Of a DNA stretch of 64,000 bases, positions 1 through 64,000 are shown one piece after another. The stretch's first letter is position 1. Each line of letters opens with the position of its first letter. The notes below the pieces were generated by a model that did not search any database, was not told the DNA's origin, and saw nothing but the letters and a program-made list of their open reading frames with translations. Location of the stretch: the NCBI GenBank assembly GCA_009377715.1, contig WHTN01000003.1, positions 14,396 through 78,395 of the forward strand. Reading direction: 5' to 3'. Both the position numbers and the translations under genes were made by a program. The stretch is from Dehalococcoidia bacterium (lineage in GTDB: Bacteria > Chloroflexota > Dehalococcoidia > SM23-28-2 > WHTN01).

Positions 1-1080
1 CTGGCTGTATGCCAGCGCCGGCATCACCGTAGGCACGCCATCCAGCGCTGAGCGCTCGACCCCTCGCTCGGCCTGCTTTAAGATGTCCCAGCGCTGCTCC
101 ACCTCGCGGGCGGTCGAAGCTGCCTCGTCGCCGAAGACGTGAGGATGACGCCGGACGAGCTTGCTGGCGATGCCGTACGCCAGATCGCCTAGATCGAATT
201 CGCCCTCATCCTCAGCGACCTGCGTTTGAAGGAGCACTTCGAAAAGCACATCGCCGAACTCCTCTTGCATCTTTGCCGGATCGCCCTCGTCCAGGGCTTC
301 CAGCGCTTCGTACGTCTCTTCGAGTAGGAACGGCTTGAGAGACGTGTGCGTCTGCGCTCGGTCCCACGGACAGCCGTCCGCGCCTCGTAGGTACGAGACG
401 ATACTGTGCAGCCCGTCCAACGTCCGCAGATTGCGCGTAAGCTCCAGCCGGGGGACGTAGAGACAGATCGACGAGTTCGAATTCGCGAGGCTATCCAGTT
501 CGCCGACGGATAACGAGCCTGTGACCTGACCTTTATTCACATCGACGATAGATAATTGATGGTCGGCAGGATAAGACTTCAGCAGTTGCTCTCGCAATCC
601 GCTCACTCCGGCATGGCCCACACCGAGGATTAGTACGGAGCGGCCAGGGGCGAACTTCGGCGCTATGGCATCGAATATCTGCACACTCTCGGCTACGAGG
701 TCGAGGCCAAGGGCGGTGCAGGCGATCTCTATCTGGCTAACGCCGTGAACGATGCGATAGTCGATACTTTCTTCCATGCACCGCTCGATCAGGCTCGCCA
801 CCGTCGCGTTTCCTACTAACGGGTGTCCCGGCACCGCATAAACAACGTCGCTCGACGATCTAGCCACAGATAGCAGTTCCTCGACGACGCTTTGCATCAC
901 GTGCTCTCCGTACAGCGCATGATCGAAGCTGTGTACCCGGGTATGCTGGCTCGGTGTGAAAGCACCCCGATCTTCGGAGGTTAGCGTGTATACCTCCTCC
1001 GCCGTCTCGAGGATATTCCGGGCCTCTCCGGTAAGTAGGGTAGCTGGGCCTGGGCCAAGTCCGACGATCGTAATGCTCAT
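1..1080 (-). CDS. Tetrapyrrole methylase/MazG fusion protein (YabN-like NTP pyrophosphohydrolase). The C-terminal end runs off the window.
   Basis: Reverse translation from 1080 gives MSITIVGLGPGPATLLTGEA (methylase N-terminus). The window start reads ...HPHVFGDEAASTAREVEQRWDILKQAE (MazG motif). It is absent from the ORF track only because it is truncated at the edge. Confidence 0.75.
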   Translation of the reverse strand, partial: MSITIVGLGPGPATLLTGEARNILETAEEVYTLTSEDRGAFTPSQHTRVHSFDHALYGEHVMQSVVEELLSVARSSSDVVYAVPGHPLVGNATVASLIERCMEESIDYRIVHGVSQIEIACTALGLDLVAESVQIFDAIAPKFAPGRSVLILGVGHAGVSGLREQLLKSYPADHQLSIVDVNKGQVTGSLSVGELDSLANSNSSICLYVPRLELTRNLRTLDGLHSIVSYLRGADGCPWDRAQTHTSLKPFLLEETYEALEALDEGDPAKMQEEFGDVLFEVLLQTQVAEDEGEFDLGDLAYGIASKLVRRHPHVFGDEAASTAREVEQRWDILKQAERGVERSALDGVPTVMPALAYSQ

Positions 1081-1151
1081 GTCTTTCCTCGCTTGTAACA
1101 GCTTTTGGGCTGATCAATCATGATAATGGGCATGATAATAGGTGAAATCGA

Positions 1152-1898
1152 GTGATTCTGTCGTTGACGTTACTGAGCAGGGTTGCAACGGTCGTGTTCG
1201 TGGTCTGCATTCCTATCCTGCTGATCGCCAGTAACGTTCGTTACGCGGCTAATGAGGAGCGTCTTTACCAGTATAGCTTCGATCAATACGATGCCGAAAG
1301 CGTAACTGGGATACCGAGGCGTGAGTTAGACAGGGCCGCCAGCGAACTGGTCCAGTACTTTAACGATGACCAGCATGCCATCGCGACCCGAGTCACTGCT
1401 GAGTCCGGCGAAGAGATATCGCTGTACAATGATAGAGAGACGCTACATCTCATCGATGTAAAGGCGCTCTTTAGACTGGTCTTCCGGCTCCAGGAACTAG
1501 CGCTGGTTGTAGCTCTTACCTACGTGGCCTTTTTCTTCATCCTGAGAAGGTGGACGCAACCCAGCCGGCTTGCTACAGAAGTCATGACCGGGGCGATGTT
1601 GACCGTGGCGATCGTCCTGGGCCTGGGAGCCTTCGCCCTCATCGGTTTCGACGATCTTTTCAGGCGCTTCCATCTCCTGGCCTTCACAAACGACCTCTGG
1701 CAGTTGAACCCGCGTACAGACCGCCTGATCCAGATGTTCCCGCAGGGCTTTTGGTTCGACGTTACCCTGCTGATCGGCGTACTGATGGTGTTAGAGGCTA
1801 CCGTTTTGAGCCTACCGGCCTTTGCTTACTTGCGCTGGTCTCAGCGCCATGAAGAGCACTCTCTAGAAGAGGAAAAGGCCTCCCGAACTTCGAAGTAA
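1152..1898 (+). CDS. Integral membrane protein, TIGR01906/DUF1461-like
   Basis: 248 aa with a GTG start and several predicted TM helices. General resemblance to the DUF1461 membrane family. Confidence 0.5.
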   Translation: MILSLTLLSRVATVVFVVCIPILLIASNVRYAANEERLYQYSFDQYDAESVTGIPRRELDRAASELVQYFNDDQHAIATRVTAESGEEISLYNDRETLHLIDVKALFRLVFRLQELALVVALTYVAFFFILRRWTQPSRLATEVMTGAMLTVAIVLGLGAFALIGFDDLFRRFHLLAFTNDLWQLNPRTDRLIQMFPQGFWFDVTLLIGVLMVLEATVLSLPAFAYLRWSQRHEEHSLEEEKASRTSK

Positions 1899-1901
1899 CG
1901 C

Positions 1902-3188
1902 TTATCCTTGCGCCATTAGACTTTCGAGCACGTACATGCCCATCTGTGCTGCTTCGGAGAGAAGCTCCGGTTGGATGATATCGGCAGTGTCTTGGGGCGT
2001 ATGGATGGGCGGACTATCTAAGATAGTGATGAACACGGCCGGAATGTTGGCGTTGATGAAGCTGGCGTGATCGCTATTGATGCCGGATGGGAGGTTGCCG
2101 GCCGCCGCGTCGATCCCCAACTCATCGGCGTCTTCATTCGCCAACTCTACTAGATCCTGTGAGCCGATAAGCGACCACCCGTTGCCTGCGCCTACTACAT
2201 CAAGATTGATCATTCCGCGTAGCTCTTGCCTTTGCTCCTGCGAAAGGGACGATACGAAGTGCAGGCTGCCCAATAAGCCGATCTCCTCCGCGCCGAAGGC
2301 AAGGAAGCAGGCGCCATCCATTTGGCCTCGCGCGGCGGTCGCTCGCGCCATCTCGAGGACGGCGGCCGTTCCGGACGCGTTATCATTGCCCCCGGGCGCA
2401 ATCTCCACGGAGTCGTAGTGGCCGCCGACTACTACTTCGCAATCGCCGTCTGTTGGGCGGCCGATAACGTTTTGTGAGCTGGAGGCAACCGTCTCAATGC
2501 TAACGCTGACCGTTACCACTGTCCGTCCCGCGTCGACCAGACGTTGTAACTCTAGACCGTCTTCCCGCGATATGCCCACAACTGGGATGTTCACCAACGT
2601 TGAGAGCGCGCCCTGGAAAAAGCTGGGCTGGTGATTGTATACGATCACCGCGCTCGCGCCCGCGTTTAGCGCGTTGCTGACTTTGTCCGAGAAGGTGAGC
2701 TCGCCGCGCTGGATTAAAGCGATTCGCCCCTGCAGCCCCCCGGCCGGAAAGTCCTCAGGCCTACCGATACCGGCCGAGACGACTTCGCCGCTTACTTGAT
2801 TTTGTCCGCTGTTATCGAGAGCTCGCGCCATGAAGGCGAGGGACTGAGGGACCGAAACCGCGAGCGAAGTATCTTCGATCCTCTCGTCGAACGGGAATTC
2901 CTGTAGCTCTACCTCATAGCCATAGCTGCTTAACTGCTCGCCGATGTATTCGGCCGCTTCGAGCTCGCTCGGCTTGCCGGCTGGTCTCGGCCCGATCTCT
3001 CCGGCGAGCGCTTGTACATGTTCGAAAGCGCTCTCGCCATCGATCTCCGTGCTGGTATTAAAGTTGGGCGTAGGCCTAACTGTAGACGTCGATGAAGGAC
3101 TGTTTGGTGAAAAATTAGAGCCGCGGCAGCCGGCGGATACAACCGCCAGGGACAAGATGAGGCAAAGCAGTGTTAATTTCCAAACCAT
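1902..3188 (-). CDS. M28 family aminopeptidase with PA domain, lipoprotein
   Basis: N-terminal signal plus lipobox (LAVVSAGC). PA domain followed by M28 Zn-peptidase motifs (HYDS, NDNASG, EE pair). Confidence 0.8.
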   Translation of the reverse strand: MVWKLTLLCLILSLAVVSAGCRGSNFSPNSPSSTSTVRPTPNFNTSTEIDGESAFEHVQALAGEIGPRPAGKPSELEAAEYIGEQLSSYGYEVELQEFPFDERIEDTSLAVSVPQSLAFMARALDNSGQNQVSGEVVSAGIGRPEDFPAGGLQGRIALIQRGELTFSDKVSNALNAGASAVIVYNHQPSFFQGALSTLVNIPVVGISREDGLELQRLVDAGRTVVTVSVSIETVASSSQNVIGRPTDGDCEVVVGGHYDSVEIAPGGNDNASGTAAVLEMARATAARGQMDGACFLAFGAEEIGLLGSLHFVSSLSQEQRQELRGMINLDVVGAGNGWSLIGSQDLVELANEDADELGIDAAAGNLPSGINSDHASFINANIPAVFITILDSPPIHTPQDTADIIQPELLSEAAQMGMYVLESLMAQG

Positions 3189-3229
3189 CTGCTATGTATA
3201 CGTAAACGACCGGCTGGAAGGTTTGCTTT

Positions 3230-3631
3230 CTAGCGTTGACGCCGTGTACGGCGCTGTTGCCACCACCGCTTTAGTCGGTCGCCGGGGCCAGGGCCTGGGG
3301 CCTGAAGATCGAGCGTCCTTCCCCGCCAACGCATCTCCGAACGGTACTGGCTGCGACGGAAAGAGAGGATAAAGGCTCCGAAAAAGAGCGCTAGACCGGC
3401 ATAAACGGTGTAAGGCGTAGTTGAGGAGAAGAAAAAGGCGATAAATAGCAGGGAGATGCCGAGAAACATCACTTGCGCCAGGGAGACATGGGGTAACCGT
3501 AAGCTGTGGCGTAAGTTAGCAAAAGCGCGTCCCCATCCTCTGATCTTACGATGCAGCCGCCGGCGTCTAGGCGTGGCTTTATCGTAGCGATTGAGGATCT
3601 CTTCTATCTCTCGCTGGAGTCTACTGGACAT
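3230..3631 (-). CDS. Hypothetical small membrane protein, Arg-rich termini
   Basis: ORF with two hydrophobic helices. No recognisable family. Confidence 0.35.
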   Translation of the reverse strand: MSSRLQREIEEILNRYDKATPRRRRLHRKIRGWGRAFANLRHSLRLPHVSLAQVMFLGISLLFIAFFFSSTTPYTVYAGLALFFGAFILSFRRSQYRSEMRWRGRTLDLQAPGPGPGDRLKRWWQQRRTRRQR

Positions 3632-3825
3632 GCAGTTTGCCGCTCCCTTAGTGGCGATATTTTACACTGTCCATTTAAAATGCGTCTATCGCTTACCGAC
3701 ATGCCGTCATAATACATAATAAGGCATAGCCATCGAATTACAAGCGTAAGAATCGCCCCTGATCGATTTACGCTGGTTATGCCGCGCGCAGATGCAGGCT
3801 CCCTATGCACCTGTTTCAATTTAGT

Positions 3826-3880
3826 CTTGTCTAACTTTTTTGCTATACTGTTTTCAACTCACAAGACAAGTGATCACAAG
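3826..3880 (+). promoter_or_regulatory. Putative sigma70-like promoter (TTGTCT ... TATACT) embedded in a palindrome (CTTGTCT...AGACAAG), upstream of the alpha/beta hydrolase
   Basis: AT-rich upstream region. -35/-10-like hexamers at the right spacing, flanked by an inverted repeat suggestive of an operator. Confidence 0.3.
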
Positions 3881-4628
3881 CATGCTCGTACAGGCAGTAG
3901 ATAAGTTCGTCGATCTTCGAGGGCTAGCGTTTCATTACCGCGACTGGGGAGCCTCCGGACGTCCGTTAGTGCTTCTACACGGCTTAGCGTCGAGCAGCCA
4001 CATCTGGAATCTCAGCGCGCCCGTACTCGCCGAGCGTTTTACAGTCCTGGCGCTCGATCAGCGGGGGCATGGCGAAAGCGCACGGCCTGATGACGGTTAC
4101 GATTTCGATTCTGTATCGGGCGATCTCGATGCTTTTATTACCGCATTAGACCTCGAGGCTCCGGTGCTCGTCGGCCACTCATGGGGCGGCAGCGTCGTTG
4201 TGCATTATGCTGCCAGTCACCCCGATAAGGTAGCAGGCATCGTATTGGTGGACGGCGGTTTTACGGAAATGTCATCGCGCGAGGAGATGACCTGGGAACG
4301 GGTGGAGCGCGACCTCTCTCCTCCAGACTTTATAGGCGTAACAGTGGATGCCTTCAAGGAGAGGGCGCGCGGTTGGGCTTTGGGAGGCTTGTGGCGACCC
4401 GAAATCGAAAAGGCCGTTTTGGCCAATTTCGAGGTCCTGGATGACGGCACTATCCGGGCTAGGTTATCCCGTGACCGCCATATGAAGATCTTGCGTTCCC
4501 TTTGGGAAGTGAAGTCCTCAGCGCTCTACGGTCGGATCGAATGCCCCGTCTTCCTCGTGCCTGCGGTGCAGGACCCCGTCGATGAACGGATGGCCCGGCG
4601 TATGCAGGGCAAAAAGGAAGGCGTCTAG
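3840..4628 (+). CDS. Alpha/beta hydrolase fold protein (likely ATG start at 3882). Interrupted by an in-frame TAG at 4626-4628; the conserved C-terminus continues in the same frame to 4752.
   Basis: HGLASSSHIW oxyanion region and GHSWGG nucleophile elbow. After the TAG the same frame reads ...RVLWMEDTIHDVPLQRPEALASAIGDFVAEDVDGA*, the canonical His-loop C-terminus. Confidence 0.7.
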   Translation: MLYCFQLTRQVITSMLVQAVDKFVDLRGLAFHYRDWGASGRPLVLLHGLASSSHIWNLSAPVLAERFTVLALDQRGHGESARPDDGYDFDSVSGDLDAFITALDLEAPVLVGHSWGGSVVVHYAASHPDKVAGIVLVDGGFTEMSSREEMTWERVERDLSPPDFIGVTVDAFKERARGWALGGLWRPEIEKAVLANFEVLDDGTIRARLSRDRHMKILRSLWEVKSSALYGRIECPVFLVPAVQDPVDERMARRMQGKKEGV

Positions 4629-4755
4629 AATGCTACAAACATGCTTCTCCATTCGCGTGTGCTTTGGATGGAGGACACTATTCACGACGTACCCCTGCAG
4701 CGTCCCGAAGCGCTTGCCAGTGCTATCGGCGATTTTGTCGCGGAAGACGTGGACG

Positions 4756-5080
4756 GAGCATAACTTTGGCGCAAGAACAGGCGAACCACGTCTCCAACGC
4801 CGACATCCGCAACAAACTCCAGGTCCAACTCGATGGTCTGGCCTATCTGTGGGGCACCGGCCCGGTGCCAACGGATTACGCTCAGTGGGTAGACAAGACC
4901 CTTCACCTCTTAAAATCGTCTTTCGGTGAGGGATCGTCGACCGTGACAGACTTTTTGGAAGCCATCGGGGAAGGTGGCTCTTCGGTAGCGCAGAGGCTTC
5001 CGCTGTACGGGCCTTGGGGTCTTTGGGAACGGATGCGTTCTGCTGAAGTCGTCCTCAGCAAGGCGCTAGGTGAACTTTAG
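4756..5080 (+). CDS. Hypothetical protein (possible TTG start)
   Basis: ORF downstream of the hydrolase. No family recognised. The upstream part of the listed ORF overlaps the hydrolase C-terminus. Confidence 0.25.
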
Positions 5081-5081
5081 G

Positions 5082-5822
5082 TCATTCTAGGTCGGTTGTC
5101 TTAGCCTCAGACTGTCGAACTTGCTTTTCCTTTTGGGTGGCCGCGCTGGCTATCGCTTCTGCCGTAGCTTCTAATGGCAGGCGGCCTGTATTGATTATAA
5201 GGTCGTAGAGTTTGTTATCGTAGACGTCTGCCTTAAAGACGCTGCGATGGAAACCTGCCCAGCCCTTCTCGTGGTCTTTAGCTTGTGAAGTTGCGGCCTG
5301 CTGTGATACGTGTTCACGCTCCATGATCCAGCTTACACGGTCTTCTAACGGCGCGACGCATAAACAGTGAAGCGCTGTAGGAAGGTCTTTTAATACAACT
5401 TGTCCGCCCCGCCCTGCTATTAGGATGTTGCCCTTCGAGGCGAGTTCGTCGAGTATCGAGGTAATGGTTGCTGCGTAACGTCCTTCATCCACGCTACCCT
5501 GGCCTGCTCGCGGCGCCTCAGCTAGCTCGTCGTAGCTGCGTGTGAGTAGCACCTCCAGGCCGGTGTTGCCGATAAAAGGATCGCCTGCGCCTGCCGTCGC
5601 TGATCGTTCAAGGAAGTTTCGTAGTACGCCGGCGAAGCGTTCGCCTCGGCTGGTGACGTGTTCCTCTCGCAGTGCCATCACATCAACCGGCACGCCAAGT
5701 CTCTTAGACGCGTCGACTATGATCGCCTGGTCGAGATAGTCGATGTCCAGTATCTCGGCGACCCTGGCCCCGATCTCTCTCGGCCGAGCTCCAAGCGGTC
5801 CGCTGATCGTAATTATGGGCAT
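5082..5822 (-). CDS. Cytidylate kinase-like family (P-loop) protein
   Basis: N-terminus ITISGPLGARPREIG resembles the cytidylate-kinase-like AAA family. Confidence 0.55.
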   Translation of the reverse strand: MPIITISGPLGARPREIGARVAEILDIDYLDQAIIVDASKRLGVPVDVMALREEHVTSRGERFAGVLRNFLERSATAGAGDPFIGNTGLEVLLTRSYDELAEAPRAGQGSVDEGRYAATITSILDELASKGNILIAGRGGQVVLKDLPTALHCLCVAPLEDRVSWIMEREHVSQQAATSQAKDHEKGWAGFHRSVFKADVYDNKLYDLIINTGRLPLEATAEAIASAATQKEKQVRQSEAKTTDLE

Positions 5823-5895
5823 ATAGTCCTCCTTGGCGTCCTTTCGGCAGATGACAGCTTAGAATATCATCCTGATTGAAGGCATATACCATACT

Positions 5896-6780
5896 GTGGT
5901 GTATGTCAATAGAGCGAATATGTTTCTTTTTGCGCTTGCGATTGTAGCTATGGCCTTAGCCGGCATAAGTTGGATTGGCTCCAACCGCGTGATCCATCCC
6001 AAACGTCAGATAGAGCGGTATAAGCCGGAGGACTTCGCTTTACTAGTGGAGGACGTAACTTTCTTAAGCGCCGACGATATCCTGCTATCGGGATGGTTCG
6101 TGCCCGGACACAACGGAGCGACCGTGATCCTCCTCCATGGCTACGGACGCAGCCGTGGAGAGCTTCTGCCTCAGGCGGCTTTCCTATATCGCGCCGGCTA
6201 TTCGGTATTGCTCTTCGACTTTCGCCACCGCGGCAGCAGCGGCGGCGATAGCGTAACCTTAGGCGCTAAAGAGCCACTCGACGTATTCGGAGCGTTGCAT
6301 TACCTCCAGAGCCGGCCAGAGGTAGACCCGAATAGGATCGGCGTAATGGGAGTTTCGCTGGGGGCCTCTGTGGGGATAATCGCTGCCGCTGTCACACCGG
6401 GAATAAAATTAGTCATCGCCGAAGGAGCTTTTCAGACGCTTCGGAGCGTGGTGGAAAGAGGGATGCGATCTTTCATCGGGCTGCCCGCTTTTCCCTTCGC
6501 CATAACCATACGCGCCATAACCGAGCGCCGGTTGCAAGTCAGCATTGACGATATCGAACCAGAAAACGTTATCGGCCAGATTACTCCCCGTCCGGTGATG
6601 CTAATACATGGCGTCGCCGACGAGCAGATCCCTTTCGAATCCGCGCGGACGCTGTACTGGCGAGCGAAGGAGCCGAAGATTATGTGGCTCGTGTCCGGCG
6701 CTCCGCACGCGGTTGCCTACCAGCACGATCCACAAGAGTTCGAGAGGAGAGTGCTGGAGTTCTTAGAAGAACACTTATAA
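5896..6780 (+). CDS. Membrane-anchored alpha/beta hydrolase (S9/dienelactone-hydrolase-like)
   Basis: N-terminal TM helix. HGYGRSRG and GVSLGASVG nucleophile motif. C-terminal HGVADEQIP plus His. Confidence 0.7.
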   Translation: MVYVNRANMFLFALAIVAMALAGISWIGSNRVIHPKRQIERYKPEDFALLVEDVTFLSADDILLSGWFVPGHNGATVILLHGYGRSRGELLPQAAFLYRAGYSVLLFDFRHRGSSGGDSVTLGAKEPLDVFGALHYLQSRPEVDPNRIGVMGVSLGASVGIIAAAVTPGIKLVIAEGAFQTLRSVVERGMRSFIGLPAFPFAITIRAITERRLQVSIDDIEPENVIGQITPRPVMLIHGVADEQIPFESARTLYWRAKEPKIMWLVSGAPHAVAYQHDPQEFERRVLEFLEEHL

Positions 6781-6782
6781 CC

Positions 6783-7658
6783 CTAGATGCTCGGCTCGGC
6801 CTCGAATGATACGGGGTCCAGGCCGGCAAGCTCCCGTAGTATATTGATGTTCTCTTTGTCCGGACCTTCTTTGTTGAACCCCGGCACTTCTAGCAGGAAC
6901 GGGACGTCTCGCAAGGCGCGATGCCCTAAGATTAGTTCGAAGCCCTCACGCCCGATGTAGCCATCACCGATATTCTCGTGCCGGTCAACGCCGCCGCCGA
7001 GAGGGATTTTGGAGTCGTTAGCATGGATCGCCACCAGCCGGTCTAGGCCTACGTCGCGGTTGAACTCCTCCAACGCCTCCTCCAAGCCGTCCGCTGTGGC
7101 GATGTTGTAGCCTGCCGCGTATGAATGTTGAGTGTCCACGCATACACACAGGCGCTTATCGCCGATCTCCTTGATGATCGTCCCGAGCTGGATGAACTTC
7201 GAACCGATGCCGTCTCCCATGCCGGCGCTGTTCTCTAGGATAAGGCAGGCGTCATCCGGCGAATTCGTGAGGATTTTGGTGATCGACTCGATTATTTGTG
7301 GAAGGACGCTCTCATATCCTGCGCCCTTATGACTGCCGAGGTGGAAGATGACGCCGGTTGCTCCAATTTGCGATGTAGTGTTCATGTCGGAGGCGAGCGC
7401 GTCTTCGGACTTGGTCAAGTTGTCAGGATTGGCGGTCGCAAGATTTACCAGGTAGACGCCATGAATGAACGTAGGCGTCACATCAGCATCCAGCGACTTG
7501 CTTCGGAAAGCCAGTACTTGTTCGTCCGCGAAAATACGCCGCCGCCAGGTCTGAGGCGCCGAGCTAAAGATCTGGATGCAGTTGGCGCCGATCGCCTGTG
7601 CCCTGTCGATGGCCTTATCAATGCCTCCCGAAGTTGATACGTGTGCGCCGATTTTCAT
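6783..7658 (-). CDS. nfo: Endonuclease IV (AP endonuclease family 2)
   Basis: MKIGAHVSTSGG start and conserved His/Asp/Glu metal ligands spaced as in Nfo. Confidence 0.85.
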   Translation of the reverse strand: MKIGAHVSTSGGIDKAIDRAQAIGANCIQIFSSAPQTWRRRIFADEQVLAFRSKSLDADVTPTFIHGVYLVNLATANPDNLTKSEDALASDMNTTSQIGATGVIFHLGSHKGAGYESVLPQIIESITKILTNSPDDACLILENSAGMGDGIGSKFIQLGTIIKEIGDKRLCVCVDTQHSYAAGYNIATADGLEEALEEFNRDVGLDRLVAIHANDSKIPLGGGVDRHENIGDGYIGREGFELILGHRALRDVPFLLEVPGFNKEGPDKENINILRELAGLDPVSFEAEPSI

Positions 7659-7898
7659 ATCTCTCCACCCTCGAAAAGTCTTGCTGAGACAGTTTCTAGC
7701 TAGACGTGTAAGAAAAAACCCTGCGATATTGTATCAGGAGAAGGGTAATGCGGACAGGCCGACTGTCTCTATCCGAGTCTGTTAAGAACTCTCTGCGGTA
7801 CCATTACTGACAAGCCGTGTTTCGTTTCTTGCTTTAGCAGGGGGTTGCAAAGTGGCTATAGGGATCGGGCATAATAAGCCGTTGGACTATAATATTAA

Positions 7899-9656
7899 TT
7901 GCCTATGGTTGGAACTGAAGATACAACTCCTCAGGTGAGCACCTCCCACTTCGCTTTCGATTCCCAGGCTACAATCGCTTACTTCTGTATGGAGATCGCC
8001 CTTGAGCCGGGCATGCCTACTTATAGTGGTGGCTTAGGAGTACTGGCCGGTGATACTTTGCGTGCTGCCGCGGACTTGGGCCTGCCAATAATTGGTGTGA
8101 CGTTGCTGTATCGAAATGGCTATTTCCGCCAGCATCTCGATGAAGCCGGCAATCAGACTGAAAGCCCGGTGCAGTGGTTGCCGGAGCAGTTCCTGGAGCC
8201 GCTGAACGCAAAAGCTTCGGTTGCAATCGAAGGGCGGCGAGTATTCGTAAAGGCCTGGCGCTACGTCATCCGGGGAGAGTCCGGACACGGCGTCACCGTT
8301 TACTTCCTCGATACCGATCTGCCCGAGAACGAGGACTGGGACCGCACCTTAACCGATAATCTTTATGGTGGCGATGCGCACTATCGCTTTTGTCAGGAGG
8401 CCATCCTGGGATTGGGTGGCATTGCTATCCTGTCTTCCTTAGGCCACGAGCGTATCCAAACCTACCACATGAACGAAGGGCATTCCGCTCTCTTGGTGCT
8501 GGGCTTACTGGAGAAGCAGATGTCTGGTCGTGGCCTCGGTGCAGCGACCGTCGCCGATAAAGAGACGGTAAGGAGTCGCTGCGTCTTTACCACTCATACG
8601 CCAGTGTCCGCTGGCCACGACCGTTTTTCGCTCGATCTCGTTAGCCAGGTGTTAGGAGAGGAGATAGCGAATGCCATAATTTCTATGGACGGCGCTGCGG
8701 ATGATCTGCTCAATATGACACTGCTGGCGTTGTCCTTTTCGCATCACATCAATGGCGTAGCCATGCGTCACCGCCAGGTCTCCCGCCAGCTCTTCCCTCG
8801 CTACGATATCGATGCGATCACCAACGGCGTGCACGCTTTCACCTGGACGTCGCTACCATTCATACGCCTTTTCGATAGACATATCCCGCAATGGCGTCGC
8901 GATAATTTCCATCTGCGTTACGCTATGAGCATTCCTCCAGAGGAAGTGCGTGCCGCACATCGTGAAGCGAAACGAGAATTTTTCGCTCAGGTACGGCAAA
9001 GGAACGGAGTCGACTTCGATCTCGACGTTTTCACTATCGGTTTCGCTAGGCGCGCTGCCATCTACAAACGTCCGGCACTATTATTCTCTGACATCGAACG
9101 CCTTCAAAAAATCGTGAGTTCGGTCGGGCCATTGCAAGTGGTCTACGGCGGCAAGGCCCATCCGCATGACGAAGCGGCCAAAGAGCAGATACGTAAAGTT
9201 TTCGAGGCAGCAGACGCGCTCCAGGATAGCGTCCGGGTAATATACATCGAGGATTATGACATTGCGCTGGCCAGGTATTTTTGCTCTGGCGTCGACCTCT
9301 GGCTTAACACGCCAGAGAAGCCTTACGAAGCTTCCGGCACAAGCGGTATGAAAGCAGCGCTGAACGGCGTGCCGAGCTTAAGCGTTCTCGACGGCTGGTG
9401 GCTTGAGGGGCATATAGAAGGCGTCACAGGCTGGGCGATAGGTACCGATGCACCGGATGAGGACAACGTGGAGGACGAATTGGAGTCGATGTACGGCAAG
9501 CTAGAGAAAGTGATCTTGCCCCTGTTCTATAAGCAACCCGATCGTTTCGCCGAAGTGATGCGTTCAACCGCGGCCTATAACGGATCGTTTTTTAATACCC
9601 AACGCATGCTCATACAGTACATGAGGAACATCTACCGCTTAGACCACCAGCCGTAA
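7899..9656 (+). CDS. glgP: Alpha-glucan phosphorylase (GT35, short glycogen phosphorylase type)
   Basis: IAYFCMEIALEPGMPTYSGGLGVLAGD motif and GTSGMKAALNG pyridoxal-phosphate region. Confidence 0.85.
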   Translation: MPMVGTEDTTPQVSTSHFAFDSQATIAYFCMEIALEPGMPTYSGGLGVLAGDTLRAAADLGLPIIGVTLLYRNGYFRQHLDEAGNQTESPVQWLPEQFLEPLNAKASVAIEGRRVFVKAWRYVIRGESGHGVTVYFLDTDLPENEDWDRTLTDNLYGGDAHYRFCQEAILGLGGIAILSSLGHERIQTYHMNEGHSALLVLGLLEKQMSGRGLGAATVADKETVRSRCVFTTHTPVSAGHDRFSLDLVSQVLGEEIANAIISMDGAADDLLNMTLLALSFSHHINGVAMRHRQVSRQLFPRYDIDAITNGVHAFTWTSLPFIRLFDRHIPQWRRDNFHLRYAMSIPPEEVRAAHREAKREFFAQVRQRNGVDFDLDVFTIGFARRAAIYKRPALLFSDIERLQKIVSSVGPLQVVYGGKAHPHDEAAKEQIRKVFEAADALQDSVRVIYIEDYDIALARYFCSGVDLWLNTPEKPYEASGTSGMKAALNGVPSLSVLDGWWLEGHIEGVTGWAIGTDAPDEDNVEDELESMYGKLEKVILPLFYKQPDRFAEVMRSTAAYNGSFFNTQRMLIQYMRNIYRLDHQP

Positions 9657-9660
9657 GGCC

Positions 9661-9832
9661 CGCTCATGGTGAGCCCTTCGCAGGCTCAGAATGTACATGT
9701 CGAACCATGAGCGGTTCTTTTCCGCTCACCCTGAGCTTGTCGAAGGGCCATGCCCCGATTCTTCGCTACGTCATTCTGAACAAAGTGCAGAACCTGAGCA
9801 CCAAAATCGTACGGATTCTTCGTTTCCAGAGA
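9661..9832. repeat. Composite intergenic repeat: inverted-repeat unit CGCTCATGGTGAGCC...GAACCATGAGCGG, family-A module CCGCTCACCCTGAGCTTGTCGAAGGG and family-B module GTCATTCTGAAC...CTGAGCACC
   Basis: The same modules recur at 11037, 22488, 27865, 35720, 35868, 39191, 41189, 43961, 44027, 44117, 52623, 56361 and 59255. Confidence 0.7.
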
Positions 9833-9885
9833 GTTTATCCGAAGCTTGCCGAAAGGGTCAGGTGAACTGAAAATTTAGACAAACG

Positions 9886-9945
9886 TAGCTGCAGACCCTT
9901 TAGGTCTGCCCAAAGCGTTTTGCAGGTCTGAAGACCTGCAGCTAC
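9886..9945. repeat. Nested hairpin repeat (GTAGCTGCAGACC...GGTCTGC / TGCAGGTC...GACCTGCAGCTAC), family C
   Basis: Related hairpins with shared GCAGCTACTGG / AAGCTG-CGG-TT-AA-CCGCAGG cores at 44074, 44228 and 59190-59245. Confidence 0.6.
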
Positions 9946-10052
9946 TGGGTAATGGAATTATTGACATTTTCGAACGCGAAAGCTAGACTAGCCGCGATTT
10001 TCCCACCCGTACTCTTTTCGGTTCGCTCATATAGATTCTAAGGAGTAAGAAA

Positions 10053-10250
10053 ATGGACGAGGCACGAAGAAAAGAATTGCTGGAGATGCTTGAAGCCGAA
10101 GCACGCGCCAAAGGAACGTCTAATTCAGGCGATATCGACCGCTTGAAGAAAGCGTTCGATAGCCAGTTCGGTTGGGCTTACAATAATCCGCACGCTGCTA
10201 TCGATGAAGAGAACGTCAAAAGGTTCGTTGCCCACGAGCTTAAGGGCTAA
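10053..10250 (+). CDS. Hypothetical small protein (65 aa)
   Basis: Strong RBS (AAGGAG) 8 nt upstream of the ATG. A hairpin lies downstream. Confidence 0.4.
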   Translation: MDEARRKELLEMLEAEARAKGTSNSGDIDRLKKAFDSQFGWAYNNPHAAIDEENVKRFVAHELKG

Positions 10251-10371
10251 GCATTACTCAGCGTTAGAATACGGGCGAACGAAGTTCAAGCATTTTGAAG
10301 AAACTTGAATTCCGTCCGTTCGCAATGCTTTAATTGATATGCAGCGATAGCACCGCAGTTGTTTATGCCAG

Positions 10372-10446
10372 TGCGGGAGTAGCTCAGTGGTAGAGCTCTT
10401 GCCTTCCAAGCAAGATGTCGCGGGTTCGAGTCCCGTCTCCCGCTCC
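10372..10446 (+). tRNA. tRNA-Gly (anticodon UCC)
   Basis: GCGGGAGTAGCTCAGTGGTAGAGC...anticodon loop CTTCCAA...GGTTCGAGTCC...CTCCCGCTCCA. Cloverleaf with encoded CCA. Confidence 0.9.
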
Positions 10447-10469
10447 ACTTTTGCGCTTGAGGTAAACCA

Positions 10470-10727
10470 ATGTCTGAAGATCTGAGCGGCAGCTCCAGAG
10501 TTGTTCCGGTAAAAGTTATCGCGAAGCGCATCTCCGAGATTCTCGGATCGTCGGGCGGCAGCGTTGAAGAAGCCTGCTGGGCTTTTGTCAACGAGCCGCC
10601 CGACGATCCGCTAAAGCGCCTCATGAGAGGGACGTGGGATGCCCGCGGCCGCGAGCTCCTCATTGGCTGGTACTACGAAGGCGCTAAATTCGATCTGACC
10701 GAGCCGGACAGTAACGAAAGCGCGTAA
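10470..10727 (+). CDS. Hypothetical protein (85 aa)
   Basis: ORF immediately after tRNA-Gly. No family recognised. Confidence 0.35.
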   Translation: MSEDLSGSSRVVPVKVIAKRISEILGSSGGSVEEACWAFVNEPPDDPLKRLMRGTWDARGRELLIGWYYEGAKFDLTEPDSNESA

Positions 10728-10756
10728 CTCGTTTCGGCGATCTTAGGAGGAAGCAG

Positions 10757-11022
10757 ATGCCTCGTTATATGATCAAGACTCGCATACCAAAGAAGACTGC
10801 CTAGAGCTGCTCGACGAGTTCCTCCGAGCCGGCGCGCACTATCTAACGCGCGCGGAGTGGGGCTGCAATGGTGGCGTGCACACTGCCTGGATCGTTGTCG
10901 ACGCCAAAAGCGAAGATGAGGCGCGTCACCATATCCCTCCGATAATCCGCAACAGGGCGATGCTGGTGGAGATGTGTCAGTTCACGCCGGAGCAGATAAA
11001 GGCGTTCCACGACGATAAATAA
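10757..11022 (+). CDS. Small conserved-looking protein (~88 aa) interrupted by a -1 frameshift at the CCAAAG run (~10790)
   Basis: Strong RBS AGGAGGAAGCAG-ATG. Frame A reads MPRYMIKTRIPKKTA then a stop. The -1 frame continues as ...EDCLELLDEFLRAGAHYLTRAEWGCNGGVHTAWIVVDAKSEDEARHHIPPIIRNRAMLVEMCQFTPEQIKAFHDDK*. One extra A in the homopolymer would restore a single ORF. Confidence 0.4.
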
Positions 11023-11036
11023 GCGCGGGAGAACAT

Positions 11037-11080
11037 GTCACTCTGAGCGAAGCGAAGAGTCTACGTAAGATTCAATACTA
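11037..11080. repeat. Family-B intergenic repeat copy (GTCACTCTGAGCGAAGCGAAGAGTCTACGTAAG)
   Basis: Matches modules at 22488, 27865 and 52650. Confidence 0.6.
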
Positions 11081-11134
11081 GCCAGATTCTTCTCAAATGT
11101 AGATTTGTCGCTCTGGGCGATGCGACTTACCTAG

Positions 11135-11509
11135 CTAAACAGCATCTCGTAATCGGCATTTCGAGAGCCGGTAACGGTTTCTCGCAACCCATCGATAGGC
11201 CATCACGCCCAATCGGTCCATCCCGGGCAGCGACAGGAACGCTGCTAGCGGTCTCAGCGGCGCAAACTTTCGTAAAAGCATTCTAATAGCGTAAAAGCCC
11301 TCATAGACCGCGCCGTCGTGGGTTGCATGAACGTATACACTTCTGCTGAGGTCGCTGCGCGAGACGCCTGGCGGGAGCCAGCCCGATTCCTGAGACCGTA
11401 CCCAATCGATCTCGCAGCCGGGTTCGATACGCGTAAGTGCTGCTACCGTCGCCGAGCAAAGGCCGCAGTCGCCATCGTAGTAAACCGACACTGCCATTAG
11501 ATTAGCCAT
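11135..11509 (-). CDS. Thiol-disulfide oxidoreductase DCC family (DUF393)
   Basis: YYDGDCGLC motif near the N-terminus. Likely start at the MAVSVYYDG Met (11497). Confidence 0.7.
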   Translation of the reverse strand: MANLMAVSVYYDGDCGLCSATVAALTRIEPGCEIDWVRSQESGWLPPGVSRSDLSRSVYVHATHDGAVYEGFYAIRMLLRKFAPLRPLAAFLSLPGMDRLGVMAYRWVARNRYRLSKCRLRDAV

Positions 11510-11638
11510 CCTTGGTATTCCAACTATAGATTACAATCTGGTTGAACAAAATAGCGATTTTTGTTTACCATTGTGTATGGTAGCGTTTTCAAGCGGCTTG
11601 CGAAGGATTGAATAGTCTCACTAAGAACGAGGTAAGGA

Positions 11639-12496
11639 ATGGCTAAAATTCTAAAACTGGATCACATGTTATTGGTGGGGGCAGTGATTCTTACTGTATT
11701 GTTCGCCAGCGCTATGGCGTTCTTGTTGGTATCAGGAGGTAGTCCGAAACCCACTGTGGCTCAAATTGTCGACCAGGCGTCAGAGGCATCTATTGTTCCG
11801 CCAGCGGGCAATGTGCTCTACGTCAAGACCGATATTTACCGTAGATATAAACCTGATGCGGACCAGGCGCCTGCAGAAGGCCCCGAAGGAGATAGGCCGA
11901 GTTTATATTCACTAATTCCCGAGAGAAGGATTTTTGAAGTATGGATGGAGATTGCTGATTCTGGTGGCCTCGTAAGCCAACGCTACGGGATTCTTACTGA
12001 TCAATCTGGCCAAGTTATTCAGGAGGAACTCTATGATGGGGATGCTGAATTCCTTCATGAGGCTTTTCTTAATAGGGTAATAAAGTTTCCTGATCAGGAG
12101 CCCCCAAAGGCTGGCGTAACTATCAATATTGATGAACTACTGGCAGCGGACAATGCAGAACTGATCGGTGAAGGTTCATTGGCTGGGGAATCAGTGTATA
12201 TCATTGAGGTTAGACGCGTACCTACGCCCGGAGAGCTAAAGCAGGAAGGGGACTATGTCTCCCCTTACTATGCCGATCTAGCGCCTGTTGAACTGGTGTC
12301 ACGCTATCAGATAGCGAAAGATTTCTACTTTCCATCAGGCAGGGAGCTATTTGCCGTTCAGGCGGACGGTTCTCGCCACTTGGTAAGCCATAACCTAAAA
12401 GTTGAGATATCTACGATGCCCGCAAGCCAGCTTCCGGATGACTTCTTTAGCCTCAAGCATGCTGCTGGCGCTGATGTAGTTGAGGCAAAGCGCTAG
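11639..12496 (+). CDS. Hypothetical membrane-anchored extracytoplasmic protein
   Basis: N-terminal TM helix then a soluble domain. Lies in a low-GC stretch. No confident family. Confidence 0.45.
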   Translation: MAKILKLDHMLLVGAVILTVLFASAMAFLLVSGGSPKPTVAQIVDQASEASIVPPAGNVLYVKTDIYRRYKPDADQAPAEGPEGDRPSLYSLIPERRIFEVWMEIADSGGLVSQRYGILTDQSGQVIQEELYDGDAEFLHEAFLNRVIKFPDQEPPKAGVTINIDELLAADNAELIGEGSLAGESVYIIEVRRVPTPGELKQEGDYVSPYYADLAPVELVSRYQIAKDFYFPSGRELFAVQADGSRHLVSHNLKVEISTMPASQLPDDFFSLKHAAGADVVEAKR

Positions 12497-12508
12497 GAGG
12501 CCAGGAAG

Positions 12509-13033
12509 ATGAAACTTATATTCAAAGTTAGCGTCGTTCTCGCATTGTCCTTACTTAGCGTAATTCTTTCACAAAGGGATTCGACCGCATACCACCTTAT
12601 GACTTGTAGTTCGGACTATATTGAAGGAATCGAAGGGCATACGTTATCAGGATATAACTGCATGAGTTTTGAAGACGGTACAGGATTTAGCTGGTTTAAT
12701 CGCAGCTGGGGAGCTTGGAACCCGGCTGGTTATATAATCATCGAAGAGGTCGAAGGTTATGATAGGTGTGAATCGACTGACCCATGGGACCTAAGGATTA
12801 ACGACTCAGATTACGCATTCTATACACAAGTACTGTGGGTTGACGCTTACGGCACGGTTCAGGACTGTGGGCAAACTCAACAGCATGAATATAGAAGTAT
12901 CGGCAAGCATTATTGGGAAGATCCATCAGGAGACCTATTAAGGGAGGTATGGACGTTCGTGTTCCTTTTGGGGCTGCTTAGGCTTTCACCCAGGTGCCGT
13001 TGTATCTCTCCGGGAAGCCGGGCGCCTGTTTGA
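12509..13033 (+). CDS. Hypothetical secreted Cys-containing protein (the 3' end overlaps the convergent gene; the true stop may be earlier)
   Basis: Signal peptide, several Cys and Trp residues. Low-GC stretch. No family recognised. Confidence 0.35.
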   Translation: MKLIFKVSVVLALSLLSVILSQRDSTAYHLMTCSSDYIEGIEGHTLSGYNCMSFEDGTGFSWFNRSWGAWNPAGYIIIEEVEGYDRCESTDPWDLRINDSDYAFYTQVLWVDAYGTVQDCGQTQQHEYRSIGKHYWEDPSGDLLREVWTFVFLLGLLRLSPRCRCISPGSRAPV

Positions 13034-14726
13034 ATCCGCCGACCCTTGGCGATACTGCGAACTCCCCGTTCGGTACGTAAAGGGGGATGTGGAGGGCCAG
13101 GTCGATGCTTTTCCTCATGATCTCCTGGAGGATAGACTTCCGTCTCTCGGGCTCATCGAGTATGACGGCCTGCTGGTCGATCAGTGCGTCCAGCGGAGAA
13201 CCGACCTGCTCGAATATCGTAGCGTCGTTTCCGCTGCTGTGGAACCAGGTGTAAAGCTGGCCGTTCGGGCCGCCACCACCGGGGCGATGGCTGCTCAGGT
13301 TCAATTCGAACTCGCCGCGCACGAACACGCGCTCGGTGATCTCGACCCTATCGATGATCCTGATTTCTGGAGCGAGGTTTACCTCGCGGAACTGTCCCAC
13401 GAGCAACTCAGCCGACCTCACCTGGTCCGATTGTGGCAGGCCAGCATCGAGTACGGGCTTCCAGGTGTTGAGATCGACGCCGGCAGCCTGGAACAGTTGC
13501 CTTGCTGCCTGGATGTCGCGACCCAGGAGGCTGTCGATCTCCGACTGCGGTAGGTGCCAGTCGGTCGAAGGTACGAAGAACCCCGGGTTGACGTAGCCGC
13601 TCCCGAATAGCACGGCGTCGATAAGGCCCTTACGATCGATCAACTTGGAGATGCCCTGACGCACCCGCTGGTCTCTAGTGGGTCCGTTTACGCCGGAAGC
13701 CATGAGCGGGATCCAGCCCTGCAGCTGCAACAGCTTGGCGTCCTGTACAGTTAGATCGGGAATGCTTTGCCTTAGGAGCTGCGTGATCTGGCCGTTAGTG
13801 TTTTGTATCAGCCCCTGTCCGGTGCGGAAAGCTGACTGCTCGGTCTGCTGGTCGGCTACAATGGTTCTCTGCCAGGTGGCAAGATAGGGAATACCTTGTT
13901 CCCAGTAGTTAGGATTCGCTTGCATAGTTATCTGCTGCACAGGGATGTGCTCACCGAATAGCCAGGGCCCTGAACCTATCGTAGGGCCGTTTTGCAAATT
14001 GCCGTTTACGTTAACGGCTTCCGGAGCCGCAATCTTAGCCCGCACTTCGGACATCGCCCAAACGAAGTCCGCATCCGCCCGCTTCAACTTAATTTCGACC
14101 GTCCTTGGATCAGTTGCAGTAATGGTGTCCACCGCGTTTAGAATACCGGCATTCGTACGCTCAGACCGTATACGTTCGAGGCTGAAGACAATATCCGCAG
14201 CCGTGACGTCGCGCCCGCTTACGGGAGGTACGTTTTGCCATTTCAAACCCTGGCGAACCTTGAAAACGTATGTCGTGGGGTCAACAGTCTCAAAGCTCTC
14301 AGTGACGTCGCCTGTGAACTCGATTGAATCCGGGTATTTGCCCAGATCGAGGTTTAACGGTCTCCCATAGGCGATCGCCGGCCCTGTGTCATGCAAAGCC
14401 AGGAACGATTGAGAGTGGGGGTCCATATGAGGGAAGTCGCTGGTGTCGAAGGTCACTAGGCTTAGCGTGCCTCCTCGCTGGGGCTGCTGGGCCCCACCAC
14501 CGGTGGGCGAAGTCGTACCTGACGGCGATTCCTCGTCGTCACCACAGCCGATTACCGCCGCGGCTGCTAGCCCGGCACTGCCAAGTGCTGCCCCCTGTAG
14601 CATACGGCGGCGGCTTAGTCGTCGCTGCCAGAGGCGGTTCCAATAGTTATGCTCTTCAACCATGTAAAAGTCACTCCTCCATAAACTGATTAAATAATCT
14701 ATACAATCGAAAACACTTAGTGTCAA
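12978..14726 (-). CDS. ABC transporter substrate-binding protein, family 5 (peptide/nickel), Tat-signal lipoprotein
   Basis: RRRMLQGAALGSAGLAAAAVIGC (twin-Arg plus lipobox) followed by SBP_bac_5-like sequence. The start is possibly an internal Met near 14663. Confidence 0.8.
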   Translation of the reverse strand: MTLSVFDCIDYLISLWRSDFYMVEEHNYWNRLWQRRLSRRRMLQGAALGSAGLAAAAVIGCGDDEESPSGTTSPTGGGAQQPQRGGTLSLVTFDTSDFPHMDPHSQSFLALHDTGPAIAYGRPLNLDLGKYPDSIEFTGDVTESFETVDPTTYVFKVRQGLKWQNVPPVSGRDVTAADIVFSLERIRSERTNAGILNAVDTITATDPRTVEIKLKRADADFVWAMSEVRAKIAAPEAVNVNGNLQNGPTIGSGPWLFGEHIPVQQITMQANPNYWEQGIPYLATWQRTIVADQQTEQSAFRTGQGLIQNTNGQITQLLRQSIPDLTVQDAKLLQLQGWIPLMASGVNGPTRDQRVRQGISKLIDRKGLIDAVLFGSGYVNPGFFVPSTDWHLPQSEIDSLLGRDIQAARQLFQAAGVDLNTWKPVLDAGLPQSDQVRSAELLVGQFREVNLAPEIRIIDRVEITERVFVRGEFELNLSSHRPGGGGPNGQLYTWFHSSGNDATIFEQVGSPLDALIDQQAVILDEPERRKSILQEIMRKSIDLALHIPLYVPNGEFAVSPRVGGFKQAPGFPERYNGTWVKA

Positions 14727-14819
14727 CTATTGGAGTATAAAATAGCTTTTTGAGAGGATACTTATGCAGTCGGGGATAGTACCGTGAATTTCAAGCAGGG
14801 CTGAACTATGTTTAGTCTG

Positions 14820-15356
14820 TTATCTGCCTACCTCGACCTTGTGCCGGTCGTATTCGGCCTGTTCAAGCTCCTGCGAATCGGCTATGACGCCTAGGTGATG
14901 CCGGAAGACCATCTCCCCGCCGAGCCAGCCGGATATCGCTAATATAATGACGCCTACGGCGTGCAGCGCCAGGACGGCTGTCAGACGCTGCCCGGTTACC
15001 GCGCCATCATCCGCCATCAAAATCGCGGCGGCTACGAAGATGCCTACTGTCGTTAGATTTATGATCATATGGGCGGTGGCAATGCCTCTGGCCTTGCTGT
15101 AGACGGCCATCGAGAAATAATCGGCGAACCCCGGGACGGCCGCCATTAGGCCCATAAAAGTAGCGCCGATCCCTGTCCAGAAAGAGATGTCGTACCAAGT
15201 CTGGTCTTTATCGGTCGCCAGATAAACGAAATCCGCGATCAACGTCCAGACGAATAGGCCGATCGCCAACGGCACTAGCATCGGATGTATAGGATGACCC
15301 TCAATAGCAAAACGACTCCGCATGCTAGACCTCCGATTTGATAGAACGAGACCCAA
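14820..15356 (-). CDS. DUF2231-like multi-pass membrane protein
   Basis: Hydrophobic 4-TM pattern with a conserved His pair. Directly downstream of the UbiA gene. Confidence 0.45.
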   Translation of the reverse strand: MGLVLSNRRSSMRSRFAIEGHPIHPMLVPLAIGLFVWTLIADFVYLATDKDQTWYDISFWTGIGATFMGLMAAVPGFADYFSMAVYSKARGIATAHMIINLTTVGIFVAAAILMADDGAVTGQRLTAVLALHAVGVIILAISGWLGGEMVFRHHLGVIADSQELEQAEYDRHKVEVGR

Positions 15357-15453
15357 TGTTACTTAGATAGTCTAGACTGAAATCTATTAAAACAGGGTAA
15401 ATAGAAAAGAGGTCGGCATAACAAAACGGTATCGAACTTATATGCGCGCAGAA

Positions 15454-16308
15454 CTATAAAGCCGCTAGCCAGCTGGTCGCCAAGGCGATAGAGCTTCCCA
15501 TTATCGCTGGCCAGTGCGCAGACTTGTACCGGGACGTTGTCGATATTACAGCCGTTACGAGCAGCCCGACTGATGCGAAGAACAAAGCGTTCGGCATTCC
15601 CAACCCTGGCCACAGCCCCACGGCTAGGGCTTGCGCCAGCAGGACCGATAGCCAGCAAGCCAGATACGCCTGCTTGGGTGTCAAGCGATGCGCCAGTCCT
15701 TCGATCCCATGCGCTGCGTCCGATTTGATATCTATGATGGTATCGGCCAGATGGATCGCTATCACCAAGGGAGCGCCGCTCACGTAGGCCAAGCAGAGCT
15801 GAAAATCGAAACGGCCGACTGCTTCGAAGGCAGCGAGAGGCAGAGTCGGTAGGCCTACCCAGAACGGCAGCCAGCTCAAAGCCGTGCTTTTAAGCCATGC
15901 GTTGTAGACAAAGCCGGCCGCTACGCCGATAGCGACCAAAACTGCCAGGCCTAGGCTAAGAAAGCCGGCGACGGCAATTCCAGCGCCTGCTAAGAGTACA
16001 GCAAAACCCAAAGCGGTTGACGGCTTCACGTAGCCTTGAGGCAGCGCCCGCCACGGTTTCGTTGAGGCGTCCAGTTCGCGGTCGCAGTAGTCATTATGGA
16101 GCGATATCGCGAGCTGCGTGAGCAGCAACGAACTCAACAGCACTGCCAGTTCCACCGCCGGTGGCCAGCCGGTGACCGCGGTGGCAGCGAAGGCTGTCGT
16201 GCCGAGCAATACGGCGATGATCGGCGGCAGGTGCAGCAACTCGACATAAGCGATAAGCCTAGGCCAGGAGCCGCTATGACGAAGACGGTAAACGTTCGAG
16301 GTTTCCAT
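15454..16308 (-). CDS. UbiA family aromatic prenyltransferase
   Basis: Polytopic membrane protein with the NDYCDRELD Asp-rich motif. Start placed at METSNVYRL to avoid overlap with the KAS gene. Confidence 0.7.
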   Translation of the reverse strand: METSNVYRLRHSGSWPRLIAYVELLHLPPIIAVLLGTTAFAATAVTGWPPAVELAVLLSSLLLTQLAISLHNDYCDRELDASTKPWRALPQGYVKPSTALGFAVLLAGAGIAVAGFLSLGLAVLVAIGVAAGFVYNAWLKSTALSWLPFWVGLPTLPLAAFEAVGRFDFQLCLAYVSGAPLVIAIHLADTIIDIKSDAAHGIEGLAHRLTPKQAYLACWLSVLLAQALAVGLWPGLGMPNALFFASVGLLVTAVISTTSRYKSAHWPAIMGSSIALATSWLAAL

Positions 16309-16321
16309 ATATTCGATACGT

Positions 16322-17572
16322 TTAGAGGTTGCGCCAGCGACCCAGCACAAGGCTGGCGTTGATGCCGCCGAAGCCGAAAGAGTTCTTGATCGCATAATCG
16401 GCTTCGATTTGTTGTCCACAGGGAGGCACGTGGTTCAATTCACAGGCGCTATCGGGACAGACTAGGTTCGCAGTGGGCGGTAGCCAGCCACGGTTCAACG
16501 CCATCGCTGTAATCGCCGTCTCGATAGCGCCTGTGGCGCCTAAGGGGTGGCCGTGCAGCCCTTTCGTGCCGCTTACATAAGTCGTGTCGGCGTGCTTTTG
16601 TAAGGCAAGGCGTATAGCGGCGGCCTCCGCGGCGTCGCCCAGGGGAGTGCCGGTCGCGTGGGCGTTCAAATACCCGATCTGCGCAGGAGAGATCTCGGCG
16701 TCGTCGAGGGCCTGTTCGATGGCCCGGGCCGCTTGCTTCGCGGAGGGCAACGGTTCCGTCATGTGATATGCGTCGTTCGTCAAGCCGTAGCCTAAGACCT
16801 CGGCGTGAGGTCGGGCGCCGCGCTCCAGGGCGTGTTCTAGCTCTTCCAATATAAGGACAGCAGCTCCCTCACCCATCATGAAGCCATCGCGGTCTTGATC
16901 GAAGGGCCGACAGGCGTGTTGGGGGTCGTCGTTATGTGTCGTCATGGCCTTGATCACGGAAAACGCGCCGAACGTTAGCGGCGCGAGTGGAGCTTCCGCT
17001 CCTCCGGCTAAAGCGAGGCTCGCACCGCCGGAGCGGATCAGCCGGAAAGCTTCACCGATAGCCACGACGCCGGATGCGCAGGAGTTCGCGTTGCCGATGA
17101 CCGGTCCATTTATGCCGAACTCGATTGAGACATTCGTTGCACCGGCGCCGCCGAAAACGGCGAGCGCGAGCATCGGGGCGGCCGCTTTTATACCTCCGGT
17201 CAAAAATCGCTCGTGCTGTTGCTCTGCGAAGGCGATCCCTCCCAGGGCGCTCCCTAGATAAATAGCTGTCGTTTCGCGGTCGAAGCAGGTTTCACTGAGG
17301 CCGGCGTCATGGAGCGCTTGCTTACTCGCGGCGATGGCAAACTGCGAATAGCGGTCGAGTCGGTGAGTTTTGCGCTCATCGATATAGTCCAGCGGATCGA
17401 AGTCCGAAATCTCCATCGCAACCTGTGAGCGAAAAGGAGAGGCGTCGAAGCGGGAGATCGACCGTCCAGCCAGAGTCCCTGCTTTAACGCCTCTCCAGAG
17501 GCCCTCGCGTCCCGAACCGATCGGCGTGATCGCCCCGATGCCGGTTATGACGACGCGACGGTCTGCCTTCAT
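16322..17572 (-). CDS. Beta-ketoacyl-ACP synthase (KAS I/II-like)
   Basis: Active-site Cys (NANSCASG) and His-His (LNAHATGT, GLHGHPLGA). Thiolase fold length. Confidence 0.8.
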   Translation of the reverse strand: MKADRRVVITGIGAITPIGSGREGLWRGVKAGTLAGRSISRFDASPFRSQVAMEISDFDPLDYIDERKTHRLDRYSQFAIAASKQALHDAGLSETCFDRETTAIYLGSALGGIAFAEQQHERFLTGGIKAAAPMLALAVFGGAGATNVSIEFGINGPVIGNANSCASGVVAIGEAFRLIRSGGASLALAGGAEAPLAPLTFGAFSVIKAMTTHNDDPQHACRPFDQDRDGFMMGEGAAVLILEELEHALERGARPHAEVLGYGLTNDAYHMTEPLPSAKQAARAIEQALDDAEISPAQIGYLNAHATGTPLGDAAEAAAIRLALQKHADTTYVSGTKGLHGHPLGATGAIETAITAMALNRGWLPPTANLVCPDSACELNHVPPCGQQIEADYAIKNSFGFGGINASLVLGRWRNL

Positions 17573-18045
17573 TTACCCTCCGTCGATTCGGTTGTCTGTA
17601 GAGCGCCCTGGCTTTCGGCTAAGGCTTTGATCGTCTGCAGGGTTTTGCCTGCGATGTACGCGACGAACAGCGGCCCGATGATGCGATTCGCCACCCAACC
17701 GCCGATAAGCGGCCAGCGAAGCCGCAGGTCGTGCCGTATCGTCACTTTCACCGCTTCTGGGCCGGGCTCAAACGTCCAGGCGACGTCCATCCCCTTGGTG
17801 ATGCCTCCGACGTGGTGGTAGGTTATCGTTGGCTCGTCCGGGATCAGTTCCTGCACTGCCATCCAACGGACGGGGATCCAGCCCCTCCGCGCCGCCATCT
17901 CGGCCAGGCGGCGGTTGCCTTCTTCCCGCACTACGCGCACCCAGCGGTAATGCGGCAGGATATCCGGCCAGCGGTCGATTTCGGAGGCGTACTTGTAGAC
18001 CGTTTCAAGTGACGCCTGGATTACGGCAGAATTTTCAGTATGCAT
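17569..18045 (-). CDS. SRPBCC superfamily protein (polyketide cyclase/dehydrase or Coq10-like lipid-binding)
   Basis: 158 aa with a START/Bet v1-like pattern. 4-nt overlap with the KAS gene. Confidence 0.55.
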   Translation of the reverse strand: MHTENSAVIQASLETVYKYASEIDRWPDILPHYRWVRVVREEGNRRLAEMAARRGWIPVRWMAVQELIPDEPTITYHHVGGITKGMDVAWTFEPGPEAVKVTIRHDLRLRWPLIGGWVANRIIGPLFVAYIAGKTLQTIKALAESQGALQTTESTEGK

Positions 18046-18055
18046 CTCTCTTCCC

Positions 18056-19258
18056 TTATGGCTTTAACAGCGACCACAGATAACGCGGCCTTAGCACCTT
18101 TCCCGCCGGCGAATAATCGCCCAGCACTTCCGTCAGACCGCGCGCTACCTGCGCTCTGGCAGCCAGCCGGTCGATTACGTAGTCGAACAGCTTCGGCTTG
18201 CCTAAAAAGAACTGAACGAGCGAACAAACGCGCTCCTTATCGGCGAAAGCCGACCTGCGTGCCGCCGCATAACCGATAGGAACGTTAGATTCCTCGCGAA
18301 GTGCCGCTTCTAGCGACGCCGTAGCTAGCTCCGCTCCCCGTAGCGCTCGATAGATACCTTCGCCCGTGAAGGGGTCGCGGAAGCCGGCGGCGTCGCCGAC
18401 CAGCAAGTAGCCTGGGCCTACCACGTTCCTGACTTTATGGGCCAACGGCCCGATCCCACGTACCGGCGTCACACGCCGGGCCGGCCCCAGAGCGGCCCTG
18501 ACGCCAGGGAATTCCGCAACCCTTTTGTCGAAATAAGGTTCCATCGGCCCTCGGTCGGTCGGGCGCTCGAGGTCTTCTACCAGCCCAACGTTGACTAGGC
18601 CGTTGCCGACCGGCGCTAGGCCGCAGTACACCTTCCGCCCTGTGTGCATTTCGCCGTAGTCCGTGATAGCCGCAGCGCCCTCATAACGCGCCACCAGGCC
18701 GATCCGGCGCGGCCAGTCTGGATCCGCGTTTAGGCCTAACGATCGGGAGATGACAGAGTGCACGCCGTCCGCACCAACGACGAAGCTGGCGCTTATAGTT
18801 TGTTCATCGCCATAACCTGACCTCGCTCTCACGCCTGCCACGCGGCCATCTTCGACGATCACATCCGAAACTCGTATATGCTCCCGGACCTCGGCTCCGC
18901 AATCGCGTGCATAAGTTAGAAGGGCGTTGTCGAATAGAGGCCGGGATATGCCCATCGCGTGACGGCTACATAATCCGGTCTGGGAATCAGCATAACTTTG
19001 GAGGAAGCTGTTGTGCCGGCCGAAAATCCTCATACCCCTTACTAGCGATAGGTTTAAAGCACTTACTTTCTCCATCGCGCCAAGGCGTTCCAAGACATCC
19101 ATCGTGCCTGGACTAAAGTACTCGGCGCAAGGTTTCTCACGCGGAAACTTCGCCTTCTCCAGCACCAAGACATAATGCCCTAGTCTTGCCAGCGAGGCGG
19201 CAGTAGCCGCGCCAGCTGGGCCGCCGCCTACAACAATAACGTCGAAACGCTCTCTCAT
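18056..19258 (-). CDS. FAD-dependent oxidoreductase, geranylgeranyl reductase family
   Basis: VIVVGGGPAGAATAASLARLGHYVLVLEK dinucleotide-binding motif, then geranylgeranyl-reductase-like sequence. Confidence 0.75.
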   Translation of the reverse strand: MRERFDVIVVGGGPAGAATAASLARLGHYVLVLEKAKFPREKPCAEYFSPGTMDVLERLGAMEKVSALNLSLVRGMRIFGRHNSFLQSYADSQTGLCSRHAMGISRPLFDNALLTYARDCGAEVREHIRVSDVIVEDGRVAGVRARSGYGDEQTISASFVVGADGVHSVISRSLGLNADPDWPRRIGLVARYEGAAAITDYGEMHTGRKVYCGLAPVGNGLVNVGLVEDLERPTDRGPMEPYFDKRVAEFPGVRAALGPARRVTPVRGIGPLAHKVRNVVGPGYLLVGDAAGFRDPFTGEGIYRALRGAELATASLEAALREESNVPIGYAAARRSAFADKERVCSLVQFFLGKPKLFDYVIDRLAARAQVARGLTEVLGDYSPAGKVLRPRYLWSLLKP

Positions 19259-19977
19259 GACCTAATCTCAGCGATCATCGCCGTGCGATAGCCTAGGCTT
19301 TTAATGAATGTAACTGCGCCTAATCCTGCCTCGTCGGCCAGCTCCGCCATCTCCTCTATCGTATAGGCGCGTTGCACAGATAGAGGCGCGTCGTGGCGCG
19401 TCAGCGGGTTCGTTGTTAACGTGCGACTAAGCGCCCAAGCGCTGAAATAGCCGAACCAGGTCCGCATGAGATCGTTTACGACGATACCGTGTTTGGCCAC
19501 CCTCCCCATCTCCGCAAGAGTTATTACAGCGTCCCGCGGGTTTAAGTGGTGAAGCAGTAGAGAGCATATTGCGACATCGAAGCTTCGCTTGGCGAAGGGC
19601 AAGCGTCTGGCATCAGCCAGCGCTACGTTGAGGGTTGTGTGTAACTCATCCGACAGAACATCGATGACCCCCAGGCTAAGGTCTACGGCGGTGACGGCTG
19701 CCCGGTATTCGCGGCGCTGCGCCCACGTCGCGATCGCACTTGGTATATCAGCCGCACCCGCACCAACATCGATGACCGTCAGTTCATCTCCCGGCTGTAG
19801 GTCAGGCAGCAACATCCTTAGCGCTCTTATGGTTAAACCCGTGCCTCCCAGCCACTTGTTTACCCGTTGCATGTCGGCTAGATTCGCAGCCAAAAGCACT
19901 GGATCGTGTCCCTCGCCGTCCAACATTTCTAGCTTTTCGCTTCTTATCATGCGAGGTGAGACTAACTTGATCATCAA
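19255..19977 (-). CDS. Class I SAM-dependent methyltransferase
   Basis: VIDVGAGAADIP motif I. 4-nt overlap with the downstream oxidoreductase. Confidence 0.7.
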   Translation of the reverse strand: MMIKLVSPRMIRSEKLEMLDGEGHDPVLLAANLADMQRVNKWLGGTGLTIRALRMLLPDLQPGDELTVIDVGAGAADIPSAIATWAQRREYRAAVTAVDLSLGVIDVLSDELHTTLNVALADARRLPFAKRSFDVAICSLLLHHLNPRDAVITLAEMGRVAKHGIVVNDLMRTWFGYFSAWALSRTLTTNPLTRHDAPLSVQRAYTIEEMAELADEAGLGAVTFIKSLGYRTAMIAEIRS

Positions 19978-20228
19978 TACGGTTATCCTGTCCCGAAAGA
20001 ACTAAAGCTAAGAGTTTGTGATAACTATAAAGTATACGGTTTAGGGTTGTCGCTAGCTTTTGAGTTTAGATTGCGGTCATTTCAGCGACGTAAAAAAGCC
20101 GCGATATCCCTTACAGACGTATCGCAATAGAGTTTGGTGAGCATTTTAAGCGTGGTATAACGGATTGAAGGTGCGAAAATAAAACAAAACAGTGGTCAGT
20201 GATTAAGGAGCAAATAAGGAGCGAATTT

Positions 20229-20441
20229 ATGGGATCCTCTTATGGGACGATCAACACGGTCAGCGGTGAGCGGTTGGACGTGATCAGGGGTAGTGGCGAT
20301 ATCCAGATCGTCGTCACCTGGCCGCAGGGCAGGGAAGACCGGTTGCGCTTGGCGATGAATGAGGTACGCGACCTGGCAATGCTTTTGCGTGAAGCGGCCG
20401 ATACAGAGCAGGGGCTACTCGACTCCACGGAATCAGGATAG
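20229..20441 (+). CDS. Hypothetical small protein (~71 aa)
   Basis: RBS AAGGAGCGAA before the ATG at 20229. AT-rich upstream region. Confidence 0.3.
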   Translation: MGSSYGTINTVSGERLDVIRGSGDIQIVVTWPQGREDRLRLAMNEVRDLAMLLREAADTEQGLLDSTESG

Positions 20442-20464
20442 GTCGGTGATTGCCTAGGAAGGCG

Positions 20465-21817
20465 TTAAGGACAGCCGAGAAGTCCGGCTATTTTATCGGC
20501 CGGAACCGGGCTGCTAAAGAGATAACCTTGAGCCTCATCACAGCCTATGGATTTAAGGAAGCCTAATTGTTCTTGAGTTTCTAAGCCTTCGGCTATCACT
20601 CGTAGGCCCAAAGTGTGGGCCATTTCGACGATCGATTGCACGATGCACTTTACTCGTGCGTCAGCTTCAATGCTTGAGATAAAGCTGCGGTCGATCTTCA
20701 CGGTGTTTATCGGCAGGCCGGCGAGCGCTCCCAAAGACGAATAGCCAGTACCGAAGTCGTCCATCGCTATGCTGACGCCGTCATCTTTAAGCTCACGCAG
20801 TGCCGTAATGCTGGCCAACGCATCCGACATCGCCAGGCTTTCAGTAACTTCTACCTCTAAGCTTTCGGGAGATATGCCACTGCTCTTAAGCGCCTCTGCG
20901 ACCATTCGGCGGGCGACTCCGTGCTCCAGGTCCCGTCTCGAAAGGTTAACCGCCATGTGTAGGTCTGTAGCGCTGCGCTCTTGCCACTGCCTCAGTTGAG
21001 CGCTGGCAGTCCGGAGGACGAACTCGTCGATCGAAGTTATAAAGCCTGTCGCTTCGGCAATTGGTATGAATTCAGAAGGCGGAATGATCCCTCGCTCTGG
21101 ATGTAACCAGCGCACAAGGGCCTCTACCCCGGTGATCTTTCCGGTCGTAAGAGAAACAAGTGGCTGGTAATAGACTGTAAGCTCGTTGTGGTCGAGGGCA
21201 CTGTGAAGTTCCGTCTCCAGCAGCAGCCTATCTTTCGCTTTAGCGTATCGTGTGTCGTCGAAAATGGCGATGCCCGAACGGCTCGCCTTGGCTTCGTCTG
21301 TGGCCATCTCGGCGCAGGCAAGGACGTCGTCGGCGTGGCTGTATGCGCTGCTTCCTAAGGCGACACCGAAGGTAAACTCAACAGCGATCGATCTTTCGTA
21401 AATATCGAAAGGAGCCGCAAAAACGTCTCGAACTCGTTCAGCGAACTCTCGGGCCGCCTCTCTTAAGGCGCCAGTTTCTGCAAGGATGGCGTATTTGTCT
21501 CCCCCTATACGCGCCAGCTCTGCGGAGCCGATAAAGATGCCGCTCAGCCTGCGGGCCACAGCCATCAAGAGTTGATCGCCGGCGTTGTAGCCGAACGTTC
21601 CGTTAAAGGCTTTGAGCCGGCGAACGTCTAACGCAACGACAGCGAAGTTATAGTTAGCGTCACGCCTGGAGCGCCAGAGTGCCTCTCCGATCTGGCCTAT
21701 GAAGTTGGAGCGATCGGGCAAACCGGTGAGCGGATCGCGAAAACTTGGGGACGCGATACGCTGTCCCCAACTCTCGTGCGAAGAGCTGTTTTTGTTCGAG
21801 AACCTTCTTGCTAGCAA
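20465..21817 (-). CDS. GGDEF-EAL domain protein (c-di-GMP phosphodiesterase with a degenerate GGDEF domain)
   Basis: RDPLTGLPDRSNF GGDEF start. The A-site reads GGDKY (degenerate). EAL domain with EALVRW and later conserved motifs. Confidence 0.75.
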   Translation of the reverse strand: MLARRFSNKNSSSHESWGQRIASPSFRDPLTGLPDRSNFIGQIGEALWRSRRDANYNFAVVALDVRRLKAFNGTFGYNAGDQLLMAVARRLSGIFIGSAELARIGGDKYAILAETGALREAAREFAERVRDVFAAPFDIYERSIAVEFTFGVALGSSAYSHADDVLACAEMATDEAKASRSGIAIFDDTRYAKAKDRLLLETELHSALDHNELTVYYQPLVSLTTGKITGVEALVRWLHPERGIIPPSEFIPIAEATGFITSIDEFVLRTASAQLRQWQERSATDLHMAVNLSRRDLEHGVARRMVAEALKSSGISPESLEVEVTESLAMSDALASITALRELKDDGVSIAMDDFGTGYSSLGALAGLPINTVKIDRSFISSIEADARVKCIVQSIVEMAHTLGLRVIAEGLETQEQLGFLKSIGCDEAQGYLFSSPVPADKIAGLLGCP

Positions 21818-21904
21818 GCTGAAGTTATTATCGTTGGAGGTTCTCGCCGTTTTCTCGCCAAAAACTTAAACGCGCGTCCGCGACAGCTTTCATGGCCTAT
21901 ACTC

Positions 21905-22462
21905 GTGATGGAGAACGGTGTTTTGATGCTTGTAAGCACTGCAGAACGGTACGCTTGGCTTACCGCTGGCGATCGAGAATTACTACTACAATGCCGCGAA
22001 GAGCACTATCGCTCCGGTGGCCCCGGAGGCCAGAGAAGGAATAAAGTCGAGACGGCCGTCCGAGTTTATCACTTGCCAACCGGGCTGATTGCTTACTCGG
22101 ACGACTCGCGATTAGTTGCGGAGAACCGCCCTAAGGCACTGCGCCGTCTGCGCGAAAGGATCGCCCTTGCGGTGCGAACCCCGTTTGATCTGGACTTGCC
22201 GAGGCTTCCTGCAGGGTTCGCGGCTCAACGGGGAGCTAACGGCAGCCTCTCCGTCAACAAAAGCAACCCAGTATACCCGGTGATTGTGGCGACGGCATTG
22301 GATTCGCTAGACGCTGCCGGCGGAAGTTACGCGGAAGCGGCAAAAGCATTAGGGCTCACGACTAGCCAGTTCATCCGCTTCCTACGTTCTGATCCAGAAG
22401 TATGGCGAGCGATAGAAGAGGCAAAAGCCAAGAAAGAGGCTTATGTCTCTAAGTCGAAATAA
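21905..22462 (+). CDS. RF-1 domain (GGQ motif) peptidyl-tRNA hydrolase family protein
   Basis: SGGPGGQRRNKVETAV GGQ motif typical of ArfB/class-I release-factor domain proteins. Confidence 0.6.
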   Translation: MMENGVLMLVSTAERYAWLTAGDRELLLQCREEHYRSGGPGGQRRNKVETAVRVYHLPTGLIAYSDDSRLVAENRPKALRRLRERIALAVRTPFDLDLPRLPAGFAAQRGANGSLSVNKSNPVYPVIVATALDSLDAAGGSYAEAAKALGLTTSQFIRFLRSDPEVWRAIEEAKAKKEAYVSKSK

Positions 22463-22487
22463 GGCGATTTCGCCTTGAGTTGACAAA

Positions 22488-22622
22488 CATGTCGCTCTGA
22501 GCACTTCGCTTCGCTCAGCATAAACTCCGCTAAGAGGCTGACGTACGCAGGCATTCAACGTAGATTCTTCGCTTCGGGGGGTTTATCCTGAGGCATCGAA
22601 GGGTCGCTCTAGAATGACACTA
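22488..22622. repeat. MITE-like repeat of two inverted family-B modules (GTCGCTCTGAGC...CTCAGCATAAACTCC / GGTTTATCCTGAGG...GCTCTAGAATGAC)
   Basis: Internal inverted symmetry. Modules shared with 27865, 41189 and 52623. Confidence 0.6.
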
Positions 22623-22673
22623 GTCGACGGTCGCCTTGACTGCCTTGTCGGCGCTTGCTAAGATCGATTTCAC

Positions 22674-22750
22674 GGGCGGTTAGCTCAGTCGGCCAGAGCG
22701 CAGCGTTGACATCGCTGAGGTCAGTGGTTCAAGTCCACTACCGCCCACCA
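22674..22750 (+). tRNA. tRNA-Val (anticodon GAC)
   Basis: GGGCGGTTAGCTCAGTCGGCCAGAGC...anticodon loop TTGACAT...GGTTCAAGTCCACTACCGCCCACCA. Confidence 0.9.
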
Positions 22751-22764
22751 TGTGAATATTAGCG

Positions 22765-22990
22765 CTGAATAGGACACGCGACGTCCGGTACGTCACCAGA
22801 GAAGGGGCCATGGCTGAAAGCTCCTGGCCAATGCAGGTCGTCGCACCACCTAGGAGCTGGGAGGGCGAAAGCGATCGTAAATAGCTTTCTCCGGAGGCAC
22901 CGTTAAAGGCCCGAACGAGCCCACCTTTAGGTGGGGAACGTGGGTGGAACCACGGAAGGATCTTCCTCCCGTCCCGCAAGGGACGGGAGT
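22765..22990 (+). ncRNA. T-box-like leader upstream of thrS
   Basis: AGAGA-like stem I elements. T-box-like sequence GGGTGGAACCACGG (UGGA bulge matches the U discriminator of the tRNA-Thr in this window). Followed by terminator CTCCCGTCCCGCAAGGGACGGGAG-TTTTT. Confidence 0.5.
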
Positions 22991-22992
22991 TT

Positions 22993-24750
22993 TTGTTTCA
23001 AGGAGTAGATACGATGGCAGTCGAATTAAGTAACATAAGCAAAGAGGAGCGGTTGCACAGGATGCGCCACTCCGCGGCACACATCATGGCAGAAGCCGTG
23101 CTCGAAATCTTTCCTGAGGCGAAGTTCGCTATCGGCCCGCCCATAGACACCGGTTTCTATTACGATTTCGATCTGCCCAGACCTCTCACCCCGGGGGACT
23201 TGCCGGTCATCGAAGCGAAGATGCGTGAACGCATAGCCAGTAATGTGCCATTCGTTTATTCGGACATAAGCAAAGACGAGGCGCGACAGCTTTTCGGAAG
23301 CCAGCCCTATAAGCTTGAGATCATCGAGGAGATCCCCGATCAAGAGGTAAGCCTCTATAAGCATGCGAATTTCGTAGACCTTTGCCAGGGCCCGCACGTC
23401 AATACCACCGCGGACGTCCCGGCGTTCAAGCTGGTTAGCACAGCGGGCGCCTACTGGCGCGGCGACGAGAGCCGCCCCATGTTGCAGCGTATTTACGGCG
23501 CTCTTTTTGAGACAGAGGAAGAGCTAAGCGGATACTTGCAGCACGTCGAGGAGGCGCAGCGTCGAGACCATCGCCGCTTGGGACGTGAACTCCAGCTTTT
23601 CATGACCGATCCCGTGGCGCCGGGCAGCCCGTTTTTCTTCCCGAAGGGCGCGTTCATCTATAACCGTCTAGTGCAATATGTGCGAGACCTTTACAAAGAA
23701 TACGGTTACGAAGAGGTGATAAGCCCGCAGGTCTACGGTGTAGATCTGTGGCGGCGCTCCGGGCACTACGAGAACTATCAGGAGAATATGTTCTTTATCG
23801 ACATCGAAGACCGAGAGTTCGGTCTAAAGCCGATGAACTGCCCCGGCCACGCGATGATGTACGCGGCGCGGACGCATTCTTACCGCGAGCTTCCAATACG
23901 GTACGCTGACTTCAGCAGGCTACACCGCTTCGAACGCTCCGGTGTATTGCACGGCCTAACTCGCGTTCGCAGCTTCGCCCAAGACGATTCCCACATATTC
24001 TGTACCCCTGACCAAGTTCAGGCCGAAGTCCACAATTTCCTACGCATGCTCTTGGATACGTACAAGATATTCAGCTTTAGCGATGTGCGCATTCAGCTTT
24101 CGCTGCGGCCTGAGAAGCGTGTAGGTACCGACGGGATGTGGGACCGGGCAGAAGATGCGTTGCGTAGGGCGCTGAACACTCAGGAGATCGATTTCCTTGA
24201 AATCCCCGGCGAGGGTGCGTTCTACGGCCCCAAGATCGATTTCATGGTGACGGACGCCTTGGATAGAGAATGGCAACTCGGCACCGTGCAGCTAGACTTC
24301 AATCTCCCTGAGCGCTTTGACCTCGAATACGTTACCGAAGATGGAAGCCGCGAACGGCCCGTCATGGTGCATCGTGCGGTATTAGGGTCGCTGGAGCGAT
24401 TCATTGGCGTGCTCATCGAGCACTACGCAGGCGCCTTTCCCCTGTGGCTCGCTCCAGTGCAGGCGACCCTGATCCCAATTGCCGATCGACATGCGGAGTA
24501 TTGTCGTGATGCGGCTGCCTTCCTAAGTAAATCCGGACTGCGAATCGAAGTGGACGCAAGCAATGAGCGCATGAACGCCAAAATACGGCAGGCGCAACTG
24601 CAAAAGGTGCCGTACATGCTCGTCGTCGGAGATCGAGAACTCGAAGCAGAAGCTGTATCCGTTCGCAGTAGAAGCGGTGAAGACCTAGGCTCCATGAAAG
24701 TTCCCGAACTTCAAGCCCGTCTACTTCACGAAATCGAAACGTATAAGTAA
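22993..24750 (+). CDS. thrS: Threonine--tRNA ligase (short form lacking the N-terminal TGS domain)
   Basis: Editing-domain HxxxH (HSAAHIM), class II catalytic motifs (FRVRSFAQDDSHIF, GxGxGxER) and anticodon-binding domain. Confidence 0.9.
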   Translation: MFQGVDTMAVELSNISKEERLHRMRHSAAHIMAEAVLEIFPEAKFAIGPPIDTGFYYDFDLPRPLTPGDLPVIEAKMRERIASNVPFVYSDISKDEARQLFGSQPYKLEIIEEIPDQEVSLYKHANFVDLCQGPHVNTTADVPAFKLVSTAGAYWRGDESRPMLQRIYGALFETEEELSGYLQHVEEAQRRDHRRLGRELQLFMTDPVAPGSPFFFPKGAFIYNRLVQYVRDLYKEYGYEEVISPQVYGVDLWRRSGHYENYQENMFFIDIEDREFGLKPMNCPGHAMMYAARTHSYRELPIRYADFSRLHRFERSGVLHGLTRVRSFAQDDSHIFCTPDQVQAEVHNFLRMLLDTYKIFSFSDVRIQLSLRPEKRVGTDGMWDRAEDALRRALNTQEIDFLEIPGEGAFYGPKIDFMVTDALDREWQLGTVQLDFNLPERFDLEYVTEDGSRERPVMVHRAVLGSLERFIGVLIEHYAGAFPLWLAPVQATLIPIADRHAEYCRDAAAFLSKSGLRIEVDASNERMNAKIRQAQLQKVPYMLVVGDRELEAEAVSVRSRSGEDLGSMKVPELQARLLHEIETYK

Positions 24751-24922
24751 TTGTCGCTGTGGTTAGACTATAGCGAGGCCTAGATCGTGTAACACTGTCT
24801 CGTTTAGTACGCCATAGTCTTATAGATAAATCTATGGACGTGACGGTTAACTTAATGGTAGCCTGAGTTGTTTAATATATAAACTGCTAAAGTTGGGACG
24901 ATAGTAGTAGGGCTAACTATAG

Positions 24923-25507
24923 ATGCAAAATATTATCACAGGCCACTGGGAAACCACCGATGCGGCAGCCGAGGTTGAAGAGGAAGAACGCGGGAGCACT
25001 GATGGTGGATTTGTCTCACGCTACAACGAGTATTTTCCTAAGGTCTTTGCCTATTTGTATAGCCGGGTCCAAAATAGGGAAGCTGCTCAGGATTTAGTAG
25101 GAGAAGTCTTCGAAAAAGCCTTCGCGAAGTCAGAAAACTTACGGTCAAAAGACGCATTTGGCGCCTGGCTATTTACAATAGCTAGAAATACTGCAGCTTC
25201 TTACTGGCGTAAGCAAAAACTGGCTGCTAATGCACTCAGGGCCATCGGGTGGCAGACCGAGCTTTTCGATATCTCACCGGAGGAATCAGTTTTAGAGCAC
25301 GAAAGGATCGGGGTACTGATAAGTCTGTTGCAAGAATTGCCTCAAAGAGAGCAAGATATTTTGTCGCTGCGGTTTGATGCAGATTTATCTAATCGCGATA
25401 TCGCGAAAGTTATGGGTATAAGCGAGGTAAACGTTAGGGTTATTATTTATCGCGCTATACGCAAATTACGGGATCAAATGAACGACATCCTACCTTCTGC
25501 CATGTAA
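24923..25507 (+). CDS. ECF subfamily RNA polymerase sigma-70 factor
   Basis: Region 2 (YLYSRVQNREAAQDLVGEVFEKAF) and region 4 HTH (LSNRDIAKVMGISEVNVRVIIYRA). AT-rich upstream region. Confidence 0.75.
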   Translation: MQNIITGHWETTDAAAEVEEEERGSTDGGFVSRYNEYFPKVFAYLYSRVQNREAAQDLVGEVFEKAFAKSENLRSKDAFGAWLFTIARNTAASYWRKQKLAANALRAIGWQTELFDISPEESVLEHERIGVLISLLQELPQREQDILSLRFDADLSNRDIAKVMGISEVNVRVIIYRAIRKLRDQMNDILPSAM

Positions 25508-25527
25508 TACCCTCATATACAAATAGT

Positions 25528-25558
25528 GACACCGCTTTCACCAAGGGAAAGCGGTGTC
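25528..25558. terminator. Hairpin terminator (GACACCGCTTTC-ACCAAG-GGAAAGCGGTGTC) between the convergent sigma and XRE units
   Basis: Perfect 12-bp stem directly after the sigma factor stop. Weak T-tract. Confidence 0.4.
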
Positions 25559-25577
25559 TTCGCGTACTGCCCAGTGA

Positions 25578-25754
25578 ATTACTCGGACGGGTCGTGACGA
25601 CGCTCTCGCATCATCTCGTATAACAGGTTTTCGACCGCCAGCAACAGCAGTAGCGCCATCCTCTGCTGCCGGCGAGGCATCCTTGATAAATGCTGAAGTA
25701 GATCGAAATCGATCTTTTCAGCAAGCGCGATGCGGTCTTCAAATTTGTCTGCCA
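25578..25754 (-). CDS. Hypothetical 58-aa protein downstream of the XRE regulator
   Basis: ATG at 25754. Reads MADKFEDRIALAEKIDFDLLQHLSRMPRRQQRMALLLLAVENLLYEMMRERRHDPSE. Not in the ORF track (under 60 aa). Co-directional and 20 nt after the XRE gene. Confidence 0.3.
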
Positions 25755-25773
25755 TATTAGCTGGGGATCCTCA

Positions 25774-26166
25774 CTATATTTCGTTCTTCGGTTCAGGCCG
25801 GGCGCTTAATATAGCACCCTCTACAACATTTCCAAGTCCTTCCAAGAGGTAAAGCAATCGGCGTTGGTGGTCTCGAGACATATGACCAAGGTAGCGCAAA
25901 AGATCTGGATCTACTTGTGCCTCATAGCCCTCGTAGGAGCGGCGCAAGGTGCGTACGGACGGATAACCGGCCGCCTCGAAGAGCTCATCTGGGTTAACGT
26001 GCATGGCTTCCGCAAGGCGTAGTAAGACAGCCGCACTCGGGTTCTTAACATCCCCGTTTTCGATTTGTGAAAGATATGCCTGGCTGAGGTCTGCAGCTAG
26101 CGATAATTGTCCTTGACTTGCCCCCATCGATTGCCTGAATTCTCTGATCTTACTCCCAAGTTCCAT
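25774..26166 (-). CDS. XRE family helix-turn-helix transcriptional regulator
   Basis: N-terminal HTH_3: SKIREFRQSMGASQGQLSLAADLSQAYLSQIENG. Confidence 0.75.
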   Translation of the reverse strand: MELGSKIREFRQSMGASQGQLSLAADLSQAYLSQIENGDVKNPSAAVLLRLAEAMHVNPDELFEAAGYPSVRTLRRSYEGYEAQVDPDLLRYLGHMSRDHQRRLLYLLEGLGNVVEGAILSARPEPKNEI

Positions 26167-26372
26167 TGCTTCTCCTCAATGGTAGACGTAATTCTTGCAT
26201 TCGGTCTTACAGGAGTCAAGAAGGGTTCGCTTCCGGTTGGCTGACTCCATAAAGGACGTCCTTGACCATTTATTAGTCTCTTAATAGAGACGGAGAAGAG
26301 AGGGTGGAGTTACAAAAAGAGAAGACTTCTTGGGGTTCTTAAAGGCAGAAAAAACGACCCAAATAGGGCGGG

Positions 26373-27131
26373 CTAGCGGAACATATCCAGCTCGGGGGCG
26401 CGGACTAAGTCGGTCGCCTTGCCCTCGCCTTGGGGATAATCGTAACCGCGTACGATAACCACCGGCACCCTTTCCAGCTTGCCCATCGCTAACTCTGCGG
26501 CCGAAGCGAGCTCGTCCGCTGTGGCCATAACCGTGGCCCGCAAGTTGTAGCCGTGCGGGTCTTTCTGGTCGACGTAGTCCCGCTTCGCCGACATACCGGC
26601 CACGCCAACCGCAACATCCACTATCCCATCGCGCCACGGCCGACCGAAGCTGTCCGATATTACCACTGCCACGTCGATTCCCAGCAGGTTCATAATACTG
26701 GACCGGATTCCAAAGGCAGAGCGGTCCGCATCTTCTGGAAGTAGCGCGACGACCTCCTTATCGGGAACGTTTGAGGCATCGACGCCTGAGTTCGCACAGA
26801 CGAAGCCATGCTTCGTCTCCGTTATGATGACGCCGTGGTCCATGCGAACGATCCTGCGGCTCTCCTGCAAAACGATCTCCACCAGCCGGGCGTCTTTGGC
26901 ATAGGTTTCTGCGATCTCGCAAGCGAAAGGAGACGGTGTCACGTCCCGGAGGTCTACCAGACGGCCTTCTGCTTTGGAGACGATCTTCTGGGTGATCACT
27001 ACTACGTCCCGCTCTTGCAATTCGGTTCCTTGTTCGCGGGCGGCTTCGATGATAAGCGCGGTTAGATCCTGACCCGGTAGTATTTCGGGCAGACCTCGCA
27101 GAGGGATAAGGCGTATTTCTTGACTAGCCAT
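26373..27131 (-). CDS. cofE: Coenzyme F420-0:L-glutamate ligase (CofE/FbiB N-domain family)
   Basis: VVVITQKIVSKAEGR and ISDSFGRPWRDGIVDVAVGVAGM motifs. Confidence 0.8.
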   Translation of the reverse strand: MASQEIRLIPLRGLPEILPGQDLTALIIEAAREQGTELQERDVVVITQKIVSKAEGRLVDLRDVTPSPFACEIAETYAKDARLVEIVLQESRRIVRMDHGVIITETKHGFVCANSGVDASNVPDKEVVALLPEDADRSAFGIRSSIMNLLGIDVAVVISDSFGRPWRDGIVDVAVGVAGMSAKRDYVDQKDPHGYNLRATVMATADELASAAELAMGKLERVPVVIVRGYDYPQGEGKATDLVRAPELDMFR

Positions 27132-27140
27132 GGGCCTGGC

Positions 27141-27800
27141 TTACACTCCCGTGATCTTGATCGCGGAATGCGTCTTATAGTGCCGGTTGACGCTGATTAG
27201 CGCTGCCGTGAAGCCTTCGACATAGCGGGACACGGCTAAGACGCCTCCATCTATCGCTCGCACACCCTCTATCTTGTCGGTCAGGGCCATAACAACGCTT
27301 TTCGCGTCGCGGTCGTTCCCACAGATGATGACGTCGGCATCGATCGGCTTCTCGACTTTCGCCAGTTCGCTCGCATCTAGGTGATGAAAGCCGCTAACGA
27401 CTTTTGCTCGCGGCAAGAGCGCTTGGGCTTGCTCTGCAGCTGACCCTTCGGCTACAGATATGATCCGAGGCTGCCGATCGACGAACTCTAGTGGTACTAC
27501 GACATCGACGACTACTTTGTCTTCGACAACCCCGCTTATAGATTTCAAGGCTTCCACGTGCCCTGCGATCGGGACAGCGACGAAGACGATATCGGCTGCC
27601 TTCGCAGCCTCAGCGTTGCTCATCCCGCGCACTTCGCGGTTGGGCAGCAAGCTGGCGACTTTCTCCGTGGCCTCAGCCGCTCGTTCGGCGGACCGCGATC
27701 CGATGATCACATTCTCGCCGGCGTGAGCGAAGCGCATCGCTAAACCAAAGCCCTCTTGGCCGGTGCCGCCGATTATTGCTATAACGTACCTTGCCTCCAT
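27141..27800 (-). CDS. npdG: NADPH-dependent F420 reductase (Npd/Fno family)
   Basis: IAIIGGTGQEGFGLAMRFAHAGENVIIGSR Rossmann motif with Fno-like length. Confidence 0.8.
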   Translation of the reverse strand: MEARYVIAIIGGTGQEGFGLAMRFAHAGENVIIGSRSAERAAEATEKVASLLPNREVRGMSNAEAAKAADIVFVAVPIAGHVEALKSISGVVEDKVVVDVVVPLEFVDRQPRIISVAEGSAAEQAQALLPRAKVVSGFHHLDASELAKVEKPIDADVIICGNDRDAKSVVMALTDKIEGVRAIDGGVLAVSRYVEGFTAALISVNRHYKTHSAIKITGV

Positions 27801-27864
27801 AAAAAATGACTGCGCTTAGTATAAAGGCGTGGGAGGACTAAGACTATATATAGGGACCTAAAAT

Positions 27865-27920
27865 GTCACTTTGAGCACTTCCCGCGATCAGCATAAACTC
27901 CGCGAAGAGTCTACGTAAAC
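27865..27920. repeat. Family-B intergenic repeat copy
   Basis: GTCACTTTGAGCACTTCCCGCGATCAGCATAAACTCCGCGAAGAGTCTACGTAAAC. Confidence 0.6.
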
Positions 27921-28005
27921 ATTATTCAAACGCAGTGAATTTTGTGTGGAGTTTGCCGTGAGAGGCTATCGAAGGGAGTCGCTAGGACGACGCTTGATTA
28001 GTTTA

Positions 28006-28785
28006 CTAGCCCTTTGGCTGGTGCCTACGCTCGACGAGTCGAGCAAGAACGATGCCGATGCCATAGAGGACGATTATTGGCCCTGCCACGAACGACTGGG
28101 TAACCGGGTCAATGCTTGGTGTAACGACTGCCGCCAACACGAACGCTACGATGAGTGCAGCTCGCCACATACGTATAAGTTTCCCTGAGGTCGTGAGGCC
28201 TATACGGGCCAGGAACATAAGCACGAGAGGAATTTCGAAAGTTACCCCTGTCCAAAAGACTAGGCGCGTTACGAAGTCGATGTACGGCCCTATACGTATG
28301 AACGGCTCCGCCTGGTCGTCGCCGAAGCCGAACAGGAAACCGACGGCGGGCGGCATCATTATGTAATAGGCGAAAGCTGCTCCGCCCAAAAACGATAGGC
28401 TTGCCCCGAAGACGGTTGGGAGCAGCCACCGCTTTTCGTCCTTCGTCAGCGCCGGCGTAACGAACATGAGGGCTTGATACACAACTACGGGCATAGCCAG
28501 GATAAAGCCGCCTAGAAGGGCGACGCGAAAGTAGCTGCCGATATATCCGAGCGGTTCTGTGAAGATTAAGCGAAAGTCTTCGACCTCGTTTTCGGCGGGT
28601 CGGGCAAGAAAGTCGATGATATCTTGTGTAAAATAAACCGAAACGCCAGTAGCTATGGTTACCGCTAGGGCGGAGATAAGTAGACGATTTCGTAGCTCCT
28701 GGAGGTGCTCCAGGAGCGTTAAGTACTTCCCCTCTTCAGGCTCCGGCTCTACGGTTTGGCGCTCCGGATCTTGTTGAACGCTCAT
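28006..28785 (-). CDS. tatC: Twin-arginine translocase subunit TatC
   Basis: Six-TM profile. LQELRNRLLISALAV N-terminal motif typical of TatC. Confidence 0.85.
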   Translation of the reverse strand: MSVQQDPERQTVEPEPEEGKYLTLLEHLQELRNRLLISALAVTIATGVSVYFTQDIIDFLARPAENEVEDFRLIFTEPLGYIGSYFRVALLGGFILAMPVVVYQALMFVTPALTKDEKRWLLPTVFGASLSFLGGAAFAYYIMMPPAVGFLFGFGDDQAEPFIRIGPYIDFVTRLVFWTGVTFEIPLVLMFLARIGLTTSGKLIRMWRAALIVAFVLAAVVTPSIDPVTQSFVAGPIIVLYGIGIVLARLVERRHQPKG

Positions 28786-28824
28786 AGCAATCTGCCGTCA
28801 TTACGAGCGGGGTAAGGGTTGGAA

Positions 28825-29247
28825 CTAGCGGGGCGGATCACGGCGATCGAGCGGCACAACGTTTACGGGCCTGTTCTGCACCTCGTTATCGTTGGCCTTA
28901 CTTTCGCGATCCCTACCAGGCTCTTCTTGGATCGCCCGGTTGACTTCGGATGCCGAACGGTCGATATCTTCTTCTATCGTTTTCGCTTCGCTTTCGATCA
29001 CTGCGGAGGCCTCGCCAACGCTCTTCCGAGTTTCTTCGGCCTCTTTCTTCATCGCTTCGTACTCCGCTTCGAGGTCTGCCAGTTCTTCGCTGACCTGGGA
29101 AGTTACTTCAGCGGCGTATCGCCGGACAGTCCTCACGGTGCGGCCGATTTGAGCAGCTGTCTCAGGCAGGCGGTGCGGTCCTACTACCAGCAGGGCAACT
29201 AGCAGGACTAACAGAAGCTCAAGAACACCGACGCCAAAAAAGTTCAC
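28825..29247 (-). CDS. tatA: Twin-arginine translocase TatA/TatB family protein
   Basis: MNFFGVGVLELLLVLLVALLVVGPHRLPE with a conserved hinge, then a charged coiled tail (TatB-like length). Confidence 0.75.
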   Translation of the reverse strand: MNFFGVGVLELLLVLLVALLVVGPHRLPETAAQIGRTVRTVRRYAAEVTSQVSEELADLEAEYEAMKKEAEETRKSVGEASAVIESEAKTIEEDIDRSASEVNRAIQEEPGRDRESKANDNEVQNRPVNVVPLDRRDPPR

Positions 29248-29336
29248 CCAGCCGCCTCCACGTCCAACATCCCGATCACATGGATATTATACCGCAGCTC
29301 TTCGTTATGATCGTTGGCCCAGCCAGTTTGCGGCTG

Positions 29337-29603
29337 TTAGGCCTCTTCGTCCTCTATGCCGTGCTCTTCGATGTAGTTCACGGCGTCCTGGACGGTTACG
29401 ATCTTCTCGGCGTCCTCGTCGGAGATCTCAACTGTGCGGCCTTCTTGGCTAAACTCTTCTTCGAGCGACATGATCAGCTCTACCAGGTCCAGAGAATCAG
29501 CGTTCAGGTCATCTACGAACGAAGTCGCGGGCTTAATTTCATCCTCCTCGACTCCTAATTGCTCACTGATTATCTTCCTGACTCGTTCAAAAACTGTGGC
29601 CAA
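29337..29603 (-). CDS. acpP: Acyl carrier protein
   Basis: DSL phosphopantetheine attachment motif ([19 protein letters not shown]). Confidence 0.8.
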
Positions 29604-29619
29604 TTTTGCACCCCGTTCT

Positions 29620-30063
29620 CTATGAGTCTCTTACCTCTTGTTTCTTTGCCTGCTTCTCTTCGGCCATAGCGGCGACGGATCCTAAGACCCCATTTACAAA
29701 CTTGGCGGAGTTATCCCCGCCAAAGGTCTTAGCCAGTTCTACTGCCTCGTTTATCGCTACTGGCACTGGCACCATATTATCTACGATGATTTCGTAGACA
29801 GCAAGCCTGAGGATGTTGCGGTCAATGGCTGCTACCTGGTCTAAGGGCCAGGCCGGCGCAGAGTCCGTTATTATACTGTCGATCGTCTCTTTCTCAGTGA
29901 TTACCCCATAAACTAATTGCCTCGCGAATTCTGCTCCTTCTTCGTCTAAAGACATCTCCTTGGCGAGACGTTGCAGTACGTTTATCGGTTTGTGTTCGGT
30001 AATATCGGCTTCGTATAGGGTTTGTAGCGCTGCTTTTCTGGCTGGACGTCTGCCTTTAACCAT
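29620..30063 (-). CDS. nusB: Transcription antitermination factor NusB
   Basis: [18 protein letters not shown]-terminus and [27 protein letters not shown]-terminal motif. Confidence 0.8.
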
Positions 30064-30066
30064 AAC

Positions 30067-30813
30067 TTAAGCGCCTATACCGCCGTCCAGCACTAAGACG
30101 TGCCCCGTGATGTAGGCCGCTTCGGCAGACGCAAGAAACACCGCCGCCGCTGCCACCTCCTCCGCTTTAGCCGGCCGGCCGAGCGCTACCTGGCGTAGCA
30201 GGTGAGCACGGGCTTCCTTCGGTAAATCGCTGGTGAGGTCTGTGTCCACCAGGCCGGGTGCAATGGCGTTCACGGTGATGCCGCGAGATCCCATCTCACG
30301 CGCTACAGCTTTCGTCAAGCCGACCATGCCGGCCTTTGCGGCAGAGTAATTAGCCTGTCCTGCGTTTCCCAACAGGCCACTTACGCTGGTAATGTTGATA
30401 ATACGACCCCACCTTTGTTTCATCATGGGCCTGAGTACTGCCTTCGTGCACACGAATGTACTACGAAGGTCGGTGGTGATAACATCATCCCAGTCCTTTT
30501 CCGACATCCGTAGCACCAGGCCGTCTCTGGTTATTCCAGCATTGTTTACGAGGATGTGCACCGCGCCGAACGCCTTCTGCGTCGCAGCTACGAGCCGCAT
30601 CGCGTCGCGTGAAGTGCTTACGTCGCCTTGAACCAAAATACTGCGTCCGCCCGCATCCTCTATCTCGCCAGCGACGCTCTCGGCCTGTTCGGTGTTCTGT
30701 TTGTAGTTTATCGCTATGTCCGCGCCACATTGGGCCAGCGTTACGGCTACCGCTCTGCCGATACCTCGCGACGCTCCGGTCACTATGGCGACTTTGCCGG
30801 TCAGTTCGAACAT
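30067..30813 (-). CDS. fabG: 3-oxoacyl-ACP reductase
   Basis: TGASRGIGRAVA NAD(P)-binding motif and YSAAKAG catalytic motif. Confidence 0.85.
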   Translation of the reverse strand: MFELTGKVAIVTGASRGIGRAVAVTLAQCGADIAINYKQNTEQAESVAGEIEDAGGRSILVQGDVSTSRDAMRLVAATQKAFGAVHILVNNAGITRDGLVLRMSEKDWDDVITTDLRSTFVCTKAVLRPMMKQRWGRIINITSVSGLLGNAGQANYSAAKAGMVGLTKAVAREMGSRGITVNAIAPGLVDTDLTSDLPKEARAHLLRQVALGRPAKAEEVAAAAVFLASAEAAYITGHVLVLDGGIGA

Positions 30814-30814
30814 T

Positions 30815-31777
30815 CTATTTCTTGCCTTGATCGCGTATAGAGCTCTCGGTGTTGAGGTTCATGGTGCGGACATTACTAGCGATGCGTTTAGTGAGGCCGG
30901 TGAGGACGTTCCCCGGCCCTATCTCTACTATCGTGTTGATTTTCTGCTCCGTCATATACAACACTGAGCGTTGCCAGTGTACGGGAGCGCAGATCTGCCT
31001 CAGCGACTCGTCTTTAAGCTCCCTCGCCGTTGTGAGCGGCTTTGCCGTAGTGTTGGCGATGATCGGTACTTCTGGGTCTTCGAAAGGCGCCTCGGAGAGG
31101 ACCTCGGCGAATTTCTCTGCAGCGGGTTTCATCAAGCTGGAATGAAAAGCTCCGTTAACGTTTAGGGGAATCACCCGGTTAGCGCCTCTCGCTTTCGCCA
31201 TCTCCATTGCCCGCACTACGGCTTCCTTGGTGCCGCCAATAATGATCTGGTTTGGGCTGTTCAGGTTGCATATTTCCGAGCCGGCCTGCAAGCAGACCTC
31301 CTCAACGGCGCTCTCCTCAAGGCCTATTATCGCTGCCATTGTCCCTGGATTGGCCGCGCCGGCCTCCTGCATAAGTCGACCACGCTCGTGGACTAACCGA
31401 ACCCCCTCATCGAAGTCCAGAGCATTGGCTGCTACCATAGCCGTAAATTCTCCCAGACTATGTCCCGCCATGTAAACGGGCCCGCCATCTAGACACCCCG
31501 ATTCGGCAGCGGCCGCCAGGCAGGCGATGCTTGTAGTCAAAATGGCGGGCTGGGCATTTATCGTTTGCCGCAGTTCTTCGGCCGGGCCGTAGAAGCATAG
31601 ACTAGTTAAGTTAAAGCCAAGCGCCTGATCGGCTTGATCGAAGACTTCTCTGGCAGAGGAGAAAGAATCATAAAGGTCTCGCCCCATTCCAACCTCTTGC
31701 GATCCCTGACCAGGAAAAACCCAGGCCCGCTCCCGGCGCCGCGAGCTTTTTAGAGACAACAGCCTTTGATACCACAT
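30815..31777 (-). CDS. fabD: Malonyl CoA-ACP transacylase
   Basis: FPGQGSQ and GHSLGE active-site Ser motifs. Start placed at MWYQ rather than the longer upstream extension. Confidence 0.85.
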   Translation of the reverse strand: MWYQRLLSLKSSRRRERAWVFPGQGSQEVGMGRDLYDSFSSAREVFDQADQALGFNLTSLCFYGPAEELRQTINAQPAILTTSIACLAAAAESGCLDGGPVYMAGHSLGEFTAMVAANALDFDEGVRLVHERGRLMQEAGAANPGTMAAIIGLEESAVEEVCLQAGSEICNLNSPNQIIIGGTKEAVVRAMEMAKARGANRVIPLNVNGAFHSSLMKPAAEKFAEVLSEAPFEDPEVPIIANTTAKPLTTARELKDESLRQICAPVHWQRSVLYMTEQKINTIVEIGPGNVLTGLTKRIASNVRTMNLNTESSIRDQGKK

Positions 31778-31842
31778 CTCTCCTCGTTTGGGCCAAAAGG
31801 ATCGCCGAGAGTATAGCAAAAACAGCCTTGTCGGAGAAGGCC

Positions 31843-32043
31843 TTACGCGTTGGGGCGGCGCCTCTCTTCGACCGACAAGACCTCGCGGCCTTGGTAGAAG
31901 CCGCAAACAGGGCAAACGTGATGCGGACGGCGTGGACTACGACATTGGGGACACGGTACTAGCTCCGGTAAATTGAAAACGATATGACTACGCCGCCAGT
32001 TGCGGCGCGCTTTCGAATGCTTCTTCTTTGGCAGTGGAGGCAA
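31843..32043 (-). CDS. rpmF: 50S ribosomal protein L32
   Basis: KKKHSKARRNWRRSH and CPQCRSPRRPHHVCPVCGFYQGREV Zn-ribbon. Confidence 0.8.
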   Translation of the reverse strand: MPPLPKKKHSKARRNWRRSHIVFNLPELVPCPQCRSPRRPHHVCPVCGFYQGREVLSVEERRRPNA

Positions 32044-32045
32044 CT

Positions 32046-32588
32046 CTAACTCCCTTCTTCTCGCTTTAGCTCGACTGCTAAGCCAGCGAGGGACGCCCAG
32101 CGGGCATCAACCTCGGTTTTTGGACAATCGCAGGGCCCCAAATTAAGATCCGCGCCGCAGTTTGGGCATAGGCCCGCGCAGCCCGGCTGGCACAGCGGCT
32201 GAATCGGCTGCACCATCAAGCTATACTGACGTATAGCTTCCGTTAGGTCAAGCGTCTGCCGGTGGTCGATGGGAAAGCTCTCGCTCGCGTCTGTCGCCGG
32301 GAGCTTCGCTCCGGTTACGACATCCACGGTGGGCAGATACTCTTCCTTGAAAACCACTTTGGCTGACGTTTCGAGAGGCTTAAGACAGCGGCTGCACGTC
32401 TGCCGCAGCTTAAGCCTCAGATTTACCGAGACGAGAAGGCCTTCGTCGATCCGCAAGAAATTTACGGAGCCCTCAACGTCGTCTACAACCGGCGCTTCGC
32501 CGCCGAGGCCTGTGACACGTTCGGAAAGATCGTACCGGGTGTTGGAGCCGACGGGCTGTCTTAAGTTTTGAGTGACGTCAAATCGCAT
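32046..32588 (-). CDS. YceD/DUF177 family protein (large-subunit rRNA accumulation)
   Basis: Conserved synteny upstream of rpmF. C-terminal CxxC...CxxC pair. Confidence 0.7.
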   Translation of the reverse strand: MRFDVTQNLRQPVGSNTRYDLSERVTGLGGEAPVVDDVEGSVNFLRIDEGLLVSVNLRLKLRQTCSRCLKPLETSAKVVFKEEYLPTVDVVTGAKLPATDASESFPIDHRQTLDLTEAIRQYSLMVQPIQPLCQPGCAGLCPNCGADLNLGPCDCPKTEVDARWASLAGLAVELKREEGS

Positions 32589-32745
32589 CGTCTAAAAAAC
32601 CTTCCTTAAATGGTTTTTTAGTTCACATAACCACCTTGCCAAGCGTCTAACCTAAGTCTATAATCCACCCGCACAGATGTCCAGCCGATCAAGACCATGT
32701 TTGATACCTATCCCTTCCGGGCTCTTAAACTAGCTAAGTAATTGG

Positions 32746-33447
32746 ATGAGCAGAGTAAGCGATCTTTACCAGCTTCAGGAGACAGACTTGGCGATAGATG
32801 TAGCGACCGCTTCTCTGACCGATATAGAGGAGCGCCTGAGCCACGACGAAGAGGTGGTGGCTGCTAGAGAAGCTGTTGCGTACCTGGAACAGCGCCTTGC
32901 CCATCTCCGCCGGCAGCAGCGAGACGTCGATCTTGACGCGGAAGACCTACGCCGACGGGTGAAAGCGGCTGAGGATAAGCTTTACGGTGGTTCTGTGCGT
33001 AACCCGCGTGAACTTGAGGACTTACAGAAGGATATTCAAGCTCTGACCCACCAGCTTAGGGGGCGTGAGGATGAAGTCCTTGGCCTGATGATGCAGGCAG
33101 AGGAAACGAACGGCGAGTTGGAGAACGCCAAAAGGCAGCTATCTGAGCTTGAAGCCCAGTGGACTGCCCAACATGAGGAACTACTACGCCAGCAGCAGGC
33201 GGTCCGATCGGAACTAGTAACTTTGGAGCAGCAGCGTGTCGGTCAGCTTCCCCGAGTAGACGCGCCTTCGATGTCGCTTTACTCTTCCTTACGCAAGACG
33301 CGACAAGGCAGGGCCGTGGCTCGTGTGCAGCAGGGGATGTGTCAGGGCTGCCGTATAGCGCTCCCTATGACGGTGCTTCAAAAAGCTAGACCCGGCATAG
33401 AACTCGTTCAATGCCCGAGCTGCGAGCGTATCTTATTCGTGAGCTAA
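32746..33447 (+). CDS. COG1579 zinc-ribbon coiled-coil protein (DUF164)
   Basis: Long coiled coil followed by a C4 zinc ribbon (CQGCRIALP...CPSCERILF). Confidence 0.7.
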   Translation: MSRVSDLYQLQETDLAIDVATASLTDIEERLSHDEEVVAAREAVAYLEQRLAHLRRQQRDVDLDAEDLRRRVKAAEDKLYGGSVRNPRELEDLQKDIQALTHQLRGREDEVLGLMMQAEETNGELENAKRQLSELEAQWTAQHEELLRQQQAVRSELVTLEQQRVGQLPRVDAPSMSLYSSLRKTRQGRAVARVQQGMCQGCRIALPMTVLQKARPGIELVQCPSCERILFVS

Positions 33448-33449
33448 CC

Positions 33450-34862
33450 ATGCAAGCGATCGGTTATTTTTACGTCCCAGAGGGGGGCGGCGATGCTCTG
33501 GCTGAGCGCCAGCACGAATTCGCTGCCTTCTGCAAAAAACAGGGCTATGAGATGGCAGCTACTTTCCTCGACGTATCAGGGCGCAATGGCGATATGTCGG
33601 GTTATACCCAGCTACTGGCCTTTCTTAAGCGGCCAGAGCGAGGCATGGTGGTTGTCGTCGTACCCTCACCTGGCGACCTCGGCCGGACGCCGCGCGAGAT
33701 AATGCGGTCCTACTTCGATCTCGACTCGCTTGGCGTAAACGTCGTTTGCCTTGATGGCACCCCCGATCTCGCGCGTGCCGTACTGGCCGCCTGGCCGACC
33801 TTACAGAACGGTCAGGATGCTGGCGAGAAGGTGCGCGATGCCATGCGCCGCAAGGCAATTAAAGGCGAGGTGTTGGGTCGCGCCGCTTATGGCTACAAGT
33901 CCGGCGCACGGCGTCGCTTGCAAATAGTGCCGGCGGAGGCAGCCGTTGTCCGTTACATCTTCCGGCTTTATCTCCGCGACGGCTTGGGAATACGTCTAAT
34001 CGCCCGCCACTTGAATGAAGAAGGCTTCCACACCCGGCGCGGCGGCCTTTGGAGCATGGTCGGTGTGCGCGACATTCTACGGAACCGGGTATATCTCGGC
34101 ACGTACAGCCGGCTCGGCGTGCGCGTTCCCTATAGCCACCCGGCGATCATCTCCCAGGACGACTTCCGTCGGGTGCAGGAGCGTCTGAACTCGAGGCGTC
34201 CTAGCAGCACGAACCGTGAGACGGCGCTTTTCCTGCTTTCAGGGCTGCTGTATTGCGGATCCTGCGGCAACAAGATGACCGGTGTTACTCGCCGTCAGCG
34301 CTGGCAGCGCAGCGGCGACGGCGGCGAGAGAAGCGCCATGTACCGCTATTATCAGTGCCAGTCACGCATCAATCAGAGCGTATGTAGTTACCGTACACAC
34401 AGGGCAAACGACCTAGAGGAAGCGGTCAGACAGGCGCTTTTAGGAAAGCGTGGCACGGTGGTCGAAGCGATGCCCCAGGCTGGCGATGCTGAGGCAGCTC
34501 TGCACGAAGCGCAAAAGCGATGCGACCAGCTTAAGACTAAGATGGCCCGGCTCGAAAAAAGGCTTGAGACCTATTTGGAGGCAGCCGCCACGGGTAGGGT
34601 AAGCTACGAGCGCCTCCGTAATCTGGGGTCATCTATGGCTGAACAGCGCTTGGTCTTGCTCGAAAGCCTGGAAGAAGCGCAGCAACAAGCGCAAAGGCAG
34701 TCCACAGCGGCTGAACGCCTGAAGAAGCGTTCCGAAGCGCTCGTCCAGTTGACCGGGGAATGGGACTACATGACCCCAGTCCAACGTCAGGCGCTTTTAA
34801 GAGACCTGGTCGACCGGATCACGGCGGAAGAGGGCGACATAAAAGTAACCTTGAGCCATTGA
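33450..34862 (+). CDS. Large serine recombinase homolog with a degenerate catalytic motif (predicted inactive)
   Basis: Full domain architecture: resolvase-like N-domain, recombinase domain, zinc ribbon (CGSCGN...YQCQSR...CS) and C-terminal coiled coil. Where the YxRVS nucleophile motif should be, the protein reads IGYFYVPEGGGD (Arg to Tyr, Ser to Pro). Confidence 0.7.
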   Translation: MQAIGYFYVPEGGGDALAERQHEFAAFCKKQGYEMAATFLDVSGRNGDMSGYTQLLAFLKRPERGMVVVVVPSPGDLGRTPREIMRSYFDLDSLGVNVVCLDGTPDLARAVLAAWPTLQNGQDAGEKVRDAMRRKAIKGEVLGRAAYGYKSGARRRLQIVPAEAAVVRYIFRLYLRDGLGIRLIARHLNEEGFHTRRGGLWSMVGVRDILRNRVYLGTYSRLGVRVPYSHPAIISQDDFRRVQERLNSRRPSSTNRETALFLLSGLLYCGSCGNKMTGVTRRQRWQRSGDGGERSAMYRYYQCQSRINQSVCSYRTHRANDLEEAVRQALLGKRGTVVEAMPQAGDAEAALHEAQKRCDQLKTKMARLEKRLETYLEAAATGRVSYERLRNLGSSMAEQRLVLLESLEEAQQQAQRQSTAAERLKKRSEALVQLTGEWDYMTPVQRQALLRDLVDRITAEEGDIKVTLSH

Positions 34863-34869
34863 CGTTCCA

Positions 34870-35295
34870 GTGGTAACAGAGCGCTGTTGGACCGTCTATG
34901 CCGATGGCGCCTCCCGCGGCAATCCCGGCCCAAGTTCTATCGGCGCGGTCGTCTTCGACCACGACCAAACTAAAGTGCACGAGGTCTCCCGCCGCATAGG
35001 CCGTGGCACTAACAACGAGGCCGAGTATAAGGCTGCCATCGCCGGGCTTGAAGCGGCCCTAGCGCTCGGCGCGCCGTGCATAAAGCTGTACATGGACTCC
35101 GAACTTGTCGTTCGCCAGTTGCAGGGCCGTTATCGAGTGCGAAATCCCAGACTTCAGCCCTTGTGGGGACGTATTGCTGACCTGAGGCGTCGCTTCGGTT
35201 CGTTTCAGGCCGTACACGTGCCGCGAACTCAGAACCAGTTAGCGGATGCTCTTGCCAACCGCGCGTTCACCCAAGCCGACGCCGACGTGACATAG
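34870..35295 (+). CDS. rnhA: Ribonuclease HI
   Basis: GTG start. DGASRGNPGP...NNEAEYKA...D...QN pattern of the RNase H catalytic DEDD residues. Confidence 0.75.
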   Translation: MVTERCWTVYADGASRGNPGPSSIGAVVFDHDQTKVHEVSRRIGRGTNNEAEYKAAIAGLEAALALGAPCIKLYMDSELVVRQLQGRYRVRNPRLQPLWGRIADLRRRFGSFQAVHVPRTQNQLADALANRAFTQADADVT

Positions 35296-35311
35296 CTGAT
35301 ATAATATGGTC

Positions 35312-35668
35312 TGGGCCCAGGAGGCTGGGTAGCTGCGGTCGTCGATGGCGACTCAGGAAAGTCCGAGCTCCACCGGACAGCATGCTGGGTAACGCCCAGG
35401 CGGGGTGACCCGACGGAAAGTGCCACAGAAACCATACCGCTCGCCTTAGCGAGTAAGGGTGAAAAGGTGCGGTAAGAGCGCACCAGCGGCCGGGCGACCG
35501 GCCGGCTGGGCAAACCCCATGCGGAGCAAGGCCAAATAGGAGGGCTTAGGTGTCCGGCCCGCCCTCGGGTTGGCTGCTTGAGGCAGTGGGTAACCGCTGT
35601 CCTAGACTAATGGCTACCGTTCGCTTCGGCGGACACAGAACTCGGCTTATAGGCCTGCTGGACCCTCA
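35312..35668 (+). ncRNA. rnpB: RNase P RNA, bacterial type A
   Basis: GGAAAGTCCGAGCTCC (P4), GTGCCACAGAAA, AAGGGTGAAAAGGTGCGGTAAGAGCGCACC, CAAGGCCAAATAGG and the ACAGAACTCGGCTTATAGG 3' region. Ends ~15 nt before a strong terminator. Confidence 0.85.
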
Positions 35669-35676
35669 ACGACGAT

Positions 35677-35709
35677 TAGCGCGCCGCTAGCGGCGCGCTT
35701 TTCTTTTGC
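35677..35709 (+). terminator. Rho-independent terminator after rnpB (GCGCGCCGCTAGCGGCGCGC-TTTTCTTTT)
   Basis: GC-rich 9-bp stem followed by a T-tract. Confidence 0.7.
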
Positions 35710-35719
35710 AGCTTGGTAT

Positions 35720-35893
35720 GTCATCCTGGGCCCTTCGGTAGACTCAGGATGAACCCCGCGAAGGATCTATTTTTGCACCGCGTAAGCTCAGCGAAGAACC
35801 CGACATAACTCATAGCAGCCTAGTTTAATCTGTTTCGAATCCGTTGACACATCGATGATGATCTTCTCCGCTCACCCTGAGCCTGTCGAAGGG
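35720..35893. repeat. Family-B (GTCATCCTGGGCCCTTCGGTAGACTCAGGATGAACCCCGCGAAGGATC) plus family-A (CCGCTCACCCTGAGCCTGTCGAAGGG) repeat copies
   Basis: Same modules as at 9722 and 52623. Confidence 0.6.
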
Positions 35894-35908
35894 CGTTGAT
35901 TTTGTAGA

Positions 35909-36601
35909 ATGAATACGACCACCAACATCCGCGATAACCCGCTCGAAGCGATCGCTGCCATAAAAGCTGCCGATCCTGTAATGGCTGCCGTGATCGACCA
36001 GGTCGGCCCATTCGACCTAGGCGCGCGTCGCCCGCCGTTTATGGCCTTAGCAAGAGCCATTGTCTTCCAGCAGCTAGCGACTAAGGCCGCCGCTGCCATC
36101 CTAGCGAGAGTCCTTGCTCTGTACGGTGGTGAATTTCCAACGCCGAAGCAGCTTTTAGCCACGCCCGACATCGAACTGCGCCGTGCGGGGCTATCCGGAC
36201 GCAAGGTGGAGTACCTCAAGGGCCTGGCGTCCGCGTTTTTAAATGGTCTAGTCGATGAGGCCCTCCTCGACTCGCTCACCGACGAAGAGATCGTGTTGCA
36301 GCTAACTCAGCTCAGGGGTATCGACCGCTGGTCAGCGGAGATGTTCTTGCTCTTTTGCCTCGGCCGTCCGAATGTATTGCCGCTAGGCGACCTCGGCCTT
36401 CGCCAGGCCGTCGGCCGCTTGTACGGCCTCGGCTCCTCGCCGACGGATGACGAGATTCGTTCGCTTGCCGAGCGCTGGCAGCCGTACTGTAGCGTCGCTA
36501 CGTGGTACATGTGGCGCAGCCAGTTCACCGTAGCGTTGACGATATGGACGAGCGATCCAGAGAAGGGCGATCCGTCATCGGATGGACAAAAAATGGATTA
36601 A
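35909..36601 (+). CDS. DNA-3-methyladenine glycosylase II-like (HhH-GPD family, AlkA type)
   Basis: HhH motif (LTQLRGIDRWSAEMFLLFCLGRPNVLPLGD) and WYMWRS C-terminal motif. Confidence 0.7.
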   Translation: MNTTTNIRDNPLEAIAAIKAADPVMAAVIDQVGPFDLGARRPPFMALARAIVFQQLATKAAAAILARVLALYGGEFPTPKQLLATPDIELRRAGLSGRKVEYLKGLASAFLNGLVDEALLDSLTDEEIVLQLTQLRGIDRWSAEMFLLFCLGRPNVLPLGDLGLRQAVGRLYGLGSSPTDDEIRSLAERWQPYCSVATWYMWRSQFTVALTIWTSDPEKGDPSSDGQKMD

Positions 36602-36672
36602 CAGATAGCCTGATAAAAACGTATCCGTTAATCCGTTTATGGAATCCGTTGTCAGATGCTTGTGAGGTAGAA

Positions 36673-37626
36673 GTGGCTCTCTTCATCACCGAAAACGAAG
36701 TTAAATCCCTCCTGACCATGGATATCGCGCTGGAGGCCGTAGAGTCGGCCGCGCGTGAGAACGCCAACGAAGGGGCGCTCAACAGCCCGCGTCGTCGCCT
36801 CGCGGCGAGCGGCCGCTCGCTGCAGATGATGCCGGCGGCCATCCCGGCCTGGGGTGTCATCGGCTATAAGAGCTACCTAGGCGGTGGTGGAGGCGCCTAC
36901 TTCCTGGTCTTCCTCTATAGCCTGGAGTCCGGGAAGATACTCGCCGCGATCGAGGGCAACAAGATGGGCCAGATGCGCACCGGCGCGGCAAGTGGCGTCG
37001 CGACCAAGTACATGGCACGCCCCGAAGCGAAGAGGGTTGGCATCATCGGCTCCGGTTATCAGGCGCGCTCGCAGTTAGAGGCCGTCTGCGCAGTGCGTCC
37101 CATCGAGATCGTCCGGGTCTACAGCCGCGCGGAAGAGAAACGTCGTGCCTTCGCCGACGAAATGGGTAATGCGCTAAGCGTTGCCATCGAGCCAGCCGAG
37201 AGGCCACAGACTGCTGTGAGTGACGCTGACATCTTTATCGTCGCGACGAATACGAGCGAGCCGGTGCTTTTCGGCGAATGGCTACCCCCGGGCACGCACG
37301 TCAACGCCGTTGGTGCCAACTCTATCCCCCGCCGCGAACTCGACGACGAAGTAGCGCTTCTTAGCGGCACCATCGTTGTAGAGTCGCTAGAGCAAGCCAA
37401 GCTCGAGGCGGCAGACCTACTCAGCCCCATCGAGCGTGGCAACTTAAGTTGGGACCGCGTGACCGAGCTTAAAGACGTAGTTTCCGGCCGAGCGCTGGGC
37501 CGGCAAGACGCCAACGAGATCACGCTGTTCAAGTCGCTTGGCATCGCTTTGTGGGACATAGCGGCTGGCTACCGTGTCTACGAATTGGCGAAAGCATCGG
37601 GTATCGGGCGGGAGTTGCCGTTCTAA
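36673..37626 (+). CDS. Ornithine cyclodeaminase/mu-crystallin family protein
   Basis: GTG start with an upstream GAGG. ...ITENEVKSLLTMDIALEAVE N-terminus and GIIGSGYQARSQLEA Rossmann motif. Confidence 0.75.
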   Translation: MALFITENEVKSLLTMDIALEAVESAARENANEGALNSPRRRLAASGRSLQMMPAAIPAWGVIGYKSYLGGGGGAYFLVFLYSLESGKILAAIEGNKMGQMRTGAASGVATKYMARPEAKRVGIIGSGYQARSQLEAVCAVRPIEIVRVYSRAEEKRRAFADEMGNALSVAIEPAERPQTAVSDADIFIVATNTSEPVLFGEWLPPGTHVNAVGANSIPRRELDDEVALLSGTIVVESLEQAKLEAADLLSPIERGNLSWDRVTELKDVVSGRALGRQDANEITLFKSLGIALWDIAAGYRVYELAKASGIGRELPF

Positions 37627-37644
37627 TATATGCACAGAGGGACC

Positions 37645-38125
37645 AATGGCTACAGCGGACGAAAACGAAGATCAAAAGAATATTCTTATAGAGCTTGATC
37701 TATTCGCTAACGGTATTGATTTCATTCTGACTGGCATAGATGGACTCTTTGAAGATAGCCTTGAACTACGATTCTACCCAAGCCCTTTGGAAAGGTCGTT
37801 AAGGAGTTATAAATACGGCATTCTTCATTTATTTTCAGGCTTTCTTTTGTTACTTAAAGAGCGACTACGCCGACACTTGGAAGAAATGATTTTTAAAGGA
37901 AGCGTTAACGAAGTTAGGGCAAAGCTTAAGGGCGATAGAATTCCCAACACAATCGATTTGGATGAGGCTCTAGATCGAATGGAGATGGGGCCACGTGTGA
38001 CATTCTCAGAATCTGAGTTAAAGACCATACGTAGGATGCAGGATCTTAGAACAAATTTGAACACTATAAATTCTCAGCTAACCGCTTTGAGATCTGGTCC
38101 GAAGTTTCAGACTTTTTGTCCCTGA
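37645..38125 (+). CDS. Hypothetical protein in the low-GC island (160 aa)
   Basis: About 42% GC against a ~60% background. No recognisable family. Confidence 0.4.
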
Positions 38126-38568
38126 TTGATCGGTTTTTGGTGCAACACCTGGAAGTCAATCTCGAAGTAGTGACTCAAGAGACTAGACTAATAGAGAAGA
38201 TTAAATTGATCGAATCCGTATGGAAACGGATTTTGGAGCAGAGGGAAGAGGAATGGCGCCAGCAAATGCGCCCCAAGGTAAAGTACTTCAAAGAAAATCG
38301 GGAAGATGTGCTATCGGATTTGGAGTTTGAGCACCGCACGGAAAAGGGAGCATTTGAGATGTTCACGACTTGTCCAGAGTGCTACCAGTGCACCCTAATA
38401 GCCGAAGGCGACTATCGAGGCATTTGTTCCAACACAAACTGCGAAGAGTGGTTTCCTTTGACTGCTTGTTCGGTTTGTGGTGGCCTAGCGATTGGATTCC
38501 GGTGGGAAGGTGTAGTCTGTGAAAGCTGCGAGGACAGATTTAACGAACTTGTGAATCAACCCGACTAG
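38116..38568 (+). CDS. Hypothetical protein with a C-terminal Cys4x2 zinc-ribbon-like cluster (low-GC island). TTG start or frameshifted continuation of the previous ORF.
   Basis: CPECYQC...CSNTNCEE...CSVCGG...CESCEDRF. Overlaps the previous ORF by 10 nt in another frame. No ATG is available in this frame. Confidence 0.4.
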   Translation: MSLIDRFLVQHLEVNLEVVTQETRLIEKIKLIESVWKRILEQREEEWRQQMRPKVKYFKENREDVLSDLEFEHRTEKGAFEMFTTCPECYQCTLIAEGDYRGICSNTNCEEWFPLTACSVCGGLAIGFRWEGVVCESCEDRFNELVNQPD

Positions 38569-38590
38569 TATCAGGTTGATACGATGCACC

Positions 38591-39130
38591 ATGACCTCGA
38601 ACTACGATATCGAAAAAGTGCGCGCCGAGTACATCGGCAAGGAGACGCCGCCCGTACTCGGACGCTACGCCGCCGAGCACGACCCAATCCGTCGCTACTG
38701 CCACATGGTGGAAGACCGCAATCCGCTCTTCCTGGACGCTCACTACGGCGAGAAGAGTCGTTACGGCGCCACCGTTTGCCCGCCCGCCGGTTGGCTCGCG
38801 ATGTACTTCGCCGGGCTCGGCCCCTGGCCGCCGACGATAGAGCCGCTGCTGCCCATCGTGCCGACCCCGGGCCGACGCTTCGTCAATCTTGTTGTCGAGA
38901 CGGAGAACTTCAAGCCCATCAAAGTCGGTGACCGGCTTTCGTCCAAGAAGCGCGTAGCGGATGTTTACCAGAAGGCGATACGCCTCGACCCCGAGGCCGT
39001 ATGGATCGTCGGCGAGACGATCATCTCGAACCAGGACGACGAAGTGGTGTGCATCGTGCGCAACACGTACGTAGTGCACCGCACGCTGCAGGAAGTGGCG
39101 GCTGCGCAGGCGAAAATGGGGAAGGCTTGA
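38591..39130 (+). CDS. MaoC-like hotdog-fold protein (N-terminal-type dehydratase subunit)
   Basis: ATG at 38591 (MTSNYDIEK). Hotdog-fold length. Paired with the downstream MaoC dehydratase gene. Confidence 0.55.
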   Translation: MTSNYDIEKVRAEYIGKETPPVLGRYAAEHDPIRRYCHMVEDRNPLFLDAHYGEKSRYGATVCPPAGWLAMYFAGLGPWPPTIEPLLPIVPTPGRRFVNLVVETENFKPIKVGDRLSSKKRVADVYQKAIRLDPEAVWIVGETIISNQDDEVVCIVRNTYVVHRTLQEVAAAQAKMGKA

Positions 39131-39190
39131 TCCGCTCTTTATCTTGTTGGCCCCTCGACAAGCTCGGGGTGAGCGGAAAATACGCCTAAC

Positions 39191-39325
39191 GTCATTGCGA
39201 GGTCGCCAGAGGTGGCCGAAGCAATCTCTGATTTGCGAAAACGATGTTTGTTACAAGTGGCGTGGAGGATATGCAGAGATTGCTTAGCGAAGTTTATCCT
39301 CAGGAACCGAAGGGCTCGCAGTGAG
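39191..39325. repeat. MITE-like repeat (GTCATTGCGAGGTCGCCAGAGGTGGCCGAAGCAATCTCTGA...GTTTATCCTCAGGAACCGAAGGGCTCGCAGTGAG), inverted orientation relative to the copy at 41189
   Basis: High similarity to the reverse complement of 41189-41333. Confidence 0.6.
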
Positions 39326-39342
39326 TCCGAAGGATTGAAATC

Positions 39343-39789
39343 ATGAAATCACGCCAGATCTACTGGGAAGACATTGAAGTCGAGGAAGAAATACCCGGCT
39401 ACGACATGGAGATCGACGCCCGGCGCATGGTTCTTCAGCTTAGCGGCTCGCAAGACCACTACCCCATCCATTTCGACCGCAACTTCGCCCGCGCCGCCGG
39501 CCACGAAGATGTTTTTATGAGCAGCGGCTTTACGGAAGCGGCGCTTGTACGTGTTATCACTGACTGGATGGGGGACGAAGGCTGGCTGCGGAAGCTACGC
39601 TTGGAACTGCGCCGCCAGAACCGCATTGGCGATACGATGGTCTGCAAGGGCCGCGTCGCCTCAAAGTACGTCCAAGACGGCGACCATTACGTCGAATGTG
39701 AGGTTTGGGCCGAGAACCAGCGTGAGGGCATCACGACGCCCGGCCGCGCTTGGGTGATCCTGCCGTCGCGAGAGGGCAGCCAGCGCTGA
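39343..39789 (+). CDS. MaoC-like (R)-specific enoyl-CoA hydratase/dehydratase
   Basis: Hotdog-fold MaoC signature region (HYPIHFDRNFARAAGHEDVF). Confidence 0.7.
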   Translation: MKSRQIYWEDIEVEEEIPGYDMEIDARRMVLQLSGSQDHYPIHFDRNFARAAGHEDVFMSSGFTEAALVRVITDWMGDEGWLRKLRLELRRQNRIGDTMVCKGRVASKYVQDGDHYVECEVWAENQREGITTPGRAWVILPSREGSQR

Positions 39790-39790
39790 T

Positions 39791-40285
39791 ATGCCGAGCG
39801 TCGTAGGCCATGCGATCGTCGGTTTGGCAATTGCAAAAACGCTTCGATTAAGTCGACGCGAAACGGCGCTCGCTGTCGGTCTTGCGGTTGTGCCGGATGC
39901 CGACGTTGTCGTCGGCTTCGTCGGCAAAGGCGACGGCGAAGTTTGGCACCGCGCCAAATGGAGCCATTCTTCAGCAACGTCATTAGCCGTAGGAACGATC
40001 GCAGCCGGAGCGACGCTAGTTATGCCGGCTAGGCGCAAGAACGGTTGGAGTTACCGTGAAGCGTTGCGAGCGGGATCGCTAGCTTCCGCCATGGTGGCAT
40101 CGCATCTCGTGTTAGACCGCTGGCTCCGCAATCCGCTAGAGCGGCGAAAACGGTTACGCTTCAGTGAGCCACGGCACCTACCGGGCGTGGTCCATTACCA
40201 TGTGAAGAACTTGCCAAACGATGTCGTATTTTACGGGTCGCTGGGATTAGCGTTCTACCGAATCTCGCGCTGGCTTGGTCTTTAG
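39791..40285 (+). CDS. Membrane-bound metal-dependent hydrolase (DUF457/YdjM-like)
   Basis: N-terminal HxxxG membrane segments. 164 aa hydrophobic protein. Confidence 0.45.
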   Translation: MPSVVGHAIVGLAIAKTLRLSRRETALAVGLAVVPDADVVVGFVGKGDGEVWHRAKWSHSSATSLAVGTIAAGATLVMPARRKNGWSYREALRAGSLASAMVASHLVLDRWLRNPLERRKRLRFSEPRHLPGVVHYHVKNLPNDVVFYGSLGLAFYRISRWLGL

Positions 40286-40455
40286 AAGCCGCTTGATGCG
40301 CGGAATAGCCGCGCGTGTCGCTTTTTCGCCCCGCACAATGCTTAACGGTATTTGAAAAGGCGAGAAGGAGGTTATGCCGGCCATCTGCGGCCTGATCAGA
40401 ATGTCGGGTTGCCGGCGTGGAGAGCGTCCCTTCGCCAGCAGTCGTGCCGTAAACG

Positions 40456-41091
40456 CTACTTGCGAGAGCAGCGTTGGCAGCGGCGCCCCTCGCAACCCTT
40501 CGGCGATGAGCGCTGCCGCCGGCCTAAGGACGCGCGGCAGCGCTCGTCGCCTAGGTGGATGGCAATGACTACGTCCGCTCCCAAGCCGTACGCAATGTCC
40601 ACCGGCAGCGTATTATGGACACCGCCATCGAGCAGGAACTGGTTGCCGAACGGCATCGGACGGGCCAGCATGGGCGGCGAGATGCTCGCCCGCATGGCGT
40701 CGACCACTCTACCTTCGCGCATAACGATCTCTCGGCCGGTCGCCAGGTCTAGCGAGACGGCCGCGAACGGTATCTTGAGGTCGGAGAACTTCAAGCCGTT
40801 TAATACGGCGCCCAGCCGCATCCCCAAGGCCGAAGGCGGCTCGCAGGTCAGGCCGCACAGGTACCAGCGCAGCAACTGTCTGGGCTTGATGCGTCGCATC
40901 ACCCGCTCCATACGGTCCGGGTCGCCAACGGCGGCGTAGACCGAGCCGAACAGTGCCCCCGCGCTCGCCCCAACGATGAGATCGATGGGGATCTGCTGCT
41001 TGTGCAGCATCTTCAGCGCGCCGATGTGCGCAAACCCCTTCGTCCCGCCGGCGCCGAGAACGACAGCAACTTTCGTCATGGCCTTAGTCAA
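40456..41091 (-). CDS. Patatin-like phospholipase (N-terminal 3/4). The C-terminal part continues in another frame as ORF 40247..40495, giving an apparent frameshift at ~40456-40495.
   Basis: GAGGTKGFAHIG (GxGxxG), GASAG nucleophile elbow and DGG motif. ORF 40247..40495 encodes the expected patatin C-terminus (PDILIRPQMAGITSFSPF). Confidence 0.6.
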   Translation of the reverse strand: MTKAMTKVAVVLGAGGTKGFAHIGALKMLHKQQIPIDLIVGASAGALFGSVYAAVGDPDRMERVMRRIKPRQLLRWYLCGLTCEPPSALGMRLGAVLNGLKFSDLKIPFAAVSLDLATGREIVMREGRVVDAMRASISPPMLARPMPFGNQFLLDGGVHNTLPVDIAYGLGADVVIAIHLGDERCRASLGRRQRSSPKGCEGRRCQRCSRK

Positions 41092-41188
41092 ATTTTAACA
41101 CTCGAGGAATTACACTGTCGGGCTAAAAACTTAGCGGCTGACTTTTTGTAGTCATTGCTGCTCCTCCCTTTCCCCTCCCAGCCGTTTG

Positions 41189-41333
41189 GTCATTGCGAGC
41201 CCTTCAGCAGGCTCAGGATAAACTCCACGAAGCAATCTCAGCCCGTTCTATTACGCTCGTTGGGTCGCCACTTCGGCTTTCGTTATCGCTATTCAGAGAT
41301 TGCCACGGCCACCTTTGGTGGCCTCGCAATGAC
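41189..41333. repeat. MITE-like repeat with terminal inverted repeats GTCATTGCGAG...CTCGCAATGAC
   Basis: Related to 39191-39325 (opposite orientation) and to family-B modules. Confidence 0.6.
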
Positions 41334-41400
41334 AGCACATCCTCCTTCCCACTTCCCTCCCAGAGTTGCGTTTCGATCCGATCTCCTTTAGCTTAGGAAC

Positions 41401-43245
41401 ATGTGTGGCATAGCGGGCTTCGCCGGGCTTTCCGATCTACCTTTGCTCAAAGCGATGATCGGGACGCTCGCCCATCGCGGTCCAGACGACGAAGATTACT
41501 TCATCGGCGATAACGTGTCGCTCGCGTATCGACGCCTCGCCATCATCGACGTCGCTCACGGCGACCAGCCGATCTTCAACGAAGACAACACCAAGGTCGT
41601 CGTCTACAACGGCGAAATCTACAATTTCCGTGAATTGCGAAGCCAGCTTGAGGACAAGCACCAGTTCCGTACCCACACCGACACCGAGGTCATCGTCCAC
41701 CTTTACGAAGAGCATGGCGAAGATGCTATACCGATGCTGAACGGCATGTTTGCCTTCGCATTCTACGATAGCGAAGCCGATAAGCTGGTCCTTGCTCGCG
41801 ACCGTTTCGGCATTAAGCCGCTCTACTACTTCGTCGAGGACGGCCGTCTGTACTTCGCGTCGGAGATAAAGGCACTGCTCAAATGCAAACGTGCCGAGCC
41901 GAGCGACCGCCAGATCTACCAGTACCTTGTCTATCGCGTGCACGATCACGACGAGAACACGTTCTTCGAGGGCATTCACCGGTTGATGCCCGGACACTAT
42001 TTGATATTTCAGGACGGGCGCGCAACCATAAAGCGCTACTGGGAGCCGAAACGCGTAGTCGTTAGCGAAAACGGTGGCTTATACGAACGCTTCCGAGCGC
42101 TATTCGATAACTCGGTCAGGAGCCAACTCATCAGCGAAGTTCCGGTCGGCAGCTGCCTCAGCGGCGGCATCGACTCTTCATCCATCGTCGCGACGATCAG
42201 CCTGCTCATGAAGCAAGGCCTCGCCGAAACCGAAGTCATCGGCGACCGCCAGAAGACCTTCTCGGCCGTCTTCCCCGGTGAGATCAACGACGAAAGCGAT
42301 TACGTCGAAGCTATGCTCTCTGTTACGGCGGTCGATAGCACGATCATTCAGCCGCAGAAGGCGGACCTCTGGACGGAACTTGAGAAGATCATCTATTACC
42401 AGGACGAGCCGGTCGTGAGTACTACCGTCTTCGCCCAGTGGGAGGTCATGAAAGCCGCCTCGAAGAAGGTGAAAGTGCTGCTCGACGGCCAGGGCGCCGA
42501 CGAACTGCTGGCGGGTTATATACCGTACTATTTTGCTTACTTACGCCAGCTTCTGAGGGAGCGAGCGTACTTTGCCTTCCTTAAGGAGTTCGCTCTTTCT
42601 TTCGACGTGCTTTTTAAGAGCCTCATCGAACAGGCGAAGAGGCGCGTAGGCATTACGAAGTCGGTCAGCGCCGAGTCTGTCCTCAACCCGCAGTTCGCAA
42701 CAAGCAGTCGCGTTCCGCACCCGTACACCCCTACGAATAACGACCTCAACCAGCGGTTGCTCGAAGACCTGCTTACGCTTAGCCTGCCGGCCCTGCTTCG
42801 TTACGAGGACCGCAACTCGATGGCATTCAGCGTCGAGGCGCGCGTTCCCTTCCTGGACAACGATCTCGTTGACTTCATTCTTTCGCTGCCTGCTTCGCAT
42901 AAGATTAGGAACGGCTGGAGCAAAGCGATCATGCGCTCCGCGATCGGCGGCCGTCTGCCGCGGAAGATAAGCCGGCGACGTTGGAAGGTCGGTTTCTCGA
43001 CGCCGGAGGTCGACTGGCTACGCCGTGAGAAGGCTAAGGTGCTGCAGATTTTCACCAGCGCCGAGTTCCGCTCGCGAAAGTACTTCGATGCGGATAGCGC
43101 GGTCTTTGCCTACAACGATTTCGTAGCCGGCAAGCACGACGACAGCCTGCTTTTCTGGCGGCTTATCAATCTGGAATACTGGCTCAGAGTTTTTATCGAC
43201 GGAGACCCAAGTGAACGAGTTAACCTCAACGCCGTCGCCCAATGA
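41401..43245 (+). CDS. asnB: Asparagine synthase (glutamine-hydrolysing)
   Basis: MCGIAGF N-terminal nucleophile Cys and SGGIDSS PP-loop motif. Confidence 0.85.
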   Translation: MCGIAGFAGLSDLPLLKAMIGTLAHRGPDDEDYFIGDNVSLAYRRLAIIDVAHGDQPIFNEDNTKVVVYNGEIYNFRELRSQLEDKHQFRTHTDTEVIVHLYEEHGEDAIPMLNGMFAFAFYDSEADKLVLARDRFGIKPLYYFVEDGRLYFASEIKALLKCKRAEPSDRQIYQYLVYRVHDHDENTFFEGIHRLMPGHYLIFQDGRATIKRYWEPKRVVVSENGGLYERFRALFDNSVRSQLISEVPVGSCLSGGIDSSSIVATISLLMKQGLAETEVIGDRQKTFSAVFPGEINDESDYVEAMLSVTAVDSTIIQPQKADLWTELEKIIYYQDEPVVSTTVFAQWEVMKAASKKVKVLLDGQGADELLAGYIPYYFAYLRQLLRERAYFAFLKEFALSFDVLFKSLIEQAKRRVGITKSVSAESVLNPQFATSSRVPHPYTPTNNDLNQRLLEDLLTLSLPALLRYEDRNSMAFSVEARVPFLDNDLVDFILSLPASHKIRNGWSKAIMRSAIGGRLPRKISRRRWKVGFSTPEVDWLRREKAKVLQIFTSAEFRSRKYFDADSAVFAYNDFVAGKHDDSLLFWRLINLEYWLRVFIDGDPSERVNLNAVAQ

Positions 43246-43921
43246 GGGCAAGCGCCTCGTCATCGAGGTAGACGGCAAAAAATATGCCCGCTACCCGATA
43301 AAGACGCGCGTCGTCACCGACCAAGATGACATAATCGAGGTTATCAAGGATGCGGTCGAGTCGCATCTGAGCGACGACGCCGTTGTCGTTATCACAGAGA
43401 AGATCGTCGCGATAAGCCAGGGTCGCGCCTTCCCGGTCGACCAGATCAAGCCGTCCTTCTGGGCAAAGTTCGTCTCGAAATTCGTTTCTAAGCATTCGTG
43501 GGGCATCGGCATCGGCAGCCCGGAGACGATGGAGTTGGCTATTCGCGAGGCGGGGTTATGGCGCATCTTGGCGGCAGGGCTGATCGCTTTTCCATTGCGG
43601 CTAATCGGCATCAAGGGCCTTTTCTACGTCCTCGTTGGCAAGAACGTAAACGCAATCGACGGCCCGACCCCGTACACCATCCCACCCTACAACCGCTACG
43701 CGAAGCTGCCGCCGAAGGACCCGGAGAACGTTGCGAAGCAGATCTCAACAGCGCTTTCTGGGGCGAAGGTCGTCATTATCGACGCCAACGACTTCGGTCA
43801 GCGCATCCTAGGCGCTTCGAACGGCGTTGACCGAAGCTTAATCAGGCGCACCTTCACCGACAATCCGCTCGGGCAGGAGAGCCAGCAGACGCCGATCGCG
43901 ATCGTCAAACGGGTGGATTGA
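43211..43921 (+). CDS. CofE-like (F420-0:gamma-glutamyl ligase family) paralog
   Basis: VVVITEKIVAISQGRAFPVDQI matches the CofE core. The C-terminal half diverges from canonical CofE. 35-nt overlap with asnB. Confidence 0.55.
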   Translation: MNELTSTPSPNEGKRLVIEVDGKKYARYPIKTRVVTDQDDIIEVIKDAVESHLSDDAVVVITEKIVAISQGRAFPVDQIKPSFWAKFVSKFVSKHSWGIGIGSPETMELAIREAGLWRILAAGLIAFPLRLIGIKGLFYVLVGKNVNAIDGPTPYTIPPYNRYAKLPPKDPENVAKQISTALSGAKVVIIDANDFGQRILGASNGVDRSLIRRTFTDNPLGQESQQTPIAIVKRVD

Positions 43922-43954
43922 TTGATATGCTCCTGTGGAGTATGGTCGTAAGAC

Positions 43955-44260
43955 CCTACCCCGCTCATGGTGAACCCATGAGCGGTTCCTCGCTCTTCGT
44001 CACGAGCGATCCTTCTCCGCTCACCCTGAGCTTGTCGAAGGGGTTTGGCAGTTTGAACCGACGGTTTTTTAAGCTGCGGATTTCAATCCGCAGGATTCGC
44101 GGATAATGGCGAGCAGTTCCTTTTTCCCGCTCACCCTGTCTCCGAAGGCGACTCGCGAGGCGAGAGCTTGTCGAAGGGGTTACGAATGACTGCCTAACGG
44201 TTTTAACCGGCGGCTTCTACAAGCTGAGGATTGAAATCCGCAGGCTGATTAAATGCTCCA
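43955..44260. repeat. Composite repeat region: CCGCTCATGGTGAACCCATGAGCGG, two family-A copies (44027, 44117) and two CRISPR-repeat-like hairpin copies AAGCTG(C/A)GGATT(T/G)(C/A)AATCCGCAGG (44074, 44228)
   Basis: Direct sequence comparison within the window. Confidence 0.6.
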
Positions 44261-44266
44261 GCATTT

Positions 44267-45373
44267 ATGCTGGGTCGTCCTAATATAGTCGTAATGGCCG
44301 AACCGTTAACCATCGCTTTGATCACCCTCGGCGATCCGAATAAGCTCACCGGCGGCTATCTGTACCATCGCCGTCTCGTGGAGAGGGCTGCTCATCATAA
44401 CGCCAGACTCGAATTCATATCGGTCCCGGAGCGGCCATTTCCGTTAGCGATCTTGGATGCCCGGTCGGTCTTGCGCGAGGCGCTTCGCCTAAAGCCTCAA
44501 GCGCTGGTTATCGATAGCATCGTGGCCGCTTACCTAGGCCCTGTACTCTCGATACGGCGGCCGGAGCTGCCAATCATCGGCATGCTCCACCAGCCGCCCG
44601 GCGGCATCGACTATGGCCCCACGCGCAGCGCTGTGCAGGCGTGGCTCGACAGGCTGACCTATCGACGGCTGGGCAGGTTGCTGGTGGCCAGCGAATCGCT
44701 TGCCGACGAACTAAAGGCCTTAGGTCTGCCCGACGAGAAGCTGTACGTCGTACCTCCCGGGAGAGACGTAGCGCCGTATGCAGTCGTGCCCGGCGAAGAC
44801 CTGCGCAGAGGCAGGCGCGTCGCTTTCCTCTGCGTCGCCAACTGGATCGAGCGTAAGGGCATCCGCAGTCTCCTCGACGCCTTCGCGCGGCTTCCCAAAG
44901 ACGCAGCGACGCTACACTTCGCCGGCGACGATAACGCCGACCCGCACTACGCGGCGCGTATACGCGAAAGGATTCGCAAGCCGGACCTTACGGAACGCGT
45001 AATCGTTCACGGACCATTGCCTATCGAAGAAGTAGCCGAGCTTTACGCGGAGGCAGACGCTTTCGTCCTGCCGAGCCTGAAGGAGCCGTACGGCACGGTC
45101 TACGGCGAGGCGATGGCCTACGGCCTACCCGTTGTAGGCTGGCGCGCGGGCAACTTGCCGTACCTAGCCGACCACGAACGCGAAGGGCTGATCGTCGAGC
45201 CCGGCGACACCGATGGCCTCGACGAGGCTCTGAAGCGATTGGCTCACGATGAGCCTCTGCGCGAACGGCTGGGAGAAGCGGCGCGTGAACGGGCCCTCGC
45301 CCGCCCGACCTGGGATGAGTCGGCTGCGTTGTTCTTCAGGCTCGCGCGTGAGGTGGTGGAGCAGGGATCGTAG
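44267..45373 (+). CDS. Glycosyltransferase family 4 (GT-B)
   Basis: C-terminal EPYGTVYGEAMAYGLPVVG (E-x7-E region). Alternative ATG at 44294 (MAEPLTIALITLG). Confidence 0.75.
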   Translation: MLGRPNIVVMAEPLTIALITLGDPNKLTGGYLYHRRLVERAAHHNARLEFISVPERPFPLAILDARSVLREALRLKPQALVIDSIVAAYLGPVLSIRRPELPIIGMLHQPPGGIDYGPTRSAVQAWLDRLTYRRLGRLLVASESLADELKALGLPDEKLYVVPPGRDVAPYAVVPGEDLRRGRRVAFLCVANWIERKGIRSLLDAFARLPKDAATLHFAGDDNADPHYAARIRERIRKPDLTERVIVHGPLPIEEVAELYAEADAFVLPSLKEPYGTVYGEAMAYGLPVVGWRAGNLPYLADHEREGLIVEPGDTDGLDEALKRLAHDEPLRERLGEAARERALARPTWDESAALFFRLAREVVEQGS

Positions 45374-45379
45374 CGTTTC

Positions 45380-45760
45380 TTACGATAGCTCCTTGCGGTA
45401 TGAGGCCCAGGCGATATCGTTCTCCCAAAGTTTAACGGTCATCGTGGTCAAGTTTGGCGCCGTGGACGTCTCGCCCAGCGCGTCGCATAAGATACGCGCG
45501 AAGTGCTCGATGCTCGGATTAAGGCCGTGAAAGGCGGACAGATCGTTAAGCGTCTTATCCTGATATCGGTCTATCGTCGCGTCCAAGGTCGCATCTATCT
45601 CCACGATATCGACAAGGTAGCCGTGCTCGTTGAGGCGTTCGCCTTCCAGCGTTAGCTCCACTTTGTACGCATGCGGGTGTCGCTCGTTCTCAGCGCCCCA
45701 ATCGCCTCCAATGAGAAAGTGATAAGCTCTAAAATCTCGCTGCACAGAAATAGCGTACAT
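45380..45760 (-). CDS. queD: 6-carboxy-5,6,7,8-tetrahydropterin synthase
   Basis: Start at MYAISVQRDFRAYHFL...HPHAY (Cx/His zinc triad, PTPS fold). 127 aa. Confidence 0.7.
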   Translation of the reverse strand: MYAISVQRDFRAYHFLIGGDWGAENERHPHAYKVELTLEGERLNEHGYLVDIVEIDATLDATIDRYQDKTLNDLSAFHGLNPSIEHFARILCDALGETSTAPNLTTMTVKLWENDIAWASYRKELS

Positions 45761-45786
45761 CTGACTCCTTAAAGTCTGAAGGTGGC

Positions 45787-46323
45787 TTAGCCTTTTAAAG
45801 AAAGCCTCTCGGCGATTAGCGCGGCGGCGTCGGCTGGGCTGCACGTGTCGGTATCGACCGTTAGGTCCGGCGCCGGCATTTTTGGCTCTTCGAACGTCTT
45901 AGAGGCCATTAGCTCCCTGTACATCTCTACCGAAGTCAGCTTCTTATATTCGTGCCTTGACTCCAAACTCAACCGCCTCTCTAACTCTGCCACAGGGCAG
46001 ACCAATTGTACGAAGTAGACCTGCCCTCCGTTCGAGGTAATCGTCGATACAGTGTCGTCAGGAAATCGCTGGCGCACCGTATTTTCAGGCGCGAAGGTGA
46101 AGATCAAACCGGTTTGGCCCGCTTTGCAGGCTTGGTCAAATACCGATAACCAGATGGACTCTCGCATCTCGACGAAAGGCTCGCTGCCGAAGTCGAACAC
46201 CGACAGCAGCATATCAACCGCTAAATGGTTATGGAACAGCCTGTAACCGGTGATGGCCGCTAGCTCCTTAGCGACCGTCAGCTTGCCGACAGCGGGGAGG
46301 CCATAGATAAAGACAAGTTTCAC
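45787..46323 (-). CDS. P-loop kinase-like AAA family protein
   Basis: Walker A YGLPAVGKLTVAKELA. Small NMP-kinase-like size. Confidence 0.5.
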   Translation of the reverse strand: MKLVFIYGLPAVGKLTVAKELAAITGYRLFHNHLAVDMLLSVFDFGSEPFVEMRESIWLSVFDQACKAGQTGLIFTFAPENTVRQRFPDDTVSTITSNGGQVYFVQLVCPVAELERRLSLESRHEYKKLTSVEMYRELMASKTFEEPKMPAPDLTVDTDTCSPADAAALIAERLSLKG

Positions 46324-46330
46324 ATCCAGG

Positions 46331-47335
46331 CTAATCTGTTCCGTAGTCTAAGACGACCTGCAGCGCCTCCTGAGGTCGCTCGTCGAGGAGTGTGTAGGCC
46401 TCCGCCGCTTGCGCTAGCGGAAAGCGATGGGTTATGAACTGCGCTGGCCGTATCTGTCTCAGCATCTGCCAGGCTACGTCGAAGCGCCTGGGTTTGTCCC
46501 AACGCCCGAGCAGCTCGGGGGCGATGGTGCTCACCTGGCTGCTGATCAGCCGAAGCCGGTTGCGATGGAAGTGTCCTCCCAGGTTCGGGGACGCTCGCTT
46601 CTGACCATACCAAGAGCCAACAACTATGCGGCCGCTGAAACCAGTCGCAGCGATGGCGGCGTCTAACGTCGCCGGGTTCCCGGACAGCTCGTAAGTGAGG
46701 TCTGCTTCGCCTTTCAGGGCTTCTACGTCGGCCGGATCGATGCTCCTATACGCGCCGACCGAAAGAGATCGCTCGCGGCGAAGTGGGTAGGAGTCGACGG
46801 TGGTCAGATCGGCAAGCGGGAATCGCGACAGCAGCGCCGCGGTAAGCAGCCCTACCACCCCCTGCCCGAACACGACGACCCGCTCGCCGATCATCGGTCG
46901 GCCGTCCATGACGAAGTTGACGGCAGTCTCCATGTTCGCCAGAAATGCCGCATTTTCGGCGGATAGCCCAGGCGGCACTGGCAGTAGTAGGTCTGGCCAA
47001 ATAGCGTAATGGCTTTCATGTGGGTGCAAGGAGAACACTAGGCGGTCCTTCCAAGACGGATCGATAGACCTACCGACGACTACAACCTTGCCGACCGCGG
47101 CGTAGCCGTACTTCAATGGATATGCCGTCTCGCTATCGATTTGAGCGAGCGCGTCGTCGGCGACCATATCCGGTGGTAATTGCCCGCGATAGACTAATAG
47201 CTCCGTGCCAGCGCTGATCGCCGATATGACGGTCTCGACTAAGACCTCGTTTGGCTTCGGCTCAGACAACGCCACCTCGCACACTTCCACTGAGCGCGAA
47301 CCTGTGAAGTATAGGCTCAGACGTTTGGACATCGC
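46331..47335 (-). CDS. Zinc-binding alcohol dehydrogenase family (MDR) protein
   Basis: GroES-like N-domain and GxGxxG Rossmann (VVFGQGVVGLLTA). Start placed at MSKRLSLYFTG; the longer upstream extension is probably non-coding. Confidence 0.7.
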   Translation of the reverse strand, partial: AMSKRLSLYFTGSRSVEVCEVALSEPKPNEVLVETVISAISAGTELLVYRGQLPPDMVADDALAQIDSETAYPLKYGYAAVGKVVVVGRSIDPSWKDRLVFSLHPHESHYAIWPDLLLPVPPGLSAENAAFLANMETAVNFVMDGRPMIGERVVVFGQGVVGLLTAALLSRFPLADLTTVDSYPLRRERSLSVGAYRSIDPADVEALKGEADLTYELSGNPATLDAAIAATGFSGRIVVGSWYGQKRASPNLGGHFHRNRLRLISSQVSTIAPELLGRWDKPRRFDVAWQMLRQIRPAQFITHRFPLAQAAEAYTLLDERPQEALQVVLDYGTD

Positions 47336-47405
47336 CGATATTGTACAGTACCAATGCGATGCGCTTAAGAAGCACTTGACTCGGTGTAACGAAATGCTTA
47401 CAATG

Positions 47406-47867
47406 GGCCGAATTTTGTGTCCTGGAGGTGGGGATAGGAATATAACGTCCTGGAGACTGCTCGCTGTCAAGGGGGTCGCGGCGGCAGTAGTATTAGCTCT
47501 TGGCCTTCTCGCTTCGTTGCTCAGCCCCTCGATACATTCGCCTTCTAAAGTCCACGCCGTTGATCAACAGCTTTATACGGGTTGGAACGTTGCCACCTGG
47601 CAAGCAAATAACTGTTTTCCTTCCGGCAGCGCACTCTCCAGCCTCACGCAGCAGGGTGTGCTTGGCGTAGCCGCTGGTTTCATCCCATCTTTACAAATTT
47701 GGGAGACGTTTGACGCCAATGCTCCAGAAGCAGTTAACACGCTGCGCGACATTTGCCCGGGCGATACGCTTTGGCTCTACGTCTCCTCGGATACGACCTG
47801 GGCCGGGAAGCGTCCCAAATGGCAACGTCAGTTCAGAGGAATGGCAGCTTTTTGGACTTATAAATGA
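47406..47867 (+). CDS. Secreted protein N-terminal region (signal/TM plus unknown domain). Probably the 5' part of the CAP-domain gene, separated by a frameshift near 47800.
   Basis: MGRILCPGG...AAAVVLALGLLASLL hydrophobic N-terminus. The frame changes into the 47710..48285 ORF within the GGGCCGGGA region. Confidence 0.35.
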   Translation, partial: GRILCPGGGDRNITSWRLLAVKGVAAAVVLALGLLASLLSPSIHSPSKVHAVDQQLYTGWNVATWQANNCFPSGSALSSLTQQGVLGVAAGFIPSLQIWETFDANAPEAVNTLRDICPGDTLWLYVSSDTTWAGKRPKWQRQFRGMAAFWTYK

Positions 47868-48285
47868 GTACCGTGCCGGAAGTTCGTCCTGCTTCGACGT
47901 CTATAGCCGCTCGTGGCGTTCTTGGCATGGCGCCGATGCTGTCTGGCTCGCGCTTTCGCCGGCCCTCTCTCGGGCAGCCCATGATTATGCTTACCACATG
48001 GCCGTCGCCGGTTGGTTCAGTCATGTTGGTATCAACAACGACGGCCCGGCCGACAGGATAGTCGCCGCGGGTTACAGCGGCTTCACTTGGTACGGCGAAG
48101 TCATAGCGGCCGGGCAACATAGTGCCGCAGAGGTTATGAACGGCTGGCGCAATAGCGAAGGTCATAACAGCGCGTTGCTCGCTTGCCAAGCGCGCGCCAT
48201 GGGCGCAGGGTATGGCGTCGATGCGTTCGGCACGCGCTGGGTCGTCGACTTCGGCAATCACATCGATGGTAATTTAGCCCAATAA
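47710..48285 (+). CDS. CAP/SCP (PR-1-like) domain protein, C-terminal part
   Basis: LINEYRA, HY..MAVAGWFSH and MNGWRNSEGHNSALL CAP motifs. Confidence 0.55.
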   Translation: MTPMLQKQLTRCATFARAIRFGSTSPRIRPGPGSVPNGNVSSEEWQLFGLINEYRAGSSSCFDVYSRSWRSWHGADAVWLALSPALSRAAHDYAYHMAVAGWFSHVGINNDGPADRIVAAGYSGFTWYGEVIAAGQHSAAEVMNGWRNSEGHNSALLACQARAMGAGYGVDAFGTRWVVDFGNHIDGNLAQ

Positions 48286-48455
48286 CGTGCTTTCACTACC
48301 ACACCATGTGTGGGACTGCTACAGCGATGGCAGTACTGATGCGTTATGCTTTGCTAAGAATTGATACACTTCGTTGACTTTCAAGGGTTAAAGTTTATAG
48401 TTCTGTAATTCCTCCGGTGTAATGCTTAATGCCATCACCTCGACGGAGGAGCGAA

Positions 48456-48679
48456 ATGGAGAAGGTGCGGACAGGTTACCCTGTGGTCACTCTAGACGGA
48501 GAGTATCTCGGCGTCGTTGCAGAAGTCGAGGAGACGGGGTTGGATATGCTCGCGCATGGATAACGAAGTCCCTATCTTTCAACGTGGACTATGACTCCGT
48601 CACTCTGCTGTTTACGGAATCCGAGCTCGCCACTTACGGCCTCGAAAAGCTCGGCGCGCTTACTGCTAACACTCGCTAG
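48456..48679 (+). CDS. Small PRC-barrel/DUF2171-like protein (~77 aa) with a +1 frameshift at CATGG (~48558)
   Basis: Strong RBS GGAGGAGCGAA-ATG. Reads MEKVRTGYPVVTLDGEYLGVVAEVEETGLDMLAHG then a stop. The next frame continues as ITKSLSFNVDYDSVTLLFTESELATYGLEKLGALTANTR*. Confidence 0.35.
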
Positions 48680-49042
48680 CCCTCGCTTCGCAGCTTCAAC
48701 CCCTCGGCCTCCATATCGACGTAGCTGCGCTATAGCTTTCCATAGAACAATCTGATAACCGGCGCCAACGGGCCGTTCCAGTTTAGTGAAAGCGTCACGC
48801 GAGAAGCTCCGCGTCTGCTCGCCTCGATCCGGTGCCCGGCTTCGGTCTTTACGCCCGGCCCTGTATTCTGCCATTCGAAATAACGCTCGGCTTCGATAGT
48901 GGTGATTGTCCATACTGCGACCGGCAGCCGCGGCTTGACGTATGCGTGCCCGGCTGCCGACTCCGAATGACGCGCCATCCAGAAGCTCAACGCTGCTTAT
49001 CGAAGCCGTCCACTCCGGCCACCGCACGACGTCCATCATCAC
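48572..49042 (-). pseudogene. SRPBCC (polyketide cyclase/START-like) gene fragmented across several frames
   Basis: SRPBCC-like segments in two minus-strand frames (MDVVRWPEW...; AGHAYVKPRLPVAVWTITTIEAERYFEW...). No single intact ORF. Confidence 0.35.
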
Positions 49043-49148
49043 AGCCCATACCGTAGCGGGCGGCGCTGCTATATCGATACTGGTTCAATATCCATGTTTA
49101 GAGTTGTAGCCTAACACAGAACCGCCGATGGGGCTGGTGTACTGTAAG

Positions 49149-49224
49149 TGGAGCCGGCGGGGGGACTCGAACCCTCGACCTGCGGTTTACGAAACCGCTG
49201 CTCTACCACTGAGCTACGCCGGCC
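49149..49224 (-). tRNA. tRNA-Thr (anticodon CGU)
   Basis: Reverse complement reads GGCCGGCGTAGCTCAGTGGTAGAGC...loop TTCGTAA...GGTTCGAGTCCCCCGCCGGCTCCA. Confidence 0.9.
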
Positions 49225-49455
49225 AGAAGCGCCTTTCACATCATACCAACATCTACATTCTTCGACTAGGATTATTTCAAAGGTAGTCAGCTCTTCGTGC
49301 TGCACTAGGTTAGCATGTGGCAGCATCATGAACCCAAGATATGCGCGTTGTTATACGCTTGTTATCTAGGCAAAACGGCATTGATACGATTGTAAGGCAA
49401 GTTGTATGAAGCTGTACACATCAGCCTGTGTGCTTCGGTTAAGGAGTTATCAATG

Positions 49456-49689
49456 TCCAGTGAACGACCTATCGAGGAAGAGACTATACAATATGCGGCG
49501 AGCCATGGCACCCTTACTGAACCATCCGGCAGGACAACGGCTATCAGCGAGCCGGCCTCATACGGACGCGTAGCCATTTACCGGCGTCCGCTGCACGCTT
49601 TCGGGAGGCTTACGCGCAAACATACCACTATGGCTATTGTAGGGGCGCTCGGAGTAGGGCTGTTGCTTGGCCGCATCGCTCGATCCTAA
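49456..49689 (+). CDS. Hypothetical tail-anchored small protein (78 aa)
   Basis: RBS AAGGAG 7 nt before the ATG at 49456. C-terminal TM helix. Confidence 0.35.
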   Translation, partial: SSERPIEEETIQYAASHGTLTEPSGRTTAISEPASYGRVAIYRRPLHAFGRLTRKHTTMAIVGALGVGLLLGRIARS

Positions 49690-49771
49690 TCCACCTTCTC
49701 CGTGCCTTCTGTTCAGCGCGGCAGCATACTACAATTGGCGAGCCGATTACCCCCATCGAAGAGTATGACCG

Positions 49772-50476
49772 TTGACCGGAAACAGAAAGCGCGACGTTAA
49801 GCTTAGCCCCGCCGAAATGCAAGCTTTCGACATCGATATCGCCATGGCTCGTATCCGGGAAGCCGTGGGGCCGTTTCCCAAAGCCGTCCTCTTCGAATTA
49901 GCCGCCGATGGCTACAAGACAATCTTCGAGCAGCTTATCGCTTGTATCATTACCATCCGAACAATGGAAGAGGTCAGCGGCCCGGCCGCTCGGCGGCTCT
50001 TCGCGCGGGCCCGTAGGCCGGAGGCGATGGCTGCTCTTACTCCGAACGAGATCGATGAATTGATCTGGGATGTTGCCTTCCACGAGCCGAAGTCGCGGCA
50101 GATCCTCGCGATCACCCGGCGAGTTATTGACCAGCATCAAGGCGAACTTCCCTGCAATTACGACGTCTTGCTGTCCTTTAACGGCGTAGGGCCGAAGTGC
50201 GCGAACCTAGCGCTCGGCATCGCCTGCGGGCAGCCTCGCATTGGCGTGGATATACACGTCCACCGCGTGACCAACCGCTGGGGCTATATAGCCGCCGCGA
50301 CGCCAGAACGAACTACTTTAGCGTTGCAAAGTGTCCTGCCCACCGATTACTGGCTGGAGATCAATCGTCTGCTGGTGCCTTTCGGCAAGTACATCTGCAC
50401 TGGCCGTCTGCCCCGCTGCTCCACCTGTCCAGTACTCGATATGTGCCAGCAGGTCGGTGTCACGTCCCATCGCTGA
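49772..50476 (+). CDS. nth: Endonuclease III family HhH-GPD glycosylase with a 4Fe-4S cluster
   Basis: HhH-GPD (LLSFNGVGPKCANLAL) and the C-x6-C-x2-C-x5-C cluster CTGRLPRCSTCPVLDMC. The start is uncertain (TTG at 49772 or an internal Met at 49844). Confidence 0.75.
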   Translation: MTGNRKRDVKLSPAEMQAFDIDIAMARIREAVGPFPKAVLFELAADGYKTIFEQLIACIITIRTMEEVSGPAARRLFARARRPEAMAALTPNEIDELIWDVAFHEPKSRQILAITRRVIDQHQGELPCNYDVLLSFNGVGPKCANLALGIACGQPRIGVDIHVHRVTNRWGYIAAATPERTTLALQSVLPTDYWLEINRLLVPFGKYICTGRLPRCSTCPVLDMCQQVGVTSHR

Positions 50477-51184
50477 GTGGGCGAATGCCATTCCCACTGG
50501 ACGGCTCGCCTGCCTTCGTGCTATACACTTTTGGTAATGCCCGACGATATCTGGCCGAAGCATCTCTTCGCTCGTGTAGACGAGAGCGAGGACGTTCTCT
50601 TCTACGCGTACCCGCGGAAGGTCGTTCACATCGACAACGGCGCGATCGCTGCCGTGAAGCAACTCTATAGTGAGGTGCTGCCGCGCGAAGCCAGGCTGCT
50701 CGACCTGATGAGCAGCTGGCGTAGCCATCTGCCGGATGGTCTCGCGCCGAAAGCGGTCGTTGGGTTGGGGATGAACGCAGAAGAGATGGCTGACAATCCC
50801 CAGCTAACCGAGGTGGTGCTTCACGACCTCAACCGAGATACAACGTTGCCGTTCGAGGATGCCGCGTTCGATGGTGTTATGTGCTGTGTGTCCGTCCAGT
50901 ATATGATCGAGCCTGTGGCCGTCTTTCGAGAGGTCAACCGGGTTTTGCGTCCGGGCGGACCTTTCGTCCTGACCTTCTCCAACCGCTGCTTTCCGATGAA
51001 GGCGGTGGCCCTCTGGCGCGAATCTAGCGATGAAGAACATATGCGTATCGTCAAGGCGTACTTCGAGGCTTCGAGCGGCTGGAGCGACGTTAAGGTCGAA
51101 GACCGTTCGCCGAATCCAGCCGGATATAGCGATCCACTGTACGCCGTCTGGGCTCGTAAAGCTGAGGACGCTAGCAAGGAATAA
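50477..51184 (+). CDS. Class I SAM-dependent methyltransferase
   Basis: VVGLGMN motif I, DAAFDGVMCCVSVQYM and LRPGGPFVL motifs. Probable start at the internal Met ~50537. Confidence 0.65.
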   Translation: MGECHSHWTARLPSCYTLLVMPDDIWPKHLFARVDESEDVLFYAYPRKVVHIDNGAIAAVKQLYSEVLPREARLLDLMSSWRSHLPDGLAPKAVVGLGMNAEEMADNPQLTEVVLHDLNRDTTLPFEDAAFDGVMCCVSVQYMIEPVAVFREVNRVLRPGGPFVLTFSNRCFPMKAVALWRESSDEEHMRIVKAYFEASSGWSDVKVEDRSPNPAGYSDPLYAVWARKAEDASKE

Positions 51185-51192
51185 CCCAAGCG

Positions 51193-52578
51193 ATGAACGA
51201 AAAATCCACTTTAAAGATCGAACATGCGCGGTTCATTATCACGGTCGACCCACAGCGTAGGATTATCACGGACGGCGCGATCGTGATTACGGGCGATCGT
51301 ATAACCGAGGTCGGCAAAACGGCTGAGCTTGCACATGTCCCTGCCGAGCGCATCATCGACGCCAGCGAAATGGTCATCACGCCAGGTTTTTGCAATGGGC
51401 ATCTGCACGTCAGCTACGCTCACGCGGTACGCGGCATCTTTCCGGACAACCTCGATGCGAACGACTACCTCGCCTACGTCTTCAAGCTGCAGTCCGCGAT
51501 GGAAGAAGAGGAGGAGTATTACACTTCGCTACTCGCCATCACCGAACTGCTCAAGTACGGCACCACCTGCTTCCTCGATCCAGGCAGCACTAAATATCTG
51601 GACGCGTGTCTCGATGTCTACGAAAAGTCCGGCTGCCGCATCATCGTCGGCAGCCAGGTCGTAGACCAGCCGAATCCCATTAACCTGCCGCAGCTAACGC
51701 TGTCGGAGGCGGTCAGTCGCATGGAGGACACCATCCAGAAGTACGATGGACGGCTTAACGGGCGTGTGCGCGCGTGGGCCATGCCCTTTTCGGCTGAATA
51801 TTCGTCTACTGAGCTTCTTAAGTCGGCCAAACGCCTTGCGGACGAACACCAGACGGGTATGACGATGCACCAGGTCAATAACCCAGGCGTTATCGAAGCT
51901 TACCTGCAAAACTTCGGCCAACTGCCAATTGAATATCTGGAGGATATCGGTGTGCTGGGCCCGAACGTGCTCCTTTCGCACAGTTTCGGTTTAAGCGATA
52001 GCGAGATCGCCATCCTCGCCCGCACCGACACTAAAGTGGCCGTCTGCCCGAGTGCTTCCCTGAAGATGGGCATGAGTGTGACGACCAAGGGTCGTCTGCC
52101 GGAGATGCTCGCTGCGGGCGTATGCGTTGGCCTCGGCACAGACGCCGGCAACAACTCCAACCTCATCGAAACGATGAGGTCGATGTACCTAACGTCCGTC
52201 CTTTATAACGACACGCAACAAGCCACGGGCGTCGTGCCGACGGAAACCGTCGTCGAGATGGCGACGATCCAGGGCGCACGGGCTCTCGGCCTGGACGGCG
52301 AGATCGGCTCGCTTGAAGTGGGCAAGCGCGCCGATCTAGTGCTGTTCGACACGCGGAGGCCGGAGTGGCGCACTCTACATAATCCGATCAACAACCTGGT
52401 CTTCAACGCTGACGGCCGCAGCGTTCACACCGTGATCGTAGACGGCCGCATAGTCGTAGAAGACCACAAGCCCATGTACATCGACGAATGGGAACTCATC
52501 CAAAAAGTGCAAGGACTTGGCGAAGGGCTGCTCGCCAGGACCGGCGTCGAGTTCCCAACGCGGTGGCCCGTAGTTTAG
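51193..52578 (+). CDS. Amidohydrolase family protein (MTA/SAH-deaminase-like)
   Basis: PGFCNGHLHV metal-binding HxH, then later His and Asp ligands (GLGTDAGNNS). Confidence 0.8.
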   Translation: MNEKSTLKIEHARFIITVDPQRRIITDGAIVITGDRITEVGKTAELAHVPAERIIDASEMVITPGFCNGHLHVSYAHAVRGIFPDNLDANDYLAYVFKLQSAMEEEEEYYTSLLAITELLKYGTTCFLDPGSTKYLDACLDVYEKSGCRIIVGSQVVDQPNPINLPQLTLSEAVSRMEDTIQKYDGRLNGRVRAWAMPFSAEYSSTELLKSAKRLADEHQTGMTMHQVNNPGVIEAYLQNFGQLPIEYLEDIGVLGPNVLLSHSFGLSDSEIAILARTDTKVAVCPSASLKMGMSVTTKGRLPEMLAAGVCVGLGTDAGNNSNLIETMRSMYLTSVLYNDTQQATGVVPTETVVEMATIQGARALGLDGEIGSLEVGKRADLVLFDTRRPEWRTLHNPINNLVFNADGRSVHTVIVDGRIVVEDHKPMYIDEWELIQKVQGLGEGLLARTGVEFPTRWPVV

Positions 52579-52622
52579 CCATGTCCACAACTGCGCGTCC
52601 TACCGGGAGAGACCGTTATATG

Positions 52623-52710
52623 CCATTCTGAACCCTTCGGCAAGCTCGGGATAAACTCCGTGAAGAATCTACGTTGGCTCAGGATAAACTCCGCGAAGAG
52701 TCCATCTAGT
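52623..52710. repeat. Two tandem family-B modules (…CCTTCGGCAAGCTCGGGATAAACTCCGTGAAGAATCTACGTTGGCTCAGGATAAACTCCGCGAAGAGTC)
   Basis: Module identity with 22488, 27865 and 41189. Confidence 0.6.
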
Positions 52711-52727
52711 TAGGTACAGGAAAAGCC

Positions 52728-53492
52728 ATGAACACACCTGAAACGCCTCGCTACCACCTCACCATACGCGACATGCCCGCGAACGAGCGGCCACGTGAGA
52801 GACTGCGCGACTACGGCGCAAGCGCCTTGAGCAACGCTGAGCTTCTGGCGATAGCGTTGCGCACAGGCACTAGCGCGGAGAACGTCATCAGCGTAGCGTC
52901 CAGGCTGCTATCGCAGTATGGTGGCCTTGCCGGTCTGTCGCGCGCCGACTTTCGTGAGCTTTGCAACCAGCACGGCGTCGGCGAGGCGAAGGCGTCCCAG
53001 ATCAAGGCCGCTTTGGAGCTAGGCCGCCGGCTGGTGATTACCCAGCCGGAGGAGCGGGCGACCATCTCCAGCCCGCAGGACGTGTACAACCTGCTGGCGG
53101 CGGAGATGGCGCACTTGGAGCAGGAGCACCTACGGGTACTGCTTCTCGACACTCGGCACCGCGTCACAGCCATGCCGGAACTTTACAAGGGCAACGTCAA
53201 CAGTTCGGTCGTCCGCGTGGCTGAGGTCTTTCGAGATGCCATCCGCCAGACAAGCCCGGCGCTTATCGTCGTCCATAACCACCCATCCGGAGACCCCGCG
53301 CCTTCTAGCGATGATATAGCGGTCACGCGCCAGCTAGTCGCCGCTAGTGAACTGCTTGACATCGAAGTCCTCGACCATATCGTCATCGGCGAGCAGGGCT
53401 TCGTCAGCATGCGCGAGCGCGGCCTTGGCTTCGAGGCGACTCAAACGCCGGAAGTCAAGCGCGCTGCCTCGCCGAGCGCTAAGGCCGAGTAA
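52728..53492 (+). CDS. radC: RadC-like JAB/MPN domain protein
   Basis: HhH N-terminal region and the JAMM motif [14 protein letters not shown]. Confidence 0.8.
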
Positions 53493-54885
53493 GACACTGG
53501 TCGGGGCCGCATACCCAGGCGATAAGGTTCCAGCCCGGGTAGAGCGGGCGCTCGTTGGGATAAGCGGTAATTGTGCAGTGCTCTGATGCATGGATGAAGT
53601 ATCCCCTGCCCGCCGAGAAGCGTGCAATGTTTGGAGTTCTGCCAGAGCGCCAGGCTTGAAGGCTAACCATTGCTTGCTCGTATTATCGTGCCCCCAGACG
53701 ATATCGATTTCGTCCAGGCAATCTCCCAGTTGCACTTCGATCGGCAAAGTCACGACTTTATATTCGTAAGCGCCGATATCGCAGACCGGTCCTTGCGGCC
53801 GCGTCATCCCGCGCTGGTCAGTGGCAGGCGGCGGACAGTCCGGGCTTCCCGCGTCGATGGCTGGACTGCCTTGCTGTAAGTAGTACCCGGGCGTGAGCCC
53901 GCCGATGTTGCCAAGCGGCCCAAGCATCGGGTCGGTGTTAGTGATGTCCCCTTCGGCATCGAAGCCACACGTGTCTGAATCTTCGAGGTTGTGGCCTGCG
54001 GAGATGATCTGGCCGTCGATGCCGAAGGAGCAATTTCCGCCGCTATTATCAGCAACGATCGTATTCTTAAGTGTGAGCACCCCCGGGCTAAACACTGCAG
54101 GCGCATGGTCCGATTGGGCATCGTTGCCGGAAATCGTGATGTTCGTTAGAGAGGCAGTACCGCTATTGGCGAGAGCAGCCCAGACCTGAGTGTCCGGGAA
54201 ACCGCCTCCTAGGTTGCCGCTTATGGTCGCATTGAGCATCGTTAACGTCCCTGCATTCGATATCGCTCCGCTTGCGTTCCCAATGATGGCGCTGTACCGG
54301 ATCTCCAACGTTCCATGATTGCTGATCCCGCCGCCACCGTCGGACGCGTTGTTAGCTACCAGAACGTTGGTAAGAAGAACGTCGGCTTCTGCTTCTATTC
54401 GTATTCCTCCACCACTTTGAAGGGGAGCTAGTCCTCCGCTTGAGATAGCACCATGCTGGATGTCCAGATTTTCGAATTTAACGGTTGTCAATTCACCGAC
54501 GTGGAACACGCGGTCTATACCCCCGCCGTCTACAACTGCATTAACCGCTCCCCCCGTTCCTGAGATCAGCAGGTCGTCAGTGATGTCCAGATCGCCAATA
54601 CCTGCCTCATCCTCGCCTTGCCCCTCGATCGTCAGCGTATACATACCGGCCCGGAACGTAGATCGTATCGTGGCCGGCGTGGGCGTTCGCCTCTTGGATC
54701 GCGGCGCGTAGTGTGCATTCGCCGAGGAACGTCGCGCAGGCGCCGTCGCCCGGCACTTCGTCGCCGGCGTCTCGCAAGTTATCGACCGTAAATGCGGCGT
54801 GCTCGGACTCGCCGCTTTCGGCTGGCCAGCCGGCAATCGCTATAAGGACGGCGATGACGGCCAGCCATATCGAGCGGTTCCTCAT
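53479..54885 (-). pseudogene. Secreted right-handed beta-helix protein, paralog of 54902..56266, disrupted by at least two frameshifts (~54640 and ~53595)
   Basis: N-terminus in frame of ORF 54607..54885 (MRNRSIWLAVIAVL...GDGACATFLGECTLRAAIQEANAHAGHDTI). Middle in ORF 53334..54836. The C-terminal shared domain is in ORF 53479..53670 (GRGYFIHASEHCTITAYPNERPLYPGWNLIAW). Confidence 0.5.
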
Positions 54886-54901
54886 AAGCCCACCTCTATC
54901 T

Positions 54902-56266
54902 CTAATCTTCCCTCCACCCGATGAGGTTCCAGCCGGCGTATAGATCGATCACGTTGATGCCTGAGCTTATCGTGCAGTCTGCGCTAGTGTGGACGTAGTA
55001 GCCGCCGAACGGCACGAATTCCGTTAACGTCTGCAACGCTGGTGGGCCACCCGGCTCGAAGGCGAGCCATATGTCCGCCTGGTTATCGCGACCGTATGCG
55101 ATGTTGGTGACCGCTAAACACTCGCCGAGTTGCGTTCTATACCCTCTGCCTGCTCCCTCGAGCTCGTAAGCGCCGATATCGCAGGCATCGCGTTGTGACC
55201 GCTGCACGCCGCGCTGGTCGGTCGCCGGTGGTGGGCAATCGGGGCTGCCGGCGTCGATAGCCGGGCTATTCGCCAAAAGCGCGTGCGTCATTGTAGGGCC
55301 ACCGTTGTCAGCCAACGGCCCGAGCAGCGGATCGGTGTTCGGCAGATCGGTAGCGGCGCTGAAGCCGCAGGTGTTTGTGTCTTCTAGGTTGTACGCCGTA
55401 GAAGTTAGGACGCCGCCCCCGCAGTTAGCGCCCAGGTTTTCGGTGACGATGCTGTTTTTGATAGAGACGCTGCCGGCAGTGTAGATGCCGGCGACGCTAT
55501 AACCAGCCCTGTTCTCGACGACGGTGACGTTATTAAGAGTGACCACCCCGTCGGTGCGGATGCCGCCGACTCCGGATGAGTCGGGGAATGGGTTGCCGCC
55601 GTTATTGCTGACCGTTACATTGGTCGTAGCGAGGTTCGCGCCCGCTCTGGTGATAACGCCCGTGCCGCCGTTGTTTGTAATAGCGCTGTCGTTAATAGTC
55701 AACGTGCCGGTATTTTCGATGCCGCCACCGGCCGGCGAAACGTTCCGGTCTATCGCGACTTCGTTCAGATCGAGCGTGCCGGCGTTGTGAATGCCGCCAC
55801 CGCCTTGAATTGGCTCTAGCGGTAGATAAACCGTTACGCCGTTCTGTATAGTCACGCCCGACATCTCAACGCTGGCGTCGCTAGATACATCGAAGACCCT
55901 GTCGGCGCGATTGCCGTCGATGATCGTGGTTTGAGCGCCATCGCCGACTATCGTTAAGTCATCCGTAATATCGAGGTCGCCGCTGCCTGCCGCGTCCTCG
56001 TTGTGCCCCTCGATGGTGAGCATATACGTGTCCGCGGGCAGGATTATCGTATCGTGGCCGGGGTGTGCATTCGCTTCTTGGACCGCTGCACGCAGGGTGC
56101 ATTCGGCCAAAAACGTCGCGCACGCGCCATCGCCCGGGACTTCATCGCCGCCGTCGTTAACGCTGTCAACCGTAAAATCGACGTGATCGGCTCCGGCATT
56201 TCCGGCGGGCCAAGCCACGATTAGAAGAGCAGCCACGGCTAACCAAACAAAGCGCTTCCTCAACAT
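54902..56266 (-). CDS. Secreted right-handed parallel beta-helix repeat protein with a C-terminal ~75-aa conserved domain
   Basis: Signal peptide. GDGACATFLAECTLRAAVQEANAHPGHDTI. Repetitive NxxG/T beta-helix turns. C-terminal QLGECLAVTNIAYGRDNQADIWLAFEPGGPPALQTL...GGYYVHTSADC...LYAGWNLIGW. Confidence 0.7.
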   Translation of the reverse strand: MLRKRFVWLAVAALLIVAWPAGNAGADHVDFTVDSVNDGGDEVPGDGACATFLAECTLRAAVQEANAHPGHDTIILPADTYMLTIEGHNEDAAGSGDLDITDDLTIVGDGAQTTIIDGNRADRVFDVSSDASVEMSGVTIQNGVTVYLPLEPIQGGGGIHNAGTLDLNEVAIDRNVSPAGGGIENTGTLTINDSAITNNGGTGVITRAGANLATTNVTVSNNGGNPFPDSSGVGGIRTDGVVTLNNVTVVENRAGYSVAGIYTAGSVSIKNSIVTENLGANCGGGVLTSTAYNLEDTNTCGFSAATDLPNTDPLLGPLADNGGPTMTHALLANSPAIDAGSPDCPPPATDQRGVQRSQRDACDIGAYELEGAGRGYRTQLGECLAVTNIAYGRDNQADIWLAFEPGGPPALQTLTEFVPFGGYYVHTSADCTISSGINVIDLYAGWNLIGWRED

Positions 56267-56360
56267 CGATCGCCTCCTTCTTTTTCGATCCGTAACTTCC
56301 CTCTATACTCGGCCTTGCACAAAAAGCGACGCAAAGGCTGATCTTGTAATAGACCTTCTA

Positions 56361-56458
56361 GTCATTCTGAACCAAGTGAAGAATCCGAGCACCAAACGGT
56401 ACGCTTCTTCGCTCCCGGAGTTCATCCTGAGCTTGCCGAAAGGGCCACTCGGAATGAC
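56361..56458. repeat. MITE-like repeat with GTCATTC...GAATGAC termini, containing family-B and family-A-variant (TTCATCCTGAGCTTGCCGAAAGGG) modules
   Basis: Sequence identity with 9770-9802 and 9722-9747. Confidence 0.6.
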
Positions 56459-56482
56459 ATTTGTGCAAAGCATCAGTACTTC

Positions 56483-57301
56483 TCAGCGCCAGCCGAACAG
56501 ATTCCAACCGGTATATATATTGAAGTGGTTGTTCCCGAAAGCGAGGTGACAATCGCTGCTGGCGTTAATAAAATAGCCACCGCCCCGTACGAACTCGCCC
56601 AACGTCTGTAGGAAATCGGGAGCCCCCGGCTCGTATGTGGCCCAAACCTTGGTCTGGTTGTTCATCCCGTTCGCTATATTCACCGAACTCAGGCAGAACT
56701 CCAAATGCTCCTCGATGTCGCCTCCTGAGGTAGGCTCCGCTAGCGGCCAGCCGAAGATGTTCCAGCCTGGATAGAGGCTGAGCGAACTGGCTCCAGCCGA
56801 CATCTGGCACGTCGTTTCCAGGTTAATTAGATAGCCGCCGCCCGCGACCAACTCGGTCAACGTCTGCAAGAAGTCCGGCGCGCCCGGCTCGAAGGCAAGC
56901 CACTGTTCGGTCTGGTTGTTATGCCCGTATACGATGTTGGTCGCTTCGAAACAGCCCTCTAGCTGGCCTTCGATCTCAAGGCTTGGTGATGGGGTGGGCG
57001 TGGGCGTTGCCGTAGCGGCTGGAGTGGGAGTCGGTGTTGGCGGTCCTATCGGCACGTTATTGCAAAGGCAGGGAAGACTCTCGCAGGCGACGCCGTGATC
57101 GGTATCGAGTTCGTCAGGGTCCGTCGGATGTGCTCTAAGGTGGGCTTGAGCCGCCGCCTGCGTCGAGAAATCGGTGCAGTTGACATCGCCGCGGTGATCC
57201 GCCTCGGACGGCTGTGTCCCAAGCTGCGTGATGAGCACAATCGAAAGCGTCGCTAGGGCTAAAACTAAGGCGATCCGCAGAACATTCTACTTCGTAGAAC
57301 T
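56483..57301 (-). CDS. Secreted Excalibur (calcium-binding) domain protein with two copies of the shared C-terminal domain. The annotated frame has no ATG upstream.
   Basis: NCTDFSTQAAAQAHL...DTDHGVACE Excalibur motif. Pro/Thr linker. Two repeats of GCFEATNIVYGHNNQTEQWLAFEPGAPDFLQTL...GGGY..N....C.....LYPGWN.FGW. The in-frame upstream signal-like segment (RIALVLALATLSIVLITQ) lacks an ATG (CTG or a frameshifted ATG at ~57285). Confidence 0.6.
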
Positions 57302-57323
57302 CAGATGCGTCCTCATTAATGCT

Positions 57324-59117
57324 CTATTCCCGTACCACCCGGATGTGCAACTCTTTTAGCTGCTCCTCTGAGACCAGCGATGGCGCTCCGAACAGCGGGT
57401 CCGACGCGCTTTGCGTCTTCGGAAAAGCCATAACGTCGCGGATGTTGCTTGCCCCAGCTAGCAACATCGACAAGCGGTCAATGCCGATAGCGACGCCGCC
57501 ATGGGGCGGCGCGCCGTATTCGAACGCTTCGAGTAGGTGGCCGAACTGCTCTTGCGCCTCGTCCATCGATATGCCGAGCGCGCCGAATACCTTCTCTTGC
57601 TTGTCGCGTTTGTGAATGCGGATGCTGCCGCCGCCAACCTCGTAGCCGTTGCAAACCAGGTCGTATTTACGGGCCCGCACCCTACTCGGGTCCGTGGCGA
57701 AAAGCGGCGCATCTTCGTCCGGAAAGTCGGTAAAGACGTGCTGCGTAGGGTCCCAACGCTGCGTCTTTTCGTCCCATTCGAAGTAGGGCCAGTCGACGAC
57801 GTGGCAGAAGGCTAGCGTTTTTTCGTCGATCAATCCCAGGCGCTGGCTCAGTTCCCTCCGCAAGCCGTCGAGGGCGTTGTTCGCGACGCGAGGCTTATCG
57901 GCGACGATGAGAAGCAGGTCGCCACGCTTTGCCCCGGCAAGGCGGGCGACGGCTTTAACCTGCTCGACCTTTAGATACCGGCTTATCGGCGAACGAACAT
58001 CGTCTTCGGCGAGCAAATCGACTTCGCCGCTGCCGAGCAGTGCTATCGATACGAGCCCTTTCGCTCCGTACGTCTGCACTAGGGTGGTCAGCGTATCGAT
58101 ATCGCGGCGGCTGAACCCCTCCGCCCCATCCGGCACACAGAGGCCGCGGATTTGGCCGCCGTCTGCCAGGACGCTGCGAAAGATGGCGAACTCCGACTCC
58201 GCAAACGCCGACGAAAAGTCGCGCAGTTCGAGGCCGAAACGGATATCAGGCTTGTCGCTGCCGTAGCGGCTGAGCGCATCATCGTAGGTGATGCGCGGGA
58301 ATGAGGACGCAATTCGCATGTCCGGCCGTAGCATACGCGCCATTCCGAAATGCATCCGTTCCATCAGCTGAATGATATCCTCTTCGTCCACGAAGCTCAT
58401 CTCGAGATCGAGTTGCGTAAACTCCGGCTGGCGGTCGGCCCTAAGGTCTTCATCACGGAAGCAGCGGGCGATCTGAAAATACTTCTCGAAGCCGGCCACC
58501 ATAAGTAGCTGTTTAAGCTGCTGTGGGGACTGCGGCAGAGCATAGAACGCCCCAGGCGAGACCCGGCTTGGCACGAGGTAGTCGCGCGCTCCTTCTGGTG
58601 TGCTCTTTAGCAGGATCGGCGTCTCGATCTCTAAGAAGCCGCGCTCAGCTAAGAAATCGCGAATGTACTTCACGAGTTTGTGTCGCAAAATGATGTTCTG
58701 ATGTATGGCCGGGCGACGTAGGTCGAGATAGCGATAGCGTAGGCGTAGAAGCTCGTCCACATCCTGCTCTTCGTTGATATAGAACGGCGGCGTCTTGGCC
58801 GCGTTCAGTATCTCGGCTGACTTGGCATGCACCTCGATTTCGCCTGTCGCTAGATCAGGGTTCTCCGTGCCGGGCCGGCGACGATGGACGACTCCTCTAG
58901 CCTGGAGAACGTACTCGCTACGTGCCTGTTCGGCGACATCATGGGCTTCGGACATCTCGGCCGGGTTGAACACAACCTGGACGAGGCCGCTATTATCCCG
59001 CAGGTCGATGAAGATCAGGCCGCCGTGATCGCGCCTGCGATGTACCCAGCCGGCTAGCGTTACCTCTTGGCCTACGTTCTCTTCCCTCAATTCGCCACAG
59101 GCATGCGTCTTCAACAC
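57324..59117 (-). CDS. aspS: Aspartate--tRNA ligase
   Basis: N-terminal OB fold (VTLAGWVHRRRDHGGLIFIDLRD), class II motifs (FRDEDLRADRQPEFTQLD, GGGSIRIH) and the GAD insertion. Confidence 0.9.
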   Translation of the reverse strand: MLKTHACGELREENVGQEVTLAGWVHRRRDHGGLIFIDLRDNSGLVQVVFNPAEMSEAHDVAEQARSEYVLQARGVVHRRRPGTENPDLATGEIEVHAKSAEILNAAKTPPFYINEEQDVDELLRLRYRYLDLRRPAIHQNIILRHKLVKYIRDFLAERGFLEIETPILLKSTPEGARDYLVPSRVSPGAFYALPQSPQQLKQLLMVAGFEKYFQIARCFRDEDLRADRQPEFTQLDLEMSFVDEEDIIQLMERMHFGMARMLRPDMRIASSFPRITYDDALSRYGSDKPDIRFGLELRDFSSAFAESEFAIFRSVLADGGQIRGLCVPDGAEGFSRRDIDTLTTLVQTYGAKGLVSIALLGSGEVDLLAEDDVRSPISRYLKVEQVKAVARLAGAKRGDLLLIVADKPRVANNALDGLRRELSQRLGLIDEKTLAFCHVVDWPYFEWDEKTQRWDPTQHVFTDFPDEDAPLFATDPSRVRARKYDLVCNGYEVGGGSIRIHKRDKQEKVFGALGISMDEAQEQFGHLLEAFEYGAPPHGGVAIGIDRLSMLLAGASNIRDVMAFPKTQSASDPLFGAPSLVSEEQLKELHIRVVRE

Positions 59118-59187
59118 TCTTGAACGTCCTCCTCACTGGAGTTTCGCATGCGGGTAAGAACGCGTCAACGACGTGGGGAATTAGGGA

Positions 59188-59282
59188 GCCGCTCTGCGGG
59201 TTGAAACCCGCAGCTACTGGAAGCTGTCGGTTTTAACCCGCAGGCGTTACTTTTCCGCTCACCCCGAGCCTGTCGAGGGGCA
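59188..59282. repeat. Family-C hairpins (CTGCGGGTTGAAACCCGCAGCTACTGG; AAGCTGTCGGTTTTAACCCGCAGG) plus a family-A copy (CCGCTCACCCCGAGCCTGTCGAGGGG)
   Basis: Matches 9886-9945, 44074 and 9722. Confidence 0.6.
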
Positions 59283-59619
59283 TGGCCATGCAAATCCTCA
59301 GTATGAATGCTTGGGAATTGAACGGTTTCATGCCTCAGGCTTTAGCTGGAGTTACAAGAGCCGCGCAGGTGACCCTGTCGAAGTTGTGGCCACATGCCAC
59401 GTAGGGACAGACAGGTCTGTCCGCTTATAACGTCCCACAGCGAGCCATACGCCTAGTAAACAGACCTCCCATACCCGCCCGACGATGTAGGAGCGCACGG
59501 GGCCGTCGCCCCTACATTCCTTAATTGCAAAAACCTTCGATATTACACAAGTTTTCGTTTGCCCACTTACCTTGAGCCCTTTGACGAGCTTGGGAAGTAC
59601 TTGCCGAGGGACGTTCGAC

Positions 59620-60384
59620 TTAAACCTCGCGCCAGTACTCCTGAAGAAGCGCGAACGGCCGAAATCCCATGCGCTTGTACATCTCCTTCGGCGTATCGTT
59701 AGGGTCTGCCTGCAGGAAGGCAATATCGCCGCCTTGCGCCCGCAGTTCACGCGTCACGCGATGTATCAATGCAGTTGCAATGCCCCTGTTGCGGAAGTCC
59801 GGATGGACGAAGAGGTCTTCAAGGAAGCATAAACCGGAGTGGGTCCAGCCCGACAAAAATCCAGCTGGCTGTCCATCCCATTTTGCAATCCACCACATAA
59901 TAGCCGGCTTCGCTATGACGTGGTCGCTGGCGCTCTGAGCCAACACCTCCCCAAAGTGCGGAGCCTTAAACATGATTATTAGCTCTCTTAGGGCAGAACG
60001 GTCTTCCATAGTGGTCACGAGCGAGATCGGCACGTTTGCCGGTCGCCCGCCTGGCTCTCCTTCTAATACCATGAGCAAGGCCGTGCTCAGCTTGTATCCG
60101 CTGAAACTTAGGGCGGCTTCGACCTGCGGTGGTGTAAACGGATCGAGGTCGAAGCGGCGATGTGGAATGCCGGCGTAAACTTCCTCCGCGTTTGCCAGCA
60201 GCCGTTCGATCTCGTCCTGGCTGGAGGCACAGATATGGCTCACGTGATTCGCGTCACGGATAAACGATACGGCAGGGTTGCTGATGAATAAAGCTCCGTC
60301 CTTCTCTGCCGTTCGATTGCCAAGGGCAGAATACGCGTCTATGACCTTCAGCATCTGTCCTAGAAGCTCATTATCTGTCATCAC
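59620..60384 (-). CDS. GNAT family N-acetyltransferase
   Basis: C-terminal acetyl-CoA motif A (VHPDFRNRGIATALI). Start at MTDNELL. 4-nt ATGA overlap with the upstream deacetylase gene. Confidence 0.7.
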   Translation of the reverse strand: MMTDNELLGQMLKVIDAYSALGNRTAEKDGALFISNPAVSFIRDANHVSHICASSQDEIERLLANAEEVYAGIPHRRFDLDPFTPPQVEAALSFSGYKLSTALLMVLEGEPGGRPANVPISLVTTMEDRSALRELIIMFKAPHFGEVLAQSASDHVIAKPAIMWWIAKWDGQPAGFLSGWTHSGLCFLEDLFVHPDFRNRGIATALIHRVTRELRAQGGDIAFLQADPNDTPKEMYKRMGFRPFALLQEYWREV

Positions 60385-61433
60385 GCGAGTCCATTCGCCT
60401 GCTTGATCGCCGCAAGCAGGCCTTCGATATCTGGTGCTGGTCTTGCAGGGGCGCGCCCGAGCGGGTCTGCCGCGAAGTCGTTGCCCAACAGCACGTCCAC
60501 GCAAGCCTGTGCCGACCACGCAATCGCCGTGAGGTCGTAGCCGCCCTCAAGCGCAAAAACTACTCGTCCGCCACAAAGCTCGTCGGCCAGCGACTTGATC
60601 GTCTCCGCGAGGTCATAGTAGCCGGCGGCGCTCAGGCGCATCTGGGCCAGCGGGTCGGCGAAGTGAGCGTCGAAGCCCGCGGATACGAGGATAAGGTCAG
60701 GCCTGTAACGCCGGATGACCGGTACTAATATCTCTTCGAAGACGCGTTTATACTCGGCATCACCGCAGCTGGCGGGTAGCGGCACATTGACGTTCGTGCC
60801 GGCCCCTTCGCCGGTGCCGCTCTCCTCCCAGTGGCCTGTACCCGGATAGAACGGGTATTGATGGGTCGAAAAGTAGAGGACTGAAGGATCGTCATAGAAC
60901 GCGTCCTGCGTACCGTTGCCGTGGTGGACGTCGAAGTCGATGATCGCGACGCGGTTGAGGCTGCGCCTGGCGAGAGCGTGCTGTGCCGCGATAGCGACGT
61001 TGTTGAAAATGCAGAAGCCCATCGCCCGGTTGGGCGTGGCGTGGTGGCCGGGCGGCCGCACCAGACAAAACGCGGAGGAGACCTGGCCGTCAAGCACCGC
61101 ATCCACCGCCCGCAAGCAGCCGCCTGCTGCTCGCAAGGCGACTTCGTACGAACGCGGCGACACTACGGTATCGGGGTCGATGTATCCTCCTCCCGTCGCT
61201 GCGAACCGCTGTATCGCTTCGGCTAGCTCCGGGATGTGGATGAGGTTGAGATCGTCGAGGGTTGCATCATCGATGGCAATCGGCGTCAACTCCTCCCATA
61301 GCCCCTGCTCTTTTAAATGCGAGACGATAGCGCCGAGCCTTTCCGGCCGCTCGGGGTGCTGAGCGCCAGTGTCGTGTTCGAGATATAAGGGATCGTAAAC
61401 TAGGCCAACGCTCATAACATTAAAGAGTGACAA
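60381..61433 (-). CDS. Histone deacetylase family protein (AcuC/HDAC-like, arginase fold)
   Basis: YDPLYLEHDTGAQHPERPERL and later DFDVHHGNGTQ with the FDAH zinc-binding motifs. Confidence 0.85.
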   Translation of the reverse strand: MSLFNVMSVGLVYDPLYLEHDTGAQHPERPERLGAIVSHLKEQGLWEELTPIAIDDATLDDLNLIHIPELAEAIQRFAATGGGYIDPDTVVSPRSYEVALRAAGGCLRAVDAVLDGQVSSAFCLVRPPGHHATPNRAMGFCIFNNVAIAAQHALARRSLNRVAIIDFDVHHGNGTQDAFYDDPSVLYFSTHQYPFYPGTGHWEESGTGEGAGTNVNVPLPASCGDAEYKRVFEEILVPVIRRYRPDLILVSAGFDAHFADPLAQMRLSAAGYYDLAETIKSLADELCGGRVVFALEGGYDLTAIAWSAQACVDVLLGNDFAADPLGRAPARPAPDIEGLLAAIKQANGLA

Positions 61434-61505
61434 AGCCCGCTGGACGCCGTTTCTCGTATGTTACAATAAGGCCGCCCAAGACATTAAGTGTTCTAATTTT
61501 GCAGT

Positions 61506-63383
61506 ATGTACGTAATTGGCACCGCCGGCCACGTCGATCACGGTAAATCGGCCCTAGTCCAGGCCGTGACTGGCATCGACCCCGACCGCCTGCGCGAAGA
61601 GAAGGAGCGGGGAATGACGATCGACCTCGGCTTCGCTTGGCTGAACCTGCCCTCAGGCGAGGAGGTCGGCATCGTCGATGTGCCGGGGCACGAGCGCTTC
61701 ATCAAGAATATGCTCGCCGGAGTCGGCAGCATCGATCTTGCTTTGCTCGTTATCGCTGCCGACGAAGGCGTCATGCCTCAGACGCGCGAGCATCTTGCCA
61801 TCCTCGACTTTCTCGATATCCATCACGGCATAGTCGCCATCACCAAAAGCGATCTCGTCGACGAAGACTTGCTCGCGCTCCTGGAGACCGAGGCGCGCGA
61901 CCTGCTCAGCGGTACGACTTTAGCCGCGGCGCCTATCGTGGCTTGCTCCGCTACGACGGGAGCAGGTCTTGGCGAATTTCTCGCATCGCTGGATGACGCG
62001 CTGGCAAACATGCCGCCAAAGCGTGACCTAAGCAGGCCGCGACTGTCCATCGACCGCGTATTCTCGGTCGCTGGGTTCGGCACCGTAGTTACGGGAACAC
62101 TTGTCGATGGCACGCTCAGCGTTGGGCAGGGGGTCGAAGTCCTGCCGGGTCGCGAGCGCTACCGCATTCGCGGCTTACAAAATCACCAGCGCAGAGTGGA
62201 GGTCGCCCATCCGGGCAGCCGCACCGCCGTCAACCTGGTGGGCGCGGAGAAAGAAGACCTGGATCGCGGGATGGTGCTCACGTCGCCCGGCTGGCTGCAG
62301 CCGACCTCGGCCGTCGACGTAATACTCCGAACGGCGCGCGATACACATCCGCTTCGCCATGGCCTCGAAGTGACGTTCCACAGCGGCGCGAGCGAAGTGC
62401 CTGCCCGCCTGTTGCTTCTCGATAGCGAGGAGCTTAAGCCGGGCGAGGGCGGCTGGGCGCAGGTGCGTTTGGACGCTCCTGTAGCCGTTGTGCGCAGCGA
62501 TTTTTTCGTTATACGTTCGCCGAACGAGACGATCGGCGGCGGCCGTATTGTAGACGTGGATGCGCCGCGTCACCGTCGCTTCCATGCGTCGACACTCGAG
62601 GCTTTGGCAAAACTGGAGCGCGGCTCGCCTGACGACCTGCTTTTAACGGGCTTAGAAAAGATGGGGCCGTGCGCGCTGGCCCAGGTCGCCGAGACTCTGG
62701 CGTTGCCAGCCGATCGGGTGCTGGCAGCCGCGGCGCAGCTTATCCAAAGTGGTCGCGCGGTCTTACTGAGTCAGGGCGAGTTTGGGATAAATTCGCTCGT
62801 CTCTTCGACGGCGGGCTTTGTGCATCTGACCGAACGAGCGACGGAGACGTTAGGGGCGTACCACGGTCAGCATCGCCTACGCGCCGGTATGCCTAAAGAG
62901 GAGCTTCGCAGTCGTCTCGGCTTATCGCCTGCTGTCTTCACCGAACTCATAGAATTTTGGGTACGGCAGGGGCAGATCGAAGAGAGGGGAAACGCAGTTA
63001 GCCTGCCCGGCCACACTCCTCGGCCGACGGCCGCGCAGCAAAAGTCTATCGAAAATTATCTCGCAGGATTGAAAGCTGCGCCTTACTCTCCGTCCATAGA
63101 TAGCCTTCCGGTCCCTGAACTACTCGCGCATCTTGAGTCTGAGCGCCAAATTGTGCGCGCTGGCGACATCGTCTTTGCCGCTGCCGCCTATGATGAAATG
63201 GTTACGCGTATCATCGATCATGTCCGTGATCACGGCAAGATCACATTGGCGGAAGTCCGCGACATGTTCGGCACCAGCCGTAAGTACGCGCAGGCCGTCC
63301 TCGAACACCTGGACGAGCGCCACATCACTCGCCGGATCGGCGACGAACGGGTATTGCGTAACGCGGAGGCCCTGTTGCGGTGA
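61506..63383 (+). CDS. selB: Selenocysteine-specific translation elongation factor SelB
   Basis: G-domain [17 protein letters not shown] and TKSDLVD. Domains II-III. Long C-terminal winged-helix extension (625 aa), as in bacterial SelB. Confidence 0.85.
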
Positions 63384-64000
63384 GTCTCGACTTCACTCGC
63401 GTCGCTGGCCAGCTACAGGCGATGTCACAGCGTATGGCGTCCGACGAACAAGACCGTTGGGACCGTCTGGCAAGAGCACGCCAAGAACTTAGCGCTGCCG
63501 CCGTCTTAGCCGATACGCTTACTGCTCGCATCGATTCAGCGAGGACGAGCTGGCTTCTTGCGAAGCCTTTCGCCGAACCGCTCGACGCCACGTACGCGCC
63601 TTCGCAGGCCCCACGTGACTACATCGTCGTCGCCACCGACGGTTCGCACATCGATGTCGATAGGCATATTCCGGTGCGTTGCTATTTGCTTAACGTCGGC
63701 TGGGCTATCATCGGTTATGGCGCGTATTCGAACCTCACCGAGCTCAAGAGCGAACCCTCGCTCGGCATCACCGACGAAGAGCTGACCCTCAGCGATGATG
63801 AAGACGCCAGCCGCGAAGAAAGGGTCGCCGGGAGCTTCCTCTCGGCGCTGCGTGCCGTCGAAGAGATAGAGAAACTGGCGGATCTGGTCAAAAAACTTCC
63901 TCCGGATGCTCCCACTATCGCTTTGTTGGACGGCACTCTCGTACTCTGGGGGCTTAGCTTCGTCTCTGTTTCCAGCCGGGCTCGTCGCCGCATCTTAGAC
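63380..64000 (+). CDS. NurA-domain nuclease-like protein (partial; the 3' end is beyond the window)
   Basis: GTG start overlapping the selB stop. DYIVVATDGSHIDVDRHIPVRCYLLNVGW and ALLDGTLVLWG motifs typical of NurA 5'-3' nuclease domains. Confidence 0.5.
   Translation, partial: MSLDFTRVAGQLQAMSQRMASDEQDRWDRLARARQELSAAAVLADTLTARIDSARTSWLLAKPFAEPLDATYAPSQAPRDYIVVATDGSHIDVDRHIPVRCYLLNVGWAIIGYGAYSNLTELKSEPSLGITDEELTLSDDEDASREERVAGSFLSALRAVEEIEKLADLVKKLPPDAPTIALLDGTLVLWGLSFVSVSSRARRRILD

Follow-up and report, generated by a model that had tools for sequence, protein, structure and literature searches.

What would a bacterium make with an operon that sets a methyltransferase, a flavoenzyme, an SRPBCC protein, a fatty-acid-type ketosynthase (KAS) and a UbiA-family prenyltransferase side by side? 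The question is raised by five genes within a 64-kb stretch of DNA from a Dehalococcoidia bacterium (hereafter the window), for which the original prediction was a prenylated-lipid or quinone-like pathway. The predicted prenylation still applies to this genome, which carries the UbiA gene, while the scaffold needs revising and is likely a fatty-acid-primed polyketide phenol rather than an isoprenoid quinone. Sequence comparison and analogy suggest that the route encoded by this operon of a Chloroflexota genome is undescribed and probably leads to a prenylated phenolic lipid, because a methyltransferase and flavoenzyme pair known from alkylresorcinol and alkylquinone pathways is joined to a KAS and a cyclase-like protein in the place of a type III polyketide synthase (PKS).

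Operon layout and conserved core

Six open reading frames, all on the minus strand, were verified at the positions originally proposed (Table 1), and Pfam and NCBIfam models confirm the five tightly packed genes for a methyltransferase (MT), FAD oxidoreductase, SRPBCC protein, KAS and UbiA, which have the look of a co-transcribed biosynthetic operon. The MT and FAD genes overlap by 4 nt, as do the SRPBCC and KAS genes, and 10 nt separate the FAD and SRPBCC genes. The predicted spacing of 4-nt overlaps or 10-13 nt gaps was thus confirmed, with the qualification that KAS and UbiA lie 13 nt apart only when the ATG at 16308 is used, and overlap by 29 nt under the public 298-aa gene call. At the upstream end, the true MT start may be an internal Met near 19950, and a consensus scan found sigma-70-like sites in the region at a number not above the shuffled expectation.

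Table 1. Features of the operon and related elements in the 64-kb window
Feature	Position	Strand	Basis or remark
SAM methyltransferase (MT)	19255-19977	(-)	PF13649/PF08241; operon gene 1
FAD oxidoreductase, geranylgeranyl-reductase (GGR) superfamily	18056-19258	(-)	PF01494; TIGR02032
SRPBCC protein	17569-18045	(-)	PF03364, E 1.4e-14
FabF-like KAS	16322-17572	(-)	PF00109 + PF02801
UbiA prenyltransferase	15454-16308	(-)	PF01040, E 2e-27; coordinates assume ATG start at 16308
DUF2231 membrane protein	14820-15356	(-)	PF09990, E 4.5e-30
Sigma-70-like promoter match	20024-20053	(-)	upstream of MT; consensus scan, 9/12 positions; weak evidence
Housekeeping acpP	29337-29603	(-)	fab cluster; 58% identity to E. 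coli AcpP

Conservation was counted over 80 species-level loci from Chloroflexota, Armatimonadota and Eremiobacterota. The KAS gene directly follows the SRPBCC gene in 69/69 loci, and the MT-FAD pair lies upstream of SRPBCC-KAS in 56 of 64, with eight loci carrying SRPBCC-KAS without it. Chance falls far short of explaining the arrangement, as dozens of independent genomes repeat this gene order; the genes flanking the module are not conserved between related loci. Sequence comparison thus delimits a conserved unit of four genes, MT-FAD-SRPBCC-KAS, to which UbiA is a variable addition. A lack of co-conservation in relatives would have counted against the original prediction, and the four-gene core is indeed kept; the predicted five-gene set is narrowed to this core, with UbiA as an accessory. 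The DUF2231 gene does follow downstream, about 100-130 nt past UbiA, but just one further locus (L006) has such a gene beside the module, and its membership in the system is doubtful.

Several genes expected of polyketide pathways are missing. With two type III PKS proteins as queries, tblastn detected no type III PKS in the 64-kb window or within 8-10 kb in 85 related loci. No chain-length factor (CLF) was found in the window's cluster or in related loci, each of which gave one KAS match and no second KS-like gene, and no module locus contains an ACP gene. The predicted lack of an ACP or CLF partner is therefore true of the cluster itself, while the window does encode a housekeeping acpP, its only ACP gene, 12 kb away, whose product is the presumed carrier for the module KAS.

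A methyltransferase and flavoenzyme pair shared with type III PKS operons

The MT matches NCBIfam model PRK06202 best (138 bits) and shares 28-31% full-length identity with MTs of type III PKS operons, for which PRK06202 is likewise the best model, in both sets more than 100 bits above the next. In an annotated plasmid collection, the genes of its closest full-length relatives are each directly followed by an FAD oxidoreductase gene and lie beside a type III PKS gene, an arrangement that held, with two variations, in all six plasmid loci checked, from four phyla. In the Deinococcus cassette the neighboring gene is annotated merely as bearing a KAS III C-terminal domain, not as a type III PKS, and in Novosphingobium (L087) a divergently placed MT gene adjoins an ACP-KAS-T3PKS-FAD cluster.

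The FAD enzyme passes the GGR-superfamily model TIGR02032 (164.3 against a cut-off of 158.8), and its orthologues keep the motifs FPRxKxC[AS]EY, YxGLAP and GDAAGFxDPFTGEGI. Over 368 aa it shares 30% identity with the enzyme of a Paludisphaera MT-FAD-T3PKS operon, and it has a KxC(G/A)E(F/Y) motif in common with FAD enzymes linked to type III PKS genes, but its identity to the latter (20-30%) is not above that to other GGR- or halogenase-like enzymes. Its sequence neighbors in the PDB are flavin halogenases, at the top, and archaeal GGR. Despite these top matches, the enzyme lacks the WxWxIP motif of flavin-dependent halogenases, and 50 orthologues have Y-x-G-L-A-P at the corresponding place. 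On sequence grounds the predicted role is that of a ring hydroxylase or oxidase, with a reductase role also possible.

Together, the window MT and FAD enzyme are by homology members of the same families as the MT-FAD cassette found beside type III PKS genes, as in hidABC, the hierridin operon, in which the order MT, FAD enzyme, condensing enzyme forms an alkylresorcinol operon with a type III PKS (PMC6836626, PMC10896814). Like the window, hidABC and the homologous planctomycete operons place a PRK06202-family MT directly before a GGR-superfamily FAD enzyme, and they share with it the three-part gene order and a small self-contained operon drawing fatty-acyl starters from primary metabolism. 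The window differs in having a FabF-like KS and an aromatase/cyclase-like SRPBCC protein in place of the type III PKS, in identities of about 30% to the cassette proteins, and in the presence of UbiA. Analogous three-gene operons in actinomycetes make polyketide quinones (PMC9927152), and the agq cluster of Actinoplanes, as cited in PMC10896814, adds a UbiA-like prenyltransferase, as in the window. Likened by description, srsABC, pkqABC and agq share a predicted logic with the module, from alkylresorcinol through methylation to hydroxylation into a quinol or quinone, but the core synthase in all of them is a type III PKS, which the window module lacks. The quinone head-group tailoring noticed in the original prediction is thus borne out by the families of MT and FAD enzyme.

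The Novosphingobium cluster, with a FabF-like KAS and an ACP beside a type III PKS, also illustrates another reading, in which the module KAS, perhaps with the SRPBCC protein, would only ready a special acyl starter for a ring built by a type III PKS elsewhere. We regard this as very improbable: no such enzyme lies in the 64-kb window or within 8-10 kb in the 85 related loci, the KAS of L087 shares only 37% identity with that of the window and resembles FabF much less (340 bits), and the invariant aromatase/cyclase-like partner would be left unexplained.

The ketosynthase and its cyclase-like partner

The SRPBCC protein had been described as Coq10- or polyketide-cyclase-like, and the second description is the one that survives. 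The family profile matches BexL (4e-13), the WhiE aromatase/cyclase (ARO/CYC) (3e-11), TcmN (1e-7) and ZhuI, with no Coq10-type entry among its 12 PDB matches, and the top Foldseek matches of an AlphaFold2 model (pLDDT 90.8) include ARO/CYCs. A Coq10/RatA-type identity was ruled out by these profile matches and by a score of 22 bits on the RatA/Coq10-type model NF007999, against a cut-off of 258. Sequence and model thus place the protein with the ARO/CYCs of type II PKS systems. Its invariant polar residues are H32, Y33, R34, R54, Q65, H78 and H105; the equivalent of TcmN Tyr35 is kept in the family, and TcmN catalytic Arg69 is replaced by an invariant Gln. From its sequence affinities, it is predicted to be a cyclase/aromatase acting on a poly-beta-keto chain made by the KAS.

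These assignments bear on a variant of isoprenoid-quinone synthesis along the lines of the original prediction, in which an aromatic acid would be prenylated by UbiA and its head group tailored by the MT and FAD enzyme, while the SRPBCC protein would be a Coq10-like binder and the KAS would be incidental. Consistent with it are the UbiA gene in the window, the weak similarity of the MT to UbiE, MenG and MpqE (E 1e-9 to 1e-6), and that of the FAD enzyme to UbiH-type hydroxylases and MenJ. However, all of the equivalog models score far under their cut-offs, most modules lack UbiA while the KAS is always there, and the SRPBCC protein resembles ARO/CYCs, so that we consider this variant distinctly unlikely. 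The predicted departure from canonical ubiquinone, menaquinone and type II PKS layouts agrees with the low scores on the UbiE, MenG, UbiA, MenA and MenJ equivalogs, and with the absence of CLF and ACP.

The KAS is FabF-like and, judged from its sequence, catalytically intact with a family-specific remodelled acyl pocket. It narrowly misses the fabF equivalog TIGR03150 (481.1, cut-off 493.75), passes the PRK07314 subfamily model (471, cut-off 387) and shares 41-47% identity with canonical FabFs. When aligned to E. coli FabF, 57-59 of 59 orthologues keep the C163/H303/H340 triad, K335 and the F400 gate; the GFGG gating loop is also present. Unlike FabF of FAS II, the family invariably has G[ST]ALGG in place of GxGIGG and P-x-L-A-L (P-M-L-A-L) in place of SPFF[VI]P, and its gene follows an ARO/CYC-like gene and never adjoins acpP. 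With type II PKS systems the module shares a discrete KS bearing a Cys-His-His triad and a discrete SRPBCC-fold ARO/CYC related to TcmN, WhiE, ZhuI and BexL, but the window lacks a CLF, a dedicated ACP, a ketoreductase and a second cyclase, and its KS is much nearer to FabF (366 bits against T. thermophilus FabF) than to KS-alpha (292 bits against the actinorhodin KS).

The chief reservation is that the window's fab cluster (yceD-rpmF-fabD-fabG-nusB-acpP-tatA-tatC) lacks fabF, so that the KAS could instead be the cell's general FabF, and may be a general elongating synthase. The original description of a standalone KAS accordingly holds in that no CLF or ACP lies beside it, and perhaps not in the sense of an enzyme dedicated to the module. 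If the KAS were an ordinary FabF, the MT, FAD enzyme and SRPBCC protein would have fatty-acyl lipids, not a polyketide phenol, as their substrates. They might, for example, make the acids with a mid-chain methyl branch (12-methyl-18:0) that are typical of Thermomicrobia, through methyl transfer to a double bond and then flavin-dependent reduction, with the SRPBCC protein as a dehydratase/isomerase or lipid carrier. We judge this reading unlikely, while noting that fabF is absent, also after acpP, from the fab clusters of the window and of three related contigs, that the module KAS is the sole KAS in 64 kb and scores as FabF, that GGR-family enzymes reduce lipid C=C bonds, and that 12-methyl-octadecanoic acid and 1,2-diol lipids of unclear biosynthesis occur in Nitrolancea relatives (PMC3504966, PMC2615216). 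Against it, the module is never embedded in a fab cluster among the related loci, neither of the canonical motifs GxGIGG and PFF[VI]P is present in the KAS, the SRPBCC protein is nearest to polyketide ARO/CYCs, MT relatives adjoin type III PKS genes, and the recurrent recruitment of UbiA is given no role. The MT also lies outside the CMAS family, the known lipid-olefin methylases. Thermus makes 1,2-diols, and a diol role is disfavoured because TTHA0849, the Thermus SRPBCC protein, matches the family profile weakly.

The least probable of the readings weighed is one modelled on DarAB, in which the KAS would condense a pair of chains derived from fatty acids, head to head, to a cyclohexanedione that the flavoenzyme aromatises to a dialkylresorcinol. 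DarB is FabH-like. A ketosynthase and aromatase route from FAS intermediates does have precedent in bacterial dialkylresorcinols, but DarB forms a phylogenetically distinct ketosynthase class (PMC6836626), from which the FabF-like window KAS is set apart by description rather than by sequence. The eight loci with SRPBCC-KAS and no FAD gene also argue against this route.

A proposed route to a prenylated phenolic lipid

We propose that the module in this region is self-contained and makes a phenolic lipid of the membrane; all chemical steps are inferred here. First, the KAS would accept a long-chain acyl-ACP from fatty-acid synthesis and carry out several malonyl-ACP extensions with no reduction. 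Second, the SRPBCC protein would fold, cyclise and aromatise the poly-beta-keto chain into an alkylresorcinol-type ring, the task of the type III PKS in the hid, srs, pkq and agq clusters. The PRK06202-type MT would then methylate the ring, and the GGR-superfamily flavoenzyme would hydroxylate or oxidise it to a methoxy-alkyl-hydroquinone or benzoquinone. Finally, where a UbiA-family enzyme accompanies the core, as it does here and in a minority of the other genomes, it would add a prenyl chain.

The gene identities, the operon structure, the conservation of the four-gene core, the homology of the MT/FAD cassette, the ARO/CYC affinity of the SRPBCC protein, and the catalytic integrity and pocket change of the KAS are supported directly. 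The account built on them by analogy, in which FAS intermediates are turned by KS and cyclase into an alkylresorcinol-type ring that is then methylated, oxidised and here prenylated, seems to us about evenly balanced between right and wrong. Counted against the phenolic-lipid reading were the strongly FabF-like KAS and the fab clusters without fabF, the change of TcmN Arg69 to Gln, the unspecific 20-30% identity of the FAD enzyme, and the eight loci without MT-FAD. No paper describing the MT-FAD-SRPBCC-KAS architecture was found in the literature, nor any characterised precedent for a lone FabF-type KS with an ARO/CYC, without CLF, making an unreduced tetraketide; the latter was also counted against the reading.

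More tentatively, and with the balance tilting somewhat against it, the module may represent a two-protein aromatic polyketide synthase, in which a FabF-derived KS homodimer and an ARO/CYC-type cyclase, using FAS acyl-ACP and malonyl-ACP with no CLF or dedicated ACP, take the place of the type III PKS as alkylresorcinol/alkylquinone synthase across hundreds of species of Chloroflexota, Armatimonadota and Eremiobacterota. If true, the product might serve these soil phyla either as an alternative electron carrier of the membrane or as a dormancy lipid.

Since UbiA is accessory to the MT-FAD-SRPBCC-KAS core, the term prenylated holds for this genome but for only a minority of the rest. The protein scores 96.6 bits on PF01040 (cut-off 34.2) and has both Asp-rich motifs (NDYCDRELD and DTIIDIKSD). 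It reached no equivalog cut-off among the named subfamilies searched (UbiA, MenA-like, heme O synthase, BchG/ChlG, DGGGPS, EboC and SCO3242), the best being the SCO3242 family at 60 bits against 260, and its only PDB relative is DGGGP synthase (1.8e-5). By sequence, it is best placed in an uncharacterised subfamily of the prenyltransferase superfamily. UbiA recurs as an accessory in 9 loci, at two positions. The window type adjoins the module in the window, L003, L008, L028 and L031, and a second subfamily lies upstream of the MT in six loci. Such recruitment of two subfamilies at two positions fits a phenolic prenyl acceptor, by analogy with agq. UbiA orthologues are also found alone. In locus L030, a gene for an ABM monooxygenase follows the KAS gene.

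Gene content and conservation of the module

The original prediction described a tight minus-strand operon, and ORF, Pfam and NCBIfam analyses, together with a public gene call on an identical contig, confirm its genes and spacings. Six minus-strand ORFs within 14820-19977 carry the domains as first named, the operon spacings comprise two 4-nt overlaps, one 10-nt gap and one 13-nt gap, and the public call differs only in a longer UbiA start. A GGDEF-EAL protein is encoded immediately upstream on the same strand, beyond a 487-nt intergenic region.

Coordinates of the operon and other features of the window
Feature	Position	Strand	Remarks
Methyltransferase (MT)	19255-19977	-	class I SAM; sole strong NCBIfam match PRK06202, 138 bits (next model 38)
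Flavoenzyme (FAD)	18056-19258	-	geranylgeranyl-reductase (GGR) superfamily model passed, 164.3 (cut-off 158.8)
SRPBCC protein	17569-18045	-	PF03364
Ketosynthase (KAS)	16322-17572	-	fabF equivalog 481 (cut-off 493.75); PRK07314 subfamily 471 (cut-off 387)
UbiA protein	15454-16308	-	PF01040; no named subfamily matched
DUF2231 protein	14820-15356	-	downstream of UbiA
GGDEF-EAL protein	20465-21817	-
RF-1-domain (ArfB-like) gene	21905-22462
tRNA-Val(GAC)	22674-22750	+	between the ArfB-like gene and thrS
thrS	22993-24750
F420-0:gamma-glutamyl ligase and F420-dependent NADP oxidoreductase	26373-27800	-	side by side
fab cluster	28006-32588	-	yceD-rpmF-fabD-fabG-nusB-like-acpP-tatA/B-tatC
CT398-like zinc-ribbon protein	32746-33447	+	divergent from yceD
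Large serine recombinase	33411-34862	+	adjacent to the CT398-like gene
RNase P RNA, bacterial class A	35317-35665	+	Rfam RF00010, 305 bits
tRNA-Gly(TCC)	10373-10447	+
Two adjacent ORFs (285 and 174 aa)	11639-13033	+	N-terminal hydrophobic segments; no Pfam match
tRNA-Thr(CGT)	49149-49223	-

Relatives of the SRPBCC protein number more than 1,400, and a search through GTDB with one genome for each species placed it in at least 596 species. When the window's proteins were mapped onto the 80 best loci, KAS lay directly after SRPBCC in all 69 loci with enough sequence, and the MT-FAD pair lay directly upstream of SRPBCC in 56 of 64. These loci belong to Thermomicrobiales, Limnocylindria and other Chloroflexota, to Armatimonadota and to Eremiobacterota. 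The labels Binatia and Steroidobacteraceae were left out of the phylum count because the two module-bearing contigs concerned are probably mis-binned and Limnocylindria-like. The first (L067) has flanking genes in common with Limnocylindria loci, and its KAS shows 72% identity to one from that group; the second (L082) is a 6-kb contig.

UbiA adjoins the module in nine loci, three times downstream of KAS and six times upstream of MT, and the proteins at the two positions form two subfamilies with a mutual identity of just 30-35%. Close homologues of the window's UbiA are few and from Chloroflexota; a metagenomic contig (L003) repeats the full five-gene order, and some orthologues elsewhere stand alone. 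Orthologues outside the module occur in L001/L002 (10923-11786), followed in one lineage by a DUF2071 gene. DUF2231 adjoins the module in one further locus only.

A census of flanking genes in related loci (ORF clustering and Pfam, after antisense artefacts from naive ORF calling had been discarded) found no further conserved partner, whether ACP, chain-length factor (CLF), KR, thioesterase, acyl-ligase or exporter, and no type III PKS near the module. The conserved unit is thus four genes, with UbiA a recurrent accessory. Of the five-gene operon first described, the four-gene core is kept across phyla, whereas UbiA is accessory and DUF2231 is not kept. An aryl-polyene or classical type II PKS cluster was rejected because KR, DH, ACP and CLF are all absent.

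The obligate cyclase-like protein and ketosynthase

The SRPBCC protein had been likened to Coq10 or a polyketide cyclase; the Coq10 identity was rejected, and its affinity is with aromatase/cyclases (ARO/CYC). The only significant matches of the family profile are type II PKS aromatase/cyclases (BexL, 4e-13; WhiE, 3e-11; TcmN, 1e-7; ZhuI), and the best fold matches of an AF2 model (pLDDT 90.8) include the same enzymes, whereas the RatA/Coq10-type model scores just 22 bits. The equivalent of TcmN Tyr35 is kept in the family, and that of Arg69 is an invariant Gln. Thermus makes 1,2-diols, and synthesis of such lipids was rejected as the main reading because the solved Thermus SRPBCC protein TTHA0849 matches the profile weakly.

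The KAS shares about 41% identity with E. coli FabF, scores 366 bits against Thermus FabF, and keeps Cys163, His303, His340, Lys335 and the GFGG gate. It is nearly a FabF, but its score stays below the equivalog cut-off and its pocket motifs depart from the canonical ones: GxGIGG is replaced by G[ST]ALGG in all 59 orthologues and SPFF[VI]P by P-x-L-A-L in nearly all of them. The usual motifs are kept in four canonical FabF structures and in the canonical single-domain matches of an exhaustive KAS search, in which multi-domain PKSs with summed scores dominated, so that single-domain matches served for motif comparison only. We take the altered segments to line the acyl-binding pocket at the FabF dimer interface. 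A KS beside an ARO/CYC is common to this system and to type II PKS, but the module lacks their CLF and ACP.

A predicted tailoring cassette and a proposed route to phenolic lipids

The best full-length relatives of MT in an annotated plasmid collection (25-31% identity) were inspected at six loci from Planctomycetota, Alpha- and Gammaproteobacteria and Deinococcota. PRK06202 is the best model for these methyltransferases, as for that of the window. In five of the six an FAD oxidoreductase directly follows MT, with a type III PKS next to the pair; in Deinococcus the annotation of the gene in that position goes no further than a KAS III C-terminal domain. At the sixth locus (Novosphingobium), MT is divergent and adjoins an ACP-KAS-T3PKS-FAD cluster. 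The Paludisphaera order, MT-FAD-T3PKS, is that of hidABC, an operon that produces hierridins from an alkylresorcinol (PMC6836626) and whose arrangement recurs widely among planctomycetes (PMC10896814). Analogous three-gene operons of actinomycetes make alkylbenzoquinone "polyketide quinones" (PMC9927152), and the Actinoplanes agq cluster adds prenylation (Awakawa 2011, via PMC10896814).

Over 368 residues, the window FAD enzyme has 30% identity to that of Paludisphaera, and it carries a KxC(G/A)E(F/Y) motif that is also present in the other cassette enzymes; its orthologues keep FPRxKxC[AS]EY, YxGLAP and GDAAGFxDPFTGEGI. Searches of the plasmid collection with the FAD and SRPBCC proteins gave no informative matches, and the contexts of the best plasmid FAD matches (Ralstonia, Streptomyces) were uninformative. 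The nearest solved structures are halogenases and archaeal GGR, and a halogenase identity was rejected because the orthologues lack the WxWxIP motif. The cassette FAD enzymes of plasmid type III PKS operons (L086, L088, L096-L098) are kin to this relative of flavin halogenases. The halogenase of hierridin C is unknown and absent from the producer genome (review PMC6836626), and HidB-type enzymes might, judging by sequence kinship, be candidates for that step.

By sequence and gene context, MT-FAD is a predicted tailoring cassette, and all of its characterised or annotated relatives have a ring-forming polyketide enzyme as neighbour. In the present case the obligate SRPBCC-KAS pair takes that place. 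Most simply, this pair would be a non-orthologous replacement of type III PKS, and we give this phenolic-lipid mechanism, whose chemistry is predicted throughout, an even chance of being right. The KS would extend a fatty acyl-ACP with malonyl-ACP without reduction, and the SRPBCC protein would cyclise and aromatise the chain to an alkylresorcinol-type phenol. MT would then methylate the phenol, the flavoenzyme would hydroxylate or oxidise it to a quinol or quinone, and in this genome UbiA would prenylate the product. Primary metabolism would supply ACP, malonyl-ACP and starters; the window has fabD, fabG and acpP at a distance of 10-14 kb from the module. Three other readings fit the conservation pattern less well: an isoprenoid-quinone variant, the action in trans of a type III PKS, and a DarAB-like head-to-head condensation. 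In an Armatimonadota MAG (L030), the module KAS is overlapped at its end by a gene (7302-7850) with an antibiotic-biosynthesis-monooxygenase (ABM) domain; enzymes of this type turn polyketide phenols into quinones by oxidation.

In its working, the system would resemble the phenolic-lipid operons hid, srs, pkq and agq, whose defining type III PKS it lacks. The literature searched for this gene combination holds no description of the architecture. The usual rules of genome mining look for a type III PKS, a KS/CLF pair or DarB, and the module has therefore probably been overlooked. If the SRPBCC-KAS model is true, the module would join type III PKS, DarAB and type I systems as the fourth enzymatic way of making bacterial resorcinolic lipids, and a near-FabF ketosynthase would have become an iterative non-reducing PKS through one small cyclase partner. 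Mycobacteria and Streptomyces use alkyl-methoxy-quinones, the predicted product class, as alternative respiratory carriers. For this reason the module could matter to energy metabolism and dormancy in its carrier phyla, which are poorly studied and comprise mostly uncultured soil and thermal lineages.

The fab cluster and neighbouring features

The window's housekeeping fab cluster is unusual in layout: it contains no fabF, fabH or plsX, and three related contigs (L092-L094) share its gene order. With no fabF seen in these clusters, elongation in this lineage may depend on the module KAS alone, which is the chief reservation about the proposed mechanism. It would speak for a reading in which the operon may modify ordinary fatty-acyl lipids; one candidate product is the group of mid-chain methyl-branched acids found in Thermomicrobia (PMC3504966). 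The MT family, the ARO/CYC affinity of SRPBCC, the repeated recruitment of UbiA and the altered KAS pocket argue against it, as does the module never being embedded in a fab cluster; fab genes adjoining it were sought in the other loci and none found. A dual-use FabF is conceivable. Should these lineages have no FabF other than KAS, their fatty-acid synthesis would depend on an enzyme that is always paired with an ARO/CYC-like protein, in itself an unexplained trait.

The serine recombinase and CT398-like genes occupy the same place in L092-L094 and are thus not a recent insertion. The organism probably uses coenzyme F420, given the adjacent genes for F420-0:gamma-glutamyl ligase and F420-dependent NADP oxidoreductase.

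What the first reader, a model, noticed from the sequence alone, without database searches (positions are those of the whole stretch)
32746..35709. Coupled operon: COG1579 zinc-ribbon, recombinase-like gene, RNase HI and RNase P RNA
The four units sit on one strand with 2-nt, 7-nt and ~17-nt gaps: the stop at 33447 meets a start at 33450; the stop at 34862 meets a GTG at 34870; rnhA ends at 35295 and rnpB begins at ~35312. The block ends in one strong terminator at 35677-35709. In Actinobacteria, COG1579, RNase HI and rnpB are reported as neighbours. Here an extra large gene with full serine-recombinase architecture is inserted between COG1579 and rnhA and appears translationally coupled to both. 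A conserved nucleic-acid module (zinc ribbon, RNase H, RNase P RNA) carrying a recombinase-derived protein is not a described arrangement.
Basis: partly seen in the sequence, partly recalled or inferred. Interest (0 to 1): 0.7.

Follow-up and report, generated by a model that had tools for sequence, protein, structure and literature searches.

The report
Dead serine integrase in housekeeping operon
A gene that looks like a phage integrase has lost its catalytic residues, is inherited vertically in hundreds of Dehalococcoidia/Chloroflexota species, and always sits fused into a housekeeping operon (zinc-ribbon protein COG1579, RNase H, next to the RNase P RNA gene), so it looks like a mobile-element enzyme turned into a core cellular protein.

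Summary
COG1579 (32746-33447), an LSR-like gene (33450-34862), RNase HI (34870-35295) and rnpB (35317-35665) lie on one strand with 2-, 7- and 21-nt gaps. One promoter (32636-32664) and one terminator (35678-35708) flank them.

In 80/80 related loci from a genome scan (558 species hit), COG1579 sits directly upstream, with a -1 to 4 nt gap in 72. An RNase H gene follows in 79/80, and rnpB follows on the same strand in 69/75 assessable loci.

Three results are new:
- The recombinase is catalytically dead. The Ser10-equivalent is variable and the Arg68-equivalent is absent in 189/189 members. All domains are still under purifying selection (dN/dS 0.06-0.17), and all four Zn cysteines are invariant.
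- In 11 loci RNase HIII replaces RNase HI in the same slot.
- rnpB has its own conserved extended -10 promoter, so it does not depend on operon transcription.

No family member was found in the viral, phage or plasmid collections. No literature describing it was found.

Best reading: an exapted, non-catalytic nucleic-acid-binding LSR that works with COG1579 and RNase H. Its molecular role is inferred, not shown.

The parts
32636..32664 (+). Operon promoter: -35 TTGCCA, 17-nt spacer, -10 TATAAT
   Evidence: Matches the consensus at 11 of 12 positions. The 13-mer AAGTCTATAATCC is exact in 34/85 loci, always once and always ~70-80 nt upstream of the COG1579 start. It occurs once in the 64-kb window.
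32655..32683 (-). Divergent yceD-rpmF promoter (-35 TGGACA, -10 TAGACT). Its -10 box overlaps the operon's -10 box by 2 nt.
   Evidence: Predicted. The conserved plus-strand blocks TAAGTCTA and TTGTCCA in 45 loci are its reverse complement.
32746..33447 (+). COG1579/DUF164 protein: coiled-coil hairpin plus C4 zinc ribbon (233 aa)
   Evidence: PF24481 scores 40.4 bits and PF02591 32.0 bits, both above their cut-offs. It lies upstream of the LSR-like gene in 80/80 scanned loci.
33450..34862 (+). Catalytically dead large-serine-recombinase homologue (dLSR, 470 aa). Dead N-terminal domain 33450-33809; recombinase domain (RD) 33900-34199; zinc-ribbon domain (ZD) 34215-34469; coiled coil 34482-34769.
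   Evidence: Pfam finds Resolvase, Recombinase and Zn_ribbon_recom. The AF2 model has pLDDT 86. The best Foldseek matches are SPbeta, Bxb1, A118 and phiC31 integrases. Catalytic residues are lost. dN/dS is 0.06-0.17.
34870..35295 (+). RNase HI (141 aa, GTG start)
   Evidence: PF13456 scores 83.9 bits and PF00075 49.9 bits. D12/E51/D76 align to E. coli D10/E48/D70. The gene fills the same slot in 68/80 loci and RNase HIII fills it in 11.
35297..35305 (+). rnpB's own extended -10 promoter (TGaTATAAT), starting one base after the rnhA stop codon (35293-95)
   Evidence: Read directly from the sequence. A -10 box at the same position occurs in 55/69 loci, 35 of them with TGn, against a 2.4% background. 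Divergent loci also have one.
35317..35665 (+). RNase P RNA gene (rnpB), bacterial class A
   Evidence: RF00010 scores 304.7 bits against a gathering score of 100, and the full model 1-367 is matched.
35678..35708 (+). Intrinsic terminator: 9-bp stem (8 GC), 4-nt loop, T-tract

Best explanation
The 33450-34862 gene encodes an exapted large serine recombinase, here called dLSR. It keeps the whole integrase scaffold: N-terminal alpha/beta domain, recombinase domain (RD), zinc-ribbon domain (ZD) with a long coiled coil, and C-terminal strands. It has lost the chemistry of recombination.

It is a single-copy, vertically inherited core gene of a large Dehalococcoidia/Chloroflexota lineage. It is made from one promoter and is translationally coupled to the COG1579 zinc-ribbon/coiled-coil protein upstream and to an RNase H gene downstream.

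Inferred mechanism. dLSR binds nucleic acid, most probably duplex DNA, through its nearly invariant, very basic RD and its ZD. It does so without cutting. It acts together with COG1579, possibly through coiled-coil contacts, in a process that needs RNase H activity, that is, handling of RNA:DNA hybrids. rnpB lies next door through deeply conserved synteny but is transcribed from its own promoter.

Shown: conservation, synteny, coupling, loss of catalytic residues, purifying selection, absence from mobile-element collections, and the RNase HI to HIII swap.

Inferred: DNA binding, the partnership with COG1579, and the functional tie to RNase H.
For: Synteny:
- The genome scan found relatives in 558 species genomes. 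In the best 80 loci COG1579 is directly upstream in 80/80, with a gap of -1 to 4 nt in 72.
- RNase HI follows in 68, usually with a gap of -4 to 8 nt.
- The COG1579-dLSR pair persists in relatives with only ~25-32% identity to the window protein (L082-L085, L088, L089).

Loss of catalysis, in 189 non-identical members:
- Ser10-equivalent: T55/S26/A21/R19/P15/Q12 and others.
- Arg68-equivalent: 0 Arg.
- Asp67-equivalent: 9 of 189.
- Arg71-equivalent: 32 of 189.
- The window protein has Y at R8 and P at S10.
- 97 of 104 full-length representative clusters lack YxRVS. Canonical motifs appear only at or below 198 bits.

The protein is still functional:
- dN/dS is 0.06-0.17 overall, 0.01-0.09 in RD and 0.05-0.27 in the dead N-terminal domain.
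- The four Zn cysteines are invariant in 189/189.
- dLSR evolves more slowly (mean distance 0.59) than COG1579 (0.84) or YceD (0.95). Its distances track YceD (r=0.85), which indicates vertical descent.
- The full LSR fold is predicted with pLDDT 86, and SPbeta, Bxb1, A118 and phiC31 integrases are the top PDB matches.

It is not mobile:
- The flanks are housekeeping genes: tatC, nusB, fabG, fabD, rpmF, yceD on one side, HhH-GPD and OCD on the other.
- No att-like flanking repeats were found.
- No member occurs in 2.9 M viral contigs. The best phage and plasmid hits are 22-28% identical.
- The closest active relatives sit in mobile-type contexts.

Link to RNase H:
- In 11/80 loci RNase HIII (TIGR00716, 186.6 bits against a cut-off of 161.2) occupies exactly the RNase HI slot.
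- COG1579-rnhA clustering is known in other phyla (PMC3372290, PMC8469502).
Against: - No binding site, interaction or activity was demonstrated.
- The only strongly conserved non-coding block at the locus is fully explained by two overlapping divergent promoters, not by an operator.
- Some lineages lack an adjacent RNase H (L062, L083-L085, L088). One lacks an adjacent COG1579 (L090/L091). Neither partnership is therefore obligatorily encoded in cis.
- The mirror-tree signal for COG1579-dLSR (r=0.87; partial 0.51-0.66) is only slightly above the controls.
- Y6, D36 and R45, and mostly R8, of the old active-site pocket are retained. Some residual phosphate-binding role cannot be excluded.
Confidence: 0.6

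Rival explanations
1. dLSR is a sequence-specific transcription factor made from an integrase's DNA-binding domains. It regulates the overlapping divergent promoters (yceD-rpmF versus its own operon) and/or the rnpB promoter. It acts independently of COG1579 and RNase H, and its neighbours are only co-expressed.
For: - RD and ZD are the most constrained parts (dN/dS 0.01-0.09; column conservation 0.84).
- The locus carries an unusually conserved promoter block.
- dLSR stays next to yceD and upstream of rnpB even where COG1579 is absent (L090/L091).
Against: - The conserved block is accounted for by -35/-10 elements on both strands.
- No dyad-symmetric ~40-50 bp LSR-type site was seen.
- The near-universal 1-4 nt coupling to COG1579 and the in-slot HI to HIII replacement point to a shared function.
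Confidence: 0.2
2. dLSR is an RNA- or RNase P-related factor. It would bind or help mature the rnpB transcript or another RNA, which would explain the deep linkage to rnpB.
For: - rnpB is on the same strand downstream in 69/75 assessable loci.
- It lies 18-103 nt after dLSR in four loci that have no intervening RNase H: the three divergent loci L083-L085 and L062.
- COG1579 relatives are reported to bind RNA and lie next to rnpB in Borrelia (PMC3372290).
Against: - rnpB has its own promoter.
- Unrelated genes (an ABC transporter, a VTT-domain gene, a 362-aa ORF) are tolerated between dLSR and rnpB.
- Four loci have no rnpB nearby.
- LSR RD and ZD domains are known as duplex-DNA binders (PDB 4KIS and others).
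Confidence: 0.08
3. dLSR is a decoy or guard. It would be a dead integrase that occupies an ancestral attB site near rnpB and blocks integration by related active serine integrases.
For: - Integrase genes normally lie next to their att site.
- The slot between dLSR and rnpB holds variable content.
- Closely related active LSRs exist in similar metagenomes.
Against: - Conservation exceeds that of the housekeeping neighbours across hundreds of species. That is atypical of defence genes.
- PADLOC gave no match for dLSR or RNase HI, and only weak coiled-coil similarity of COG1579 to JetC.
- No conserved att-like site was found.
Confidence: 0.06
4. It is an active site-specific recombinase with non-canonical chemistry, or a decaying prophage/ICE integrase remnant.
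For: - Full LSR architecture.
- PHROG_95 integrase match at 2.5e-72.
- A Thr or Ser occupies the nucleophile position in 81/189 members.
Against: - The nucleophile position is not conserved, and Arg68, Asp67 and Arg71 are lost.
- Strong purifying selection, a fixed length of 464-483 aa, conserved synteny and vertical descent argue against a remnant.
- There is no cargo and no flanking repeats, and no relatives occur in virus or plasmid collections.
Confidence: 0.04

Closest known systems
Large serine recombinases / serine integrases (SPbeta SprA, A118/LI Int, Bxb1 gp35, phiC31 Int)
   Same: Same domain order and fold: N-terminal domain, alphaE helix, recombinase domain, and zinc-ribbon domain with embedded coiled coil. 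Foldseek E-values are 1e-21 to 1e-13. Pfam PF00239, PF07508 and PF13408 all score above their cut-offs.
   Different: - No conserved Ser nucleophile, and Arg68, Asp67 and Arg71 are lost.
- No mobile element, att repeats or cargo.
- Single-copy, syntenic and vertically inherited.
- Sequence identity to phage and plasmid LSRs is only 22-28%.
Host-recruited but catalytically active serine recombinases (XisF, SpoIVCA, Hin; reviewed in PMC8987985)
   Same: Chromosomal recombinases of mobile-element origin that serve the host. XisF is the equal-best NCBIfam match (82.5 bits, on a par with CcrC at 82.3).
   Different: Those enzymes still cut and rejoin DNA, by developmental excision or inversion. This family cannot use the canonical mechanism. 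The XisF cut-off (375 bits) is far from met. The 2022 review mentions no inactive serine recombinase exaptation.
Conserved COG0327(Nif3)-COG1579(DUF164)-COG0328(RNase HI) neighbourhood, with rnpB downstream in Borrelia (PMC3372290; PMC8469502)
   Same: COG1579 with its coiled-coil hairpin and C4 zinc ribbon is followed by rnhA and rnpB.
   Different: A 470-aa dLSR is inserted directly after COG1579, translationally coupled on both sides. No Nif3 gene lies directly upstream; yceD-rpmF diverge instead. RNase HIII can substitute for RNase HI.
Nuclease-dead transposon-derived regulators (for example TnpB-derived TldR). This comparison comes from memory and was not tested here.
   Same: The concept is the same: a mobile-element enzyme loses catalysis, keeps nucleic-acid recognition, and becomes a host factor.
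   Different: The protein superfamily is unrelated. The dLSR target and function are unknown.

Membership tests
Large serine recombinase (functional enzyme) | N-terminal resolvase-type catalytic domain fold | tested here: met
   PF00239 scores 43.5 bits against a cut-off of 23.3. The AF2 model and Foldseek match full-length integrases and isolated catalytic domains.
Large serine recombinase (functional enzyme) | Conserved nucleophilic Ser (YxRxS motif) with Arg8, Asp67, Arg68 and Arg71 | tested here: not met
   The window protein has Y at R8 and P at S10. In the family (n=189) the S10 position is variable, R68 is Arg in 0, D67 is Asp in 9 and R71 is Arg in 32.
Large serine recombinase (functional enzyme) | Recombinase domain (PF07508) plus zinc-ribbon domain with four Cys and a coiled coil | tested here: met
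   PF07508 scores 73.5 bits and PF13408 53.8 bits. C269, C272, C303 and C312 are invariant in 189/189. Helices 347-380 and 386-436 form the coiled coil.
Large serine recombinase (functional enzyme) | Residence in a mobile element or rearranging segment with att sites | tested here: not met
   Housekeeping flanks. No flanking repeats. The same chromosomal slot in 80/80 loci. Absent from viral, phage and plasmid collections.
Large serine recombinase (functional enzyme) | DNA cleavage and strand-exchange activity | not testable with these tools
   This needs biochemistry.
COG1579 / DUF164 (HP0958, CT398, MSMEG_4306 type) | N-terminal coiled-coil hairpin plus C-terminal CxxC...CxxC zinc ribbon | tested here: met
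   PF24481 and PF02591 score above their cut-offs. CQGC...CPSC is seen in the translation. The CdsZ equivalog cut-off is not met (43.8 against 275 bits), so it is a family member but not a CdsZ orthologue.
RNase HI (type 1 RNase H) | RNase H fold with catalytic carboxylates | tested here: met
   PF13456 and PF00075 score above their cut-offs. D12/E51/D76 align with E. coli D10/E48/D70. The fourth carboxylate was read by eye only.
Bacterial RNase P RNA, class A | Covariance-model match above the Rfam gathering score over the full model | tested here: met
   RF00010 scores 304.7 bits against 100, covering model positions 1-367.
Single polycistronic operon including rnpB | No independent promoter for rnpB, so it depends on co-transcription | tested here: not met
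   A conserved, often extended -10 box lies 7-12 nt upstream of rnpB in 55/69 loci. In the window it is TGaTATAAT at 35297-35305. The transcripts themselves were not testable.

The most novel reading that the evidence does not exclude
The integrase scaffold has become the nucleic-acid-recognition subunit of a housekeeping complex with COG1579. That complex would direct or coordinate RNase H action on RNA:DNA hybrids, such as R-loops or primers, or would control the neighbouring rnpB gene. If so, it would give the first functional handle on the widespread COG1579 family, whose mycobacterial member is reported as essential. It would also be the first case of a serine integrase exapted as a non-catalytic core protein.
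Probability: 0.3. Interest if true: 0.8.

Novelty: new variant of a known kind. Interest (0 to 1): 0.65.

Why it matters
Serine integrases are regarded as markers of mobile DNA and are mined as genome-engineering tools. Here a whole family has lost catalysis. It is nevertheless more conserved than its housekeeping neighbours, is fixed in one chromosomal slot in at least 558 species, and is translationally coupled to COG1579.

This matters in three ways:
1. Automated annotation ('recombinase family protein') and prophage or mobile-element predictors will misread these genomes.
2. It is a clean example of an integrase exapted without its chemistry. The 2022 review of mobile-element recruitment that I consulted does not list such a case.
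3. The in-slot RNase HI to HIII replacement ties COG1579, a protein of unknown function reported as essential in M. tuberculosis (PMC5947703), to RNase H biology. That offers a concrete, testable partner.

Tried and rejected
- I looked for att-like direct or inverted repeats flanking the recombinase gene and found only short chance matches.
- I looked for an operator for dLSR in the strongly conserved upstream block (AAGTCTATAATCC ... TTGTCCA). The block is explained by overlapping divergent -10/-35 elements of the operon and of yceD-rpmF.
- PADLOC gave no defence-system match for dLSR or RNase HI, and only weak coiled-coil similarity of COG1579 to JetC.
- phmmer against PDB sequences matched only RD and ZD, because the N-terminal domain is too diverged. 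The fold search was needed to cover it.
- Mirror-tree co-evolution of COG1579 and dLSR gave the highest correlation, but only marginally above controls. I do not use it as evidence of interaction.
- The inverted repeat at 35730-35752 / 35872-35894 has no other copy in the window, and its fold z-score is -1.2. I left it unexplained.
- Literature searches for an inactive or domesticated serine recombinase, and for Rv2228c plus rnpB adjacency, found nothing relevant.
- I did not attempt a complex prediction for COG1579 and dLSR. The structure tool returns no inter-chain confidence and accepts only restricted inputs.
- I considered non-canonical catalysis through Thr or Ser at position 10 and rejected it. 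The position is variable and Arg68 is absent throughout the family.
Full report
**1. Observation**

| Unit | Coordinates (+ strand) | Size and start/stop |
|---|---|---|
| COG1579 | 32746-33447 | 233 aa; stop TAA 33445-47 |
| Recombinase-like gene | 33450-34862 | 470 aa; ATG start; stop TGA 34860-62 |
| RNase HI | 34870-35295 | 141 aa; GTG start; stop TAG 35293-95 |
| rnpB | 35317-35665 | Rfam RF00010, 304.7 bits against 100 |

- The gaps are 2, 7 and 21 nt.
- One strong sigma-70-type promoter (TTGCCA-17-TATAAT, 32636-32664) precedes COG1579. One strong intrinsic terminator (stem 35678-35699 plus a T-tract) follows rnpB. No convincing terminator lies in between.
- A database gene call starts the recombinase at ATG 33411 (P0001, 483 aa). 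Homologue N-termini support 33450.
- The flanks are housekeeping genes: tatC, nusB, fabG, fabD, rpmF and yceD upstream on the opposite strand, and HhH-GPD glycosylase and an OCD-family gene downstream.

**2.

- A protein search returned more than 1,000 homologues. The best 120 are all 386-483 aa and 51-85% identical, and every named one comes from Dehalococcoidia/Chloroflexota MAGs.
- A scan of one genome per GTDB species found relatives in 558 genomes. This is a lower bound, because only two exact peptide patterns seeded the scan. I analysed the best 80 loci.
- COG1579 lies immediately upstream in 80/80 loci. The stop-to-start gap is -1 to 4 nt in 72.
- RNase HI lies immediately downstream in 68, mostly with a gap of -4 to 8 nt.
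- rnpB lies downstream on the same strand in 69 of 75 assessable loci. It is inverted or relocated in 2 and absent nearby in 4.
- rpmF-yceD diverge upstream in most loci.
- The 1.84-billion-representative search shows a broad family with scores declining smoothly from 773 bits.
- Relatives with only ~25-32% identity to the window protein still have COG1579 2-6 nt upstream (L082-L085, L088, L089). rnpB lies 18-103 nt downstream of dLSR in L083-L085 and ~1 kb downstream in L088.
- The closest homologues that do carry a canonical YxRVST motif score 198 bits or less. One of the two examined sits in a mobile-type context with an HTH_3 gene and small ORFs; the other is on a 1.7-kb contig that shows little context. 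Neither has COG1579 next to it.
- The family is absent from 2.9 million IMG/VR contigs. It has only 22-28%-identical relatives in 50,697 phage and 72,556 plasmid records.

**3. What the protein is**

The fold is that of a full large serine recombinase.
- The AlphaFold model built on a 75-sequence alignment is confident (pLDDT 86).
- It shows an alpha/beta N-terminal domain (residues 1-120), a short alphaE helix, a recombinase domain (~150-250), a zinc-ribbon domain (~256-340), a long coiled coil (347-436) and C-terminal strands.
- Foldseek's best PDB matches are full-length SPbeta, Bxb1, A118 and phiC31 integrases (E 1e-21 to 1e-13).

The catalytic residues are gone.

| Resolvase position | State in the family (n=189) |
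|---|---|
| Ser10 (nucleophile) | T55, S26, A21, R19, P15, Q12 and others |
| Arg68 | never Arg (S107, G29, T17 and others) |
| Asp67 | Asp in 9 |
| Arg71 | Arg in 32 |
| Tyr6, Arg8 (166/189), Asp36, Arg45 (160/189) | largely retained |

- The window protein itself has Tyr at R8 and Pro at S10.
- 97 of 104 full-length representative clusters lack the motif.
- No NCBIfam LSR equivalog cut-off is approached: XisF 82.5 against 375 bits, and CcrC 82.3 against 900.

The gene is clearly functional.
- Nei-Gojobori dN/dS in 22 independent pairs is 0.06-0.17 overall. It is 0.01-0.09 in RD, 0.03-0.20 in ZD, 0.05-0.27 in the dead N-terminal domain and 0.09-0.35 in the coiled coil.
- The four zinc cysteines are invariant in 189/189.
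- The mean pairwise distance of dLSR (0.59) is lower than that of COG1579 (0.84) or YceD (0.95).
- dLSR distances track YceD distances (r=0.85), as expected for vertical descent.

**4. RNase H and rnpB**

- In 11 of the 12 loci that lack RNase HI, the same slot is filled by RNase HIII, directly after dLSR and before rnpB. The match is to TIGR00716 at 186.6 bits against a cut-off of 161.2.
- From established knowledge, not tested here, RNase HI and HIII tend to be mutually exclusive in bacterial genomes. An in-place non-orthologous replacement argues that selection keeps an RNase H activity co-expressed with COG1579 and dLSR.
- The link is not absolute. L062, L083-L085 and L088 have no RNase H in the slot. 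L090/L091 keep dLSR next to yceD but have no adjacent COG1579.
- rnpB has its own promoter. In 55/69 loci a TATAAT-like box matching at 5 or more of 6 positions lies 7-12 nt before the estimated 5' end. In 35 it has a TGn extension. The background is 2.4% per 50 nt. Divergent loci show the same.
- In the window this promoter is TGaTATAAT at 35297-35305, beginning one base after the rnhA stop codon.
- Other genes can lie between the protein genes and rnpB: a three-gene ABC transporter in L090, an opposite-strand VTT-domain gene in L088, and a 362-aa ORF in L033.
- rnpB's linkage is therefore a deeply conserved synteny rather than a need for co-transcription. Read-through remains possible, since no terminator intervenes.

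**5. The conserved upstream block**

- The 13-mer AAGTCTATAATCC is exact in 34/85 loci, always once and always at the operon promoter. It is unique in the 64-kb window.
- With the conserved TTGTCCA 12 nt downstream it first looked like an operator.
- It is explained by two overlapping divergent promoters. The plus-strand promoter is TTGCCA/TATAAT. The minus-strand promoter is TGGACA/TAGACT for yceD-rpmF. Their -10 boxes overlap by 2 nt.
- No LSR-type dyad site was found.

**6. Mechanism**

Shown:
- dLSR is a vertically inherited, single-slot, catalytically disabled LSR under strong constraint.
- It is translationally coupled to COG1579 and usually to an RNase H gene.
- All are driven by one promoter and lie next to an independently promoted rnpB.

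Inferred:
- dLSR binds nucleic acid without cutting, through its Arg-rich RD and ZD domains. These are duplex-DNA-binding domains in solved LSR-DNA complexes such as 4KIS.
- It works with COG1579, a coiled-coil and zinc-ribbon protein, in a process that needs RNase H.

Rivals:
- A stand-alone transcription factor for the divergent or rnpB promoters.
- An RNA or RNase P-related factor.
- An attB decoy.
- Residual recombinase activity or a remnant, which is disfavoured.

**7. Comparison and novelty**

- The base neighbourhood is known. DUF164/COG1579 lies next to rnhA in several phyla, rnpB lies downstream of it in Borrelia, and COG0327-COG1579-COG0328 cluster together (PMC3372290, PMC8469502).
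- COG1579 structures exist, but the function is unknown and the M. tuberculosis homologue is reported as essential (PMC5947703).
- I found no description of a catalytically inactive, vertically inherited serine integrase. A 2022 review of mobile-element recruitment lists only active serine recombinases such as invertases and developmental excisionases (PMC8987985). Other searches were empty.
- The literature library is incomplete, so absence of a paper is weak evidence.
- I rate the finding a new variant of a known kind: LSR fold and COG1579-RNase H-rnpB neighbourhood, with a new non-catalytic, core-gene role.

**8. Verdict**

It is corrected on rnpB, which has its own promoter, and extended by the dead active site, the RNase HIII swap and the class-wide vertical inheritance.
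- Interest is 0.65.

Noticed in passing
window 32636-32683: Two divergent promoters overlap: the COG1579 operon on the plus strand and yceD-rpmF on the minus strand. Their -10 boxes share 2 nt. The core 13-mer AAGTCTATAATCC is exact in 34/85 loci and unique in the window. The layout implies mutually exclusive RNA polymerase occupancy between the rpmF/yceD/fab genes and this operon.
   Followed up: yes
L040 7413-8354 (also L034, L042, L047, L048, L050, L054, L057, L058, L059, L064): RNase HIII (TIGR00716, above its cut-off) replaces RNase HI in exactly the same slot between dLSR and rnpB.
   Followed up: yes
L090 5001-9684; L091 2032-5622: This lineage shows the same left-hand synteny as the window (tatC-nusB-fabG-fabD-rpmF-yceD). 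Here dLSR directly faces yceD with no COG1579. A three-gene ABC transporter lies between dLSR and rnpB.
   Followed up: partly
L033 7835-8923: A 362-aa ORF overlaps the rnhA stop codon and lies between rnhA and rnpB. By eye it looks like a SAM-dependent (THUMP-type) RNA methyltransferase. I did not run it against Pfam.
   Followed up: no
window 35730-35752 and 35872-35894: A 23-nt inverted repeat (83% complementary, 119-nt spacer) lies between the rnpB terminator and the HhH-GPD gene. There is no other copy in the window, and the fold z-score is -1.2. It remains unexplained.
   Followed up: partly
window 33411-33449: The public gene call (P0001, 483 aa) starts at ATG 33411 and overlaps COG1579 by 37 nt. 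Homologue N-termini show that the real start is ATG 33450.
   Followed up: yes
L032 8570-8706; L047 8542-8614 and 9794-9866: These loci have lost rnpB from the neighbourhood. A c-di-AMP riboswitch (L032) or tRNA genes (L047) lie in the region downstream of the RNase H gene instead.
   Followed up: no
window 33531-33533 (Cys28 of dLSR): A cysteine in the dead N-terminal domain ([FY]C motif) is invariant in 189/189 family members. It is also present in the closest active LSR relatives, so it is probably a structural feature of this LSR subclade rather than a new active site.
   Followed up: partly

What the first reader, a model, noticed from the sequence alone, without database searches (positions are those of the whole stretch)
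33450..34862. Full-length large serine recombinase homolog lacking the catalytic Arg/Ser nucleophile motif
The protein keeps the resolvase N-domain fold signature (IGY..., GDLGRT..., VVCLDG), the recombinase domain, the zinc ribbon (CGSCGN...YQCQSR...CS) and a long C-terminal coiled coil. Where serine recombinases have Y-x-R-V-S-T-x-x-Q, it reads IGYFYVPEGGGD. No Ser or Thr is nearby and the conserved Arg is Tyr. This predicts a catalytically dead, possibly domesticated DNA-binding protein rather than an integrase. No attL/attR-like direct repeats, phage genes or low-GC signal flank it.
Basis: seen in the sequence. Interest (0 to 1): 0.65.

Follow-up and report, generated by a model that had tools for sequence, protein, structure and literature searches.

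The report
Dead serine recombinase in housekeeping operon
This gene encodes a full-length relative of phage integrases that has lost the residues needed to cut DNA. It has been kept under strong selection across many Chloroflexota species, next to a zinc-ribbon protein gene and the RNase P RNA gene, so it looks like a mobile-element enzyme reused as a non-cutting host factor.

Summary
ORF 33450-34862 (+) encodes a 470-aa protein with all three large-serine-recombinase (LSR) Pfam domains, four zinc cysteines, a coiled coil and an LSR fold.

In register with gamma-delta resolvase it reads Y6, Y8 (for Arg), P10 (for the Ser nucleophile) and D76 (for R68). This is not a lone pseudogene. More than 400 full-length relatives, all Chloroflexota/Dehalococcoidia where named, lack a conserved Ser10, R68 and R71. 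Canonical LSRs in the same alignment keep all of them.

dN/dS is 0.06-0.18. The alphaE, recombinase and zinc-ribbon regions are the most conserved parts.

The gene sits 2 nt after a CT398/FlgZ-type (COG1579) zinc-ribbon coiled-coil gene. That gene is immediately upstream in 92 of 95 loci examined, including subfamilies only 30-37% identical with unrelated flanks. RNase P RNA (rnpB) usually follows downstream, here after an RNase HI gene.

I found no att-like repeats, no mobile-element genes and no GC anomaly.

Best reading: an exapted, non-catalytic LSR that binds nucleic acid and works with the CT398-like protein. Its target is unknown. I found no description of such a family in the literature searched.

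The parts
32636..32664 (+). Sigma-70-type promoter P1 (TTGCCA-17-TATAAT) upstream of the operon
   Evidence: 11 of 12 consensus matches; the TTGnnA...CTATAATC block recurs in 65 non-redundant ortholog intergenic regions. AAGTCTATAATCC occurs exactly only once in the window.
32746..33447 (+). CT398/FlgZ-type (COG1579/DUF164) protein gene: coiled-coil hairpin plus C4 zinc ribbon, 233 aa
   Evidence: PF24481 CT398_CC (40.4 bits) and PF02591 Zn_ribbon_9 (32 bits). It lies immediately upstream of the LSR-like gene in 87 of 87 close loci and in 5 of 5 loci from distant subfamilies.
33450..34862 (+). Catalytically dead large serine recombinase homologue, 470 aa plus stop
33465..33479 (+). Residues 6-10, YFYVP, at the position of the Y-x-R-x-S catalytic motif (R8->Y, S10->P)
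   Evidence: Register. Family-wide variability at this position.
33672..33686 (+). Residues 75-79, GDLGR, at the position of D67-R68-L-G-R71 (R68->D; R71 kept here but variable in the family)
33816..34199 (+). AlphaE C-terminal half, linker (AMRRKAIKGEVLGRAAYGY) and recombinase domain (residues 123-250)
   Evidence: PF07508 covers residues 161-249. These are the most conserved parts of the protein: mean pairwise identity 0.81 for residues 123-150 and 0.80 for 151-250. dN/dS for residues 123-340 is 0.03-0.17.
34236..34469 (+). Zinc-ribbon domain (residues 263-340) with C269, C272, C303, C312
   Evidence: PF13408 covers residues 262-330. All four Cys are invariant or at least 90% conserved.
34470..34805 (+). 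Coiled-coil motif (residues 341-452) embedded in the zinc-ribbon domain, followed by C-terminal strands
   Evidence: the AF2 model has helices 347-380, 386-440 and 443-453 with pLDDT about 85-93. The topology matches the coiled-coil motif of A118 integrase (PMC3783163).
34870..35295 (+). RNase HI-type gene, 141 aa, GTG start
   Evidence: PF13456 (83.9 bits), PF00075 (49.9 bits), and a match to the N-terminal domain of NF005567 'bifunctional RNase H/acid phosphatase'. It is downstream on the same strand in 65 of 84 close loci that have enough downstream sequence.
35297..35305 (+). Extended -10 box (TGATATAAT), 11 nt upstream of rnpB
   Evidence: Read in the sequence. A TATAAT/TATACT/TACAAT box lies 8-12 nt upstream of the rnpB 5' end in nearly all loci.
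35317..35665 (+). rnpB, bacterial RNase P RNA class A
   Evidence: RF00010, 304.7 bits, full model 1-367. It is downstream of the LSR-like gene in 70 of 87 close loci, in 5 of 5 distant loci and in L094.
35678..35708 (+). Intrinsic terminator closing the transcription unit
   Evidence: 9-bp stem with 8 GC pairs, followed by TTTCTTTTGC.

Best explanation
The gene encodes an exapted, catalytically inert large serine recombinase (a pseudo-recombinase) that is a vertically inherited host gene in Chloroflexota, especially Dehalococcoidia. It is not part of a mobile element.

Shown:
- It keeps the whole LSR architecture: N-terminal resolvase-fold domain, alphaE/linker, recombinase domain, zinc ribbon with four Cys, and an embedded coiled coil.
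- It lacks the Ser nucleophile and two of the three catalytic arginines.
- The whole family shares this loss.
- The gene is under strong purifying selection.
- It sits in a tight operon directly behind a CT398/FlgZ-type zinc-ribbon coiled-coil gene, usually with rnpB downstream. In this clade an RNase HI gene lies between the two.

Inferred:
- It cannot cleave or exchange DNA strands.
- It still binds a specific, evolutionarily conserved duplex DNA site through alphaE/linker, RD and ZD, as a Ser-to-Ala integrase mutant would, probably as a dimer.
- It uses its coiled coil for protein contacts, most plausibly with the co-translated CT398-like protein. Homologues of that protein bind sigma-54/RNA polymerase. 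The dead LSR would then act as a DNA-targeting or DNA-bridging adaptor, linked to transcription or handling of stable-RNA genes such as rnpB and to RNA:DNA hybrids (RNase HI).

My probabilities: inert and exapted about 0.9; binds DNA about 0.6; works with the CT398-like protein about 0.6; acts on RNA polymerase, rnpB or R-loops about 0.3. The overall confidence of 0.55 is for the statement as a whole.
For: - Architecture and fold: Pfam Resolvase, Recombinase and Zn_ribbon_recom all match. The AF2 model has pLDDT 85. Its best PDB matches are the full-length serine integrases SPbeta (9y66/9dxh, E 1e-22), Bxb1 (9iu2), A118 (4kis) and phiC31 (9rah).
- Lost catalysis, this protein: in register with 1GDT it reads R8->Y, S10->P, R68->D.
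- Lost catalysis, family: the nucleophile position is unconstrained, R68 is Ser or His, and R71 is variable in about 410 full-length relatives. Canonical LSRs in the same alignment keep all these residues.
- Experimental basis: Olorunniji & Stark 2009 (PMC2794168) showed that mutating Y6, R8, S10, D36, R68 or R71 greatly reduces cleavage and recombination, while none strongly inhibits DNA binding.
- Selection: NG86 dN/dS is 0.06-0.18 over the whole gene in 14 unsaturated ortholog pairs. It is 0.03-0.32 in the dead N-domain and 0.03-0.17 in alphaE+RD+ZD. Mean pairwise identity is 0.81 (alphaE/linker), 0.80 (RD) and 0.71 (ZD), against 0.56 (NTD) and 0.53 (CC).
- Host gene, not mobile: it sits at the same position beside yceD-rpmF-fabD in most of 80 GTDB species representatives. 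Its pairwise distances track those of YceD, RNase H and CT398 (r 0.80-0.86). There are no att-like repeats and no GC anomaly. The best phage and plasmid hits are 22-28% identical. PADLOC gives nothing.
- Link to the CT398-like gene: it is immediately upstream in 87 of 87 close loci, with stop and start 1-8 nt apart or overlapping. The same holds in subfamilies 30-37% identical that have entirely different flanks, such as pyruvate kinase.
- Link to rnpB: downstream in 70 of 87 close loci and 20-90 nt after the stop codon in 5 of 5 distant loci.
- CT398 family background: HP0958 and CT398 bind RpoN. The mycobacterial homologue ML1638 is predicted to dock on RNA polymerase beta' (bioRxiv 10.64898/2026.07.15.738315). 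COG1579 genes are known neighbours of rnhA, rnpB, rpoD-dnaG and NIF3 (PMC3372290, PMC8469502).
Against: - No DNA target was found. No positionally conserved att-like palindrome lies within -350 to +1500 nt of the locus in about 90 genomes.
- Physical interaction with the CT398-like protein is inferred only from gene order. The mirror-tree partial correlation does not discriminate: 0.49 for CT398 against 0.44 for YceD.
- One subfamily (P0154, P0206) keeps the dead LSR without an adjacent CT398 gene.
- RNase HI is absent downstream in 17 of 84 close loci with enough downstream sequence, and two more carry only a weak opposite-strand match. rnpB is absent nearby in about 17 of 87.
- The N-terminal half of alphaE contains Pro and Gly and is modelled with low confidence, so dimer or tetramer formation like a true LSR is uncertain.
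- Ser or Thr occurs by chance at the nucleophile position in some orthologs (S in 11 and T in 38 of 119).
- All organisms are uncultured MAGs, so no expression or genetic data exist.
Confidence: 0.55

Rival explanations
1. RNA-directed role. The dead LSR binds RNase P RNA, its precursor or another structured RNA. It would act as an accessory or chaperone in stable-RNA maturation together with the CT398-like protein, whose H. pylori homologue binds flaA mRNA.
For: rnpB follows the gene in about 80% of loci. This includes deeply diverged subfamilies where it starts 20-90 nt after the stop codon. The COG1579 neighbourhood elsewhere is rich in RNA functions: rnpB, tRNA-Met, TrmK and RNase H. No DNA site was found.
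Against: To my knowledge, no LSR recombinase or zinc-ribbon domain is known to bind RNA. In A118 integrase the RD and ZD contact 25 bp of duplex DNA (PMC3783163). rnpB has its own -10 box in nearly all loci, so the adjacency may reflect ancestry or co-regulation rather than a substrate relationship. rnpB is missing nearby in about 17 loci.
Confidence: 0.15
2. Decoy or guardian against mobile elements. The dead LSR occupies an attB-like site, for example near rnpB, or forms inactive hetero-oligomers with incoming active serine integrases. Either would block integration.
For: Its DNA-binding and coiled-coil modules are intact while catalysis is lost, which is the design of a dominant-negative. 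Stable-RNA genes are common integration targets (general knowledge). In L092 a tRNA, an integrase fragment and IS transposases lie just beyond rnpB.
Against: The RD and ZD are very strongly conserved, and there is no sign of the arms-race diversification expected for defence genes. PADLOC gives no hit. This model does not explain the constant pairing with a CT398-like gene.
Confidence: 0.07
3. It is still a recombinase. It would use a non-canonical nucleophile, or act as the non-catalytic subunit of a hetero-tetramer with an active LSR encoded elsewhere.
For: Y6 and D36 are kept. R8 is kept in most orthologs, and R71 is kept in this protein. Thr or Ser occupies the nucleophile position in about 40% of the close family. 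Distant subfamilies have a nearly invariant His at the R68 position.
Against: No Ser, Thr or Tyr candidate is conserved across the family. R68 and R71 are lost together. The N-terminal half of alphaE, which forms the rotation interface, is degenerate. The locus is syntenic and shows no inversion, excision or att signature in more than 90 genomes.
Confidence: 0.05
4. It is a decaying relic. An old integrase gene would persist only because its DNA carries cis elements, such as read-through or promoter sequences for RNase HI and rnpB, with no function at the protein level.
For: The gene lies between a promoter and rnpB. Catalytic residues are degenerate.
Against: The ORF is intact and of constant length (464-483 aa) in hundreds of clusters. 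dN/dS is 0.06-0.18 in every domain. There are 62 of 100 RD columns at 90% conservation or higher. The zinc ligands are intact.
Confidence: 0.02

Closest known systems
Phage and ICE large serine integrases (A118 Int, Bxb1 Int, phiC31 Int, SPbeta SprA)
   Same: Same domain order and fold: resolvase-type NTD, alphaE, recombinase domain, C4 zinc ribbon and embedded coiled coil. The G-x-x-x-G-x-x-P-Y/F-G-Y linker and the RD/ZD signature motifs are kept.
   Different: No Ser nucleophile, and R68 (here also R8) is missing. Identity to any phage or plasmid LSR is only 22-28%. The gene is not on a mobile element, has no att sites, and is vertically inherited in a housekeeping operon.
Domesticated but active LSRs (SpoIVCA of the skin element, XisF of the fdxN element, CcrA/B/C of SCCmec)
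   Same: These are host-retained LSRs. The XisF and CcrC NCBIfam models are the best named matches, at 82 bits.
   Different: The scores are far below those families' cut-offs (375 and 900 bits). Those enzymes keep the catalytic serine and excise a defined element (my knowledge). This protein cannot, and no intervening element exists.
Laboratory Ser-to-Ala serine recombinase mutants (e.g. phiC31 Int S12A, PDB 9tep; Tn3 resolvase S10 and R68 mutants)
   Same: This is the functional analogy. Such mutants bind their sites, but cleavage is greatly reduced (PMC2794168; the 9tep entry title appears).
   Different: Those are engineered single changes. Here the loss is natural, involves several residues, is ancient and is fixed in a whole lineage.
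COG1579/DUF164 (HP0958 FlgZ, CT398 CdsZ, Rv2229c/MSMEG_4306) gene neighbourhoods with rnhA, rnpB, NIF3 and rpoD-dnaG
   Same: The upstream partner gene belongs to this family. COG1579-RNase H adjacency (Rv2229c-Rv2228c type) and COG1579-rnpB adjacency (B. burgdorferi) are documented (PMC3372290, PMC8469502, PMC7466739).
   Different: None of the described neighbourhoods contains a recombinase-like gene. The LSR-like insert between COG1579 and rnhA/rnpB appears specific to Chloroflexota.

Membership tests
Large serine recombinase (serine integrase) family | N-terminal resolvase/invertase-fold catalytic domain (PF00239) | tested here: met
   43.5 bits against a 23.3 cut-off; the family profile aligns to 1GDT, 3GUV and 6DGC. 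Foldseek matches 3guv and 3bvp with TM-score 0.65 normalised to the target.
Large serine recombinase (serine integrase) family | Catalytic Ser nucleophile in the Y-x-R-x-S motif (S10 in resolvase numbering) | tested here: not met
   Pro10 in this protein. The position is unconstrained in about 410 relatives. Control LSRs carry Ser in the same column.
Large serine recombinase (serine integrase) family | Catalytic arginines R8, R68 and R71 | tested here: not met
   This protein reads Y8, D76 (for R68) and R79 (R71 kept). In the family, R8 is kept in 99 of 119, R68 is Ser (80 of 119) or His, and R71 is variable. The importance of these residues is from PMC2794168.
Large serine recombinase (serine integrase) family | Recombinase domain (PF07508) and C4 zinc-ribbon domain (PF13408) | tested here: met
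   73.5 and 53.8 bits. C269, C272, C303 and C312 are conserved.
Large serine recombinase (serine integrase) family | Coiled-coil motif inserted in the zinc-ribbon domain | tested here: met
   helices 347-380 and 386-440, followed by C-terminal strands. The topology matches PMC3783163.
Large serine recombinase (serine integrase) family | Encoded on a mobile or excisable element bounded by att sites | tested here: not met
   No bracketing repeats. Housekeeping neighbours and fixed synteny in more than 90 genomes. No GC anomaly.
Large serine recombinase (serine integrase) family | Site-specific strand exchange activity | not testable with these tools
   This needs in vitro cleavage and recombination assays.
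Developmentally domesticated active LSRs (XisF, SpoIVCA, Ccr) | Score above the NCBIfam equivalog cut-off, plus the catalytic Ser | tested here: not met
   XisF 82.5 bits against a 375 cut-off; CcrC 82.3 against 900. The Ser is absent.
Pseudoenzyme (inactive homologue retained by selection) | Catalytic motif lost, fold retained, purifying selection on the protein | tested here: met
   Searches show the motif loss. Searches show the fold. One search gives dN/dS 0.06-0.18, and one search gives the domain conservation.
COG1579 (CT398/FlgZ)-linked operon module | Same-strand, tightly spaced adjacency to a PF24481/PF02591 gene, conserved across divergent genomes | tested here: met
   87 of 87 close loci. 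5 of 5 loci from two distant subfamilies with different flanks. Not met in one subfamily.

The most novel reading that the evidence does not exclude
A phylum-level exaptation. A large serine integrase that lost catalysis would have become a housekeeping factor forming a complex with the CT398/FlgZ-type RNA-polymerase-binding zinc-ribbon protein. The dead integrase would supply sequence-specific DNA recognition or DNA bridging. The pair would control transcription, or R-loop and RNase HI handling, at stable-RNA genes such as rnpB. That would make it the first pseudo-recombinase with a core cellular role, and it would give a functional handle on the enigmatic COG1579 family.
Probability: 0.3. 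Interest if true: 0.8.

Novelty: new variant of a known kind. Interest (0 to 1): 0.7.

Why it matters
Serine integrases are studied as mobile-element enzymes and as genome-engineering tools. As far as seven full-text literature searches showed, no natural, ancient, selection-maintained, catalytically dead LSR has been described.

Such a protein shows that the LSR DNA-recognition and coiled-coil machinery can be reused without recombination. It also provides a natural 'binding-only' integrase scaffold.

Its near-obligate pairing with a COG1579 (CT398/FlgZ/Rv2229c) protein and with rnpB and RNase HI offers a new testable lead on COG1579. That family is widespread, essential in M. tuberculosis under some circumstances, and of unknown molecular function.

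For annotation, hundreds of 'recombinase family protein' or 'site-specific DNA recombinase' calls in Chloroflexota MAGs are likely mislabelled as mobile-element markers. That would inflate mobilome estimates.

Tried and rejected
- Local DNA target: I scanned every locus from -350 to +1500 nt around the gene for 2x23-nt imperfect palindromes of att type. Top scores were 13-17 of 23 at scattered positions, which is chance level.
- Repeats in the window: only short imperfect matches, none bracketing the gene.
- Conserved upstream block: the yceD/CT398 intergenic region holds a strongly conserved promoter (TTGnCA-17-CTATAATC) and, in one subgroup, a TTGTCCAyCCC box. It has no dyad symmetry that would mark an LSR site. 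Rfam finds no leader RNA there.
- Mirror-tree co-evolution of the LSR-like and CT398-like proteins: r is 0.86, but the partial correlation (0.49) is no better than for YceD (0.44). This supports vertical inheritance only, not an interaction.
- A mafft --auto alignment of about 410 N-termini misaligned the short catalytic loop (S10 column gapped). I replaced it with an anchor-based count and the L-INS-i alignment.
- Defence-system models (PADLOC): no hit for the LSR-like protein or RNase H.
- Cluster look-up for names or accessions of the window protein: none recorded.
- A fused-chain AF2 prediction of the CT398-LSR complex was considered and dropped. The tool returns no PAE or coordinates, so an interface could not be judged.
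- Literature searches for an inactive or domesticated serine recombinase, for LSRs near rnpB, and for rnpB as an attB: nothing relevant.
Full report
**Observation**

The window carries an ORF at 33411..34862 (+). About 118 full-length orthologs begin M/V-R/K-A-V/I-G-Y-F. This fixes the start at the ATG at 33450, 2 nt after the TAA of the upstream gene.

Pfam finds all three LSR domains:
- Resolvase, 43.5 bits. The match begins only at profile position 8, just past the catalytic motif.
- Recombinase, 73.5 bits.
- Zn_ribbon_recom, 53.8 bits.

An AlphaFold2 model built on a 37-sequence alignment has mean pLDDT 85. It shows a long helical hairpin at residues 347-440. Its best PDB matches are the full-length serine integrases SPbeta, Bxb1, A118 and phiC31, with E values from 1e-22 to 1e-13.

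**Register of the catalytic residues**

A profile of the family's N-domain aligns end to end with gamma-delta resolvase (1GDT residues 1-142). An L-INS-i alignment that includes resolvase and canonical LSRs gives the same register. In resolvase numbering:

| Resolvase residue | This protein |
|---|---|
| Y6 | Y6 |
| R8 | Y8 |
| S10 | P10 |
| D36 | D41 |
| R68 | D76 |
| R71 | R79 |

Olorunniji & Stark showed that mutating Y6, R8, S10, D36, R68 or R71 of Tn3 resolvase greatly reduces cleavage and recombination, while none strongly inhibits site binding (PMC2794168). Three of those six residues, including the nucleophile, are missing here. Residues 1-37 contain no Ser or Thr.

**A family, not a lone pseudogene**

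The word-indexed search returned 1160 hits. The best 120 are 51-67% identical (one partial hit 85%), and the 118 full-length ones measure 452-483 aa. Where named, they come from Dehalococcoidia/Chloroflexota MAGs. An exhaustive HMMER search of 1.84 billion cluster representatives found 167 hits at E<1e-30. About 100 are full-length representatives, 28-53% identical, that lack the catalytic set. Canonical LSRs (RVST..., DRFGR) appear only near E 1e-35, and they show every catalytic residue in the same alignment, which serves as an internal control.

Two further searches, seeded with distant members, defined subfamilies in which Pfam mostly no longer detects the Resolvase domain.

Across about 410 full-length sequences the nucleophile position is unconstrained:
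- Close family: T38 A14 R12 Q11 S11 P9...
- Second subfamily: E22 K19 G19...
- Third subfamily: P21 L11...

R68 is Ser (80 of 119) in the close family and His (114 of 119 and 65 of 69) in the distant ones. R71 is variable. The shared feature is loss of S10, R68 and R71.

**Selection**

I computed Nei-Gojobori dN/dS on 14 ortholog pairs with unsaturated dS (0.08-0.93):

| Region | dN/dS |
|---|---|
| Whole gene | 0.06-0.18 |
| Former catalytic domain | 0.03-0.32 |
| alphaE + RD + ZD | 0.03-0.17 |

Mean pairwise identity by region:

| Region | Mean pairwise identity |
|---|---|
| alphaE/linker | 0.81 |
| RD | 0.80 |
| ZD | 0.71 |
| NTD core | 0.56 |
| Coiled coil | 0.53 |

The four zinc cysteines are invariant or nearly so. 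So the protein is functional, and its nucleic-acid-binding parts are the most constrained. This degree of RD/ZD conservation across many species suggests a conserved target.

**Genomic anatomy in the window**

| Feature | Coordinates | Source |
|---|---|---|
| Near-consensus promoter TTGCCA-17-TATAAT | 32636-32664 | |
| CT398/FlgZ-type gene (PF24481 + PF02591) | 32746-33447 | |
| Dead LSR | 33450-34862 | |
| RNase HI-type gene | 34870-35295 | |
| Extended -10 box | 35297-35305 | |
| rnpB, RNase P RNA (RF00010, 304.7 bits) | 35317-35665 | |
| Strong intrinsic terminator | 35678-35708 | |

No terminator separates the protein genes from rnpB.

Upstream and divergent lie yceD, rpmF and fabD. Downstream lies an HhH-GPD glycosylase gene. 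GC content is unremarkable. No repeats bracket the gene.

**Conservation of the arrangement**

I examined 87 loci from the close family: 80 GTDB species representatives plus 7 contigs, some redundant.
- The CT398-like gene is immediately upstream in all 87. Stop and start codons are typically 1-8 nt apart or overlapping.
- RNase HI follows on the same strand in 65 of the 84 loci with enough downstream sequence.
- rnpB follows in 70 of 87. This includes loci without RNase HI, where rnpB begins about 90 nt after the LSR-like stop codon.

The most telling result comes from five loci of the two distant subfamilies, 30-37% identical to the query. Their genomes are 2.2-5.5 Mb and their flanks are unrelated (pyruvate kinase, biotin ligase, IS elements). 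They still show a CT398-like gene 3-9 nt upstream and rnpB 20-90 nt downstream.

One subfamily ('GYLRELP..TLEAQ') differs. P0206 sits in the same yceD...murC synteny with rnpB about 880 nt downstream, but with no CT398 or RNase H gene nearby. P0154 also lacks an adjacent CT398 gene.

Pairwise distances of the LSR-like protein correlate with those of YceD, RNase H and CT398 (r 0.80-0.86). This indicates vertical inheritance. The partial correlations do not single out CT398.

**Interpretation**

What is shown:
- A complete LSR scaffold without the nucleophile and two catalytic arginines.
- The loss shared by a large, old, selection-maintained family.
- A fixed housekeeping locus.
- An operon-like, probably translationally coupled, pairing with a COG1579 protein.
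- Frequent linkage to RNase HI and rnpB.

What is inferred:
- The protein still binds a specific duplex DNA site through alphaE/linker, RD and ZD. In A118 integrase these contact 25 bp of a half-site, and the coiled coil mediates subunit contacts (PMC3783163).
- It cannot cut DNA.
- It cooperates with the CT398-like protein.

Homologues of that partner bind sigma-54/RNA polymerase. The mycobacterial homologue is predicted to lie across RNA polymerase beta'. COG1579 genes are known neighbours of rnhA, rnpB, rpoD-dnaG and NIF3. A DNA-targeting or DNA-bridging adaptor for an RNA-polymerase-associated factor at stable-RNA genes is therefore my preferred mechanism, held with modest confidence.

The rivals are:
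- An RNA-directed role on RNase P RNA.
- An anti-integration decoy.
- Residual or heteromeric recombinase activity.
- A cis-only relic. The selection data exclude this one.

**Negative results and limits**

- No att-like site was found near the locus.
- The conserved upstream block looks like a promoter, not an LSR site.
- There are no PADLOC hits.
- The best phage and plasmid relatives are 22-28% identical, with alignments that start after the missing motif.
- All carriers are uncultured MAGs, so there are no expression or genetic data.
- Seven full-text literature searches found no description of a catalytically dead LSR family or of an LSR-like gene in COG1579 neighbourhoods. That library does not cover most subscription journals.

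**Verdict**

The feature is best filed as a new variant of a known kind: an exapted pseudo-recombinase of the LSR superfamily, tied to a COG1579-rnpB module in Chloroflexota.

Noticed in passing
window 35317-35665 (+); terminator 35678-35708: A full-length bacterial RNase P RNA (rnpB, RF00010, 304.7 bits) lies 22 nt after the RNase HI stop codon. It has its own extended -10 box (35297-35305) and is followed by a strong intrinsic terminator. The ORFs that the ORF listing reports across this stretch are spurious.
   Followed up: yes
window 32636-32700; ortholog loci L007-L087 upstream of the CT398-like gene: The yceD/CT398 intergenic region holds an unusually conserved block, cTTGyCA-N17-TAAGTCTATAATCC, and in many loci a TTGTCCAyCCC box about 20 nt downstream. 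The conservation extends beyond what a -35/-10 pair needs. It may be a regulator site or a leader element.
   Followed up: partly
window 33411-33449: The database protein for this gene (P0001, 483 aa) starts at an upstream ATG that overlaps the CT398-like gene by 37 nt. Orthologs indicate that the true start is 33450. P0058 carries a similar 13-residue extension.
   Followed up: yes
distant subfamilies (P0170-like and P0221-like proteins; loci L088-L092): At the position of catalytic R68 these subfamilies have a nearly invariant His (114 of 119 and 65 of 69), in an x-H-L-G or x-H-L-A motif. The close family has Ser there. This may mark a re-purposed pocket.
   Followed up: no
L094 (P0206), L093 (P0154): One dead-LSR subfamily has no adjacent CT398-like or RNase H gene. 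L094 is nevertheless in the same yceD...murC synteny, with rnpB about 880 nt downstream. The partner gene was either lost or moved in that lineage.
   Followed up: partly
L092 5841-5915 and 5991-9320; L006 6450-7445: In L092 a tRNA gene follows rnpB directly, then a tyrosine-integrase fragment and two DDE transposase genes, so the rnpB/tRNA end of the module looks like an insertion hot spot. In L006 an opposite-strand gene of 331 aa is inserted between the LSR-like and RNase H genes.
   Followed up: no
window 35909-36601 (+); L091 2484-3200: An HhH-GPD base-excision glycosylase gene lies just downstream of the module in the window and just upstream of the CT398-like gene in the distant locus L091. 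This may be a recurrent neighbour or a coincidence.
   Followed up: no
L030 6570-6706: A c-di-AMP riboswitch (RF00379, 83.6 bits) lies downstream of the module in one ortholog locus.
   Followed up: no
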